IMG/VR virus record: IMGVR_UViG_3300023174_000226
Location: 1-52,875 of that record
Source: a virus
Lineage: Duplodnaviria > Caudoviricetes
DNA: 52,875 nt
Direction: 5' to 3' (one strand)
The translations under genes and the position numbers were made by a program. Below, one piece after another: positions 1 through 52,875 of this stretch; positions within the stretch are counted from its first letter, which is position 1; the number at the start of each line of letters is the position of its first letter. The notes beneath the pieces are model-generated. The model was not told where the DNA came from and made no database searches. It saw only the letters and a program-made list of their open reading frames with translations.

Positions 1-87
1 AGCACTGGCTTGAGGGGTAACACAACCAGTAAGCGTTAAACTTAAAATTCCTGTGGCGAGTAATCTTTTGATTTTTAAATTATTCAT
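1..87 (-). CDS. Predicted lipoprotein, N-terminal part only (runs off the window)
   Basis: Hand translation MNNLKIKRLLATGILSLTLTGCVTPQASA: basic N-region, hydrophobic core, lipobox LTGC. SD AAGGAGG on the minus strand at 93-99. Confidence 0.8.
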   Translation of the reverse strand, partial: MNNLKIKRLLATGILSLTLTGCVTPQASA

Positions 88-135
88 ATTTTCCTCCTTA
101 ACGGAAAAACACCTTTTTGAAGGGTGTTCATATTA

Positions 136-144
136 ATTATACCA
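136..144 (-). promoter_or_regulatory. Extended -10 promoter for the minus-strand gene
   Basis: Reverse complement reads TGGTATAAT. Confidence 0.7.
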
Positions 145-170
145 CGAATTAACTAAAAAGTACATATCTG

Positions 171-179
171 TGCTATAAT
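171..179 (+). promoter_or_regulatory. Extended -10 promoter
   Basis: TGCTATAAT upstream of SD GAAAGGA and ATG 207. Confidence 0.7.
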
Positions 180-206
180 TTATATACACTAACCGAAAGG
201 AAAATC

Positions 207-446
207 ATGTCTATTAACATTGATTCATATTTGGATTCAGACCAAAAGAGGTCTGTTCTATCACAAAGACTACAACAGTTTGCTGTTGAGGCTTACCAGC
301 ACCAACTAAATAAGAAGGTCGCTCACTTGGCAGAAGATGCAGAAAGTGCATCTCAATCAGAAAAGACTCTTGAACTTCTTGCTAATGCAATTAAAGTTTA
401 TCAAGATGAACTTGATGCCCTGCCAGAGCCAGTAGTAGCAGAATAA
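207..446 (+). CDS. Hypothetical helical protein
   Basis: 79-aa ORF with SD and its own promoter. Confidence 0.8.
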   Translation: MSINIDSYLDSDQKRSVLSQRLQQFAVEAYQHQLNKKVAHLAEDAESASQSEKTLELLANAIKVYQDELDALPEPVVAE

Positions 447-447
447 C

Positions 448-1047
448 ATGACAGTTCAACAGCAGAAAAGGGGAACAGCATCAGAATGGTCTAGTGCTGT
501 AAATGCCCTTTCTGCTGGTGAATTGGGTTATGATACAACAAACAGAATTCTTAAAATTGGTGATGGTTCAACTTTATGGGCAAGCCTAAAGGGTATAGTT
601 ATTAATGATAGAATCGAATTAACAAATACTGGAAGTGTTCAATCAATAACATCTGGTGGTTCTGGAGATGCAGTTGGTACTTCAACCCTTGCTAGTCAGT
701 GGACAACCACCGAAAATACAAATACAAATGTATTTACTTTAACTTCTTTCAATACTATAAATTGCCTTGTTTCTGGTAGATATTCTATTTCTGGTGCAAT
801 CAGGTGGGATACAAATACTACTGGAAGAAGAGGTATTTGGATTCTTAAGAATGGGGTAACAAGCCTTCACTCACAACTTGTATCTGCTGTTAGCGGAACA
901 AGGCAGAGCCTATCTATTCCTTCAATTAAATTAGCAGCAAATGATACCCTGCAACTTATAGCATTTCAAGATAGCGGAACCGCACAACCTCTTGCAGCAG
1001 GTGGAAACATACCACTTTATTTTATTGTTGAATATCTTGGACCATAG
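448..1047 (+). CDS. Fibre/adhesin with Mtd-N-like N-terminus and C1q/TNF-like beta C-terminus
   Basis: QQKRGTASEW...GELGYDTTNRILKIGDG..W is the Mtd-N signature. GRYSISGAIRW and LAANDTLQL resemble C1q-like folds. Confidence 0.7.
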   Translation: MTVQQQKRGTASEWSSAVNALSAGELGYDTTNRILKIGDGSTLWASLKGIVINDRIELTNTGSVQSITSGGSGDAVGTSTLASQWTTTENTNTNVFTLTSFNTINCLVSGRYSISGAIRWDTNTTGRRGIWILKNGVTSLHSQLVSAVSGTRQSLSIPSIKLAANDTLQLIAFQDSGTAQPLAAGGNIPLYFIVEYLGP

Positions 1048-1050
1048 TGT

Positions 1051-1078
1051 TTGACTTTTCTTAAAACTGTGGTATACT
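1051..1078 (+). promoter_or_regulatory. Sigma70-type promoter for the RNR gene
   Basis: TTGACT-16 nt-TATACT with an extended TG. Confidence 0.7.
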
Positions 1079-1112
1079 TTATACATCACAGTTATGGAAA
1101 GGTGGAAACACT

Positions 1113-3152
1113 ATGTCAGAATTTTTCTCATTTACACTCCCAACAGATTTTGTCGAAAAGTACAAATCATTGGAATCACCCTTTGGATTCTTGGATGCAG
1201 GTGGCAACGCACTAGGTGAAATTACCTTTGTTCGCACCTACTCACGAGTCAAAGATGATGGAACTAAAGAACGCTGGTACGAAGTTGTACGCAGAGTTAT
1301 TGAAGGTATGTACTCTGTACAGAAAAACCATGCAAAGGAGAACCGTCTCCCATGGAACGATTATAAAGCACAAAAGTCAGCACAAGAAGCATTTGACCGT
1401 ATGTTCAATCTAAAATGGACACCTCCAGGTCGTGGAATGTGGACATTTGGAACACCACTCACAATGGAGAAGCGTAACTCTGCTGCTTTGCAGAATTGTG
1501 CAATGGTATCTACAAAAGACCTAGATAAGAATGACCCAGGTGCCTTGTTTGCATGGGTAATGGATGCTCTTATGCTAGGCATTGGTGTTGGCTTTGATAC
1601 CATCGGTAAAGATAAGAACTTTGCTATCTATCAACCAACAGAACCAGAAGTTACTTATGTTGTACCTGATACTCGTGAAGGATGGGTAGAAGCAACTCGT
1701 TTGCTAATCAACTCATATCTTCGTGCAGGTCAAAATATCCAAAAGTTTGACTATTCAGAGGTTCGTCCAGAAGGTGCACCAATCAAGGGATTTGGTGGTG
1801 TAGCATCTGGTCCTGGTCCACTAATCAAACTACATGAAAGAATTTCTCACGTTCTAGGTTATAGAACAGGAGAGACACTAGATGCTCGTGCCATTGTTGA
1901 CCTAGTTAATCTTATTGGTACTTGTGTGGTATCTGGTAACGTCAGACGTTCTGCTACTCTTGCTTTGGGGGCAGAAGGAGACGAAGACTTCCTAAACCTA
2001 AAGAATCCAGAAGTATTCCCTGAGCGTAACTCTTACGACCCAGAGAATCCAGGATGGGCTTGGATGTCAAACAATTCAGTTTCTGCAACTGTTGGCATGG
2101 ATTACTCAAAATATGTTGACCGAATTGCTGACAATGGAGAGCCAGGTTTTATTTGGCTAGATGTTGCTAGAAACTATGGTCGCTTGGCTGATGCTCCAGA
2201 TGGAAAGGATTTCCGTGTTATGGGATTCAATCCATGTGCAGAACAGCCATTGGAATCATATGAACTATGTACACTTGTAGAAGTTCATCTAAATCGTCAC
2301 GATTCAAAGGAAGACTTCTTGCGTACATTGAAGTTTGCCTATCTGTATGGTAAGACAGTTACACTTCTTCCTACACACTGGCAACAGACCAACGGTATCA
2401 TGCAGAGAAACCGTAGAATTGGAACATCTCTAACTGGTATCGCATCATTTGCTGATGAGCATGGTCTTCCAACTGTCCGTAATTGGATGGATGAGGGCTA
2501 TAAGAAGATTCGCTTCTATGACAATAAGTATTCAGAATGGCTATGTGTTCGTGAATCAATTCGTGTAACTACAGTTAAGCCATCTGGTTCTGTGTCAATT
2601 CTTTCTGGTGCTACCCCTGGTGTTCACTGGGGTCCAGGGGGAAAGTTCTATCTAAGAGCAATCCGCTTTAGCAACCAAGACCCAATGCTACACTTGTTTA
2701 AGGCAGCAGGGTATAAGATTGAAGCAGACCTTGTATCAGCAAATACTTCCGTAGTCTATTTCCCAATTGCATCTGGACACAAGAGAGCAGAAAAAGATGT
2801 CACTCTATTTGAGAAGACAGCACTTGCTGCTACCGCCCAGAAGTACTGGTCTGACAATGGAGTTTCTGTAACCCTGTCATTTGACAAGGAAAAAGAAACA
2901 CAACATATCACTTCTGTTCTAAACATGTATGAAGGTCAGTTGAAGGCAGTATCATTCCTATCAATGGGTAATGATGTCTATCCACAACAGCCATATACAG
3001 AAATTTCAGAAGATGACTATGACTACTACATCGGTAGATTGGCAAAGATTGATTTCTCCGCTATCTATGATGGAGTAGACAATCTGGAAGCACAAGGCGA
3101 AGCCTACTGTACCACCGATTACTGTGAAATCAAGATTCCAGATAAAAACTAA
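1113..3152 (+). CDS. nrdJ: Class II (adenosylcobalamin-dependent) ribonucleotide reductase, monomeric RTPR type
   Basis: TPPGRG, NCA, GNVRRSA, NPCAEQPLESYELCTL, TTVKPSG and C-terminal CTTDYC. No small subunit nearby. Confidence 0.92.
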   Translation: MSEFFSFTLPTDFVEKYKSLESPFGFLDAGGNALGEITFVRTYSRVKDDGTKERWYEVVRRVIEGMYSVQKNHAKENRLPWNDYKAQKSAQEAFDRMFNLKWTPPGRGMWTFGTPLTMEKRNSAALQNCAMVSTKDLDKNDPGALFAWVMDALMLGIGVGFDTIGKDKNFAIYQPTEPEVTYVVPDTREGWVEATRLLINSYLRAGQNIQKFDYSEVRPEGAPIKGFGGVASGPGPLIKLHERISHVLGYRTGETLDARAIVDLVNLIGTCVVSGNVRRSATLALGAEGDEDFLNLKNPEVFPERNSYDPENPGWAWMSNNSVSATVGMDYSKYVDRIADNGEPGFIWLDVARNYGRLADAPDGKDFRVMGFNPCAEQPLESYELCTLVEVHLNRHDSKEDFLRTLKFAYLYGKTVTLLPTHWQQTNGIMQRNRRIGTSLTGIASFADEHGLPTVRNWMDEGYKKIRFYDNKYSEWLCVRESIRVTTVKPSGSVSILSGATPGVHWGPGGKFYLRAIRFSNQDPMLHLFKAAGYKIEADLVSANTSVVYFPIASGHKRAEKDVTLFEKTALAATAQKYWSDNGVSVTLSFDKEKETQHITSVLNMYEGQLKAVSFLSMGNDVYPQQPYTEISEDDYDYYIGRLAKIDFSAIYDGVDNLEAQGEAYCTTDYCEIKIPDKN

Positions 3153-3159
3153 ATAAGTA

Positions 3160-3195
3160 AGATACCCTGTCATTAACTTGGCAGGGTATTTTCTT
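3160..3195 (+). terminator. Intrinsic terminator
   Basis: AGATACCCTGTCA-ttaact-TGGCAGGGTATTT then TCTT. Confidence 0.8.
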
Positions 3196-3198
3196 ATG

Positions 3199-3207
3199 TG
3201 GTAGAAT
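3199..3207 (+). promoter_or_regulatory. Extended -10, leaderless
   Basis: TGGTAGAAT 7 nt before ATG 3215; no SD. Confidence 0.7.
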
Positions 3208-3214
3208 AGTAGAT

Positions 3215-6200
3215 ATGTCATCAATCTCCAACATCTATTCTGAAAAGATATTTGCACAGCATCCAATCGCCACATGGTCACTGGATGATTCAGTTGACTA
3301 TATCTCTTTGATATCAGATGCCACCAGAAATCTTAGTAGTGGCTGGACTATATCTTCTACGGATACAGCAACTTCCTATACTCCATCAACATCAGCACCG
3401 TTTGCATCAAGTGCAACAACTAAACTATTAAGTGCTGCTGGAAGTGGTTCAATAACAGCAACTAGTACAGCAACCTTTACAAACTCAACAACCTCATTTT
3501 GTATTGGATTTTATCTATATGTAGGTAGTTTAAACATAACAAGCGTAGATATTGGCTACAAGATTGGTGCATCTTCTCCAGTTTTTGCAACATACTATCC
3601 ATCTGTATATCAAGACTGGGCTTTTATTTCAAATACTTTTTTTACCAGCGTTACAGGTGCTAAAGTATATATTAAAATAAATTATTCTGGAACAGCGGTA
3701 GATAATGAATTTTGGATTAATGGATTAACGGTAGGGCATTTATCAGAAGAATTTAATCAATACTCTCTGGGTATTCAAACAACATCTTTAACAACTCTAT
3801 CATCAATAACAGGATTTACTTCACAAAAAGGTTATGAAACAAAAGACTATGGAAATAATCAATATAGTGCCTACTACTTGTCGGATGATAAAAAAATATT
3901 TGCAAGAGGTTCTACCATACCATTAGCGATGGGGTCAGATAAGTCTATATCATTTTCTTATGAAACATCTGGAACAACCTATCAACCAGCGTCAATGCTG
4001 TTTCCAGCATTTGGATTTTTAAATAAAAAAGGCAAGAATAAAGAATACACTTTTGAATTTTGGATAAAACTAAATTATCAAAAATGGACATTGCCAGACC
4101 AAGATGGTATAAGTAGAAATAAAATACTTGGACTAGCATCTGAAAAAAGTGGCAATGGGCTATATGTTTCTAATAACAGCATTATTTTACAACTTGGAGA
4201 CAAGATTGGGTATCACTATGTTGGATATTGGAATAGACCCATGTTGCTTCAAATTACATATAGTAAAAACTTTATAAAGTTATTTGTTAATGGTGAAGAT
4301 GCAATATCACTATCGCTAGAGTCAACTGACCTAGATACCCTTGCTACAGAATCATCACTAACAGACTGGATTGCAATTGGTTCAGAATATCAACAAATTC
4401 AAATAGACTCTGTATCAATATATCCTTATCAATTTTCAAACACACAAGCATTAGTAAATTTTGTCAGCGGCATCGGAACTAGAGTACCAGAAGACATAAA
4501 TTCACAGTATGACTCATCAACAGTTACAATTGACTATACAAAAGCAAACTATTCAAATGACTATAACTATCCAGAAACTGGTAAATGGAAACATGGTTTG
4601 TTAAGTAATTTTGTTGAAAAAAATAATGCCCTTTCTTCTCCAACATATTCACTACCTAACTTTATATTTACAGAAACCACATTTTCAAAAAATACTTTAG
4701 AAACAGCAAATACTGCTTTGCCTCCAACATATAATGAATTTAAATTAAAACCAATATCTACATATGATAAAACATATATAAGGTTTGACTCATTGAATGT
4801 TTTAAACGAAGCAGTAAAAGGTATCCACGCAATTTTAAAAGCACCATCAAGTGCAACCGAAAAACTTATTTTTAAATTTACAAATAAAAATACGAATAAC
4901 TATTTAAATATAACAACACAAAATAATAGCATATATTATAAATATAGTAATGATGCTGGTATAACAGAAACAACTCTTTCTGCTGCTACAACAACAATAA
5001 CAAGAGATGCAAACAATGTATTTTTTGTTGGAATAGATATAGATAAGTTTACAACAACTTATCCAGACGCAAATCTAAATAGTACTTTGTTTTCTAATCA
5101 AGATGATGTTATAGTTTATTTTGGTGGAGACGAAAATACTGCAAACACATATTTTTATGAAGAATCTGTTGTTAGGGTTTCATTCGATAATAAACGTAAT
5201 TTAAATAATTTTTCATCTCAAATTAATGCCAATGGTACTTTCATTGCCTTGCCAGCAATTTCTTGGTTATCTAAATATGACAATCTTTCAAGTTATTCAT
5301 TAATGTTTAATAAAGGTTTGGGCTTTGATATTGGTTCAGCGTGTTACTGGCAAGACTATATTCCGTTAACATTGCTTGCAAAGAAAGTGCTTGATGGTTC
5401 TAGTAATCAGGTTTACAATTTGTCATTTTTGCAATATAATATTGACTATACAAAAAATATACTATCATCTGGAACTGGAGTATCATTTTATATAAGTGAT
5501 GGTTCTGGGTTAAACAACTACATTACTTTCCAAGATATTACAACGTCTACAGGTCCCAATCTAGACCTATCATCTTTTGCAACAACTGTAGCATTAGATT
5601 CAAAAAACACAATTACTCCTTCAGGTGGTTGGTCAACAACAAAGTATGAAATAAATGACAGAACAATCATATACTTGCCACCATCTATAGATTTTACAAA
5701 ATATGCCATTGTTGTTCATTTAGATATACATCTTCCAACATCTATAATTAATCCAGTTCAAATAAAATATTTGCAGTTTGCCTCACAAGCCTTAAACACT
5801 GGAACATCTTTAAAAAATAAAATTGGAACTAAAACTGGAACTAGCATTACTCCATATTATTATACTGGTTCAGCATATGACTATACCCAAACAAATCCAT
5901 TTCTTATTGATAAACAAAGTAGTTCTTACCTAAACCTGACTCCACAATCTGGAATAAAATTAGTTGGAGATTTTACAAATGACAGGGGATTTTATGTTTC
6001 CATAAATGAAAATGCAACTGCAAACTACACACTAAGCGGAATGCAAATGTTTATTAATTATCAGTTCCCATTTACAAAAAATACAACTACAAGTAACTAT
6101 TTAGAATATCCAACACTTGGAACAATATTTTCAATAGAAACAAGAACAAAAACTATAAATTTTGTTATGGAAGCATTAGACACATCTCCAACACTATCAT

Positions 6201-6775
6201 CTTCACTAATAGCCTCAAACTCACAAAGAGTTAGATTATACACAACAACAAACTATTCATATTCTTCAGCCATCATAGATGAAAACGTATACTTTTATTG
6301 GAATGGTGAACTTGTAAAAGAAGCCACAATGACACTAAATGAGTGGGGTATTCTGGGGATTAATTTTATAGAACCACTAGATTTTAACTCATATACAGGC
6401 AAACTAGTAGTCAAATCACCAATATCTATTGACAATATATCTTTTTATTCATTATCTCAAAGCAGAATACTTAACAGCAAAAAATTAAGAACTTGGTTTA
6501 ATGTATTGAATCCAATCATTTCTAACAATACATCAAGTGCTCAATATACTTGGAACACTTGGAATAATGCTTCAGCCACTTGGTTAGATTTAAATACAAT
6601 GGGAGATAAGTCTAATCTTCCTGTTAGTCTTTCACAAATATATGACACATATGCTGGGGTTTCAAAAACAAACATATCAAATAATGAAAGCACTTCTGGA
6701 TTGACTATAACTGGTAAACATGGAGAAGTATTAGTAGGACTAATAAAACAATCAAGTATATACAGTGCCACATAA
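3215..6775 (+). CDS. Large beta-rich virion protein with LamG/ConA-like region
   Basis: 1186 aa, S/T/N-rich; YTFEFWIK...IKLFVNGE...IDSVSIY is LamG-like. Confidence 0.6.
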   Translation: MSSISNIYSEKIFAQHPIATWSLDDSVDYISLISDATRNLSSGWTISSTDTATSYTPSTSAPFASSATTKLLSAAGSGSITATSTATFTNSTTSFCIGFYLYVGSLNITSVDIGYKIGASSPVFATYYPSVYQDWAFISNTFFTSVTGAKVYIKINYSGTAVDNEFWINGLTVGHLSEEFNQYSLGIQTTSLTTLSSITGFTSQKGYETKDYGNNQYSAYYLSDDKKIFARGSTIPLAMGSDKSISFSYETSGTTYQPASMLFPAFGFLNKKGKNKEYTFEFWIKLNYQKWTLPDQDGISRNKILGLASEKSGNGLYVSNNSIILQLGDKIGYHYVGYWNRPMLLQITYSKNFIKLFVNGEDAISLSLESTDLDTLATESSLTDWIAIGSEYQQIQIDSVSIYPYQFSNTQALVNFVSGIGTRVPEDINSQYDSSTVTIDYTKANYSNDYNYPETGKWKHGLLSNFVEKNNALSSPTYSLPNFIFTETTFSKNTLETANTALPPTYNEFKLKPISTYDKTYIRFDSLNVLNEAVKGIHAILKAPSSATEKLIFKFTNKNTNNYLNITTQNNSIYYKYSNDAGITETTLSAATTTITRDANNVFFVGIDIDKFTTTYPDANLNSTLFSNQDDVIVYFGGDENTANTYFYEESVVRVSFDNKRNLNNFSSQINANGTFIALPAISWLSKYDNLSSYSLMFNKGLGFDIGSACYWQDYIPLTLLAKKVLDGSSNQVYNLSFLQYNIDYTKNILSSGTGVSFYISDGSGLNNYITFQDITTSTGPNLDLSSFATTVALDSKNTITPSGGWSTTKYEINDRTIIYLPPSIDFTKYAIVVHLDIHLPTSIINPVQIKYLQFASQALNTGTSLKNKIGTKTGTSITPYYYTGSAYDYTQTNPFLIDKQSSSYLNLTPQSGIKLVGDFTNDRGFYVSINENATANYTLSGMQMFINYQFPFTKNTTTSNYLEYPTLGTIFSIETRTKTINFVMEALDTSPTLSSSLIASNSQRVRLYTTTNYSYSSAIIDENVYFYWNGELVKEATMTLNEWGILGINFIEPLDFNSYTGKLVVKSPISIDNISFYSLSQSRILNSKKLRTWFNVLNPIISNNTSSAQYTWNTWNNASATWLDLNTMGDKSNLPVSLSQIYDTYAGVSKTNISNNESTSGLTITGKHGEVLVGLIKQSSIYSAT

Positions 6776-6777
6776 TG

Positions 6778-6786
6778 TGGTATACT
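6778..6786 (+). promoter_or_regulatory. Extended -10, leaderless
   Basis: TGGTATACT 7 nt before ATG 6794. Confidence 0.7.
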
Positions 6787-6793
6787 AGTGGTT

Positions 6794-7189
6794 ATGAATA
6801 TAGATGTTAACAAAGATATTGGTCAAGTCATGCCCAACCAAATTGGCAAAACAAAGGTTTCTGTAGTAGAAGAACCATTTTCTGATTATGGTATTTATGT
6901 TTGGCAGTTGCGTTCTGGCAAAGTTTTAACAGATGACCAGGGAAATGCACTAAGCATTGACTCCATGCGTGGTGACGAATCAAGAGTTGAACTACTTCGT
7001 AACGAGGCTAGATGGCTCGGATTCCCAGATGGAAGACCTCTATTCTATGCAAATGTTCGCAAGGTATCAGATGAAGAATACAGTGAGCAGATTGACCGCA
7101 TGGCTCAAGGATATATTCCTTCGGAAACAGACCTTGGTGCTATTGTTGATGCTAAAAAGACATTTGACCAATTTGGAAGTGATGACTAA
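6794..7189 (+). CDS. Hypothetical protein upstream of portal
   Basis: ORF coupled to the portal by TAATG; ATG 6794 preferred over GTG 6788. Confidence 0.75.
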   Translation: MNIDVNKDIGQVMPNQIGKTKVSVVEEPFSDYGIYVWQLRSGKVLTDDQGNALSIDSMRGDESRVELLRNEARWLGFPDGRPLFYANVRKVSDEEYSEQIDRMAQGYIPSETDLGAIVDAKKTFDQFGSDD

Positions 7190-8787
7190 TGAATTACTAT
7201 GAATATGCCAATACTCCTGCTCGCTTAGATGAGGCACAAGTAATTAAAAACGAATTTGAAGACCTAGACCCTTTTATCAAGTCTTGGGATGAAATCAAAT
7301 CATTTAGCGGAATGAACACAAACTTTAAGCGTAGAAGTGCTAGAATGTTTAAGGCTTTAGGCGATGACGCATATTTAGAATCTGCTGGTGCAGTTCAAAT
7401 GGGTAATAATGGTGCTCGCTCAAATGCAATTAATCCAGGTGTAGTATTCCGTAATGCATACGGACTATTTGATGTCATCACTCCACCATATAACCCATAT
7501 GAATTGGCAAGTTACTATGATACATCATTTGCTAACCACGCTGCTATTGATGCAAAGGTTGAGAATACCGTTGGTCTTGGATACGACTTTATTGTTTCAG
7601 ATAAGACTAGTTTGAAATTAGAGGCTGCTTCAGCAGACCAAATGGCTCGTGCTCGTAAGCGTATCGAAAGACTTAAGGTTCAACTAAAGGATTGGCTAGA
7701 AAGCCTAAACCAAGATGAATCTTTTTCATCTGTACTTGAAAAAGTATTTACAGATGTTCACACAATGGGTAATGGATATATTGAAGTAGGCAGAACTGTT
7801 GCAGGTGAGATTGGCTATATTGGTCACATTCCTGCCGCTACAATGCGTGTACGCAGACTTCGTGATGGATATGTTCAAATCATTGCCAACAAGGTAGTAT
7901 ATTTCCGTAATTTTGGGGCAAAGAATGTAAACTATATTACAGATGACCCAAGACCTAATGAGATTATTCATATTAAGGAATATTCACCACTAAATACTTT
8001 CTATGGAGTACCTGATGTAATTGCTGCTATGCCAGCATTGGTTGGAGATGCTCTAGCCACACAATATAACATTGATTATTTTAATAACAAGGCTGTTCCT
8101 CGTTATATTGTTACCTTAAAGGGTGCTCAACTTACACAGGAAGCAGAAGATAAACTATTCCGTTTTCTACAAACTGGTCTAAAAGGACAGTCACATAGAA
8201 CTCTTTATATTCCACTCCCAGGAGATACAGAGAGTAATAAGGTTGAGTTTAAGATGGAGCCTATCGAGGCTGGAGTTCAAGAAGGCTCATTTACAAAATA
8301 CCGTGAGCAGAATCGTGATGATATCCTAGTAGCACATCAAGTTCCACTATCAAAACTTGGCGGTAGCAGTTCATCAACAATTGCAGACTCACTAGCACAA
8401 GACCGCACATTCAAAGAACAGGTTGCTAGACCTGCACAGCGTAATCTTGAAAAGATTCTTAACAAAATTATTCGTGAAAAGACAGATATTCTAGAATTTA
8501 AATTTAATGAACTCACTCTTACAGATGAATTGGCTCAGTCACAGATTCTTACTAACTATGTTAAGAATCAGATTATGGTTCCTAACGAGGCTCGTGAACT
8601 TCTTAATCTACCAGAACGCTCTGAAAGTGATTCTATGATTCAGCCAACTGCTCGTCAAGCAGCAGACTCAAATGCAAATAATGCAGGTAATAGAGAGCGT
8701 GATGCACAACGCCAACAGGCTCAAGCAGATAATACTGCAACTACTTCTGGTAGAAATCCAAAGGGTGAGGGGAGACGCTCCTCTTAA
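7189..8787 (+). CDS. Portal protein
   Basis: GNGYIEV, HIPAATMRV, EIIHIKEYSPLNTFYGVP, YFNNKAVP, ILVAHQVP, NEARELLNLP; typical position. Confidence 0.92.
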   Translation: MNYYEYANTPARLDEAQVIKNEFEDLDPFIKSWDEIKSFSGMNTNFKRRSARMFKALGDDAYLESAGAVQMGNNGARSNAINPGVVFRNAYGLFDVITPPYNPYELASYYDTSFANHAAIDAKVENTVGLGYDFIVSDKTSLKLEAASADQMARARKRIERLKVQLKDWLESLNQDESFSSVLEKVFTDVHTMGNGYIEVGRTVAGEIGYIGHIPAATMRVRRLRDGYVQIIANKVVYFRNFGAKNVNYITDDPRPNEIIHIKEYSPLNTFYGVPDVIAAMPALVGDALATQYNIDYFNNKAVPRYIVTLKGAQLTQEAEDKLFRFLQTGLKGQSHRTLYIPLPGDTESNKVEFKMEPIEAGVQEGSFTKYREQNRDDILVAHQVPLSKLGGSSSSTIADSLAQDRTFKEQVARPAQRNLEKILNKIIREKTDILEFKFNELTLTDELAQSQILTNYVKNQIMVPNEARELLNLPERSESDSMIQPTARQAADSNANNAGNRERDAQRQQAQADNTATTSGRNPKGEGRRSS

Positions 8788-8792
8788 AAAAG

Positions 8793-8839
8793 TGGTATAA
8801 TAACATTTCTATAACACTTTCATAAAAAGGGGCTATAAT
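8793..8839 (+). promoter_or_regulatory. Two -10 boxes with an ATAACA-N5-ATAACA direct repeat
   Basis: TGGTATAAT 8793-8801; ATAACA at 8800 and 8811; TATAAT 8834-8839, 7 nt before ATG 8847. Confidence 0.65.
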
Positions 8840-8846
8840 TAGTAGT

Positions 8847-10097
8847 ATGAGTATTCAGAAGGCACATTTTGACATTGACGGAAATAATGTCCGTATCTCT
8901 ATGCCTCTTACCAAGGTAGACGCAGAACGTAGAATTGTATCTGGTTTTGCTACGCTTGATAACATTGACAAGCAAAATGACATCGTTACCCCAGAAGCAT
9001 CTCTATCAGCCTTCTCTAAGTTCCGTGGTAACATTCGTGAAATGCACCAACCAAAAGCAGTAGGTAAAATGGTGGCATTTAAAGAAGACAAGTACTTTGA
9101 CCCAGAGACAAAGAAGTTCTATCAGGGTATCTATGTATCAGCATATGTTTCAAAGGGTGCTCAGGATGCATGGGAAAAAGTTCTAGATGGAACCTACACA
9201 GGTTTCTCTATTGGCGGTAAAATGAATAAGTGGGATGATGGCTATGATGAAAAGAGCGATTCTGCTATCCGCATTATCAAGGATTATGATTTGGTTGAAC
9301 TTTCATTGGTGGATAGTCCAGCAAATCAGTTTGCCAATATACTTTCTGTTGAGAAGGTAGATGGTGTTGATACTGTTGTTGGAGAGGGTACACAAACAGT
9401 TCTAGAAAATGTATTCTGGGACAAAGAATCAGGATTGGTAACAATCTCAGAAGAAGAATCTGCTGTAAGTCCAGTAAATGGAAACCAAATGCAGAATATA
9501 GGTTTTGTTGAGAAGTCAGATAATGACAAACTTAACATGATAAAGTTCTTAGTAGATAGTGCTAAAGGCATTAATACTTCTAAGACTATTAAAAAGGAGA
9601 ATGATAACATGTCAGATGAAATCGTAAATGATAAAGTCGTAGATGTCGCTCCAGAGGCAGAAGTTGTAGTTGACGCTCCTGCTACAGAAGAAGTTGTTGA
9701 AGAGGCTCCAGTAGCCGAGCCAGCACATGTAGAAGAAGTTGTAGAAGACGTTGTTCCAGGTTCAGAAGAAGTAATTGCTAAGGCAGTTAATGAACTAGGT
9801 GCAACAGTTACAACAGCCTTTAGCGATATCTCAGCAATTATTAAGTCACTAGCAGATGCAAATGCATCACTAGTTTCTGAACTTGCTGAACTAAAGAAGT
9901 CAGTAGGTTATGTATCAGCAGCAGTTGCAGATGCAGAATCAGACTTCACAAATCTTGGAAAGCGTATCGATGCTGTTGAGGCAGACACCGCTTTCCGTAA
10001 GTCTGGTGACCTCGGTGAGGTCATTCAGGAACCAGTACTGGTGGAAAAATCAGTATGGGGCGGAAGTTTCCTCACAACATCCGATTTACTAAAATAA
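8847..10097 (+). CDS. Prohead protease fused to an acidic scaffold region
   Basis: RIVSGFAT..NIDKQND, IREMHQ, GFSIGG, ELSLVDSPAN; acidic/coiled-coil C-terminal half. Confidence 0.88.
   Translation: MSIQKAHFDIDGNNVRISMPLTKVDAERRIVSGFATLDNIDKQNDIVTPEASLSAFSKFRGNIREMHQPKAVGKMVAFKEDKYFDPETKKFYQGIYVSAYVSKGAQDAWEKVLDGTYTGFSIGGKMNKWDDGYDEKSDSAIRIIKDYDLVELSLVDSPANQFANILSVEKVDGVDTVVGEGTQTVLENVFWDKESGLVTISEEESAVSPVNGNQMQNIGFVEKSDNDKLNMIKFLVDSAKGINTSKTIKKENDNMSDEIVNDKVVDVAPEAEVVVDAPATEEVVEEAPVAEPAHVEEVVEDVVPGSEEVIAKAVNELGATVTTAFSDISAIIKSLADANASLVSELAELKKSVGYVSAAVADAESDFTNLGKRIDAVEADTAFRKSGDLGEVIQEPVLVEKSVWGGSFLTTSDLLK
9609..10097 (+). CDS. Putative nested in-frame scaffold protein
   Basis: AAGGAG at 9594-9599, in-frame ATG at 9609 where the acidic region starts. 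Confidence 0.6.
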   Translation: MSDEIVNDKVVDVAPEAEVVVDAPATEEVVEEAPVAEPAHVEEVVEDVVPGSEEVIAKAVNELGATVTTAFSDISAIIKSLADANASLVSELAELKKSVGYVSAAVADAESDFTNLGKRIDAVEADTAFRKSGDLGEVIQEPVLVEKSVWGGSFLTTSDLLK

Positions 10098-10121
10098 TTC
10101 ACTTAGGAGGTGAAAAATAAA

Positions 10122-11279
10122 ATGTCAGAAGAAATTATCAAAAATATGCCAGCAGCAACAGGTGCTGGTTATCCAAACGCAGAAGGTGCTTTCGGAGCAA
10201 CTGGTACCACAACAAACGGTACTGGTGCGTTCTCTGAGCACGGTACTTATCTAGGTAACAGTCCAACAGCAAACTTTGGTGACCTAAGCGGTCCTAACGC
10301 TGTTAACCCATCTAGAACTGCATCTCCAACTTATACAGGTACTGGTATCCTACGCCCTGAACAGGCAAGACGATTTATCGACTATGTTTGGGACGCAACT
10401 ACACTTGCACAAGATGGACGCAGAGTTACTATGCGAGCAAACACAATGGAACTTGAGAAGATTAACGTGGGAGACCGTGTTATTCGTGCTGCAAGCCAGG
10501 GTGTTTCAACATATACTAACACAGGTGCCACCTTCTCTAAGGTTGAACTAACAACAAAGAAGATTCGTCTAGACTGGGAAGTTTCCTCAGAGTCACTCGA
10601 AGATAACATCGAGGGTGCTGCTCTAGAAGACCACTTGGTTCGTCTAATGACTAATGCTTTCGGTAACGATATCGAGGACCTTGCTATTAATGGCGATGGT
10701 TCTACAGGTAACTTCCTTAGCATTATGAATGGATTCATCAACCAGGAGAAGACTAATCCAAGCCTTCAGCCTACAAACAATCCTGGAAGTGCACACGAAG
10801 TAATTAACTCAACTCTAGTTGGGTCTAATACTGCGTTCACTGACTGGACAACTGAAAGACTACAGTCACTTATCTTGGCTATGCCTCGTAGATATCGTGC
10901 TATTACCAACGGACTAAAGTTCTATGCTGGTACAGACACATTTGCGAACATCGTTAAGAACAATGCTACTGTTTACTCTACCATTGGTTCTACCGAGAAT
11001 ACTCGTAATGAATTCATTGGTGGTGCAAACCAGACTTTCGGTGGTGCACGTCAGACTCGTGTTCTAGGTGTTCCTGTTCTTGAAGTTCCTTACTACCCTG
11101 CAGGATTCGTTGACCTAACGTTCCCACAGAACCGTATTTGGGGCTTCCAGAGAGATATCACTGTGAACCGTTTCTACGTTCCAAAGAAGGATACAATTGA
11201 ATACACTGTCTTCGTTCGTTTCGGTATTGCCTGGGAAGAACTAGATGCAGTTGCATTCGCAGACGCTGCTGCAGAGTAA
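10122..11279 (+). CDS. Major capsid protein (HK97 fold)
   Basis: GILRPEQARRFIDYV, ELTTKKIRLDWEVSSESLEDNIEG, DLAINGD; SD AGGAGGTG supports ATG 10122. Confidence 0.92.
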   Translation: MSEEIIKNMPAATGAGYPNAEGAFGATGTTTNGTGAFSEHGTYLGNSPTANFGDLSGPNAVNPSRTASPTYTGTGILRPEQARRFIDYVWDATTLAQDGRRVTMRANTMELEKINVGDRVIRAASQGVSTYTNTGATFSKVELTTKKIRLDWEVSSESLEDNIEGAALEDHLVRLMTNAFGNDIEDLAINGDGSTGNFLSIMNGFINQEKTNPSLQPTNNPGSAHEVINSTLVGSNTAFTDWTTERLQSLILAMPRRYRAITNGLKFYAGTDTFANIVKNNATVYSTIGSTENTRNEFIGGANQTFGGARQTRVLGVPVLEVPYYPAGFVDLTFPQNRIWGFQRDITVNRFYVPKKDTIEYTVFVRFGIAWEELDAVAFADAAAE

Positions 11280-11303
11280 TCTGTCTTAGCGTTACCTTTG
11301 AAT

Positions 11304-11336
11304 GGGGGTAGGGATTTATTTCTCTACCCCCTTTCT
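11304..11336 (+). terminator. Intrinsic terminator after capsid
   Basis: GGGGGTAGGGA-tttatt-TCTCTACCCCC then TTTCT. Confidence 0.8.
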
Positions 11337-11345
11337 ATATTTATC

Positions 11346-11354
11346 TGGTATAAT
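11346..11354 (+). promoter_or_regulatory. Extended -10 promoter
   Basis: TGGTATAAT, then SD AGGAGG and ATG 11380. Confidence 0.7.
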
Positions 11355-11379
11355 TGAAATAAATCTAGGAGGATTTTGC

Positions 11380-11688
11380 ATGACCGAAAATAATGAAACA
11401 ACCCCACAAGTTATTAAAAGTGTTCCAACATTAGGATATAATGGCGATGGAGTAATGGGTTCAACTACAACAACTGGTGGACTTCAAAATGAACCATCTT
11501 CTAATCAGGTTTCACAAGTACCACTAAATAAAGTAGCAATTTTTTCAAATAGAAATGTTTATGCAGATGGCTATGGAAATATTAACATGGGATACAATAT
11601 CATTGGAAATAAACATGCTGAATTTTGGCTACAACAGAAGGGTATTCGTTTGGCAACTCCAGAAGAACTAATGGAGGCGTTTGGCTAA
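11380..11688 (+). CDS. Hypothetical head-region protein
   Basis: Start reassigned to 11380 by the SD; the longer ORF would span the terminator. Confidence 0.75.
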   Translation: MTENNETTPQVIKSVPTLGYNGDGVMGSTTTTGGLQNEPSSNQVSQVPLNKVAIFSNRNVYADGYGNINMGYNIIGNKHAEFWLQQKGIRLATPEELMEAFG

Positions 11689-12855
11689 ATGGAAGTTCTA
11701 AGAGTACCACCATATCCAATTTCTACTAAATGGGATGTACCAACTGCTAATGCAACATACATCTTTGAGGTAGAAGATATGGTTGACCACTCTCTAGAAA
11801 GAACTACATTAACATCAAATGCAAGTAAGCAAGTTACCTATACTATTCCACGAGCAAAGGCTCAATATGACCGTGACTTTTCTGTAAAAATTTATGAAAC
11901 AGATATTTATGGAGAAATTGTACTAGAATCAAACCTAACAATCTATCGTCCATATGTAGACCCAAATTTATTGGCTACAACAACAGCAGATATTCTTGCT
12001 TATCAGGAATATGAAATCATTGCTCGTTCTATTATTGATACCTATCTTATGGAAGGTTCTGGCAATGGTGGTGCTTTCTATAACCACAAACTTATTATTC
12101 AGCGTATAGGCGAGGGTAACGATTACTTCCCTGTATGGCACCCAGTAAACCGTGTTCTTAAAGTATACGAAAATAACGTACTTGTATACGATGCAGAAAA
12201 TACACCAATCGGTATTTCTGTTCAAAATGTTGATGTTACTAGTGGTGTTTTAACACTCACAACAACCATTACACATGGTTTTCAATCTGGTCAAAGTGTA
12301 ACGATTTCTGGAGTAACTCCAACTAAATTTAATGGAACTTTTACTCTTACTGGAACACCAACAGCAACGACATTTACCTTGGACAATACATATGTTGGTG
12401 CCACAGATAATGAAGCAATAACAACTCGTGGTGGTGTAGAATCAGTTTGGACATATCAATATAGACCATCATTAGATAACTCAGCAATTATGCGTATGGA
12501 ATTTGGTGAATATAATAGAATGGAACAAACACCACTAAATATTCTATCTGGAGTTGGAGACATTGGATATTATGGATTCTATCCTATTGCTTTCCCAAAG
12601 GGTTATGACTATATCTTTATTGTAGATGCTGGATTCAAGGCTATTCCACCAGATGTTGAAATTGCTATTAAAATGCTTATTGAGGATATCAAGTGTGGTA
12701 GAAACGATTACTACAATAGATTTGTTACAGAATACAGCACAGATTCTTTTGACGTTAAGTTCGCACCACAATTTTTGGAGGGCACTGGAAACATGATTGT
12801 TGATAAAATCCTTAGCAACTACAAGGGAACACTAATTAAACCAGGACTACTATGA
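11689..12855 (+). CDS. Head-tail adaptor with an inserted beta module
   Basis: Position; ARSIIDTY and AGFKAIPPDVEIAIKMLI...TGNMIVDKILSNY adaptor-like motifs. Confidence 0.7.
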   Translation: MEVLRVPPYPISTKWDVPTANATYIFEVEDMVDHSLERTTLTSNASKQVTYTIPRAKAQYDRDFSVKIYETDIYGEIVLESNLTIYRPYVDPNLLATTTADILAYQEYEIIARSIIDTYLMEGSGNGGAFYNHKLIIQRIGEGNDYFPVWHPVNRVLKVYENNVLVYDAENTPIGISVQNVDVTSGVLTLTTTITHGFQSGQSVTISGVTPTKFNGTFTLTGTPTATTFTLDNTYVGATDNEAITTRGGVESVWTYQYRPSLDNSAIMRMEFGEYNRMEQTPLNILSGVGDIGYYGFYPIAFPKGYDYIFIVDAGFKAIPPDVEIAIKMLIEDIKCGRNDYYNRFVTEYSTDSFDVKFAPQFLEGTGNMIVDKILSNYKGTLIKPGLL

Positions 12856-13298
12856 TATGCGAAACAACAGACTTTGCCTACCCACTACTTGCTGATGTCT
12901 ATTATCCAATTATTGAGACTGGAGCATATGGCAATCTTAAAAAGCAATGGGTTTTAGACAGGACTATTGCTTGCTTTTTTTCTTCTGGTGGATTAAAGAA
13001 TAAGAAAGACGTTAATTCAGAAGCAAATTTAAATATAGATAATATGATTTCTGGTAGAGTTAAGAATGATTTAACTCAATCTCAAACAGATTCTTTATAT
13101 TCTATTACAAATATTGTTATTACAAATATTAGAGATATAAACGGAGTATCCATCTACAATGAATCTGCTGGTACTCGTGCTGGATTGTCAACATTGTTTG
13201 AAATAGCAACTCTAAACCCAATCCAGGGTGCCTTCGGTTCAACAGACCACTATAAACTTTTGCTTAGACGTTCTGAGAACCAGGCGGCTGACCTATGA
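12852..13298 (+). CDS. Putative head closure/stopper
   Basis: Synteny, size, GAYGNLKKQW. Confidence 0.55.
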   Translation: MICETTDFAYPLLADVYYPIIETGAYGNLKKQWVLDRTIACFFSSGGLKNKKDVNSEANLNIDNMISGRVKNDLTQSQTDSLYSITNIVITNIRDINGVSIYNESAGTRAGLSTLFEIATLNPIQGAFGSTDHYKLLLRRSENQAADL

Positions 13299-13972
13299 AA
13301 GTAACATTTGATTCTAAAAATTTATTTAATGATTTAAATAATTTAGCAGAGTATTCCATTGGATTTTTAGATGGTGTAAAACTAGGTGAAAATAATTTTT
13401 TAGATAATCTTGGTCATTCTACAATTCAATTGATGAAGAACTTTATTGATTCTAATGCTAGAGTACAACCACAAACATTGCATCATGTCTATGAATGGTA
13501 TCAAACTGGCTCACCTGAAGCAAGATTATTTGATTTAGATTATACAATTAAAAGTTCTGGCTTATCTTTCAACTATAGTTTTAGTCAATCAAAGTCTTTT
13601 GCAAATGGCTCCAAAGAACCGTTTTATGACAAAGCACAAATAATGGAGTCTGGGATACCAGTAACTATCAGACCAAAGAATGCAAAAGTTTTATCTTTCA
13701 ATGATGAAGGAACTCAGGTGTTTACTAAAAATCCTATAATTGTTGCAAATCCTGGCGGTGACGGTGTTGCTGGAAGTTTTGAAAGAATTTTAGATGAGTT
13801 TTTTGGCACATATTTTCAGCAATCTTATCTATATGTTTCTGGGGTATTAGAGTATTTGAACAACCCAATTCCATACAAAACAAACTTATCTACTGGTATA
13901 AAGCAAGGAAAAAGTGTGGGTATCAAAGTTGGCTATGAATGGATATCGAAAGGTGGTAGAATAGAAGAATGA
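13295..13972 (+). CDS. Putative neck/tail completion protein
   Basis: Synteny; VTIRPKNAKVLSF. Confidence 0.5.
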   Translation: MKVTFDSKNLFNDLNNLAEYSIGFLDGVKLGENNFLDNLGHSTIQLMKNFIDSNARVQPQTLHHVYEWYQTGSPEARLFDLDYTIKSSGLSFNYSFSQSKSFANGSKEPFYDKAQIMESGIPVTIRPKNAKVLSFNDEGTQVFTKNPIIVANPGGDGVAGSFERILDEFFGTYFQQSYLYVSGVLEYLNNPIPYKTNLSTGIKQGKSVGIKVGYEWISKGGRIEE

Positions 13973-14490
13973 CCACTACATCTATTTTGAACACACCTGT
14001 ACTATGGGTAAATGCCTATCTACAAGAAAAGTTAGAAGGACTTGGGTTTGATACAATTCCATTTTTCCCAACAACTCCATCAACCATAAATGACCTTACA
14101 GAATATTTTCCTCCAGGTGGGGTCATGTGTACATATGACCGCATGCTTCGTATGCGTAAAAGTCCATTTCCACATATTAAATGTGAAGAATTGTTATATT
14201 ATTTTTATGCTACAGCAGAAAACTCAATTATCAACATGATTAAGATAACTGAAAAGATTAATAGACTTATGGATGGTGAAGATGAGACAGCAGAAGATAT
14301 AAATGCTTGGTGTGTTGCTAAAGGTTCTATTACAGTAGAAGGTGAAACAATACAACCAAATTTTAGATTCCACAATTTCAAGGTATTCCAATTGCAAGAA
14401 ACTCGTGACATTATTAACTTTGGTACAGCCAGAACCTATGCTGGTAACAAGATAATTTTATATTATGACTACACTATGATTGATAGATAA
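13969..14490 (+). CDS. Putative tail terminator
   Basis: Directly precedes the tail tube; size fits. Confidence 0.5.
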   Translation: MTTTSILNTPVLWVNAYLQEKLEGLGFDTIPFFPTTPSTINDLTEYFPPGGVMCTYDRMLRMRKSPFPHIKCEELLYYFYATAENSIINMIKITEKINRLMDGEDETAEDINAWCVAKGSITVEGETIQPNFRFHNFKVFQLQETRDIINFGTARTYAGNKIILYYDYTMIDR

Positions 14491-14498
14491 TAAAAGGC

Positions 14499-14507
14499 TG
14501 TTATACT
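14499..14507 (+). promoter_or_regulatory. Extended -10 promoter for tail tube
   Basis: TGTTATACT; SD GAGGTG before ATG 14565. Confidence 0.65.
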
Positions 14508-14564
14508 TATATAGAGGAAACACACGCCCATATATTTCATTAAAGAAAAAGAGGTGAAAAAAAT

Positions 14565-15299
14565 ATGGCAACTTATACAAGAGGAAACGCTGCTAACATC
14601 GTAGTCGGTGCTGCAGCAGTTTTTATTGGAAATTACGGTGTAAACGTAAACAGCACAATCCAGTCAGGTACTAACCCTGGTGGTGGTGCTCCAGATTTCG
14701 TAGAAGCAACGTCTTACAAGGATACCCTTGCAAACAACGTTAACTACACATCTGTAGGTTACACTAACAACGGTCTAGAACTATCATTCGACCCATCATT
14801 CGGTGAGGTAATGGTAGACCAAATTCTAGACGTAGCAAAGTTGTACAAGTCAGGTATGAAGGTAACTCTAAAGACTTCTCTAGCAGAAGCAACTTTGGAA
14901 AACTTGCTACTAGCACTTGCACAGCGTGGTTCTGTAAACCGTTACACTAACACTGCAACAACAGCCGCAGCAACAATTACATATACTCCAGGTACAAGCA
15001 CTGAAAACAGCACTGCACATGGTAAGTATATTGACTTGTTCTCAGGTGACCTAGGTGACTACCCAGTTGAGCGTTCGCTCATCGCAATTGGTGCTGGTCT
15101 ATCTAACATTGGTAACAATGCAACAGGTGTAGCAACAACTGACCAATCAGAACGTGTCTATGTCGCATATCGTGTTGTAAACATTAGCAACGTAACTGTC
15201 GCTGCAAAGCGTGATGCTGCAACTACATTTGATGTAGAGTTCCGTTTGCTCCCAGATGCAAATGGTGCTTACGGTAAAATCGTAGACCGCACATACTAA
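14565..15299 (+). CDS. Major tail tube protein
   Basis: NIVVGAAAVFI, VGYTNNGLELSF, LKTSLAEATLENL, FDVEFRLLPD; followed by a terminator. Confidence 0.85.
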   Translation: MATYTRGNAANIVVGAAAVFIGNYGVNVNSTIQSGTNPGGGAPDFVEATSYKDTLANNVNYTSVGYTNNGLELSFDPSFGEVMVDQILDVAKLYKSGMKVTLKTSLAEATLENLLLALAQRGSVNRYTNTATTAAATITYTPGTSTENSTAHGKYIDLFSGDLGDYPVERSLIAIGAGLSNIGNNATGVATTDQSERVYVAYRVVNISNVTVAAKRDAATTFDVEFRLLPDANGAYGKIVDRTY

Positions 15300-15325
15300 A
15301 AATTAAATAATAACTGAATACTAAT

Positions 15326-15361
15326 GAGGCTGCCCTGGGGATACCTGGGGCAGTTTCTTTT
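15326..15361 (+). terminator. Intrinsic terminator
   Basis: GAGGCTGCCCTGGG-gata-CCTGGGGCAGTTTC then TTTT. Confidence 0.85.
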
Positions 15362-15369
15362 GGTATAAT
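15361..15369 (+). promoter_or_regulatory. Extended -10, leaderless
   Basis: TGGTATAAT 5 nt before ATG 15375; no SD. Confidence 0.7.
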
Positions 15370-15374
15370 AGACT

Positions 15375-16091
15375 ATGCCTACTAATATATATGATACAAA
15401 ATACATTTACCTTATTGATGGAACAGAGTTAGAGGTTAGTCCATTAAAGATTAAATATTTAAAAGAATTTATGGAAGTATTTGAACCAATAAAAAATACT
15501 AAAAATGATGATGAGTCTATTAAAATACTTATTCATTGTATGAAAATAGCGATGAAACAATATTATCCTAAAATTAAAACAATTGAAGATGTTGAAGATA
15601 GTATGGATTTGCCAACAATTTATAAAGTTTTAGAAATTTCTGCTGGAATCAAAATGGGTCAGCCTACAGATAGTAGTATAGACAATAGTGTACAACAAAT
15701 ACCAGTAGCACCAACAGATAATGGTTCTTGGAAAACATTAGATTTGGCTAAACTAGAAGCAGAAATTTTTGTTCTTGGAATATGGAAAAACTTCGATGAA
15801 CTAGAATCAAACATATGTATGCCAGAATTAATGGCTATTCTTGAATCAAAAAGAGAATTAGACTATAATGAAAAGAAATTTCTTGCTGCTATGCAAGGTG
15901 TAGACCTTGATGAAGCCAGCGGTAAAAAAGAAGAAGACCCTTGGGAAGCAATGAAAGCCAGGGTAGCAGCACAAACTAGTGGTGTTGGCAATGGAGACCC
16001 TAATGATATAACAGCCTTGCAAGGAGTAAAAGCACAGCAAACAGGATTTGGCATAGGCATGGGTCTTGACTATCAAGTTGTTTCAAAATAG
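15375..16091 (+). CDS. Tail assembly chaperone, long (G-T-like) form
   Basis: Between tube and tape measure; N-terminal ~95 aa is paralogous to the next gene, plus a C-terminal extension. Confidence 0.75.
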   Translation: MPTNIYDTKYIYLIDGTELEVSPLKIKYLKEFMEVFEPIKNTKNDDESIKILIHCMKIAMKQYYPKIKTIEDVEDSMDLPTIYKVLEISAGIKMGQPTDSSIDNSVQQIPVAPTDNGSWKTLDLAKLEAEIFVLGIWKNFDELESNICMPELMAILESKRELDYNEKKFLAAMQGVDLDEASGKKEEDPWEAMKARVAAQTSGVGNGDPNDITALQGVKAQQTGFGIGMGLDYQVVSK

Positions 16092-16100
16092 ACTGTGTTA

Positions 16101-16109
16101 TGCTATAAT
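16101..16109 (+). promoter_or_regulatory. Extended -10 promoter
   Basis: TGCTATAAT; SD AAGGAGGA before ATG 16134. Confidence 0.7.
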
Positions 16110-16133
16110 TAATAAGAACCTTAAGGAGGATTC

Positions 16134-16457
16134 ATGTCTACAACAATTAACGAACCAAGAACTGTAGAACTACTGGACGGAACAAGTATTACTGTACGTC
16201 CATTGAAAATCTCTCTTCTACGTCCCTTTATGACAAAATTTGAGGGTATCGCAGAAGTAGCAGATAACAACGAGAAGTCTATGACACTTCTCATGGAATG
16301 TGTTCAGATTGCACTTCAGCAATTTGCTCCAGACCTAGCCAAGGATGCAAAGGCTCTAGAAGAACTTTTGGACCTACCAACCGTATACAAGATTGTTGAA
16401 GAAGCATCTGGTATTAAACTTAGTGAAGCCTCACTAATGGGTGGTTTAATCGGCTAA
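16134..16457 (+). CDS. Tail assembly chaperone, short (G-like) form
   Basis: 107 aa; shares LxDGT, PLKI, FM..FE, C..IA..Q, DLPT.YK and GIK with the 15375 ORF. Confidence 0.75.
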   Translation: MSTTINEPRTVELLDGTSITVRPLKISLLRPFMTKFEGIAEVADNNEKSMTLLMECVQIALQQFAPDLAKDAKALEELLDLPTVYKIVEEASGIKLSEASLMGGLIG

Positions 16458-16475
16458 TAAAGCGGTGTAAGTTGA

Positions 16476-19400
16476 ATGGCTGATATCAATTCCAATATAA
16501 AAGTTAATATAGATACGTCAGACGCTCTGGCACAACTAAAACTTTTACAGCAACAGATATCAGCCTTTCAGCAAGCAATGCGAAATGCAGGTGCACAAAA
16601 TGCTTCTGCTGCTGCTGCAATGCAGCAAAATCTTATAACCTCAATTAATGCTACTGGAAAATTCAGAGCCAACGTTCAAACAATAAAAACAAGTGCAGAA
16701 TCATTTACAGAATCTTTAGAAAAAAATAAATTTTCTATTGGAGAATACTTTAGATATGCTGGCGGTGCTTCAAAAACTTTCGGTAAATTGTTTAAATCAG
16801 AGTATGCAACTATAACCCAGGTAGCAAAAGAACGAGTAAAAGAACTACAAACCCAATACATCAAACTTGGTCGTGATGCCACAGGTGCTATGAAGGCTAT
16901 TGCTGTAAAGCCACTATCACTTGATATGACTAATCTTGCAACTAAAACACAGATTGCAGCACAAAAACAACAACTCTTTAATCAGTTAATGACACAGGGT
17001 TCTACAAGTCTTCTAAACTTTGGTAAAAATACTCAATGGGCTGGTCGCCAACTTATGGTTGGTTTTACAATCCCATTAACAATGATGGGTTCTGCTGCTG
17101 CTAAGGCATACATGCAAATTGAACAAGCATCTGTAAAGTTTAGACGTGTTTATGGTGACATGAATACAACTACAGAAGAAGCCAATAAGATGGTTAAGTC
17201 TGTACAAAGTCTTGCAAATGAATTTACAAAGTATGGTGTTGCAGTTGCAGATACTATGGATATGGCTGCTCAGGCAGCCGCTATGGGTAAAACTGGTGCA
17301 GACCTTATTGCACAAATAAATAATGCTGCAAAACTTTCTATCTTAGGTGGGGTAGACCAGACAAAGGCTTTAGAAACTACTATTAGTCTTACAAATGCTT
17401 TTGGAGTTGCAGCAGAAGATTTAGGTAAAAACATTGACTTCTTGAACGCAGTTGAAAACCAAACTACACTCAGTATTGATGATTTAACTACTGCTATTCC
17501 AAAGGCTGCCCCTGTTGTTAAACAACTTGGTGGAGATGTAAAAGATTTGGCATTCTTTATGACAGCAATGAAAGAAGGTGGAATTAACGCATCTGAAGGT
17601 GCTAACGCAATTAAATCTGGTTTGGCATCATTGATTAATCCATCAGAAAAAGCATCAAAATTTCTTCAAGGATTTGGTATCAATGTTAAAGGTATTGTTG
17701 AAGCAGATAAAGGTAATCTAAAGAAAACAGTTGTTGATTTTGCTAAAGCACTAGACACTCTTGACCCACTAAACCGTGCTCGTGCTATTGAACAAATGTT
17801 TGGAAAGTTCCAATTTTCCAGACTTTCAACATTGTTCCAAAACGTAATTGCCGAAGGTAGCCAAGCATCTCAAGTAGCAGAATTATCTAAAAACTCAGCA
17901 GAAGAATTAGCAATCTTGTCAGAACGAGAAATGAAAAAGATTTCAGATTCTCCAATGTTTAAATTTCAAAAATCTATGCAAGATATGCAAGCAAAACTTG
18001 CTCCAGTTGGAGAAGCATTCTTAAAGGCTGTAACACCAATTATTGAATTTGTAAGCAAGATTCTAGATGGTTTTAATAATCTGGGTGAAGGAACTAAAAA
18101 CTTTGTATCAATGTTAGTTTTAGCAGTAGCAGGTATTGGTCCTGTACTACTAATGACATTTGGTTTGATTGCAAACGGTGTAGCAAATATTATGAAACTA
18201 TTTACAAATATGAAAGGTTTCATTAATAAGACAACTAAGCCATCAGATATTCTTGGTGAACAAACTAGTTATATGACTACAGAACAGTTGAAGGGTGCAG
18301 CAGTTGCAGCATCTCTTGACCAAGCACATGCCAAACTTCGTCAAACATTTACCTCTGAAAAAGCAGCATTAGATGAATTAACTAGGTCATATAGACAAGC
18401 AGTAGAAGCCCAACAGCAATATTCTGGTGTTCCAGGAATACCAACAGGAAATCCAAATGCTGTTCCTAAAAGATATGCTAATGGTGTTTCTATGGTTCCT
18501 GGTCCAAGAGGTGCAGGAGATATTATTCCAGCCTTGCTGTCTCCAGGTGAAGCAGTTATACCAGCCAAACATGCACAAAAATATGCACCTGTAATTGCTG
18601 GTATGGTTGCTGGCAATCTTCCAGGATTTGAAGATGGAACTACTGGCGTTGGAATGCGTCAAAGTACTATTGGTCCACTTACTCAAAAACAAACAGAGGG
18701 TATGCTTAGAACTGGTAAATCACTTAAAGAGATTAGCGATGAAGTTTATGCTGGTCCATATGGAGCAGTTCCTCCAGAACACTATGTAAGACAGATTGAA
18801 CCAACAAGTGGGCACTCATTTCCTGCATTCCAAGTTGGAGGAATTTATGAAAAAGCAGACGGTACAAAGGTATTTGTAAAGCCACAGGTAGACCTTGTTT
18901 CAGCAATGGCAGAAGTTCGTGGAACTCAAATTGCAAGAGATGCTCATCAACTAATAACTCCACAACAAAAAATTGTTACAATGATGGACCCAACAGACCC
19001 AGAAGGAAAACGTAAGTTCATTGCACTTGAATCACAATTAAATGAACAGATTGCAAATATTTCTACATCATTTACAAAACAGCAATATATTAAACAACTT
19101 GTAGCATCTCTTCTTCGTGGAGATAAGGACCTTGGAATTGGTAATCTTGGTGGAGATATTCTTGCAGATGTTGGTACTGCAGGTGTTTTCCAAACTGCAT
19201 CTGGTAAGCGTAAACTTGGTGGCTCAATTAACTCTATGGAAGAACAAGCCATCATCAATCTTCTTGGTGTAAAGGGCGGTGCCAAGAGATTCTTTGCTGA
19301 ATCAACAGCAGAAATTGCTAAGAGTATGACACCTGCAGAATATGATGCCGCTATGAAGGCTGAAATTCAATCAGTTATGCCAAGACTTCAAACCACAATC

Positions 19401-22400
19401 GCTGGATTTGGAAACCTTAATCCAGAAGAAAAAGCGGCATACATGGCTATGCAGCAAAGACTTCAAGCAGGTATGGGTGTTGACTGGGGTAAATATCAAG
19501 CAATGCATTCTGCAGTAACTCCAAAGAAGTATGCTCTTGGTGGTATTGTTGGATATGATGGCGGAACCAATAACGTTAAGCATGAATCTGACTACACTCC
19601 ACAAGAAATTTATGAGTTGCTAAAAATTCAAGAAACTCATGCTTATGGCGAAATGAATATCAATGACCCAAAGGTTCAAGAACAACTAAAAAGAGTCTTT
19701 GCAGAATCTACTCCAGAAGACTTTAATAAGTTTAAAGTTCTTAGCAATCTTACTATAAGTTTGCCAGGTAAGTTGAATCAATTAATTAAAGAAACTAATA
19801 CTGGTGTAAGTGGACCAATATTTAGTCAAGCCTATAATGCTTTGCGTGGTAAATTAAGTAAAACTGCAAAAATGTCTGGTGTTAAAAATATGTCAGATGC
19901 TCAAATCCTTGAAGATATTATTGGAACAAGGTTTGCAGGAGAGTCATTAATTAAAGATTCAATATTTGCAGGAATAGTAGAGCAAACTATTAATGAGCAA
20001 ACTGCCAATACATCTGGTATTGGTGGTGCAGCAAATCTAATTTGGGAAAGAACAAAACAAGTTGGTACAGTTCGTCCTAAACGTGATGGTTTAGATGCAC
20101 CTAAATGGAATGATTTGATTCGAACAATGTTGCAAAATGATGAACTTGTTTTAGTTGCAGGAACCGATAAGGGATTCCCAGTTGCCCAAACTCCTTTTGG
20201 TGGTCGTTTTGGAAGAATTAAAGCAGATGGTATTGGTTCAAGTAAAACTGCCGAAGGACGTGCCCTTCGTAAATTAGCACAAGATGCAGCAAATGCTTGG
20301 GCTAGGGCAGGAAACAAATCAGCACCTTTACCTATTGTACAAGATAATAATGGAAATATGGTTCCACTAACTTGGAGAGACAATAGTGCAAAGCCAGGAA
20401 GTTTTTCAACAGATGATTTTCCTGCATATGATGATACAAGTAAAAAATATGCATCAGACTTATCTTTTGCCCCTGGAGGATTTGATGTTCTTAAAAATCT
20501 TAAATTCTTTGCTAAAGGTGGTGTTGTTCCTGGATATTCTGGAGGAACTTCAGGTGCAGTTCCAGCACCTCAAGAATTTTTACTTGCAAAACTTGGACAA
20601 TATCGTTCTCAAGTAGTTGGTTCAGATACTTATTCAAATGCCGCTGGCACAGCAACATATAGGGACAAGTCACTAGAAACATATGAGTCAGTTATTAGAC
20701 TTCATAGAGATGGACAATATACTGAAGCATATAAGAAAGCAATGAACCTATTTGAGTATCTTGCTTCTGTAGATGAAAAACGTGTAGTTCATCCAGGACT
20801 ACAAAAAACTGGTCTAAAAATGGAACAAGTTTATCCAGACCTATATTCATATGAAGATGCTATTGCTGCTTTTAAAAAGGGTGGCGGAATAGAAAAGGGT
20901 ATTGAGTGGGAGGAAACAGAGCCTATTCAACTTTCTAACGGTGGAATTATTCCTGGGTATGCTAAGGGAAGTTTTGGTATTCCTGGTATGGGACAAAAGA
21001 AGTCTTCATATTCTGATGCAGAACTAAAACACAACATTTTACTTGAACTAGTTGATTTAAAGAAACAAGGATTATCAGATGATGCAGTTATTCAATCAAT
21101 CAAATCTAATCCACAATTTGCTCTTGCATTAGCACAATCCAAAGAGGCTAGTTCTAACGGAAGAGAAAGACTAAATACAGCATCTATGGATAGGCTGATG
21201 CGTTTGAGAAGCGATGAGGCTCTTGATAATCAGATTGCTAGAAGTGCAGAGTATTTAGAACAACAGTCATTTGGGTATAAAGCAAAAAAGATAGCAAAGG
21301 CTGCCCCAGGCAAAATTGCAAATACTGCAAAGGGTGTAGCGTATGGTGCTGGAGCGTTGACAATGGCTGTTGGTTCAGCAATAGGTAAGACTGCAGCAAC
21401 TAACCCAGCAGGATTTAAGGCTATGACTAGTGGTTTAGGACAACTTGCAAAAATGGTTTTGGCAATGTTTGGACTTCATCTAAATAAGGGTGGAGTAATT
21501 CCAGGATATGCTAATGGTGTATTCTCAGTTCCAGGACCAAAGGGTGCTGGTGATGTAGTTCCTGCAATGCTGTCTCCTGGTGAGGCTGTTATTCCTGCTA
21601 ATCGTGCTGCTCAACACCGTGGACTAATTAAAGGAATGATTGCTGGTAATTTGCCAGGGTATGCAAAGGGAACTATAATTCCAGGATACGTTGATGGCAA
21701 AGATGAAGTTAAAAGAATACCAGGAATGCCAGCATCCGCAGTTACCGTTACTTCTTTCGATGCTGATAGTCAGGCTATGCTTGCAGAACAATCAAAAGTT
21801 GTTGCTTTAGAAGAAGCCTTAGTTGCAAAAAAGAAAGAAATAACTCGTTTAAGTCGTGAACAAATTGAAGAACAGATGGCTACTGAGGATAAGTCTTATA
21901 GAGAACTTATAGATAAACGAAGAGAATTTGCTGCAAAACTTGCTATGACTGATGAAGAAAGATTAAAGCAGCAGGAAAATGAAAAACGAATTCTTGAAAA
22001 AGAAGAAGTTTGGATGAATAAAAAGAATGTAGAAGAAAAGAAACAATCTGGTCTTTCTAAACTATTTACTAGAAGTAAGTTTACTGGAAAAGTTCAAGGT
22101 GCTATGTATGGTGCTACTGCTGCTGTTGGGGCAGTATCTGCTATGGGTGGTCCAATTGGTGAGGCTGCAGGTGCAGCACTTCCTGCTATTGGTGCAATGA
22201 CAGGTGCTATGTCTATGATTCCTGGTCCTGCTGGTATGGTTGTTGGTGGGTTAATGGCGGTAGCAACAATTTCAGCACAAGTAGATGCACATTTTAAAAA
22301 AATTAGAGAAGAATCCTATAACTTAGCACAGTCTATGGGTGCTGGCAATAAGGCAATTATGAAGTTTGCAGAATTTGCAAAAAAGGTTAGTGCTACTGAA

Positions 22401-25097
22401 ATAGTGGATAAACAAAGAGCAGAATCCTCTGGTCAATTTTTTAATATTGTTGCAGGTAAAAAAACATTTGGTCAATCTTTTATGGAGGGGGAATCTGGAA
22501 AAGGTATTTTAGAAAGTGTAAATGCATCGATAAAAAATGGTGGTACAGGAAAAGCATTAGAGCAAATGGCTCAACAACTATCTTCTGCAGTAGTTTCTGG
22601 AGTATTAACATCTGCACAAGCAAAGAGTGTTGCAGAAGCATTAGGTGCTAGATTAAAAAATCTTAATTTTGGAATAAAAGTTTCTGCAAGAATTAATGCT
22701 TTATTTGGTCCAAAAGGTGAAAATTTAGAAAAAGACCCAGTAAATACTAGAATTAATTTTACTAAAGGAATTGTTTCTGATTTTGTAAAAAATACTGAAC
22801 AAGGGGAATTTAAAAGTCAAGTTGTAGACGATACTTACATGGGAATAAAAGGAACAATGGTTCAATTAGTTCGCCGCAGTGCTGAAGAAAAAACAGCAAT
22901 AGGCGGTATGCTTGCAGCACAATATGAACAAATACCTCAAATTCAACAACAAGCATTAGATTCATTAGATTTACTTTATCAAAAAAGAATATCTGATGCA
23001 GAAGCAGCAGGAAAAACAGCAGAAGCAATTAGATTACAAAATGAATTTTTAGTACAACAACAAAAACTTTTAGAAAGAAATACTGCTCAAAGTTATCTTT
23101 CGTATGCCAAATTGGCAAAATTAAAAAAAGATAGTCCAGATGTCTATGACGCAGCAAAGAAAGCATCAGAAGAAGGATTTACAAAACATTTTGAAGGAAC
23201 TGGTAGAGAGGCAGAGGCTGTTATAGCAAAGAGTGCTATCGATAATCTTGGACCTGGAGCAACCGATACTCAAAGAATAACAATGAGGTCTGCAGTTACA
23301 TCCGACCAATTAGGTCTTGCTCAAGCAACAGATTTATCTAATATTTTAGGTCATACTGCTGAAGGTAATAAAAAAATTAGAGAAATGCTATTGGCAAGTC
23401 CAGTTATGGCAAATAGGGCAGCAACTTTTGCTGGAAATCTAAAAGATGAAGCAACTCAATATAAATTTTTAATGTCCATGGAAACAAAAGACCCTGCCAA
23501 AGCGGAAGCAACTTTGGATGCATTAGAATTATTTCAAAAAACAACTGGAATTTATGCAGACTCTGGGGATACAAAAATGGTAGAAATGATGTTAACTTTT
23601 GCTACAAATAATGAAGGTATCTTAAGTCAAATAAATACAGATATGAATGAGTTAGAAACTAATAAAGTAATTACAATTGATTTGATTGAGAAGTATGTTG
23701 GTGCAGATGTTGCTGGTTCAATGGGAGGTCAAAAAAGTTTTAACCTTTTGAACTATAAAACTAAAAATGAAAGAATGACATTTACTACAGAATATACAAC
23801 ATTGTATAGAATGTATGCTGCTGGAGATACAGCACTATTGGCAAGGGTTAATACTTGGCTTGCTAAACCAGAAAATAAAGGTAAGACACAGGCTGACTAT
23901 TTTGCTACTCAGGCAGATTTAACTGTTCAAACTAGAACAGCAGATTTCGCCTTTGACCCTAATGCTAGTAATGATGATAATAGTAATCAAAAAGAATCTT
24001 CTTGGTTAGACCAGTATGTTAAAACTGCTAGAGATGCTGGTAAAGCAACACAAGCATTAACAACTGGTTTTGCAGATTCTGGTGCTGCACTTAAAAAGTT
24101 TGGAGCAGCAGCACCTAAACTTAATGGTTTGTTTACACAACTAAAAGCAGCAGGTGCAAGCAATGATATTATTCAGGCTGCTCTTGGTGGAGATGAAGCA
24201 ACAACTAAAGCACTTATCGATACTAAAACTGGAAAACTTAAAGCAGGTGCCAAGCAAATTTTGGCAGGTATAAATAAAGCCATTCTACAACAAAAAGAAA
24301 TTGACTGGCTAGGACTTAATGCTGCAGAAAGAAAACAAAAATATAATGATATGTATAGTGCAGACCTCGAAGTACTCAAGATTTCTGAAGATGAAATTAA
24401 TAAACGTTATGACGATAGAATTAAAGCACTTGATACAATCAATACTCTTAATGAAAGAAATTCTGCACAACAACAAAGTACTTTAACCCTTGCTGATGCT
24501 TTGGCTAAAGGTGACATTGCTGCTGCTGCTCGTGCTGCACTAGATAAAAGAAAGCAAGACACTTCATTTGCTTTAGAGGACCAAAAGAAAAACCTTGAAC
24601 TTGCTAGAACATTAGAACTTTCAAAACTTGTTGTTGACATTAATGGTGTTCAAATGACTAGGGCTGAGGTAGAAGAAAAAATTAGAATCAATGCGGAAGC
24701 AATTACTAAGGCTAAAGCAGCAGAGTTAGAACTTGGTATTCGTATTGGTCAACTTGCAGAAAGAGAATATAGTGCAGTTGTAAATCCAGTTAAAAAGGCT
24801 ACTGGTGGATTGATTATGCCAAAGGGATATGCCTATGGTGGCGGTATTTATGGAACTGACACAGTACCTGCTATGCTTACCCCAGGAGAATTTGTGGTAA
24901 AGAAGTCATCAGTAGACGCTATTGGAATAGATAAACTTAATACTATAAACTCTGGAAACATGCCATCTGATTCAGTGTATAATTATAGTATCAATGTTAA
25001 TGTGGCATCAGGTGCTGACGCTAATGACATTGCTAAGGCAGTTATGACACAGATTAGACAGATAGAATCCCAGAGGGTTAGGAGCAATACTTACTAA
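16476..25097 (+). CDS. Tape measure protein with internal cargo cassettes
   Basis: 2873 aa; TP901-like core (DFLNAVENQT, EGGINASEGANAIKSGL), hydrophobic segments, C-terminal DTVPAMLTPGEFV. Confidence 0.93.
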   Translation: MADINSNIKVNIDTSDALAQLKLLQQQISAFQQAMRNAGAQNASAAAAMQQNLITSINATGKFRANVQTIKTSAESFTESLEKNKFSIGEYFRYAGGASKTFGKLFKSEYATITQVAKERVKELQTQYIKLGRDATGAMKAIAVKPLSLDMTNLATKTQIAAQKQQLFNQLMTQGSTSLLNFGKNTQWAGRQLMVGFTIPLTMMGSAAAKAYMQIEQASVKFRRVYGDMNTTTEEANKMVKSVQSLANEFTKYGVAVADTMDMAAQAAAMGKTGADLIAQINNAAKLSILGGVDQTKALETTISLTNAFGVAAEDLGKNIDFLNAVENQTTLSIDDLTTAIPKAAPVVKQLGGDVKDLAFFMTAMKEGGINASEGANAIKSGLASLINPSEKASKFLQGFGINVKGIVEADKGNLKKTVVDFAKALDTLDPLNRARAIEQMFGKFQFSRLSTLFQNVIAEGSQASQVAELSKNSAEELAILSEREMKKISDSPMFKFQKSMQDMQAKLAPVGEAFLKAVTPIIEFVSKILDGFNNLGEGTKNFVSMLVLAVAGIGPVLLMTFGLIANGVANIMKLFTNMKGFINKTTKPSDILGEQTSYMTTEQLKGAAVAASLDQAHAKLRQTFTSEKAALDELTRSYRQAVEAQQQYSGVPGIPTGNPNAVPKRYANGVSMVPGPRGAGDIIPALLSPGEAVIPAKHAQKYAPVIAGMVAGNLPGFEDGTTGVGMRQSTIGPLTQKQTEGMLRTGKSLKEISDEVYAGPYGAVPPEHYVRQIEPTSGHSFPAFQVGGIYEKADGTKVFVKPQVDLVSAMAEVRGTQIARDAHQLITPQQKIVTMMDPTDPEGKRKFIALESQLNEQIANISTSFTKQQYIKQLVASLLRGDKDLGIGNLGGDILADVGTAGVFQTASGKRKLGGSINSMEEQAIINLLGVKGGAKRFFAESTAEIAKSMTPAEYDAAMKAEIQSVMPRLQTTIAGFGNLNPEEKAAYMAMQQRLQAGMGVDWGKYQAMHSAVTPKKYALGGIVGYDGGTNNVKHESDYTPQEIYELLKIQETHAYGEMNINDPKVQEQLKRVFAESTPEDFNKFKVLSNLTISLPGKLNQLIKETNTGVSGPIFSQAYNALRGKLSKTAKMSGVKNMSDAQILEDIIGTRFAGESLIKDSIFAGIVEQTINEQTANTSGIGGAANLIWERTKQVGTVRPKRDGLDAPKWNDLIRTMLQNDELVLVAGTDKGFPVAQTPFGGRFGRIKADGIGSSKTAEGRALRKLAQDAANAWARAGNKSAPLPIVQDNNGNMVPLTWRDNSAKPGSFSTDDFPAYDDTSKKYASDLSFAPGGFDVLKNLKFFAKGGVVPGYSGGTSGAVPAPQEFLLAKLGQYRSQVVGSDTYSNAAGTATYRDKSLETYESVIRLHRDGQYTEAYKKAMNLFEYLASVDEKRVVHPGLQKTGLKMEQVYPDLYSYEDAIAAFKKGGGIEKGIEWEETEPIQLSNGGIIPGYAKGSFGIPGMGQKKSSYSDAELKHNILLELVDLKKQGLSDDAVIQSIKSNPQFALALAQSKEASSNGRERLNTASMDRLMRLRSDEALDNQIARSAEYLEQQSFGYKAKKIAKAAPGKIANTAKGVAYGAGALTMAVGSAIGKTAATNPAGFKAMTSGLGQLAKMVLAMFGLHLNKGGVIPGYANGVFSVPGPKGAGDVVPAMLSPGEAVIPANRAAQHRGLIKGMIAGNLPGYAKGTIIPGYVDGKDEVKRIPGMPASAVTVTSFDADSQAMLAEQSKVVALEEALVAKKKEITRLSREQIEEQMATEDKSYRELIDKRREFAAKLAMTDEERLKQQENEKRILEKEEVWMNKKNVEEKKQSGLSKLFTRSKFTGKVQGAMYGATAAVGAVSAMGGPIGEAAGAALPAIGAMTGAMSMIPGPAGMVVGGLMAVATISAQVDAHFKKIREESYNLAQSMGAGNKAIMKFAEFAKKVSATEIVDKQRAESSGQFFNIVAGKKTFGQSFMEGESGKGILESVNASIKNGGTGKALEQMAQQLSSAVVSGVLTSAQAKSVAEALGARLKNLNFGIKVSARINALFGPKGENLEKDPVNTRINFTKGIVSDFVKNTEQGEFKSQVVDDTYMGIKGTMVQLVRRSAEEKTAIGGMLAAQYEQIPQIQQQALDSLDLLYQKRISDAEAAGKTAEAIRLQNEFLVQQQKLLERNTAQSYLSYAKLAKLKKDSPDVYDAAKKASEEGFTKHFEGTGREAEAVIAKSAIDNLGPGATDTQRITMRSAVTSDQLGLAQATDLSNILGHTAEGNKKIREMLLASPVMANRAATFAGNLKDEATQYKFLMSMETKDPAKAEATLDALELFQKTTGIYADSGDTKMVEMMLTFATNNEGILSQINTDMNELETNKVITIDLIEKYVGADVAGSMGGQKSFNLLNYKTKNERMTFTTEYTTLYRMYAAGDTALLARVNTWLAKPENKGKTQADYFATQADLTVQTRTADFAFDPNASNDDNSNQKESSWLDQYVKTARDAGKATQALTTGFADSGAALKKFGAAAPKLNGLFTQLKAAGASNDIIQAALGGDEATTKALIDTKTGKLKAGAKQILAGINKAILQQKEIDWLGLNAAERKQKYNDMYSADLEVLKISEDEINKRYDDRIKALDTINTLNERNSAQQQSTLTLADALAKGDIAAAARAALDKRKQDTSFALEDQKKNLELARTLELSKLVVDINGVQMTRAEVEEKIRINAEAITKAKAAELELGIRIGQLAEREYSAVVNPVKKATGGLIMPKGYAYGGGIYGTDTVPAMLTPGEFVVKKSSVDAIGIDKLNTINSGNMPSDSVYNYSINVNVASGADANDIAKAVMTQIRQIESQRVRSNTY
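18474..18638 (+). repeat. 55-aa internal repeat, copy 1
   Basis: YANGVSMVPGPRGAGDIIPALLSPGEAVIPA...AGNLPGFEDG; 36/55 identical to copy 2 by hand count. Confidence 0.9.
21507..21671 (+). repeat. 55-aa internal repeat, copy 2
   Basis: YANGVFSVPGPKGAGDVVPAMLSPGEAVIPA...AGNLPGYAKG. Confidence 0.9.
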
Positions 25098-25981
25098 TGA
25101 CAACATCAGCGTATCTTTCAGGTAGAAAAAAATATAGCAGACCACAAGCAATGATGTGGGCTGATAGTGCTCCTACCATTGCCGCTAGTTCAATTTATGC
25201 AGGTATTTCAACAACAGCAAATATTACTAGTGCACAAAATACCATGACTATTTCTACTGGTAATGCTGCATTACTCAAAGTTGGTTATGCTATTACACAA
25301 AGTTCTGGTACAGGGGCATTTGGTTTAACTACGCCAATTATTACTGCTATTAATATAGGAACTGGACAGATTACCCTTTCAGTTAATCACGCTACTTCTG
25401 GAACAATGACGTTTTATGCAGGTCTTCCCATCTATCTTCCATCTGGCGAAGAGATTGGTGCATCAGCAAGTGGAGATAACTTTCTCATTCTCTCTGACCA
25501 TAACAGAAAAGAACTAAGTTTTAAAAATACTCGTATTGAAAAACGTGAACGTATGATTAATGGTCGAATGAGGTCATACCACATTGCTGACAAGATATCT
25601 TTATCTATTTCTTGGGATATGCTTCCTTCACGTTCATTTAGCACTGACCCATTGTTCAATAGTTCTGGAGTGTCAGCATTTTCACAGCAATCACCAAACC
25701 TAACAGACACCGCATATACTGTTGATGGTGGTGCAGGTGGAGTTGATATTGTTAAATGGTATGAAGACCACAAAGACCCTTTCTATGTTTATTTACAGTA
25801 TGACAGATATGATAATTTTGCTTTAGCAGGAAGTGCAGAATCAGCAGCAGACTATGATAGAATTAAAGAATACAATGAAGTAATCTTAATGTATGTTTCT
25901 GATTTTAGTTATAGCGTTCAAAAACGAGGCGGAAGTAATTACGACTTTTGGAATATTTCCTGTAGCCTGGAAGAGGTTTAA
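25097..25981 (+). CDS. Putative distal tail protein
   Basis: First gene after the tape measure; RERMINGRMRSYHIADK..SISWDMLP, WNISCSLEEV. Confidence 0.65.
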   Translation: MTTSAYLSGRKKYSRPQAMMWADSAPTIAASSIYAGISTTANITSAQNTMTISTGNAALLKVGYAITQSSGTGAFGLTTPIITAINIGTGQITLSVNHATSGTMTFYAGLPIYLPSGEEIGASASGDNFLILSDHNRKELSFKNTRIEKRERMINGRMRSYHIADKISLSISWDMLPSRSFSTDPLFNSSGVSAFSQQSPNLTDTAYTVDGGAGGVDIVKWYEDHKDPFYVYLQYDRYDNFALAGSAESAADYDRIKEYNEVILMYVSDFSYSVQKRGGSNYDFWNISCSLEEV

Positions 25982-28900
25982 ATGTACAATAACGCTACAT
26001 TAAAAACGTATTTAGAGCAGAACTCAACAATCAAGTCACAATCGGTTGTGCTTGCTGAATGGAATATGAATTATGCAGAAAACATTGATAAGTATGGTAA
26101 TTATAAAAATAGACCTGCAGTTCCAGCAGCAGCCTCTGGTTCATATGTAAATGAAACTTCTGCAACCGTTACGCCAACTTGGTATGGATTTACTGACTCT
26201 AGCGTTGTTTCTTCTGGTGGAATATATAATGCAACAAGTGCTCCATATACTTTTGTAAACAAAAATGAAAAAGAAGAATTGCTTTATTCTTTGGTTGATT
26301 GTTTTGGTAAGTTTAGACCTCGTTCTGGAATTAATAAGTTAAGATATTTTAATAGTTATTATACTCATAATTCAAATTCATCAATGGCTAAAAGACCAAG
26401 GTTTTATATATCATCTAAAAATGATAAGTTTAAATATTGGACATCATGCAGAATCGATACTGATGGAACTATGCGTGGTGTTGCAAAGACTCTTAAAACT
26501 GGAACAGAATATTACATAGATGATGCAGCCCCATTTGTAAAATACACAAATGTTGTGCCAGCAAATAGGTTAGTTGTTAAAATGCAAACTGTTGTTGGTG
26601 AGGTAAATAATGGGGCATACAAAAATAAATCTGGTACATCTCTAACTGACCCATTTTATGAAAACCCAAGCATTACTCTTAATACTAATTTGGCTAACCA
26701 ACGCACCCCACTTTCTTGGAGAATTGAATACTTAGATAGTTCAAATAACTGGCAAACAGCAAAATCTTTTACTACTTCTACCAGAGTAATTAATGCAGAT
26801 GGCTATGTAGAACTTGCATATGGATTACATATTGGTGGAGTTCCAATTGTTCAAGATGCTACATATGGAAGTATATTTACATACTTTGGTGAACTTGTTT
26901 CTTCTGCAATGCTTCCATTATCAGCAACTAATGGAGATGGGTATTTGGTGCCAGCCAGCGGTTCGGCTGGAACGCTATATATTTGGAATGCTGGTATTTG
27001 GAATAGTTTTACCCCAACATATGACTGGTTTTTAAATTCTGAAACACTTGTAACCAACACTCCGAGGGTAACGGATATGACATTGCCACCATCATACACA
27101 ATCAGTTCAGTTACACACTATAGAGAATTCCAATATATCAAAGGCATAAGAGTTGTTGTAGACACAGTAAATAAAAAAGATACAACATTTGATTTAATTG
27201 AAATGTCTCCTAGACTAGTTGTAGACCTAACAGATAAAACAACAGACTATAGTGTAAAAAAAGTAGCATCAGATATTGGTAATACTGGAATACCTGTTGG
27301 ACAACTATTAGCATCAACAGGAACATTGAATCTATTTGACTATGATGAGGCATTTAATTATCAGAATACAGATAGCATTATCTATAATACTATATCTCAA
27401 AACATACAAATTAAGTTCTATGAATCAATTATTGATGCAAACGGTGTAGATTATCACGTTCCTCTTAAAACCATGTATGTTGAAGGATTTCCACAAACTA
27501 ACAGTGAAGATAGAAAGATTTCTTTAACGTTAAGAGATTTATATTTTTATTTTGAAACAAGCATGGCACCACAATTATTGTTAAAAAATGTTTCATTAAG
27601 TGCGGCAGTATCTATACTATTAGACTCAATTGGTTTTTCTAATTATTATTTTAAAAGAATAGACGGAGAAAACGATGATGTTATTCCATATTTCTTTGTT
27701 GCACCAGACACAAACGTAGCACAGGTTTTAAATGATTTAGCAGATTCAACACAGACAGCAATGTTCTTTGACGAATATAACAACCTTATTTGTATGAGCA
27801 AAGACTATATGATGCCAAAAACAACAGAGCGTTCAGTTGACCTTACCCTTTATGGCTCTGTAGATAGTGCTCAGAGTGGACCACTTAAAAATAGTATAAC
27901 ATCATCAAATCTTAGTAACATTATGGGTATAAGTTCTGAAAGCAACATGGTTTATAATGGTGGCAAGATATCTTATACAACAAGATATATTCAAAAATCT
28001 TATGGAACACTTCGTGAGGCTGCTTTAGTTAACCGTGACCAGGTTTGGAAATATAAACCAGTATTGCTTTGGGAAGTTGCAGGAACCGAGGCTTTGCGTT
28101 CTGTAAATGATGAGGTAGCAAATCAATCTAGTTATTCTCTTAGTGCTGTTACTTTAAATTCAGACCTTATTGGAAGTCCTCCAACAGTAAACAGTAGCAA
28201 TGTAATAATTAATAATGTCATGGACTTTGGACCATCAGTTTATTGGATTAGCAGATACAAAGGATACTTTTATGCAAATGGAGAAATTATTAAATATGAT
28301 GCAGTTCAATACAATGTAAGTGCAATTGGGGATGTCTGGATATCTAGCGTACAAGATTATCAATACTATTTTTCTAAGTTACCTTTTGGTGGAAAAATGT
28401 TTCCAACAGGAAATGTAAGAATTTATTGCGAACCATCTTACGAGGTTGATGGAATTACACCAACTATTGGAGAAGTTCTTAAGCATGGTCGTGCACAATT
28501 TGGAACAAAAATTGTAAAACATACCGCAGGTTTTGCAAGTGATAGTCATTGGACAAACTCAGCAAATGTTTATAATATGAGAATGGAAGACCAATATATA
28601 TTTAGTAATCCATATCAAAAAACAGAATATAAAGTTTCTCCAAATTCAACTCATTCAAGTGGAGATACAACATTTGTTTTAGCCCAAAATACAACAGGTT
28701 TACAGGCAGGATATTATGTTTCTGGAACAAATGTTCCTAGTGGAACAAAAATTAAAACAGTTACACATTCTTCAAGAACAATAGAATTGACTGCAGCAAT
28801 TACTGGTACTATAACAGCAAGCACAACATTGACAATATCTGATTTAAGTTTAGCAGGGGTTGAGGCTGGAAGTGCAGGAGTTATAGGTAGTACTTACAAT

Positions 28901-30589
28901 GCAAAAACTCAGGGTATAGTTAAAGATTTTCTAAATGAGTCATATTATACAGAAACATCATATGCAAAACAAAATAAAGAAAGTTCTAACTCTGGAAGTA
29001 TTCAAGCATCAGCCCTAATATTAACAGGATATCAAGGATTGACAGACCCACTTGGCGTAATATCTTATGTTGCTACAAATGATTTAGATACCGCTATTTC
29101 TACTCAAAAAATAACATACGACCATTTTGGCACAAGAATGAGAATTATTGGAAAAATAGAAAATGCAGATATTTCTAGCAATTCAACAACACAGTTGCCA
29201 CTAGGTGCAATGACTATTGGTTCTGTTAAACCAGACCAGCCAGACCAAAGTAAATATCTTGCAGGTGCAGGTGGAGGTTTGGCTATTCGTGTTGATACAA
29301 CTACTAACGTCAATAATGGATATTACTTTGAAATTTCTGCTCTTTCACAAAATAGTGTAAATACAAATAGCACAGTGGCAAAGGCTCCAGTACAAAATGT
29401 TTTCTTTTACAAAATTAGAAAAGAAGTAGGAACATCTAAAGCAATTCCAATTTTGCTATGGTCAGGTCAGGCACCGATAACAGTGGACGATGGAGATTTT
29501 GTAGGCATGGCTAGGCTAAGTGCAGAAAAGAACCCAACAGTTTTTGACCTAGCAATTGAACAAGAAGTTATTTCTAAAACAAATCACAAGTTCTATCTTT
29601 ATATTAATAATGTTTTAATGGGTACTGCAACAGATACAGACCCAATTAAAATGAGTGATAAGAATAATAAGATGGCACTATTTGTTCGTGGAACATCAAA
29701 AGTAATGTTTGAACATATTTATGCATTGGCTAATAATCCAGAATATACTGCTACCCAAAAGAAAAAAGATGCACCTTTAAGAACTATATTTTCAGATGAG
29801 ACTTCGTACAATCCATCATTTTCAAAATATACTATTAATCCAGCGGTACAGCAAACGTATCTGTCAGCAATCAGTCCATCTAGTACACCAAAATACTTAA
29901 TGTATTACGATGAGTTTGGAACTATTATGCGTGAGTGTGCCTACTTTAATATTCGTTATGACAAATCCTACCCTGCAATATATTCAAAGATTTCACCTAC
30001 CTTTAACAATTTACAAGGATATTCTATTTCAGGATTTTTACCAAATGCCTACGGTGCAGAGTTCATGGTATTCAATACAACAGATTCTGCACTAAACTTA
30101 GATGAAACAAGTGGTAACTATCTAAGAATTCAAGGACTAGCATTTACACAACAGTCGCCACACGACCTTACTGTTGACGAATATTTTTCTAAGAATAGTG
30201 ATTATTCTAGTCCAAAATTAAATAGCACAGGCACTGTAAATGCACCATCAGTTTACGACAAACAGTTTATAGATATTCAAAATAGTAGAAACACATATGG
30301 TAAAAAAGACTTTACTTTAAATGGAGTATATATTCAAAACCAAGATGCAGCAAATAAACTAATGGAGTGGATGGTTGCCAAGGTAATGAAGCAACGTAAA
30401 TCAGTTGGTGTCAGTATTTTTGCTAATCCAATGATTCAATTAGGAGACATTGTTCAAATTGATTATGTAGATACTAGTGGTTATCGTCAAATTTCAGATG
30501 TGGATGCTAGATTTATAGTATATAATATTGAATATAATCGTACAAAGGACGGTCCAACAATGAATCTTTATTTGAGTGAGGTAGTGTAA
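25982..30589 (+). CDS. Large tail tip/hub protein
   Basis: 1535 aa; LNDLADSTQTAMFFDEYNNL and FANPMIQLGDIVQI are hub-like. Confidence 0.7.
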   Translation: MYNNATLKTYLEQNSTIKSQSVVLAEWNMNYAENIDKYGNYKNRPAVPAAASGSYVNETSATVTPTWYGFTDSSVVSSGGIYNATSAPYTFVNKNEKEELLYSLVDCFGKFRPRSGINKLRYFNSYYTHNSNSSMAKRPRFYISSKNDKFKYWTSCRIDTDGTMRGVAKTLKTGTEYYIDDAAPFVKYTNVVPANRLVVKMQTVVGEVNNGAYKNKSGTSLTDPFYENPSITLNTNLANQRTPLSWRIEYLDSSNNWQTAKSFTTSTRVINADGYVELAYGLHIGGVPIVQDATYGSIFTYFGELVSSAMLPLSATNGDGYLVPASGSAGTLYIWNAGIWNSFTPTYDWFLNSETLVTNTPRVTDMTLPPSYTISSVTHYREFQYIKGIRVVVDTVNKKDTTFDLIEMSPRLVVDLTDKTTDYSVKKVASDIGNTGIPVGQLLASTGTLNLFDYDEAFNYQNTDSIIYNTISQNIQIKFYESIIDANGVDYHVPLKTMYVEGFPQTNSEDRKISLTLRDLYFYFETSMAPQLLLKNVSLSAAVSILLDSIGFSNYYFKRIDGENDDVIPYFFVAPDTNVAQVLNDLADSTQTAMFFDEYNNLICMSKDYMMPKTTERSVDLTLYGSVDSAQSGPLKNSITSSNLSNIMGISSESNMVYNGGKISYTTRYIQKSYGTLREAALVNRDQVWKYKPVLLWEVAGTEALRSVNDEVANQSSYSLSAVTLNSDLIGSPPTVNSSNVIINNVMDFGPSVYWISRYKGYFYANGEIIKYDAVQYNVSAIGDVWISSVQDYQYYFSKLPFGGKMFPTGNVRIYCEPSYEVDGITPTIGEVLKHGRAQFGTKIVKHTAGFASDSHWTNSANVYNMRMEDQYIFSNPYQKTEYKVSPNSTHSSGDTTFVLAQNTTGLQAGYYVSGTNVPSGTKIKTVTHSSRTIELTAAITGTITASTTLTISDLSLAGVEAGSAGVIGSTYNAKTQGIVKDFLNESYYTETSYAKQNKESSNSGSIQASALILTGYQGLTDPLGVISYVATNDLDTAISTQKITYDHFGTRMRIIGKIENADISSNSTTQLPLGAMTIGSVKPDQPDQSKYLAGAGGGLAIRVDTTTNVNNGYYFEISALSQNSVNTNSTVAKAPVQNVFFYKIRKEVGTSKAIPILLWSGQAPITVDDGDFVGMARLSAEKNPTVFDLAIEQEVISKTNHKFYLYINNVLMGTATDTDPIKMSDKNNKMALFVRGTSKVMFEHIYALANNPEYTATQKKKDAPLRTIFSDETSYNPSFSKYTINPAVQQTYLSAISPSSTPKYLMYYDEFGTIMRECAYFNIRYDKSYPAIYSKISPTFNNLQGYSISGFLPNAYGAEFMVFNTTDSALNLDETSGNYLRIQGLAFTQQSPHDLTVDEYFSKNSDYSSPKLNSTGTVNAPSVYDKQFIDIQNSRNTYGKKDFTLNGVYIQNQDAANKLMEWMVAKVMKQRKSVGVSIFANPMIQLGDIVQIDYVDTSGYRQISDVDARFIVYNIEYNRTKDGPTMNLYLSEVV

Positions 30590-31341
30590 TGTCAAAACCA
30601 AAATCTAAACCAGACCCAGTTCCCAAACTATTTGCATATGGTGCACAAGAGGCAGTTAAAATTGCTACATCAAATTTGTTTATAGATAAAGATACTCAAG
30701 ACATAGACTACATGACTGGATTAATTTTTGAAGACATTGGCGGTATGGAACTAAGCAATCTTGTTAGATATGATGAAATAAATACTACAGAAACTGCTTA
30801 TAGCGTAGTTTCCAATACAAACAAAGTTGCAAACCAAGTAAAATTAGACTTTAACCTGTCACCGTCAAACAATAACTCTATTGATTTAAATGATTATATA
30901 AATAAAAATATTGTTAATTTAGATGTTATTGCTGTGTCTCAATCCTCTTGGGGACCAGGAGCCACTTCTGGATATAAAACTTATTATGTAAATCAAGATT
31001 TGTCTAATTATAGTATATCAAGTAATTTTAATATTACTATATCAAATATTGGAACTATCTCTGGGACGCAATTTGATGCAAGTGATATACGATTAATTGA
31101 AGTTGGAAAAGGATATTTTAAAACATATGGTGGCTATACCACTGTAAGTAAAACAAATGTTTCAGGCAAAGCCCAACTTTCAGATTATGTTCCAGTATAT
31201 TATGAATCATTGTTATATAATAATTTAATTTTTAATGAAAATTATTCAAACATTACAATAGAAATATATAACAACTATAACGAATATCAAGTAGAGGTAG
31301 AGTTTGTAGAGTATGATGACATAGAGGCAGCCGAAACATGA
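30589..31341 (+). CDS. Putative minor tail protein
   Basis: Tail-module synteny. Confidence 0.55.
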   Translation: MSKPKSKPDPVPKLFAYGAQEAVKIATSNLFIDKDTQDIDYMTGLIFEDIGGMELSNLVRYDEINTTETAYSVVSNTNKVANQVKLDFNLSPSNNNSIDLNDYINKNIVNLDVIAVSQSSWGPGATSGYKTYYVNQDLSNYSISSNFNITISNIGTISGTQFDASDIRLIEVGKGYFKTYGGYTTVSKTNVSGKAQLSDYVPVYYESLLYNNLIFNENYSNITIEIYNNYNEYQVEVEFVEYDDIEAAET

Positions 31342-31362
31342 TAGAATGGTATTGGTGAAAAT

Positions 31363-32700
31363 ATGATTACAAATTTTGGTAAAAACATGATATCCAAGTA
31401 CTTGCTTGGACAGATAGATAGTTACGCTAACTATATTGCTATTGGAACAGGTGGCATAACAGCAACAGCAACCCAACAATCTTTAAATTTTGAGGCAGCC
31501 AGATATCCAGTAATATCAAAAGGATTAACTGTAGATTCCAATGGTAATAGACAATTAGTGTTTACAGCACAGATTGATAGTTTGGATAGATTTGATATTA
31601 CAGAAATTGGTTTGTATCCTGCCGCATATGACTCATTGCTTTCAAACTCTGTTGGTAGCAAAATGCTTCTAGATTTTTCTATTAATGAGTTGTGGTCATA
31701 CAATGACGCATCAACCTACAACTCACCACTAACGTTTATATCTAATCCATTAGACTATGGGAATACTACAGGTGCACTTGATGCTCAGACGGACGGTGCC
31801 ACGACACTAAAGGCTTACTCTTTTGATGCCAGTAACTCATTTTTTAATAATTCATATTATCAAACAACAAGATTTGCAAGACATGAAAGACCAAAAATAT
31901 TAGATAGTGCATTTTTAATTCTTGGAGACATGTCAACAACATACAATACTGGAAAATATGTAGAACTAACTGGTTTTAAAAATGCAACAGATTTAGACAA
32001 TGCCTCAACATCTGTAGACGAATTGAGGGTAGCGTTTAATGTTATAAATTCTACAACATTAACAAGTCCTCCTAGTGCTGGAGTACAGTTTACAATAAGG
32101 TTTATGACTAATGATGGACAAACATATAGGGAATATGTATTTGATACAACAAATACTATAAATAGCAATACAACTTGGGTTAAAAATATCAAAAGTGATA
32201 GCACAATAAATACACATACTCCAACTGGAACAACAAATATAACTATTACCACAGCATCATCACATAGTTTTTCTGTAGGAGAAAATGTTGTTCTTAGGGG
32301 AATAACACCATCTGGATATAATGGTACTTGGGTAACTCAAACTGGAACTACAGGAAGTACACTTGTTTTAAATATTGGTTCTAACCCAGGAGCCATAACT
32401 ACTTCAGGAACCGCATCTTCTCCTAGATACCTTATTGGAAAACAAACATTAGATAAAGGAACATCTAATGGAGATTTTAAATGGTCAGCAGTCAATACTG
32501 TAAAAATTTATGCTAAAGCAAATGACTCAACTTCTAATGCAAATTATGCAATTATTTTTGACGCACTAAGGTTTGAAAATAATTCAACAACCAACCCACT
32601 ATATGGTTTAATTGGATACTCAGTTCCATTAACAAATATTGTAAAAGCCAGCGATACTCTAGGTCTTGTAGAATTTAGATTTAATCTTGGAGTGGCATAA
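31363..32700 (+). CDS. Putative baseplate/fibre-attachment protein
   Basis: MITNFGK..YIAIGTG..ITEIGLY resembles tail-collar/fibre N-termini. Confidence 0.6.
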   Translation: MITNFGKNMISKYLLGQIDSYANYIAIGTGGITATATQQSLNFEAARYPVISKGLTVDSNGNRQLVFTAQIDSLDRFDITEIGLYPAAYDSLLSNSVGSKMLLDFSINELWSYNDASTYNSPLTFISNPLDYGNTTGALDAQTDGATTLKAYSFDASNSFFNNSYYQTTRFARHERPKILDSAFLILGDMSTTYNTGKYVELTGFKNATDLDNASTSVDELRVAFNVINSTTLTSPPSAGVQFTIRFMTNDGQTYREYVFDTTNTINSNTTWVKNIKSDSTINTHTPTGTTNITITTASSHSFSVGENVVLRGITPSGYNGTWVTQTGTTGSTLVLNIGSNPGAITTSGTASSPRYLIGKQTLDKGTSNGDFKWSAVNTVKIYAKANDSTSNANYAIIFDALRFENNSTTNPLYGLIGYSVPLTNIVKASDTLGLVEFRFNLGVA

Positions 32701-33824
32701 TGATTACAAAAGTATCAATTCCATTAGAAGATGTTCCATATAGTGGAGCAGACAAAAAAGTTAGATTAAGATATAGATTAGTTTCTAAAGATAAAAATGA
32801 AACATCTCAATGGTCATCTATTTATACAATAAATCCAGAAGAAGTACAGCCCATAACTGTTAATGATATTTATTCAAATCCAGTTTTTTATTCTGGATGG
32901 ACCCCAACATCGTATACGGATGAGGATAATTTGTTTATTAATTTTGATGGTGGATGGATAAATAATAAAAGATTAATTCCATACAAAAATTTTGATGCCT
33001 TTGTTAGTTGGAATTTTGCAGACTCAATTATAAATATTCCAAAACAAACTCCAACTCTTGCAGGTACAATAATAACTTTAACAACTTCTGTGACACACAA
33101 TATTAGAGTAGGTAAAACAATAATTATTTCTGGAGTTACACCAGATGCTTATAATGGTACTTGGGTAACTAAAAGTGGAACTACAGGAACAACTATTAAA
33201 ATAGATATTGGTTTTAATCCTGGTCCAATAACGATTGTTGGAACTATTGATATAGTTGAAAGATGGGGCTACGAAGTTTCAAAAAATGCAACAATTGAAG
33301 CAAGTAGTATTACCACTCCAAGTGGATATTATACATTTGCAACATTAACAAATATTGATACAAAAAATTTAAACACTCAAGATTTGATTAAAGGAAAACC
33401 AGGAAGTTTTGCTCTAGTGCCAGATAATGGAACACTAGGTGGAACTGCCACAAGCACAACAATTACAAAACTTTCAAATAACACAATAAATGTTTTAACA
33501 TATGACCCTACAGGTACAAGCCCAGATATTGTTGCTGGAACAATTGTTAGTATATCAAAATTTTCAGCAACAAATAAATCTTATGGTTATGCTGGTTCTT
33601 CGGCAGATAATGGTCAAATTGTTGTAAAAATTCCAAAACAAATATATACGGATAATAATGTTATTCAATATAAATATTACTTAGTTCCAAGAACTAATCC
33701 ACCAACACTGTTAGATACAAGTGTGGCACGAAATTATGTATATTTATCACCAAATTTAACAACAAAGCCAACATTACAAATAAGTTCATTGGACAATACA
33801 ATTGATGGCGGAAGTCCAAGTTAG
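32700..33824 (+). CDS. Putative minor tail protein
   Basis: Beta-rich; shares a module with the 31363 ORF. Confidence 0.55.
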   Translation: MITKVSIPLEDVPYSGADKKVRLRYRLVSKDKNETSQWSSIYTINPEEVQPITVNDIYSNPVFYSGWTPTSYTDEDNLFINFDGGWINNKRLIPYKNFDAFVSWNFADSIINIPKQTPTLAGTIITLTTSVTHNIRVGKTIIISGVTPDAYNGTWVTKSGTTGTTIKIDIGFNPGPITIVGTIDIVERWGYEVSKNATIEASSITTPSGYYTFATLTNIDTKNLNTQDLIKGKPGSFALVPDNGTLGGTATSTTITKLSNNTINVLTYDPTGTSPDIVAGTIVSISKFSATNKSYGYAGSSADNGQIVVKIPKQIYTDNNVIQYKYYLVPRTNPPTLLDTSVARNYVYLSPNLTTKPTLQISSLDNTIDGGSPS

Positions 33825-33833
33825 TGGTATAAT
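33825..33833 (+). promoter_or_regulatory. Extended -10, leaderless
   Basis: TGGTATAAT 6 nt before ATG 33840. Confidence 0.7.
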
Positions 33834-33839
33834 AGATAT

Positions 33840-34277
33840 ATGGCTACCGTACCTACACTACCGCAATTGGGACAACCAATAGATGTCCAGTATTTATATG
33901 ACATTGTTCAATCACTTATTAGCATAAATAGTGAGTTGGCAAGAAAAACTTCTGCTACCGCATATGTTGATAACGGAATAAATAAAGATTCTACTAAGAA
34001 AACATCTGACCTATCCCTATCAGCAACGACAACTAGCGTATCAACAAATCAAAAGGTGACTGTGAATCAAACAATTACTAAAGTCATTCCTTTGCAAATT
34101 TCCTTTAAGTTTCCTCCTGTTGTCACAGTAACACCAGTTTCTAAGAATAACGCCAATATAACTGTCATCATTAATAGCGTTGATAGCAAATCCGTAACTT
34201 GCACATTGATTTTTAACCAAGCAGGAACAGCAACAGTTGACCTAAATGTTATTGCTGTTGGCATTCCGTCTGAATAG
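33840..34277 (+). CDS. Small fibre-like protein (H-type lectin/gp53-like C-terminus)
   Basis: SFKFPPVVTVTP...LNVIAVG pattern. Confidence 0.55.
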   Translation: MATVPTLPQLGQPIDVQYLYDIVQSLISINSELARKTSATAYVDNGINKDSTKKTSDLSLSATTTSVSTNQKVTVNQTITKVIPLQISFKFPPVVTVTPVSKNNANITVIINSVDSKSVTCTLIFNQAGTATVDLNVIAVGIPSE

Positions 34278-34283
34278 GATATT

Positions 34284-34814
34284 ATGGCTGCTTTAACAAT
34301 GGAGCAATACAACGCTGCCCCTGTAATTCCAGGTAGCAAGAAAGTTTGGTTTCTAAACGGAAGCCTTGTCCGTGTCTATCACATGAATAACTCTAATGGT
34401 ATAATGTCTGTTTATAATATTACACTTGACCAAATAGAAAGTTGTTTAGTTAGTGATTTTAAAAAGAATAGACAACGAGCATATACCGTAGGAGAGGCTG
34501 CAAGCCTCGTAAACAGGCATAAAAAGTATATGCCAGCCTTAATGCTAAAAGGCATTATTCCCTTCCCTATGGGGTCACAGAAGGGCGGAGAGAGGGGCTG
34601 GCAGGTCCGTTCTTACTATTCTGAATCACAGGTAAGAGAAATTCGTGATATACTTGCTTCCTACCACCACGGTAGACCAAGAAAAGATAAACTAATAACC
34701 AACGATGTGACACCTACAAAACAAGAGTTGACAAGACGTATGGGCGATGGTATACTGGTTTATACAAAGACGGATGATGGCAGATTTGTGCCCATCTGGA
34801 ATGAATCAATTTAG
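34284..34814 (+). CDS. MerR-like HTH DNA-binding protein
   Basis: YTVGEAASLVNR...KGIIP...RSYYSESQVREIRDIL. Confidence 0.65.
   Translation: MAALTMEQYNAAPVIPGSKKVWFLNGSLVRVYHMNNSNGIMSVYNITLDQIESCLVSDFKKNRQRAYTVGEAASLVNRHKKYMPALMLKGIIPFPMGSQKGGERGWQVRSYYSESQVREIRDILASYHHGRPRKDKLITNDVTPTKQELTRRMGDGILVYTKTDDGRFVPIWNESI
34728..34756 (+). promoter_or_regulatory. Consensus sigma70 promoter inside a CDS
   Basis: TTGACA-17 nt-TATACT with extended TG. Confidence 0.8.
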
Positions 34815-34836
34815 TGTTCTTGAAAGGACAAAGGGT

Positions 34837-35046
34837 ATGAATAATGATGAGACTAAGGTTACAGTAGGGCTAGGCTACACGCTTAATCTGGGTAACTTTC
34901 AATCGCTTCGCATTGACTTATCTGTATCGGATAACAAGCGTAATGGCGAAACTACTAGTGATGCGTTTGAACGTGTCTATGCTTTTGTTGAAGCAAAGTT
35001 GGCTGAAAAAGTCAAGGAATCTGTAGAAGAGACAGAGAATAAGTAA
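34837..35046 (+). CDS. Hypothetical protein
   Basis: MNNDETKVTVGLGYTLNLGNFQSLRID; ATG 34837 follows GAAAGGA. Confidence 0.75.
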   Translation: MNNDETKVTVGLGYTLNLGNFQSLRIDLSVSDNKRNGETTSDAFERVYAFVEAKLAEKVKESVEETENK

Positions 35047-35354
35047 TGGCTGACCGCAAAGACCGCATGGCTTTGCTTAGTCGTTACAGTAAACTCCATA
35101 CTGCAAAGTACGAAGAAAAGCCTTCCCTAAATTTAAATGTTGAGCAATGGGCTGCAGATGCACTCATTGAATCTTATGGTATGCCAGAATGCTATGAATT
35201 GCTTGCATACTATTTCGATGTAGCAGAAAATCCATCTTGGAAGTATTTTGCAAATTATGCAGACCACATTGTTTACAAGCGTAAGCAAGTGCAACAAGAT
35301 AATAAAGAACGAGCAGAACGTAGACTTAAGGCGAAAGAGTGGCTAAGTGAATAA
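35046..35354 (+). CDS. Hypothetical protein
   Basis: Translationally coupled between its neighbours. Confidence 0.75.
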   Translation: MADRKDRMALLSRYSKLHTAKYEEKPSLNLNVEQWAADALIESYGMPECYELLAYYFDVAENPSWKYFANYADHIVYKRKQVQQDNKERAERRLKAKEWLSE

Positions 35355-36567
35355 TACAGAATCAAAACTAATCTCTGCTGTATTGGCAGACAAACAAGTA
35401 CACGTTTTGCTACAAGCAAATGTGGATAATATCCTAAGAACCCATAACGACATTTGGACTTTTATCCGCAACTATTCTGAGACTAATGGTACTGTGCCAC
35501 CAGTATCTTTGGTTATAGATAAATTCCGTGACTTTGCTCCTGTGGATAGTGTTGGTGCTACCAAGTATCACCTAGAAGAACTACAAGCAGAATTTTTAAA
35601 TGATAGTCTTAAAGATGTTCTTAGAACTACTGCTTCGGATGTTCAGGCAGGTCAGGGTACTAAAGCACTAGAAGACTTAATCCAGAAGACATCAGAACTA
35701 AAAAAGAATACAGCAGTTATCCGTGACATTGATGCTACTGATATTGATTCTGCTGTTGCATACTTTGAAAACTTGGCTAGACAGCAAGAACTAGGTTCTA
35801 TTGGTATTAAAACTGGGCTACCTGGGTTTGATAATTATCTTCCTGCTGGAATTACCCCAGGACAGTTGGGTGTGTTCCTTGCTTATCCAGGAATTGGTAA
35901 GTCTTGGTTTGCTCTTTATATGGCGGTACAAGCATGGAAGCAAGGTAAGTCACCACTAATTATTTCTCTTGAAATGTCTGAGACAGAAGTTCGTAACCGT
36001 GTATTTGCTATCATGGGCGAAGGTCTTTGGTCACATCGTAAACTTAGTAATGGTCAGGTAGAGATTGCAGATTTGAAACGCTGGCATGCAAAAGAACTTG
36101 CTGGTAAACCAGAATTTCATATTATTTCTAACGACAATGGTGGAGAAGTTACACCATCAGTTATCCGTGGTAAGATTGACCAGTACAAGCCAGACCTAGT
36201 AATCGTAGACTATCTACAGTTGATGTCTCCTAACCAAAAATCTGATAATGAGACTGTTCGTATGAAGAATCTTTCTCGTGAACTTAAATTGATGGCTATT
36301 TCAGAAGAAATGCCTATCATTGCTATCTCGTCTGCTACGCCAGATGACGTTACAAAACTAGACACGGTGCCTACTCTTGGTCAGACTGCTTGGTCTCGCC
36401 AGATTGCCTACGATGCTGACTGGGTTCTAGCCCTAGGTCGTGCCACAAACTCAGATATTCTAGAGTGTGTATTCCGTAAGAACCGTAATGGCTTTATGGG
36501 TGAATTCCTAGTTCAGGTTGATTTTGACAAGGGCTACTATCGTTATAAGGATTTTGAAGATAACTAG
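35347..36567 (+). CDS. dnaB: Replicative helicase, DnaB family
   Basis: AYPGIGKS, ISLEMS, IVDYLQLM, LSRELK, YDAD, KNRNG. Confidence 0.93.
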   Translation: MNNTESKLISAVLADKQVHVLLQANVDNILRTHNDIWTFIRNYSETNGTVPPVSLVIDKFRDFAPVDSVGATKYHLEELQAEFLNDSLKDVLRTTASDVQAGQGTKALEDLIQKTSELKKNTAVIRDIDATDIDSAVAYFENLARQQELGSIGIKTGLPGFDNYLPAGITPGQLGVFLAYPGIGKSWFALYMAVQAWKQGKSPLIISLEMSETEVRNRVFAIMGEGLWSHRKLSNGQVEIADLKRWHAKELAGKPEFHIISNDNGGEVTPSVIRGKIDQYKPDLVIVDYLQLMSPNQKSDNETVRMKNLSRELKLMAISEEMPIIAISSATPDDVTKLDTVPTLGQTAWSRQIAYDADWVLALGRATNSDILECVFRKNRNGFMGEFLVQVDFDKGYYRYKDFEDN

Positions 36568-36579
36568 TTATAATAGAGT

Positions 36580-36924
36580 GTGGAGAATATATATCACAGA
36601 CCTATTAAGAACTTTACCTTTGACGGTATCATCAAGAATGATGCTGCTATTGGAAGACTTCGTTTAGAACTTGTGAGACTAAAAGCACTTGAGATGTGTG
36701 AACTGGGGTATGTGCCAAGACTTGACATAGACCCACAGTTTACGATAAAATATAATAACGAAAAAGATTACTATGAATTTACACTTACAGTATATGGAAC
36801 ATACATAGGAAAGAATAAAGCATTATGGATACAAGGTATAGAAGGAACTCAAATGGTTCCTACTCAAAAGAACAAATTAAGCGAGTTATTGCAGGGTCAG
36901 GCATCACAATCGAATCGGAAGTAG
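36580..36924 (+). CDS. Hypothetical protein, leaderless
   Basis: TATAAT 36569-36574, 5 nt before GTG. Confidence 0.65.
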   Translation: MENIYHRPIKNFTFDGIIKNDAAIGRLRLELVRLKALEMCELGYVPRLDIDPQFTIKYNNEKDYYEFTLTVYGTYIGKNKALWIQGIEGTQMVPTQKNKLSELLQGQASQSNRK

Positions 36925-37769
36925 ATTCTGATTTTATTATCTTCTGTCCTTTTCATAATAACTATCGTTCACCTGCTGGGGAAGTAGATAAAAACTCTGG
37001 ACTATTCTTTTGTTTTTCTTGTCAGCATGTTTGTGACCTTGTTGCTTTAATTATGCATACATCTGGTCGTAGTTATTTTGAATCTGTTCGTTACATTAAG
37101 TCTAAAGAAACCGAGATTGATTTGTCGTATCAGATTAATCAGACACTTGTAGAGAAACCAGACTATGTTCCATATGACGAGTTGCAAATTAAGAGATTAA
37201 ATCAACAAGCATTGGAAGCACCTAGAGCAACAAGATACTATGATGGTAGACTAATTAGTGAAGCATCTATCAAGAAGTTTCAACTTGGCTTTTCTGAGAA
37301 ACAAGATATGGTAACTATTCCTGTTCATTCACCAGATGGAATTTCTGTTGGCTTTGTTGGTCGTTCAATTGAAGGCAAGGAGTTTAAGAATACTCCAGGA
37401 CTTCCAAAAGCAAAAGTTTTATTCAATTTACATCGTGTCAAAACTGCTGGAAAAGTTTATGTAGTTGAATCATCATTTGATGCTATCCGTTTAGACCAAT
37501 GTGGTTTTCCAGCAGTAGCAACATTGGGTGCAAATGTATCCAATTTCCAAACAGACCTACTCGGAAAGTACTTCAATAACATTATTGTCATTGCTGATAA
37601 TGACGAGGCTGGCGGTAATATGAAAGATAAGATTGTTGAACGTCTTGGCTCTCGTGTTACTGTTATTAAAATAGATAAACAATATAAGGATATTGGCGAT
37701 ATGTCAGATGAAGCAATAAAAAATATTGACGAATCATTTGACAAAACTATTGCCAGTATGCTAAACTAG
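36825..37769 (+). CDS. dnaG: DNA primase (CHC2 zinc finger + TOPRIM)
   Basis: CPFH..FFCFSC, GFVGRSI, VVESSFDA, ADNDEAG, KDIGD. Confidence 0.92.
   Translation: MDTRYRRNSNGSYSKEQIKRVIAGSGITIESEVDSDFIIFCPFHNNYRSPAGEVDKNSGLFFCFSCQHVCDLVALIMHTSGRSYFESVRYIKSKETEIDLSYQINQTLVEKPDYVPYDELQIKRLNQQALEAPRATRYYDGRLISEASIKKFQLGFSEKQDMVTIPVHSPDGISVGFVGRSIEGKEFKNTPGLPKAKVLFNLHRVKTAGKVYVVESSFDAIRLDQCGFPAVATLGANVSNFQTDLLGKYFNNIIVIADNDEAGGNMKDKIVERLGSRVTVIKIDKQYKDIGDMSDEAIKNIDESFDKTIASMLN
37738..37767 (+). promoter_or_regulatory. Promoter in the primase 3' end
   Basis: TTGACA-18 nt-TAAACT with extended TG. Confidence 0.6.
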
Positions 37770-37800
37770 TATACCGCTAAGAAAACATAAGGAGAATATT

Positions 37801-38454
37801 ATGAGCGTAATCAAAGGGCTAAAAGATATCGGTGCAATTATGGATAAGCCTAAATATGAAAACAATGGTCAAAAGGTTCGTTGGGTCAAGTTGGCTGACG
37901 GACAATCTGCAAAGGTTCGCTTCGTTGAAGAACTGGATACAGATTCAGCAAACTACGATGAAAGTCGTGGTCTATCTGTGGTAATCGCAGAACACACTAA
38001 TCCAAAGGATTACAAGCGTAAGGCAGTATGTACACTCGATTCCGAGGGTCGTTGCTACGGTTGTGAAATGGCTCGTAAAGAGCCAAAGGGCGGATGGCGT
38101 TCACGTCTTCGCTGGTATGGTAACGTTATCGTTGATGACGGTACTGAAGCACCTTATGTGGCTGTATGGTCACAGGGTATCTCAAAGCAGTCTGCTTTCG
38201 GAAATCTCCGTGAGTATGCAATTGAGACAGGTTCTATCTCTAACCTAGAGTGGAAGATTAAGCGTAATGGTCAGGGAACTGAAACCAACTACACCTTGCT
38301 TCCAACTAAACCAGATACAGAACCATTCAACTTCTCTGGCATTGAGCCTTTCAATCTTGAAAAGGTTGTCCGTGAAGTTGCATATGCAGAGCAGGAGAAT
38401 TTCTACTTCGGCTTTGATGCACCATCTGTTACTTCTAGTAACATTGACTGGTAA
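37801..38454 (+). CDS. Phage ssDNA-binding protein (gp32-like)
   Basis: WVKLADGQSAKVRF, Cys cluster CTLDSEGRCYGC, KIKRNGQGTETNY; strong SD. Confidence 0.75.
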   Translation: MSVIKGLKDIGAIMDKPKYENNGQKVRWVKLADGQSAKVRFVEELDTDSANYDESRGLSVVIAEHTNPKDYKRKAVCTLDSEGRCYGCEMARKEPKGGWRSRLRWYGNVIVDDGTEAPYVAVWSQGISKQSAFGNLREYAIETGSISNLEWKIKRNGQGTETNYTLLPTKPDTEPFNFSGIEPFNLEKVVREVAYAEQENFYFGFDAPSVTSSNIDW

Positions 38455-38462
38455 AAACTAAT

Positions 38463-38502
38463 TGATGGGGGTAGGTGGTTCGCTATCTGCCCCCATTATT
38501 CA
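38463..38502 (+). terminator. Strong hairpin/terminator between SSB and dnaE
   Basis: TGATGGGGGTAGGTGG-ttcg-CTATCTGCCCCCATTA; weak U tract. Confidence 0.7.
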
Positions 38503-38526
38503 TCTTTAACTTTAAGGAAATAATTT

Positions 38527-41500
38527 ATGAGTTATGTTGGACTGCACGTTCACACTCACTACTCGCTGTTTGATGGCATAGCGACACCACAAGAATATGT
38601 GGATAGGGCAATTGAAATTGGAATGCCAGCCATCGCAATCACAGACCACGGTTCACTATCTGGACATCGTGAAATGTATCGTACTGCTATTGAAAAGGGT
38701 ATCAAGCCAATTCTTGGTGTTGAAGGATATATTGCACAAGACCGCTTTGACCAGAGAGACAAAGAAGAACGTGAAGAGACACCCCTAGACTTAGTTTACA
38801 ATCACTTGATTATTGTTGCAAAGAATGAAAAGGGTCTTGAGAATCTAAATAAACTAAACGAGATTGCTTGGACTGAAGGATTCTACAAGAAGCCTCGTAT
38901 GGACTGGGCTTCATTAGAGAAGTATAAAGAAGGTCTTATCATTACTTCTGGATGTTTGTCTGGCTTCTTGGCTAAGGCAATTGAAGCAGATGATTTTGCT
39001 GCTGCAAAGGAACATCTACAATGGGCTAAGAAAACTTTTGGCGATGACTACTACATTGAAGTTATGCCACATAATCCACCAGAGATTAATAAAACTATTC
39101 TTGCTCTTGCAGATGAGTTTGGCATCAAGCCTATCGTTACTCCTGACTGCCACCACGCTGGACCAGACCAGAGAGAGATTCAGGAACTAAAATTAATTCT
39201 GAACACCTATTCAAATAAGATTGAGAAAGATGCTACTTTTGCTGGTAGTCAGAAGTTTGATAATTTGATGGACAAGTTGGACTACCTGTACGGTGCTGAC
39301 CGCCAGATTACATTTAGGGACTACGAGATTCATTTACTATCTGATGAAGAGATGCACAAGTCTATGGAAGCCCAGGGTATCGTAAGACAAGATATGTATG
39401 ATAATACTATTGAGATTATGAATAAGGTTGAAGATTACAACATCAAAGACCACCTAGACTTGCTACCTGCACAATACCAGAATCCAGACCAAGAACTCTA
39501 TGAACTTGCTATGGCTGGTCTTGATACTCGTGGACTAGGTGCTGACCCAACATATCACACAAGAGTTGAAGAAGAACTTCAAATCATCAAGGATAAAAAC
39601 TTTGCTCCTTACTTCCTAGTTGTTCGTAACATGATTAACTGGGCTAAGAAAGAAGGCATTATGGTTGGTCCTGGTCGTGGTTCGGCTGCTGGTTCATTAG
39701 TTTGTTATGCATTGGGTATCACTGACGTTGACCCTATTCAGCATGGTCTGTTGTTCTTCCGTTTTATCAATCCAGAGCGTAACGACTTTCCAGATATTGA
39801 TACAGATATTCAGGATTCGAGACGTGAAGATGTAAAAGATTATTTGGTTCGTCAGTATCGTCACGTTGCTTCTATTGCAACATTCCTTGAGTTCAAGGGT
39901 AAGGGTATGGTTCGTGACATTGCTCGTGTTCTAAACATTCCGTTGCCAGATGTGAATAAGGTTCTTAAACTTGTTGATGACTGGGATGACTATCTAAACT
40001 CTAAATCAACTGCTGAGTTCCGTGACAAGTATCCAGAGATTGAACTTTATGGTGAGCAACTTCGTGGTCGTATTCGTGGTACTGGTATTCACGCTGCTGG
40101 TGTGGTTACTGCTAAAGAACCTATCTTTAAGTATGCACCATTGGAGACTAGAACAACTCCAGGTAGCAAGGAACGTATTCCAGTAGTAGCAGTAGACATG
40201 GAAGAAGCAGAACGTATCGGTCTGATTAAGATTGATGCTCTAGGTCTAAAGACCCTATCTGTTATTCAGGATACATTGGCTATCATCAAGGAACGTACTG
40301 GTACTGAGATTGACCTACATGCCTTAAATATGGAAGATGCAAATGTTTATCGTATGCTATCTGATGGTTTTACTAAGGGTGTGTTCCAGTGTGAAGCAAC
40401 ACCATACACCAACCTACTTGTAAAGATGGGTATTAAAAACTTTAATGAGTTGGCTGCTTCTAACGCTTTGGTTCGTCCAGGTGCTATGAACACCATTGGT
40501 AAGGACTATGTTGCTCGTAAACATGGTAAGCAAAACATTGACTATAAACACCAAGTACTAAAAGCATTCACAGAAGAAACCTATGGATGTATTCTATATC
40601 AGGAACAAGTTATGCTTGCCTGTGTGGAACTTGGTGGAATGACAATGGCAGAAGCGGACAAGGTTCGTAAAATCATTGGTAAGAAGAAAGATGCTAAAGA
40701 GTTTGATGTCTTTAAAGACAAGTTTGTTAAGGGTGCTTCTCGCTACCTAACTCCAAACGCCTCTGAAGACCTATGGCATGACTTTGAAGCACACGCTGGA
40801 TACTCGTTTAACAAGTCTCACGCTGTGGCTTATTCAACAGTTTCATATTGGACTGCATGGTTGAAGTATCACTATCCTATTGAGTTTATGTATTCGTTGC
40901 TCAAGAATGAAAGTGATAAAGATGCTCGTACTGAATACCTGATTGAAGCAAAGCGTATGGGCATTCCTGTTCGCTTGCCACACATCAATGAATCAGATGT
41001 TGACTTTAAAATCGAGGGTAAGGGTATTCGCTTTGGACTATCATCTATTAAGTTTATTAGTGATAACATTGCCAATAAATACATTGCTGCTAGACCATTT
41101 GCTTCATACAAAGAACTAGAAGAGTTTACATTTGGTAAGGGAAATGGGGTGAACAGTCGTGCATTACAGGCTCTACGCCTTGTAGGAGCCGCTACATTCG
41201 ATGACCAACCTAGAAACGATGAAGAAGTTCGTGAGAACCTTTATGAGTATCTAAACCTGCCAGAGTTCAACACATCCATTCCACAGCACTATCACGCATT
41301 CATCAACGATGTTGAAGAGTACGAAGAAAAGGGTGCATATGTTTTGATGGGTATGATTAAGAATATCAAGCGTGGTAAGGGCTGGTCAAGAGTAGAACTT
41401 CTTGATAAGACTGGTAGCATTGGAATCTTTGATGAAGAAAATACTACCATTGAAGCAGGTAGAACATATCTTGTATTGGCAAGTGATAACAGAATAGTAA

Positions 41501-41808
41501 CTGCAATTCCAGCAGATGAGATTAAGGGTAATCCGTCTGGTTTAATTAAGATACTAAACTATCGTCAGTTGCCATACAAGGATGATGAACTATTTGTGGT
41601 ATCATTTAAGCCAAGAGTTACAAAGGCTGGTAAAAAGATGGCATCTCTCGTATTAGCAGATACTGCTAGAGATATGCACAGCGTAACAGTATTTCCAACA
41701 TCATTCTCAAAAGCATATATGAAGATTGATGAAGGTAATGTATATAAATTCTCTTTGGGTAAAACCAAGGATGGAACAGTGATTATGGAAGACGTGGAAA
41801 ATGTTTGA
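38527..41808 (+). CDS. dnaE: DNA polymerase III alpha subunit
   Basis: PHP motifs HVHTHYS and TDHG; GRGSAAGS, PDIDTD, HAAG, KIDALGL, YSFNKSH. Confidence 0.97.
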   Translation: MSYVGLHVHTHYSLFDGIATPQEYVDRAIEIGMPAIAITDHGSLSGHREMYRTAIEKGIKPILGVEGYIAQDRFDQRDKEEREETPLDLVYNHLIIVAKNEKGLENLNKLNEIAWTEGFYKKPRMDWASLEKYKEGLIITSGCLSGFLAKAIEADDFAAAKEHLQWAKKTFGDDYYIEVMPHNPPEINKTILALADEFGIKPIVTPDCHHAGPDQREIQELKLILNTYSNKIEKDATFAGSQKFDNLMDKLDYLYGADRQITFRDYEIHLLSDEEMHKSMEAQGIVRQDMYDNTIEIMNKVEDYNIKDHLDLLPAQYQNPDQELYELAMAGLDTRGLGADPTYHTRVEEELQIIKDKNFAPYFLVVRNMINWAKKEGIMVGPGRGSAAGSLVCYALGITDVDPIQHGLLFFRFINPERNDFPDIDTDIQDSRREDVKDYLVRQYRHVASIATFLEFKGKGMVRDIARVLNIPLPDVNKVLKLVDDWDDYLNSKSTAEFRDKYPEIELYGEQLRGRIRGTGIHAAGVVTAKEPIFKYAPLETRTTPGSKERIPVVAVDMEEAERIGLIKIDALGLKTLSVIQDTLAIIKERTGTEIDLHALNMEDANVYRMLSDGFTKGVFQCEATPYTNLLVKMGIKNFNELAASNALVRPGAMNTIGKDYVARKHGKQNIDYKHQVLKAFTEETYGCILYQEQVMLACVELGGMTMAEADKVRKIIGKKKDAKEFDVFKDKFVKGASRYLTPNASEDLWHDFEAHAGYSFNKSHAVAYSTVSYWTAWLKYHYPIEFMYSLLKNESDKDARTEYLIEAKRMGIPVRLPHINESDVDFKIEGKGIRFGLSSIKFISDNIANKYIAARPFASYKELEEFTFGKGNGVNSRALQALRLVGAATFDDQPRNDEEVRENLYEYLNLPEFNTSIPQHYHAFINDVEEYEEKGAYVLMGMIKNIKRGKGWSRVELLDKTGSIGIFDEENTTIEAGRTYLVLASDNRIVTAIPADEIKGNPSGLIKILNYRQLPYKDDELFVVSFKPRVTKAGKKMASLVLADTARDMHSVTVFPTSFSKAYMKIDEGNVYKFSLGKTKDGTVIMEDVENV

Positions 41809-42139
41809 TGAAGTAGCAAAAGAACTGCACGAAACCGCAGTAGAAAAAGGTTTCTGGGGCATTGCCTATAACAATGATAGCAAAGAATCTTTGGATATCT
41901 TTATGACTAAACAACTGATGATGATTGTGTCTGAAGCGGTTGAGGTTATGGAAGCAATTCGTAAGTCCAAAGGTCCAGAAGAAGTAGCAGATGAGATGGC
42001 TGACATCATCATTCGCACACTTGACCTGTATGCAGGTTTGCGTGAGTTTGAATATGTCAATGGTAGTCTCGATGATGCTTTTGAAAAGAAGACTGGCTAC
42101 AACAAGTCTAGACCAGAAAGACATGGGGTTCGTTTCTAA
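41801..42139 (+). CDS. MazG-like NTP pyrophosphohydrolase
   Basis: SEAVEVMEAIRK...DEMADIIIR..D, K..YNKSR. Confidence 0.8.
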   Translation: MFDEVAKELHETAVEKGFWGIAYNNDSKESLDIFMTKQLMMIVSEAVEVMEAIRKSKGPEEVADEMADIIIRTLDLYAGLREFEYVNGSLDDAFEKKTGYNKSRPERHGVRF

Positions 42140-43146
42140 TGACAACTATTGAAGAAGCCTTAGCATCTTTAGACCCACGCATTCGTAAGCGTTTGACTAA
42201 TGGTGTTGGATTTAAAACAGAGTATCAACCTACACCTAGTTTTGGACTTAATCGTGCATTGAATGGTGGACTGCCTATGGGTAGACAAGTGTTGGTTTGG
42301 GGAAGTAAGTCTTCTGCCAAGTCTTCACTATGCTTGCAGATGATTGCTCTTGCACAACAGGAAGGAAAACTTTGTGCTTGGATTGATGCAGAGATGTCCT
42401 ATTCAGAAGATTGGGCTAAGAAACTTGGGGTAGATACAGATAACCTAATCGTGTCACAAGCCAGAACCATTAATGAGATGGTAGATGTTGGAACCAATCT
42501 TATGAATGCAGGTGTAGACCTGATTGTAGTAGATTCAATTACATCATTGCTACCTGCTATTTACTTTGAAAAGGATACAGATGAACTTAAACAGTTGGAA
42601 AACACTAAACAGATTGGTGCAGAGTCTAGAGATTTTAGCAACGCTTGGAAGATGCTTAATTACGCTAATAATAAAGTTAAGCCAACCCTTTTGGTTCTTA
42701 TCTCGCAATCTCGTAACAATATTTCTGCTATGTATACTAGTCAACAGCCTTCAGGCGGTCAGGCTACTAAGTTTTATTCATCAACGGTTATCAAGTTATT
42801 CTCTTCCGAATCAGACAATCAAGCAATTAAAGGCAAGATTGCAGTTGGCGATAAACTCATTGAAGAGAAGATTGGTAGGAAAATTCGTTGGGAGATTCAA
42901 TTTAGCAAGACATCGCCAGCCTTCCAATCTGGAGAATACGATTTTTATTTCCGAGGTGATGTTGGCATTGACAGCATTGGTGATTTGGTTGATACTGCAG
43001 AGATGATGGGTATTGTAGAGCGTACAGGTGCTTGGTATATCCTACCAGATGGAACTAAGTTGCAAGGTAGAGATAAGTTTGTTGCTCGTGTTCGTGAAGA
43101 CTTAGACCTACAGGATGAGATTAAGGCAAAGGTTATCAGTGGGTAA
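42139..43146 (+). CDS. recA: RecA/UvsX-like recombinase
   Basis: GGLPMGR, WIDAE, LIVVDSI, ISQ, GG.ATKFYSS, GAWY, QGRDK. Confidence 0.92.
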   Translation: MTTIEEALASLDPRIRKRLTNGVGFKTEYQPTPSFGLNRALNGGLPMGRQVLVWGSKSSAKSSLCLQMIALAQQEGKLCAWIDAEMSYSEDWAKKLGVDTDNLIVSQARTINEMVDVGTNLMNAGVDLIVVDSITSLLPAIYFEKDTDELKQLENTKQIGAESRDFSNAWKMLNYANNKVKPTLLVLISQSRNNISAMYTSQQPSGGQATKFYSSTVIKLFSSESDNQAIKGKIAVGDKLIEEKIGRKIRWEIQFSKTSPAFQSGEYDFYFRGDVGIDSIGDLVDTAEMMGIVERTGAWYILPDGTKLQGRDKFVARVREDLDLQDEIKAKVISG

Positions 43147-43315
43147 GTATACAGTTTATCCAGGTAAGTTTCCTTGCCACACTTGCAGGGTAGAAGTAAA
43201 GTCAGTAAGAGTCTATCCAGTAGAAAAACTAATTACTTGGATGTGTCCAGAGAAACATTTGAACGAAGTTAGTTTGCAAACTAAGAAGAAGCAGGACTTT
43301 GAGCGAGAGAAGTGA
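43139..43315 (+). CDS. Small zinc-binding protein
   Basis: CHTC...CPEKH; GTG 43139 overlaps the recA stop. Confidence 0.6.
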   Translation: MGKYTVYPGKFPCHTCRVEVKSVRVYPVEKLITWMCPEKHLNEVSLQTKKKQDFEREK

Positions 43316-43598
43316 AAGCAAACGCCTTGGGGCGAAACAGCACAAAAACTCTGGTAGAGGCACCCATAAGGGAGATGCTTCTTGGGAGAACTTTACTGTT
43401 GATTTCAAAGAAGTGGGAAAGTCCTTCACCCTCAATAAAGAGGTCTGGGCTAAGGCAACTACGGACGCTATTAGGAATAATAATAATCCAGCAATCGTAG
43501 TTGTCCTTGGCGATAAGGGTATTAAAACAAGATTAGCAGTCATTGAACTATCACTATTAGAGATGATACTTGACCTACTACCTTCTGATAGTGTATAA
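43299..43598 (+). CDS. Hjc-type PD-(D/E)xK Holliday junction resolvase
   Basis: E...SG...GD...VDFK pattern in 99 aa; TTG start. Confidence 0.7.
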   Translation: MSERSESKRLGAKQHKNSGRGTHKGDASWENFTVDFKEVGKSFTLNKEVWAKATTDAIRNNNNPAIVVVLGDKGIKTRLAVIELSLLEMILDLLPSDSV

Positions 43599-43599
43599 T
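43570..43599 (+). promoter_or_regulatory. Promoter in the resolvase 3' end
   Basis: TTGACC-18 nt-TATAAT. Confidence 0.6.
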
Positions 43600-43624
43600 A
43601 GAACTATAACATTAAGGAAACAAA

Positions 43625-43924
43625 ATGGAACAAACAACAATTGAACAGGTCAATGGTCTCACAGAGATTGCTGACTTTATGAATGATGAAGAACTGACTA
43701 CTGCTCTTACCTTTATTGCTAAGGTAATTCTTAAGCCAGATATTCCCCTTAACGTTGCACAAGTAGAAATCGTTCGTTTGCAAGCAATTGCTGCGAAGAT
43801 GTCTTTCAAAGCCACATGGCTAACTAACGTAGATAAAGGAGACAGAGCGAAAAAGAATATTTACTATACCGCTGCTGAGGCTATCAACAACCTCGTATCG
43901 GCTCTTAAATATATCACTCGCTAG
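43625..43924 (+). CDS. Hypothetical helical protein
   Basis: ORF with SD TAAGGA. Confidence 0.75.
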   Translation: MEQTTIEQVNGLTEIADFMNDEELTTALTFIAKVILKPDIPLNVAQVEIVRLQAIAAKMSFKATWLTNVDKGDRAKKNIYYTAAEAINNLVSALKYITR

Positions 43925-43931
43925 TGTTATT

Positions 43932-44741
43932 ATGGCAAAAAATTTATTAAGTCAGGTAATGATTAAAAAGGTAGAAAGCAATCCAAACTCTAGACCATCA
44001 TTCCTGGACAAAGAAGCACTGATTGAAAAGATTAACTCTGGTTATACTGTCAATCGTGTAGACAAGTTTCAAACAAAGAAAACGTTTGCACCCAGTACTA
44101 TTGCATTCTCTCATGGAGAGTGTCCAAGGTACTGGTATTTAGCATTTGAGGGTGCAGTATTTACTGACAATGCAGATGCCTATGGTGGTGCAAACATGAC
44201 AGCAGGAACTAAGTCGCATGAACGCATTCAGTCCGCTATGAGCAATGTCCCAGGACTACTCGTTGATTCTGAATTTAAGATTACATACGACAGTCCACCA
44301 ATCTTTGGATACGGTGACGTTATTCTTAATTGGGAAGAAAAAGAATTGCTTGGCGAAATCAAGACAATGCCACACGAGGCATTTGAATATCGCAAATCTT
44401 CAGGTAAGCCAAAGGCTGGACACCTTGTTCAGTTGCTTATTTATATGAAGATTCTAAACAAGAGCAAAGCAGTTCTCATTTATGAAAACAAGAACAATCA
44501 CGAACTACTGATTTTTCCTGTTGAACTAAATGAGTATATGTATAAGTGGGTAGAGAACGCTTTTGAATGGATGAGAACAGTTCGTAAGGCTTGGGAAGAT
44601 AAAACCCTGCCTGAGAAAAATTATCGTTCTAATTCAAAGATATGCAAGACATGCCCTATACAAGCGGCTTGTGCTTCTGCAGGTTCTGGAGAGTTAAAGA
44701 TTCAATCTCTGGAGCCTTTAGATGAAAAACAAACACTGTAG
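43932..44741 (+). CDS. Cas4-like/RecB-family exonuclease
   Basis: PS..CPR, GTKSH, GYGD, EIKT, QLLIY, CKTCPIQAAC (Fe-S type Cys). Confidence 0.85.
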   Translation: MAKNLLSQVMIKKVESNPNSRPSFLDKEALIEKINSGYTVNRVDKFQTKKTFAPSTIAFSHGECPRYWYLAFEGAVFTDNADAYGGANMTAGTKSHERIQSAMSNVPGLLVDSEFKITYDSPPIFGYGDVILNWEEKELLGEIKTMPHEAFEYRKSSGKPKAGHLVQLLIYMKILNKSKAVLIYENKNNHELLIFPVELNEYMYKWVENAFEWMRTVRKAWEDKTLPEKNYRSNSKICKTCPIQAACASAGSGELKIQSLEPLDEKQTL

Positions 44742-45021
44742 TTGGTGCGATAAGCAATTCCAAACAAAATTATCTTATCAGATATACTGCTCTCCCGAAT
44801 GTAGGGAACAAGCAACAAGAGAAAAAATTGCTGAAAAATATCTAAGAGACAAGGTAAAGAAACGTGCTGGCAAAATTAGACTTTGTAAAAATTGTGGCAA
44901 AAATATGTCAATGTATACAGAAGAAACAATTTGTCAGGCATGCGATGTAAATCCAGACGATGTTAAAGATACTCTAAAAGAGATTAAGGATATTTTAAAT
45001 GGTAAAACTAAACTTGACTAA
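44722..45021 (+). CDS. Cys-rich zinc-finger protein
   Basis: CSWC, CSPEC, CKNC, CQAC. Confidence 0.7.
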   Translation: MKNKHCSWCDKQFQTKLSYQIYCSPECREQATREKIAEKYLRDKVKKRAGKIRLCKNCGKNMSMYTEETICQACDVNPDDVKDTLKEIKDILNGKTKLD

Positions 45022-45574
45022 AAAGCCAAAGCGTTTTTGTTCTATTGATGCAAGTACCAACAGCCTTGCTTTTGCTATCTTTGAAGATAAAAAAATCATT
45101 GCTTGTGGAAAAATTAACTTTGAAGGTATTACCACATACGACAAGGTTATGGATGCTGCTAAGAAAACTAAAGCATTCTTTGATAAGTTTGATTTTGATA
45201 CCATCATCATTGAACACACAGTATTTATGAACAGTCCTAAGACTGCTGCACAACTTGCTATGGTGCAAGGAGCATTGCTTGGGGCTGCTTCCATGTCTGG
45301 GGTAAAGAAAATTGGTTCAGTATCTCCTATGACTTGGCAGAACTTTATTGGCAATAAGAAGATAACCAAAGAAGAAAAGCATGAGATACAAAAGAAAAAT
45401 CCAGGCAAATCAGTTTCTTGGTTTAAAACTCAAGAACGAAATATTCGCAAACAAAGAACCATAAACTTTGTTAATATTAATTATGATAAACAATTGGATG
45501 ATGATGATGTTGCAGATGCTTGTGCAATTGGGCATTGGGCATTACATAATTGGGATAAGGCGTTTGGTTACTAA
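44999..45574 (+). CDS. ruvC: RuvC-like resolvase
   Basis: SIDASTNSLAFAI, IIIE, LAMVQG, DDDVADACAIG. Confidence 0.8.
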   Translation: MVKLNLTKKPKRFCSIDASTNSLAFAIFEDKKIIACGKINFEGITTYDKVMDAAKKTKAFFDKFDFDTIIIEHTVFMNSPKTAAQLAMVQGALLGAASMSGVKKIGSVSPMTWQNFIGNKKITKEEKHEIQKKNPGKSVSWFKTQERNIRKQRTINFVNINYDKQLDDDDVADACAIGHWALHNWDKAFGY

Positions 45575-45729
45575 TGGCTAATAAGTTTTACACAAATGAA
45601 GCATGGCTTCGTAAAAGATTTTATCTGGATAAAAAGACACCAGAACAAATTGCCACAGAATGTGGAACAAGTGTTGAAACTATTTATGTCTATCTAGCCA
45701 AATTTGGATTAAGGAAATCAAAGAGGTAA
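45574..45729 (+). CDS. Small HTH protein (51 aa, not in ORF track)
   Basis: MANKFYTNEAWLRKRFYLDKKTPEQIATECGTSVETIYVYLAKFGLRKSKR; TAATG coupling. Confidence 0.8.
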   Translation: MANKFYTNEAWLRKRFYLDKKTPEQIATECGTSVETIYVYLAKFGLRKSKR

Positions 45730-45732
45730 GAA

Positions 45733-46266
45733 ATGTCAATTGAAGATTTAACAGTAGAGCATCTTGATGAGATGAATAAGGTTGTGGAGAAATATCTCCA
45801 GGGTGAAGAGCCTACCCAAATATCTAAAGAACTTGCACTACCAAGACAAAAGGTAGTAGCACATATTAACCAGTGGCGTGTTATGGCTTCTGACAACGCT
45901 GCAATTCGTGCTCGTGCCAAAGAAGCCCTTGTAGGTGCAGATACACATTATAATAAACTAATTAGTAAAGCATATGAGGTTATGGATGATGCAACTACAG
46001 TTGCTAATCTTGGTGCGAAGACTGCTGCAATTAAACTTGTTATGGATATTGAAAGCAAACGTATTGACATGCTTCAAAAAGCAGGTCTACTAGAGAATAA
46101 AGAACTTGCAGAAGAGATGCTAGAGATTGAACGTAAACAGGATATCCTTGTTGGTATTCTTAGAGATATTGCAAGTGAATATCCGCAGGTACGAGATGAG
46201 ATTATGCGTAGACTATCGCAGGTATCTAAAGAACAAGAGGTAATTACAATTGTCAATGTTCAATGA
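45733..46266 (+). CDS. terS: Terminase small subunit
   Basis: N-terminal HTH plus helical body, directly upstream of the large subunit. Confidence 0.65.
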   Translation: MSIEDLTVEHLDEMNKVVEKYLQGEEPTQISKELALPRQKVVAHINQWRVMASDNAAIRARAKEALVGADTHYNKLISKAYEVMDDATTVANLGAKTAAIKLVMDIESKRIDMLQKAGLLENKELAEEMLEIERKQDILVGILRDIASEYPQVRDEIMRRLSQVSKEQEVITIVNVQ

Positions 46267-48049
46267 TTTCTTTGAAGTCCTAAAAAGTAATGTATTTGCA
46301 GAAAATCCAGTAGATGTAAAAACATTTGTTGAGGGTGAAGACTATCTTGCACAACCACAGTTATCTCAAATACAATATGACATTGTTGAAGCAATGTCTC
46401 AAATCTATAGGTTAGAAGAAGTCATTGAACTTTTGGGGGAAGAAGAGGGTCGCAGATACTACAATAAGTATACTAAGAATGAAGTTATCCTACAACTTGG
46501 TAAAGGTTCTGGTAAAGACTTTGTTTCTACTGTTGCTTGTTGCTATATCGTTTATAAACTACTTTGTCTTAAAGACCCTGCTCGTTATTTTGGTAAGCCA
46601 TCTGGAGATGCCATTGATATTATTAACATTGCTATTAACGCACAACAGGCTAAAAACGTTTTTTTTAAAGGCTTTAAAACAAAAATTGAAAAATCTCCCT
46701 GGTTTGCTGGTAAATATTATGCAAAGGTAGATAGCATTGAGTTTAATAATGCTATTACTGTTTATTCTGGACACTCAGAACGTGAATCCCATGAAGGTCT
46801 TAACCTTATCTTAGCAGTACTAGATGAGATTTCTGGTTTTGCACAAGAGGTTGGAACTGGTAACGACCAAGGAAAGACCGCAGATAACATCTATAAAGCC
46901 TTCCGTGCCTCCGTAGATTCTCGCTTTCCAGACTTGGGAAAAGTAGCCCTACTATCCTTTCCACGCTTCCCTGGGGACTTTATTAGCCAGAGATACGATG
47001 CTGTTATTGCTGAAAAAGAAGTGGTAACAAAGAAGCATAAGTTTATTATGAATCCAGAATTACCAGAAGATGCAGAAGGAAATACCCTTGAGATTGAATG
47101 GGATGAGGATACTATCTTATCTTATAAGTTCCCTGGAATGTTTGCTATCAAGCGACCAACTTGGGTTGTAAACCCTACTCGTAAAGTTGACGATTTTAAA
47201 TTAGCCTTTTATACAGACCTTGGAGATGCTATGCAACGTTTTGCTTGTGTGCCAACCTATATGTCTGATGCCTTCTTTAAGCAAACGGAAAAAGTAAGAG
47301 CATGCATGACCATCAGAAACCCCATTGACCCATCTAAAAGATTTGACCCATCATTTAAGCCAGACCCAGACAAGAAGTATTTTGTACATGCTGACCTTGC
47401 ACAGAAGCACGACAAGTGTGCTGTGGCTATTGCTCACGTTGAAAAGTGGGTAAATATTCAGGTAGTTAAAGACTATCAGCAAGTAGCACCTATCGTAGTA
47501 GTAGATGCAGTAGTATATTGGGAGCCAAGAGTAGAAGGACCTGTTAACCTTTCAGAAGTTAAGCAGTGGATTCAAAATCTACGCAGACAGGGTTTTGACA
47601 TTGGAATGGTATCTTTTGACCGTTGGCAGTCATTCGATATCCAAAATGAACTAAAGCAAGTTGGAATTAAAACTGAAACTGTTTCTGTTGCTAAGAAACA
47701 CTATGAAGATATGGCTATGCTTGTATATGAGGAAAGACTTGCTATGCCAGCCATTGAGTTGCTTTATGAAGAACTTACAGAACTAAAGATTATGAAGGGT
47801 AATCGTGTAGACCACCCTAGAAAATCCTCTAAAGACTTGGCAGATGCTGTTTGTGGTGCTATCTTTGGTGCTATCTCGCATACACCTAAAGACTTAAATC
47901 AAATGGTAGAGATTCACGAGTTTAGAGATATTCGTAAAAAGACTGAAGAAATGCATGATTTTGATAAGCGTAATATTATTGAACGCAATAAGCCAGAACA
48001 AAAAGACTTGGATGCTTACTTTAAACAGTTCAACATAAATATAATGTAG
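46250..48049 (+). CDS. terL: Terminase large subunit
   Basis: LGKGSGKD, LAVLDE, HADLAQKHD, FDRWQS, DHPRKSSKDLADA. Confidence 0.92.
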   Translation: MSMFNDFFEVLKSNVFAENPVDVKTFVEGEDYLAQPQLSQIQYDIVEAMSQIYRLEEVIELLGEEEGRRYYNKYTKNEVILQLGKGSGKDFVSTVACCYIVYKLLCLKDPARYFGKPSGDAIDIINIAINAQQAKNVFFKGFKTKIEKSPWFAGKYYAKVDSIEFNNAITVYSGHSERESHEGLNLILAVLDEISGFAQEVGTGNDQGKTADNIYKAFRASVDSRFPDLGKVALLSFPRFPGDFISQRYDAVIAEKEVVTKKHKFIMNPELPEDAEGNTLEIEWDEDTILSYKFPGMFAIKRPTWVVNPTRKVDDFKLAFYTDLGDAMQRFACVPTYMSDAFFKQTEKVRACMTIRNPIDPSKRFDPSFKPDPDKKYFVHADLAQKHDKCAVAIAHVEKWVNIQVVKDYQQVAPIVVVDAVVYWEPRVEGPVNLSEVKQWIQNLRRQGFDIGMVSFDRWQSFDIQNELKQVGIKTETVSVAKKHYEDMAMLVYEERLAMPAIELLYEELTELKIMKGNRVDHPRKSSKDLADAVCGAIFGAISHTPKDLNQMVEIHEFRDIRKKTEEMHDFDKRNIIERNKPEQKDLDAYFKQFNINIM

Positions 48050-48058
48050 TGGTATAAT
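48050..48058 (+). promoter_or_regulatory. Extended -10 promoter
   Basis: TGGTATAAT right after the terL stop. Confidence 0.7.
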
Positions 48059-48093
48059 AGTCTTGTTGGGCACTTCCAACAAGGAGACTACAA

Positions 48094-50034
48094 ATTAATA
48101 ACAAAACCTCAAGATTTATACTAGCAATATTTTTAGCCTTTTCCTGTTTATTTTTTCCATCAACAGCCTCTGCAGAAACAAGGGCTGAGTATGATGCAGT
48201 TGTAGCAGAAGCACAGGCTCTAGTTGACGCTACCAAAACCGCTTTGACAGTTGCTCAAGAAGCATACCAGACAGCCTTGAATGAAAAGACTACAATAGAT
48301 TCCACGGTAGAGTCAAATAAAACAATTTTAGATAATGTAATTCTAGATGTTCAAAGTAAGCAATTGCTGGTAGATAAAGCACAAGTAGCCTTAGATTTGG
48401 CTAGAGAAGACTACAATACAAAATTAATTTCAGACCCTAACTGGATTAGACCTGACAAAGAAGTCACACAAACCATTGATGTTCCATATACAGTTCAAGT
48501 TCCATATACAGAGTTAGTTCCAAGAACAGAACTTGTACCGAGAACAATCCTAGTTCCTAATACAAGGATGGAGTCTTATTTAGATTATGAGCCAGTGGAA
48601 GTCACAACTCTAGTTCCAGGTGGACTTACAGCAACTTCTTACAACAGACAGGGATATAACAATGCCCCACCACTACCAACAGAAACAGAAACACCACTAT
48701 CAACTAAGAATGTTCCTAACATTGATTTTCAATGGGGCAGTGGTTTAGTTTTAAACTCTGGAAAGGCTGAAGATGTTTTAGTAAAATTTGAAGGTAACCT
48801 CATGGTTCCACAAGATGGATGGTATAGTTTTTATGCTCCAGGAGATGACGGAGTTAAGTTAACAATTGCTGGCATGAGCCTTATCAATGATTGGCGTGAC
48901 AAAGGTGGAGGTGGCAGCACTTCACAAGAAGTATGGATTAGAGCAGGTATTTTCTATCCAACTACACTATACTATTATGAAAATGGTGGTGGAGCATGGG
49001 TACAACTTTATTCAAAAATTTCTGGTGGTAGTATGCAAATTGTTCCTGCATCATGGTTTGGAGAAAGAACAGTAACAGAAATAGTATATCAACCAGTTGT
49101 AAAGTACTATGAGGTAACTTATTACACAGAAGAAACAGTTTACGATGAGGTAGTTGTCTATGATGAAATAACTTTTTATAGAGAAGAAACTAGATATAGA
49201 AAAGAAGATATCATTATTATTGTTCCAGATGAGGATGCTACTGCCCCACTAATCAATGACCCAGGATTGCTGTTGGTTGTTGGCATAGCACAAAATAACT
49301 TAGATGAAAAACAATCTACTTTGTTATTTGCAATATCAGATAGGGAGAAACTGCAACAGGATTATGAGTCATCTTTGTTAGTTCAAACAGAAAAAGCAGG
49401 TATAATTGAAGTAGCATCTCAGGATGTAATAACAAAACAGGAGGAATTAGTTGCAGTCCAACAAGAACTTGACTCCATTCCACCTTACGAAGAGCCAGCA
49501 CCTACACCTACGGAGACCAAGGAACCTGTTGAAAAGCCAACAGAAGTTATCCCAGAACCGCTACCAGACCCAGAGCCGCCAGTGTCCCCCGAACCCAATC
49601 AACCTGAGTTACCAGTAGATGTAGCCACGGTAGACCCACAATCACTTTCAAATGAACAAGTAGCAGAACTTATATCTGTAGCAAATGAAATTCTAAATAA
49701 TTCAGAACAAGGCTCACCAGAATATGAACAGGCTCTTGACGCTCTATTTGTAGCAGCCCAAGCAGATGACATTGTAATCTCTGAAGAACTTGCAGCCATT
49801 CCAGGAGCAGCAGCATTGGTTGGTGCAATTAACTTTATGGGTAACGTTGGTTCTGACATGTCTCCAAAAGTAAGAGAAGAATCTAAAAAGATTGTTGTTA
49901 CAGCAGTTGTTGCTGTTGGAGCAGCAGTCAACGCAGCAACAGGAGCAGCACTTTCTGCAGCAGCACCATCAGCCGCAGCATCTGCATCAGCAGGTGGCTC
50001 AGGTGGAACATCAAGTAGAAGGAGGAACGATTAA
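48094..50034 (+). CDS. Exported, C-terminally anchored PA14-domain protein (probable ATT start)
   Basis: Frame is open upstream of 48244 and encodes a signal peptide. PA14 motifs NIDFQWG, KFEG, DDGVKL, INDW, YYENGGGA. Pro-rich linker, hydrophobic tail, RRR. Confidence 0.82.
   Translation: MNNKTSRFILAIFLAFSCLFFPSTASAETRAEYDAVVAEAQALVDATKTALTVAQEAYQTALNEKTTIDSTVESNKTILDNVILDVQSKQLLVDKAQVALDLAREDYNTKLISDPNWIRPDKEVTQTIDVPYTVQVPYTELVPRTELVPRTILVPNTRMESYLDYEPVEVTTLVPGGLTATSYNRQGYNNAPPLPTETETPLSTKNVPNIDFQWGSGLVLNSGKAEDVLVKFEGNLMVPQDGWYSFYAPGDDGVKLTIAGMSLINDWRDKGGGGSTSQEVWIRAGIFYPTTLYYYENGGGAWVQLYSKISGGSMQIVPASWFGERTVTEIVYQPVVKYYEVTYYTEETVYDEVVVYDEITFYREETRYRKEDIIIIVPDEDATAPLINDPGLLLVVGIAQNNLDEKQSTLLFAISDREKLQQDYESSLLVQTEKAGIIEVASQDVITKQEELVAVQQELDSIPPYEEPAPTPTETKEPVEKPTEVIPEPLPDPEPPVSPEPNQPELPVDVATVDPQSLSNEQVAELISVANEILNNSEQGSPEYEQALDALFVAAQADDIVISEELAAIPGAAALVGAINFMGNVGSDMSPKVREESKKIVVTAVVAVGAAVNAATGAALSAAAPSAAASASAGGSGGTSSRRRND
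48481..48558 (+). repeat. 18-nt (6-aa) tandem repeat
   Basis: VPYTVQ VPYTEL VPRTEL VPRTIL VP; GTTCCATATACAG occurs twice. Confidence 0.85.
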
Positions 50035-50213
50035 TGAAAAAATTTTTAAATGACCTATTGGGTCAAGCATGGACACTCCTTGGTATGTTTGTAGCATGGC
50101 TGGTTCTTGAGGGTTCTGCAAAAGAAGTTGTAGGATATGCCATCATTGGAACATCTGTTCTATGGATGATTACTTATCCACTTAGAAATCCAAAAGACAA
50201 GGAGGAAGAATAA
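50034..50213 (+). CDS. Small two-TM membrane protein (59 aa, not in ORF track)
   Basis: MKKFLNDLLGQAWTLLGMFVAWLVLEGSAKEVVGYAIIGTSVLWMITYPLRNPKDKEEE; SD GGAGG, TAATG on both sides. Confidence 0.8.
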   Translation: MKKFLNDLLGQAWTLLGMFVAWLVLEGSAKEVVGYAIIGTSVLWMITYPLRNPKDKEEE

Positions 50214-50506
50214 TGAGACTATTTGGTAATGTATTTATGCGTATTGTTGCTACCTTTGTTGCTTCTGCACTTGGTGTAGTTGGTGCTGGTAGCGTAGCAA
50301 GCGGTATTAGTGGTGTCGAGATTCCTATTTGGTTTAGTGCTGTAATGGGTGGTATCTTGGCAGTAGCAAAGGTAGTAGAGTTACTAGCCTTAGCATTCCT
50401 TGAAGATGGCAAACTATCTCGTAATGAGATTAATGCTGCTTTCCGTCAGACTATTGCTCTTAAAGATGTAGCACAAGACGAAGAGACATCTAAGCCTAAG
50501 AAATAA
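50213..50506 (+). CDS. Two-TM membrane protein, holin-like
   Basis: Two hydrophobic segments, charged tail. Confidence 0.6.
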   Translation: MRLFGNVFMRIVATFVASALGVVGAGSVASGISGVEIPIWFSAVMGGILAVAKVVELLALAFLEDGKLSRNEINAAFRQTIALKDVAQDEETSKPKK

Positions 50507-50507
50507 C

Positions 50508-50536
50508 TTGACAAACCCCTTTCGGTAGTTTATAAT
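50508..50536 (+). promoter_or_regulatory. Perfect consensus sigma70 promoter
   Basis: TTGACA-17 nt-TATAAT. Confidence 0.88.
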
Positions 50537-50563
50537 AGATATAGACCTGAAAGGGGTTTTTCT
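50513..50563 (+). terminator. Inverted repeat/terminator enclosing the -10 box
   Basis: AAACCCCTTTCGGT ... ACC(T)GAAAGGGGTTT then TTCT. Confidence 0.65.
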
Positions 50564-50803
50564 ATGTCAATGACTTTTGACGAATGGCTACAACATGGCT
50601 TAACACAAGGATGGGTTGGTCCTGCTGTATGCAGTACACACGATGGAATTCCTACCACTAGAGATGAAGATTTAGAGTGGGAAACTGGAGACCCATGCAT
50701 CCATGTATTGAGATTGTATGAAGATGAAGCAACCAAGTTGGCTGTGGAAGAAAATCATGCTCCGTCTGTATGGCGAGCAACAAATAGTGGTTACACTGTA
50801 TAA
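50564..50803 (+). CDS. Hypothetical protein, possible metal binder
   Basis: CSTHD...DPCIH; promoter and SD present. Confidence 0.75.
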   Translation: MSMTFDEWLQHGLTQGWVGPAVCSTHDGIPTTRDEDLEWETGDPCIHVLRLYEDEATKLAVEENHAPSVWRATNSGYTV

Positions 50804-50812
50804 TTAAATAAT

Positions 50813-50885
50813 TGGGCATTAACTCAGTTGGCAGAGTGTTCGACTGTTAATCGAAATGTCCCTGGTTCGAACCCAGGATGCCCAG
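50813..50885 (+). tRNA. tRNA-Asn(GTT)
   Basis: Acceptor TGGGCAT/ATGCCCA, anticodon arm TTCGA-ctGTTaa-TCGAA, T arm CCTGG-TTCGAAC-CCAGG; no encoded CCA. Confidence 0.95.
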
Positions 50886-50982
50886 CAGAGACCAGACACG
50901 CAGACTTAGATTCGGTGGCTTAACAGAAATACTAGTAAAGACTGTTACAGATGTTGTTCCTATCTGGGTTGTCAAGGAGCAT
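50886..50982 (+). ncRNA. Candidate structured RNA between the tRNAs
   Basis: Hand-found helices including a possible pseudoknot; no ORF. Confidence 0.35.
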
Positions 50983-51054
50983 GCCACCTTAACTCAGCGG
51001 TAGAGTGCCATACTTGTAATATGGAGGTCAACAGTTCAAATCTGTTAGGTGGCT
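50983..51054 (+). tRNA. tRNA-Thr(TGT)
   Basis: Acceptor GCCACCT/AGGTGGC, anticodon arm CCATA-ctTGTaa-TATGG, T arm AACAG-TTCAAAT-CTGTT; no encoded CCA. Confidence 0.95.
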
Positions 51055-51062
51055 CCGATGGA

Positions 51063-51071
51063 TGTTATAAT
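51063..51071 (+). promoter_or_regulatory. Extended -10 promoter
   Basis: TGTTATAAT; SD GAAAGGA before ATG 51121. Confidence 0.65.
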
Positions 51072-51120
51072 AGTATTACTATGAACATTCATAGAATACA
51101 TCTTGAAAGGAAGTATTATA

Positions 51121-51567
51121 ATGACAGAAAAAGTTGCAGTTTATAAAGAACCATTTCCAAAGGCAAAGCGTGGAGATGGCTTTAAGAACATGGCTTCATA
51201 CCGTAAGCACCCACACCGTGGTGTTGACTGGTCAGTAGCCGCACATAGTCCAATTAAGGGAATTACTGGTGGACATGTTATGGTAACAAAGTGGACAGAC
51301 GTTCTTGGAAACATTGTTATTCAGTCTACATATGACAAGCATTTCATTCTTTATGCACACCTTGCAAAGCCATCACCTCTAAAGGTTGGCGATGAAGTTG
51401 TTGCAGGAGTGACAGTGATTGGTGAAGTAGGTGGCGGTAAGGATACACCTAGCGGTACAGCCAGTACTGGGGCACATCTCCACGTCACATATGGAACAGT
51501 CCAGGACCTAGTATCAGCAGACATCAGCAAACTTGCTGACCTGTTTGCAAAACTAGACGGAAAGTAA
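51121..51567 (+). CDS. M23 family peptidase (endolysin candidate)
   Basis: HRGVD, YAHL, STGAHLH. Confidence 0.88.
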   Translation: MTEKVAVYKEPFPKAKRGDGFKNMASYRKHPHRGVDWSVAAHSPIKGITGGHVMVTKWTDVLGNIVIQSTYDKHFILYAHLAKPSPLKVGDEVVAGVTVIGEVGGGKDTPSGTASTGAHLHVTYGTVQDLVSADISKLADLFAKLDGK

Positions 51568-51570
51568 ATC

Positions 51571-51747
51571 ATGCCCACCTATAATTTTAAATGCCCAGGT
51601 TGTGAAAAAACAATACAAGAGGTAAGACCTTTTGAAGATGCTGACAAAGAATTACTTTGTGATGCTTGCAATATTGCAATGCATAAGGTATACTCAGTAG
51701 GAGCAATTAAATTTAATGGTGGAGGGTTTTACTCAAATGACAAATAA
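51571..51747 (+). CDS. FmdB-family zinc ribbon protein (58 aa, not in ORF track)
   Basis: MPTYNFKCPGC...CDAC..M.KVYS...IKFNGGGFYSNDK. Confidence 0.85.
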   Translation: MPTYNFKCPGCEKTIQEVRPFEDADKELLCDACNIAMHKVYSVGAIKFNGGGFYSNDK

Positions 51748-51958
51748 CCTAATCGAAGAAAAACATTGGACACTATCTGCATTGGATAGATGTGATGCGT
51801 GTGGTTCACAGGCTTATGTTCATGCATTAGGAACGACAGGCGATTTGCTTTTCTGTGCTCATCACTACGAGGGTATTCTGAGTAATGAGAAGGCACAGGA
51901 AGCAATGAACCGATTTGCTTATCAAATAATTGATGAGCGAAAACAATTGGATGAATAA
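51737..51958 (+). CDS. Small zinc-binding protein resembling an actinobacterial family
   Basis: LSALDRCDACGSQAY...LLFCAHH...DER. Confidence 0.7.
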   Translation: MTNNLIEEKHWTLSALDRCDACGSQAYVHALGTTGDLLFCAHHYEGILSNEKAQEAMNRFAYQIIDERKQLDE

Positions 51959-51960
51959 TT

Positions 51961-52371
51961 ATGGAATATTTTTTGGGTTGTTTATTTACCTTAACAATGA
52001 TATACGTTGTTGTTGGGTTATTAAGACAACCAAAAAATAAAATCATAAATAGTATAGTTGTTCATACACAATCAAAATTACACGAAATGGTTAAAGATTT
52101 TATACTAATCAATACCAAACCATTAAAAACACAGGCAACTGAATATTTTGAATCAAAGCATATACTTGTAGTTCGTAATGAGAATAATGTTTATTGGATT
52201 CAGGATAATGTTTTTTATGTTGCGGATATTGTTAATGGACAAGTTGCTGAAGAAACTAAAAAAAGGGTTGACACAAGCAACATGAATAAGGTAGAATTAG
52301 ATAAGATAAGTTTTATCGTTGATAAACTAACAGAAGGAAAAAGATATGATAGTGGGAATCCAGGGAAGTAA
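51961..52371 (+). CDS. Hypothetical protein with N-terminal TM anchor
   Basis: Hydrophobic residues 3-21. Confidence 0.7.
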   Translation: MEYFLGCLFTLTMIYVVVGLLRQPKNKIINSIVVHTQSKLHEMVKDFILINTKPLKTQATEYFESKHILVVRNENNVYWIQDNVFYVADIVNGQVAEETKKRVDTSNMNKVELDKISFIVDKLTEGKRYDSGNPGK

Positions 52372-52696
52372 GAACTTCAATGATTACAATGTATTCCTAA
52401 GAGCCATGGGTGTGGCTTTGTCTAGCCTACCCGAAGGAGATACTGATATTCTTGTTGCCTCTGCTGGACCGTTGAACATTAATAATATGGGTATGGAGTT
52501 TGTTAATATTTCAGAACGTAGCCTAAAGGCTCGTGGTATTAAGATTAAACTAATTAAGATTCCACCAAGTTGGATTAAGGACAATATTCATAACATTGAA
52601 TACTTTGCCTATTTTAGTAAACCAAAAGAGCCTGTGTCTGACTTGGTAGACCTTGCTGAAGCAAAAGATATTGAAGTTGGCGTTTATCGCTACTGA
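52346..52696 (+). CDS. SLOG/YspA-like protein
   Basis: IVGIQGSKNFNDY resembles the GSR.F.D start of YspA-like SLOG proteins. Confidence 0.5.
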   Translation: MIVGIQGSKNFNDYNVFLRAMGVALSSLPEGDTDILVASAGPLNINNMGMEFVNISERSLKARGIKIKLIKIPPSWIKDNIHNIEYFAYFSKPKEPVSDLVDLAEAKDIEVGVYRY

Positions 52697-52709
52697 TAGA
52701 AAGGTGATT

Positions 52710-52875
52710 ATGCTAATTAAATCACTAGAGAAAATGGAAACAATTGTAGAAAACAATAAGTTTCTATCGTGGGATGGCTGGACAGTTCTAGAACTGAGAA
52801 AGTCTGATATGGCTTGGATGAAACCAAATGCCAAGTTCATCAATGACGAGTGGTACATTGCCAATCGTTTTGATG
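52710..52875 (+). CDS. Hypothetical protein, 3'-truncated
   Basis: SD GAAAGGTG; MLIKSLEKMETIVENNKFLSWDGW... open to the window end. Confidence 0.75.
   Translation, partial: MLIKSLEKMETIVENNKFLSWDGWTVLELRKSDMAWMKPNAKFINDEWYIANRFD

Follow-up and report, generated by a model that had tools for sequence, protein, structure and literature searches.

We analysed a 52,875-nt stretch of DNA from a tailed phage (Duplodnaviria; Caudoviricetes; IMG/VR record IMGVR_UViG_3300023174_000226), hereafter the window, and found that its tape measure protein (TMP) carries a conserved domain with a predicted protein-kinase-like fold. As judged by its structure model and conservation, the segment aa 734–1016 is almost certainly a real kinase-fold domain, and it is probably a catalytically active phosphotransferase. 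Taken as a whole, the data lead us to lean slightly towards a self-contained phosphotransferase domain that would be delivered with the TMP and act in the new host.

The TMP is encoded by one uninterrupted frame of 2873 aa. Pfam model PF10145 matched aa 246–443 (E = 1.6e-24), NCBIfam TIGR01760 matched at E = 2.3e-31, and 12 PHROG TMP families gave matches, with phrog_10030 the best at 1.3e-99. The protein is also very long and helical, in agreement with membership of the PF10145/TIGR01760 family. The gene lies between ORFs at the tail chaperone position and distal tail genes. As judged by gene position, the upstream Ig-domain protein is likely the major tail protein, and the two phrog_10504 ORFs occupy the chaperone position. 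A sequence-only reading of this DNA had placed a kinase-like domain inside a tape measure, and the family matches and tail synteny agree with that placement. Among cultured phages, those of Streptomyces are the closest relatives. The features discussed here are as follows.

14565..16457, plus strand: upstream tail genes, an Ig-domain protein and two phrog_10504 ORFs (PHROG matches)
16476-25097, plus strand: TMP gene (P0001)
18093..18203, plus strand: strongly hydrophobic segment, aa 540–576, upstream of the cassette (Kyte-Doolittle 19-aa window, maximum 2.39)
18492..18638, plus strand: motif A copy 1, aa 673–721 (VPGPxGAGDxxPAxLSPGEAVIPA...GNLPGF), directly before the kinase (regex)
18675..19523, plus strand: kinase-fold domain, aa 734–1016, conserved core about 745–1016 (HMM envelope 734–1015, E 1e-126)
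18810..18842, plus strand: Gly/Ser-rich loop between beta1 and beta2 (G779, S781, G789)
18879-18881, plus strand: K802, beta3 lysine (VFVKP)
18912-18914, plus strand: E813, alphaC glutamate (AMAE)
19116..19145, plus strand: catalytic loop R881-G-D883-K-D885-L-G-I-G-N890
19128-19130, plus strand: D885
19143-19145, plus strand: N890
19167..19175, plus strand: D898-V-G900, the DFG equivalent (D898 at 19167-19169)
19566..20516, plus strand: module 2, aa 1031–1347, second globular cargo module (AlphaFold2 pLDDT 92.9, pTM 0.84)
20550..21488, plus strand: modules 3 and 4, aa 1359–1488 and 1501–1671, split by GG[IV][IV]PGY linkers
21525..21671, plus strand: motif A copy 2, aa 1684–1732, which closes the cargo cassette (regex and coordinates)
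24831..25094, plus strand: C-terminal region, which holds motif A copy 3 (GTDTVPAMLTPGEFV; regex and coordinates)

An HMM search found the kinase-fold domain as a single copy in the window. Its AlphaFold2 model, built from a 40-sequence alignment, reached a pLDDT of 91.9 and a pTM of 0.89, with model residues 1–10 at a pLDDT below 50. The model contained strands at residues 51–55, 68–71, 77–83, 110–116 and 126–133 and helices at 86–101, 147–160 and 200–291, and thus had the two lobes of a protein-kinase-like fold: an N-lobe of five strands plus the alphaC helix, and a C-lobe made of helices. We compared the model with 48,161 solved chains by VIA-align. The best 50 of these chains were all kinase-fold phosphotransferases, and 14 chains had a Z of at least 8. 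The top match was CotH (5jda; Z 11.4, rmsd 4.2 Å, 220 residues, over model residues 39–286), followed by MavQ (7m7a, Z 10.1), PI4KIIalpha (4hnd, 9.4; 4pla, 9.0), CtkA (3akj, 9.2), Fam20C (8.9), HipA (4pu3, 8.7), HipT (7ab3, 8.5), Vps34 (8.3), PI4KIIIbeta (8.2) and a further HipA/HipT-type chain (5k98, 7.8). WaaP, APH and macrolide phosphotransferases were found lower down, and RIO1/RIO2 (Z 7.0–6.5) and Bud32 (Z 7.2–6.0) also gave lower scores. These alignments had rmsd values of 4–6 Å and identities of 7–15%. As a control, module 2 of the same TMP, modelled by the same route, gave a best VIA Z of only 3.5.

Foldseek against the PDB gave no matches at E <= 1e-3 (best 3.3e-3, TM 0.16–0.35); among the matches listed there were only kinases, pseudokinases or SelO. 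The nearest named ESM-Atlas clusters were LepB_N, PI3_PI4_kinase and HipA_2, each at 0.91. In BFVD, 10 matches at E <= 1e-3 (1.9e-5 to 1e-3) were obtained, all to large phage proteins; they included proteins named 'ADP-ribosyltransferase' from uncultured Caudovirales and Mycobacterium phage Onyinye, proteins of Gordonia phages GodonK and Sixama, and one annotated as 'PI 3-/4-kinase catalytic domain'. The kinase-like fold proposed from sequence was thus recovered in the model and its neighbours. Of the boundaries proposed earlier, aa ~722–1016, the end stood at 1016 and the start did not, as the conserved core begins near aa 734–745.

Sequence-family searches gave a different result. The domain had no match in Pfam, PHROG, NCBIfam, PADLOC or PDB sequences. 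For CotH (PF08757), hmmscan found no match to the domain at E <= 1 or to any of 16 members of the domain's own family at E <= 10, a six-frame search of the window found none at E <= 0.01, and hhalign returned a probability of 0.2% when the 137-sequence family was compared with CotH domains from 11 actinobacterial proteins. The HipA family (PF07804) matched neither the domain nor any of the 16 members in hmmscan, and hhalign against 14 HipA proteins again gave 0.2%, with the alphaC stretch alone pairing. PF00454 (PI3/PI4-kinase) likewise had no hmmscan match to the domain or the members, and the loop reads D885-L-G-I-G-N890 in place of DRHxxN. The label 'HipA/PI3-PI4K-like' given in the sequence-only reading therefore holds for the fold (Z 10.1–8.7, with CotH best at 11.4) and fails for the sequence, which matched none of HipA, PI3/PI4K or CotH. 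Since no sequence family covers the domain and its fold is known, it constitutes a new sequence family of known fold. We classify it as a probable phosphotransferase sequence family outside current libraries, with a protein-kinase-like fold as modelled.

Translation of 16476-25097 yielded the motifs GGIYEKADGTKVFVK, AMAE, SLLRGDKDLGIGNL and LADVG in kinase order, exactly as first read, with the same residue numbers. When 1.84 billion representatives were searched exhaustively by phmmer with the kinase domain, 169 proteins reached E <= 1e-3 and 135 of them E <= 1e-30; almost all were between 2000 and 4400 aa long. For the conservation analysis, we used 137 of 150 listed homologues, whose segments covered more than 200 query positions (13 shorter fragments were excluded); their mean identity to the query was about 50%. 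K802, in model strand 77–83, was conserved at 0.96 and was invariant in alignments A1 and A2; E813, in model helix 86–101, was conserved at 0.99. In the catalytic loop, which follows model helix 147–160, the values were 0.96 for R881 and D883, 0.99 for D885 and L886, and 1.00 for N890. D898 (1.00) and G900 (0.98) come after short model strands at 170–175. G779, S781 and G789, which lie between model strands 51–55 and 68–71, were each conserved at 0.96 and were invariant in a 53-sequence alignment, and Q874 was conserved at 1.00. The spacing from D885 to N890 is DxxxxN, and Gly887 occupies the His position of DxHxxN, as had been noticed from the sequence. Placed on the secondary-structure elements of the model, K802, E813, D885, N890 and D898 would form a complete catalytic set, and their conservation (0.96–1.00) answers the earlier caveat that the residues might be unconserved. 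The dN/dS ratio was 0.11–0.29 in all 11 related IMG/VR loci.

Within a cargo cassette spanning aa 673–1732, the kinase comes first and is the one module with wide conservation. The cassette is flanked by two copies of motif A, the same motif ends the TMP, and a strongly hydrophobic segment, putatively membrane-inserting as judged by its hydropathy, precedes it. A weaker second hydrophobic segment lies at aa 1914–1932. GG[IV][IV]PGY linkers occur at aa 1348, 1489 and 1672. Module 2 showed no clear fold match (its best VIA alignment covered 88 aa; best BFVD E 0.15) and was found in 32 of the 260 TMPs collected; modules 3 and 4 had no family match in NCBIfam and other family searches and occurred in only 3 and 2 of the 260, respectively. 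The TMP C-terminus is common to 117 of the 150 listed kinase-bearing proteins.

The kinase domain is encoded in 260 IMG/VR contigs and was absent from all 50,697 deposited phage records searched. A total of 4922 proteins were related to the N-terminal 530 aa of the TMP at E <= 1e-20, and we took the best 120 (at least 69% identical over aa 1–530) as sister TMPs. The module was present in 64 and absent from 56 of them, indicating that it is swappable cargo. The median length was 3046 aa with the module versus 2689 aa without it. Motif A preceded the kinase start by 25–75 aa in 35 of the 64 kinase-bearing sister TMPs. Among TMPs, the start of the domain varied, lying near aa 359, 722, 1250, 2198 or 2857. 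A HAD acid phosphatase occurred in 26 of the 120 TMPs; all 26 also carried the kinase, and none of the 56 kinase-less TMPs had it. Relatedness confounds this co-occurrence, since the HAD-bearing TMPs are mostly the closest relatives.

In the delivered-kinase reading, the TMP would wait inside the tail lumen, its kinase module not fully folded. It would be the first protein to leave the virion at infection, with its hydrophobic parts entering the membrane; the kinase would then fold on the cytoplasmic side and spend host ATP on a host protein or a membrane lipid, and this phosphorylation would precede the expression of any phage gene. The siphovirus tube lumen is about 4 nm wide, which should be too small for three folded 30-kDa domains, so the cargo would be stored unfolded or the module removed before assembly. 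ATP is present only in the cytoplasm. The injected-effector reading, in which the kinase might disarm defences or retune the host as the sequence-only reading proposed, is plausible because the domain resides in an ejected protein, is optional (64/120) and has fold relatives in large multidomain phage proteins. Kinases in virion-delivered polyvalent proteins have been predicted (Iyer et al., 2017; PMC5512222), and the accessible text of PMC13277306 discusses TMP ejection and the refolding of globular TMP-like domains outside the lumen. Delivery into the host is inferred only from this TMP biology (PMC13277306, accessible text), and we regard it as evenly balanced whether the domain is delivered and acts on the host. 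As a counterpoint, nearly half of the sister TMPs manage without the module.

The kinase might instead be active in the producer cell, phosphorylating the TMP or other tail or virion proteins with no effector role against the next host. CotH, the best structural neighbour, is a kinase of structural spore-coat proteins that acts during coat assembly; ATP is certain in the producer-cell cytoplasm, and a folded domain too large for the tube favours action before packaging. However, the CotH likeness is one of fold only (hhalign 0.2%) and exceeds that to the lipid kinase MavQ by just 1.3 Z. Moreover, the 56 of 120 closest TMPs without the module have the same N- and C-terminal parts, and therefore assembly does not need it. 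We consider this assembly role unlikely, yet the least unlikely of the alternatives. A lipid or small-molecule kinase, which would modify an envelope lipid or sugar, such as actinobacterial phosphatidylinositol, where the TMP enters the membrane, is doubtful. Actinobacteria make phosphatidylinositol, the Streptomyces phage kinship fits such a host, and the hydrophobic segment lies 170 aa upstream of the domain. MavQ, PI4KIIalpha, Vps34 and PI4KIIIbeta are among the top VIA matches, with WaaP, APH and macrolide phosphotransferases lower, the ESM-Atlas clusters point the same way, and the HAD phosphatase is confined to kinase-bearing TMPs. Set against this, the protein kinases CotH, CtkA, Fam20C, HipA and HipT score equally well or better, PF00454 does not match, Gly887 replaces the DRH His, the host is itself deduced, and the HAD pattern is confounded as stated above.

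Alternatively, the domain might bind a nucleotide yet catalyse a different reaction. AMPylation or UMPylation, as in SelO/YdiU, or an ATPase switch, as in RIO and Bud32, would account for YdiU/SelO, RIO1, RIO2 and Bud32 being among the structural matches, but RIO and Bud32 rank below true kinases, YdiU appeared only in weak Foldseek rows, and the complete K/E/D/N/D set fits phosphotransfer; we consider such chemistry very unlikely. Least likely of all is an inactive relic or structural spacer that adds only length or binding surface. TMP length sets tail length (PMC1796659, accessible text), and the median length of kinase-bearing TMPs exceeds that of the others by about 360 aa. Overall identity is about 50%, yet it is exactly the catalytic residues that are nearly invariant; this pattern and a dN/dS of 0.11–0.29 are not expected of a spacer, and the neighbouring modules diverge fast. 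A bolder version of the delivered-kinase reading, which we find improbable, is that in this large lineage of uncultured phages the TMP is a programmable delivery scaffold whose membrane-lipid kinase (for actinobacterial phosphatidylinositol or polyprenol, for example) would rewrite lipid head groups where the phage enters, in the first seconds after adsorption, with the HAD phosphatase as partner or counter-enzyme. If true, the host envelope would be subject to a phage-borne phospho-switch ahead of any gene expression.

The closest known systems compare as follows. Bacillus cereus CotH (5jda, PF08757) shares the atypical protein-kinase-like fold, with 9% identity, and is a free-standing spore-coat enzyme, whereas the phage domain is embedded in a TMP. 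PI4KIIalpha, MavQ and Vps34 (PF00454) share the D-x4-N loop spacing and DxG; in the phage domain the DRHxxN His is Gly887 and the lipid-kinase accessory domains are absent. HipA/HipT (PF07804) and CtkA are small bacterial kinases of similar fold that act on host-cell proteins, whereas the phage domain has no antitoxin context. Polyvalent-protein kinases are likewise domains of large multidomain proteins of phages, for which entry into the host alongside the DNA has been predicted; T7 protein kinase is the functional precedent (PMC5512222). In the accessible text of that paper, the defining trait of these kinases is that the entire C-terminal subdomain has been lost. The model here retains a five-helix C-lobe (200–291), and the phage domain was not assigned to that class. 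The carrier of the phage domain is the TMP rather than a MuF- or portal-linked head protein, and 'tape measure' does not occur in the accessible text of PMC5512222. The peptidoglycan-hydrolase motif of the mycobacteriophage TM4 TMP (PMC1796659, accessible text) is likewise an optional catalytic module of an actinobacteriophage TMP used at entry. The known TMP modules target the wall from the outer side of the cell and work without ATP. A kinase requires ATP and would therefore have to be located in the cytoplasm.

Full-text literature searches found no description of the domain, and a search on TMPs from phages that infect freshwater actinobacteria (Nanopelagicales) retrieved nothing. A few enzymes are known to be carried into the cell by phages together with their DNA, among them the N4 virion RNA polymerase (PMC13434306, accessible text) and the cell-wall hydrolase motifs of TMPs (PMC1796659). 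A complete ATP-dependent kinase in a TMP would extend this list to a signalling or modifying enzyme, with the TMP as cargo vehicle, and the motif-bracketed cassette with its kinase would provide a natural scheme by which foreign domains could be loaded into the tails of phages.

Window 16476-25097 (+) translates as one open frame of 2873 aa. We identified the product as the tape measure protein (TMP) because Pfam PF10145 matched aa 246-443 (E 1.6e-24), 12 PHROG TMP families matched the protein (best 1.3e-99), TIGR01760 matched at 2.3e-31, and the gene lies among tail genes. The protein is divided as follows.

Segments of the TMP (aa; window coordinates on the + strand)
aa 1-530: conserved TMP N-terminus
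aa 540-576: strongly hydrophobic segment
aa 673-721 (18492-18638): motif A, VPGPxGAGDxxPAxLSPGEAVIPA...PGF
aa 734-1016: kinase domain
aa 1031-1347 (19566-20516): module 2
aa 1359-1488: module 3
aa 1501-1671: module 4
aa 1684-1732 (21525-21671): motif A, second copy
aa 1733-2785: long helical body
aa 2786-2873 (24831-25094): C-terminus with the third motif A

GG[IV][IV]PGY linkers lie between the modules. The motif that closes the TMP (DxxPAMLxPGExV...) is thus present three times, and two of its copies flank the cargo cassette (aa 673-1732); these copies could be recombination joints or processing sites.

A sequence-only reading had placed a kinase-like domain inside the TMP, and its motif strings and residue numbers were exact on the translation. 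A phmmer search of 1.84 billion representatives with aa 722-1016 matched 169 proteins at E<=1e-3, of which 135 reached E<=1e-30. Almost all have a length of 2000-4400 aa, with the domain starting near residue 359, 722, 1250, 2198 or 2857. Conservation was scored in the 137 of 150 listed proteins whose segment covered more than 200 query positions (13 shorter fragments were left out), at a mean identity of about 50%. All five residues proposed as catalytic were conserved: K802 at 0.96, E813 and D885 at 0.99, and N890 and D898 at 1.00. G779, S781, G789, Q874, R881, D883 and G900 were each conserved at 0.96 or above, and two alignments made independently with MAFFT (53 and 40 sequences) returned the identical invariant set. 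In 11 of 11 comparisons with related viral loci, dN/dS was 0.11-0.29. An hmmsearch with filters off against the 182 six-frame ORFs of the window found no second copy of the domain (next best E 1.4).

We then predicted the structure of the domain from its sequence together with 40 of the 150 listed ones, chosen to combine short fragments with diverse full-length proteins. The model (pLDDT 91.9, pTM 0.89) runs from beta1 through a Gly/Ser loop, beta2, beta3 with K802, alphaC with E813, beta4 and beta5 to a helix, an R-G-D-K-D-L-x3-N loop, two short strands, D-V-G and five C-lobe helices; as modelled, the elements follow the protein-kinase order. Searched with VIA-align, 48,161 representative chains gave 14 matches at Z>=8, and the best 50 matches listed were all kinase-fold phosphotransferases. 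The Z scores were 11.4 for CotH, 10.1 for MavQ, 9.4 for PI4KIIalpha, 9.2 for CtkA, 8.9 for Fam20C, 8.7 for HipA, 8.5 for HipT, 8.4 for ATM, 8.3 for Vps34 and 8.2 for actin-fragmin kinase. Foldseek against the PDB gave no match at E<=1e-3 (weak best 3.3e-3, TM 0.16-0.35); among the weak matches listed, only kinases, pseudokinases or SelO occurred. As a control, module 2 was modelled in the same way (pLDDT 92.9, pTM 0.84) and had no convincing structural neighbour: the best PDB match had a Z of only 3.5 over 88 aa, in the ATP-cone region of ribonucleotide reductase, and the best BFVD match an E of 0.15. We therefore rejected module 2 as kinase-like. Thirteen of its residues were invariant in 25 sequences (H25, N61, T63, P67, N71, Q72, G80, K96, E116, G120, D131, R170 and Y288), which suggests another enzyme or a binding module.

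No family was recognised for the kinase domain in Pfam or PHROG, and nothing in PADLOC; in NCBIfam, the sole match was to ATP-grasp and was taken as noise (13 bits vs a cut-off of 300). The PDB, searched by sequence and by profile, gave no match, and megablast with the whole TMP gene returned nothing for the domain. We also compared the 137-sequence family by hhalign with 11 CotH domains and with 14 HipA proteins from actinobacterial genomes. The probability was 0.2% in both cases, and with HipA only the alphaC stretch paired. The absence of library matches and the two hhalign results place the domain in none of the CotH, PI4KII and HipA families; it would therefore act like an atypical kinase of their structural class while standing outside them all. 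Thus, the description 'HipA/PI3-PI4K-like' in the sequence-only reading held for the structural class, as the PI4KIIalpha and HipA scores indicate, but not for the sequence family. Neighbours in the ESM Atlas (unnamed clusters at 0.95; LepB_N, PI3_PI4_kinase and HipA_2 at 0.91) are leads only.

To place the domain among TMPs, we searched with aa 1-530 and obtained 4922 relatives at E<=1e-20. Among the best 120 of these (at least 69% identical), the kinase was present in 64 and absent from 56, and the median TMP length was 3046 aa with it vs 2689 aa without. The kinase is therefore an optional, movable cargo outside the ruler proper. Kinase-bearing TMPs also carry more copies of the TMP-closing motif than kinase-less ones. 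Among the 150 listed kinase-bearing proteins, the N-terminus was common to 110 and the C-terminus to 117, but modules 2, 3 and 4 to only 8, 1 and 2, respectively. The cargo repertoire of sister TMPs is diverse. The kinase-less TMP P0227 (2129 aa) has an inositol-monophosphatase-family domain at its C-terminal end (PF00459, 6.4e-14), and LysM or glycine-zipper domains were seen in others.

Precomputed Pfam annotation of the same best 120 relatives placed a HAD class-B acid-phosphatase domain (PF03767) in 26. The kinase was present in 26 of 26 HAD-bearing TMPs, and the phosphatase in 0 of 56 kinase-less TMPs. The HAD consensus keeps an intact FDIDDT motif. The phosphatase lies directly after the kinase in two related TMPs (P0009 and P0186) and 250-400 aa downstream in the closest relatives; the relatives named for this domain are P0151, P0152, P0003, P0005, P0009 and P0186. 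Pfam found no PF03767 phosphatase in the TMP of this window, where the unrelated module 3 takes its place. The phosphatase is a possible partner enzyme of the kinase, an association confounded by relatedness because most HAD-bearing TMPs are nearest relatives.

The alignments and the model together showed a conserved domain under selection, with a predicted kinase fold and an intact catalytic set, in an optional TMP cassette. The domain is probably catalytically active. The module would be carried in the tail not fully folded, exit together with the TMP, fold at the cytoplasmic face and phosphorylate a host protein or lipid using host ATP. The anti-defence role proposed in the sequence-only reading is possible. 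An assembly kinase would instead work in the producer cell, and a kinase for a lipid or small molecule is a further rival, as is other nucleotide chemistry on the kinase fold. The domain might also be an inert spacer in the TMP; the near-invariant residues and the dN/dS values argue against that reading.

Relatives of the domain are encoded in 260 IMG/VR contigs. Among 50,697 deposited phage records, tblastn found none with the kinase domain (E<=1e-5 and E<=10) and none with the divergent member P0139 (E<=1e-3). A literature search found no paper on a kinase inside a TMP; the available parts of PMC7824862, PMC8876498 and PMC9341999 were unrelated to it. Ten BFVD proteins matched the kinase model at E<=1e-3, and their lengths range from 614 to 1479 aa. 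Among them are 'ADP-ribosyltransferase' proteins from uncultured Caudovirales and from Mycobacterium phage Onyinye (1340 aa), proteins from the Gordonia phages GodonK and Sixama and from the haloarchaeal virus HHTV-1, and a protein annotated as 'PI 3-/4-kinase catalytic domain'; tblastn found no sequence-level link to them. These large proteins of cultured actinophages and haloarchaeal tailed viruses could be experimentally tractable stand-ins. The matches fit the 'polyvalent protein' idea (PMC5512222). The kinase family described in that paper lacks a C-lobe, whereas the TMP kinase model has five C-lobe helices, and tape measures are nowhere mentioned in the paper.

The window has an estimated completeness of 49% as a 52,875-base IMG/VR virus record. 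It encodes a portal, a protease, a major head protein, tail genes, a DnaB-like helicase, a primase, a DnaE-like polymerase and a ribonucleotide reductase, a gene set indicating a large siphovirus-type phage. Among cultured phages, those of Streptomyces are nearest: the DnaE-like polymerase of BillNye is 55.7% identical, and the TMP N-terminus is about 29% identical to that of Wofford or Mildred21. From these we infer an actinobacterial host, and the GC content of 30-42% points to one unlike Streptomyces. No WhiB scored above the cut-off in the window. The only genome_contigs match was an 85-kb MAG contig (L082; 41-44% GC) labelled 'uncultured Bifidobacterium sp.'; the TMP encoded there has a kinase domain that shares 76% identity with that of the window. 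The contig is probably phage DNA that was binned into the MAG and therefore gives no basis for a host inference. Other features of the window are listed below.

Other features of the window
3215-6775: 1186-aa ORF, just upstream of the portal gene
15375-16091 and 16134-16457: two adjoining ORFs, both phrog_10504, directly upstream of the TMP gene, in the tail assembly chaperone position
48244-50034: 596-aa protein with a PA14 domain
50813-51056: two tRNA genes, Asn-GTT and Thr-TGT
51103-51567: 154-aa M23 peptidase, a probable lysin

The ORF at 15375-16091 has an additional C-terminal part, phrog_10474. The 1186-aa ORF, which had no match in Pfam or PHROG, sits where the GC content of the window is lowest (30% at 4001-6000 vs 32-42% in the other 2-kb windows).
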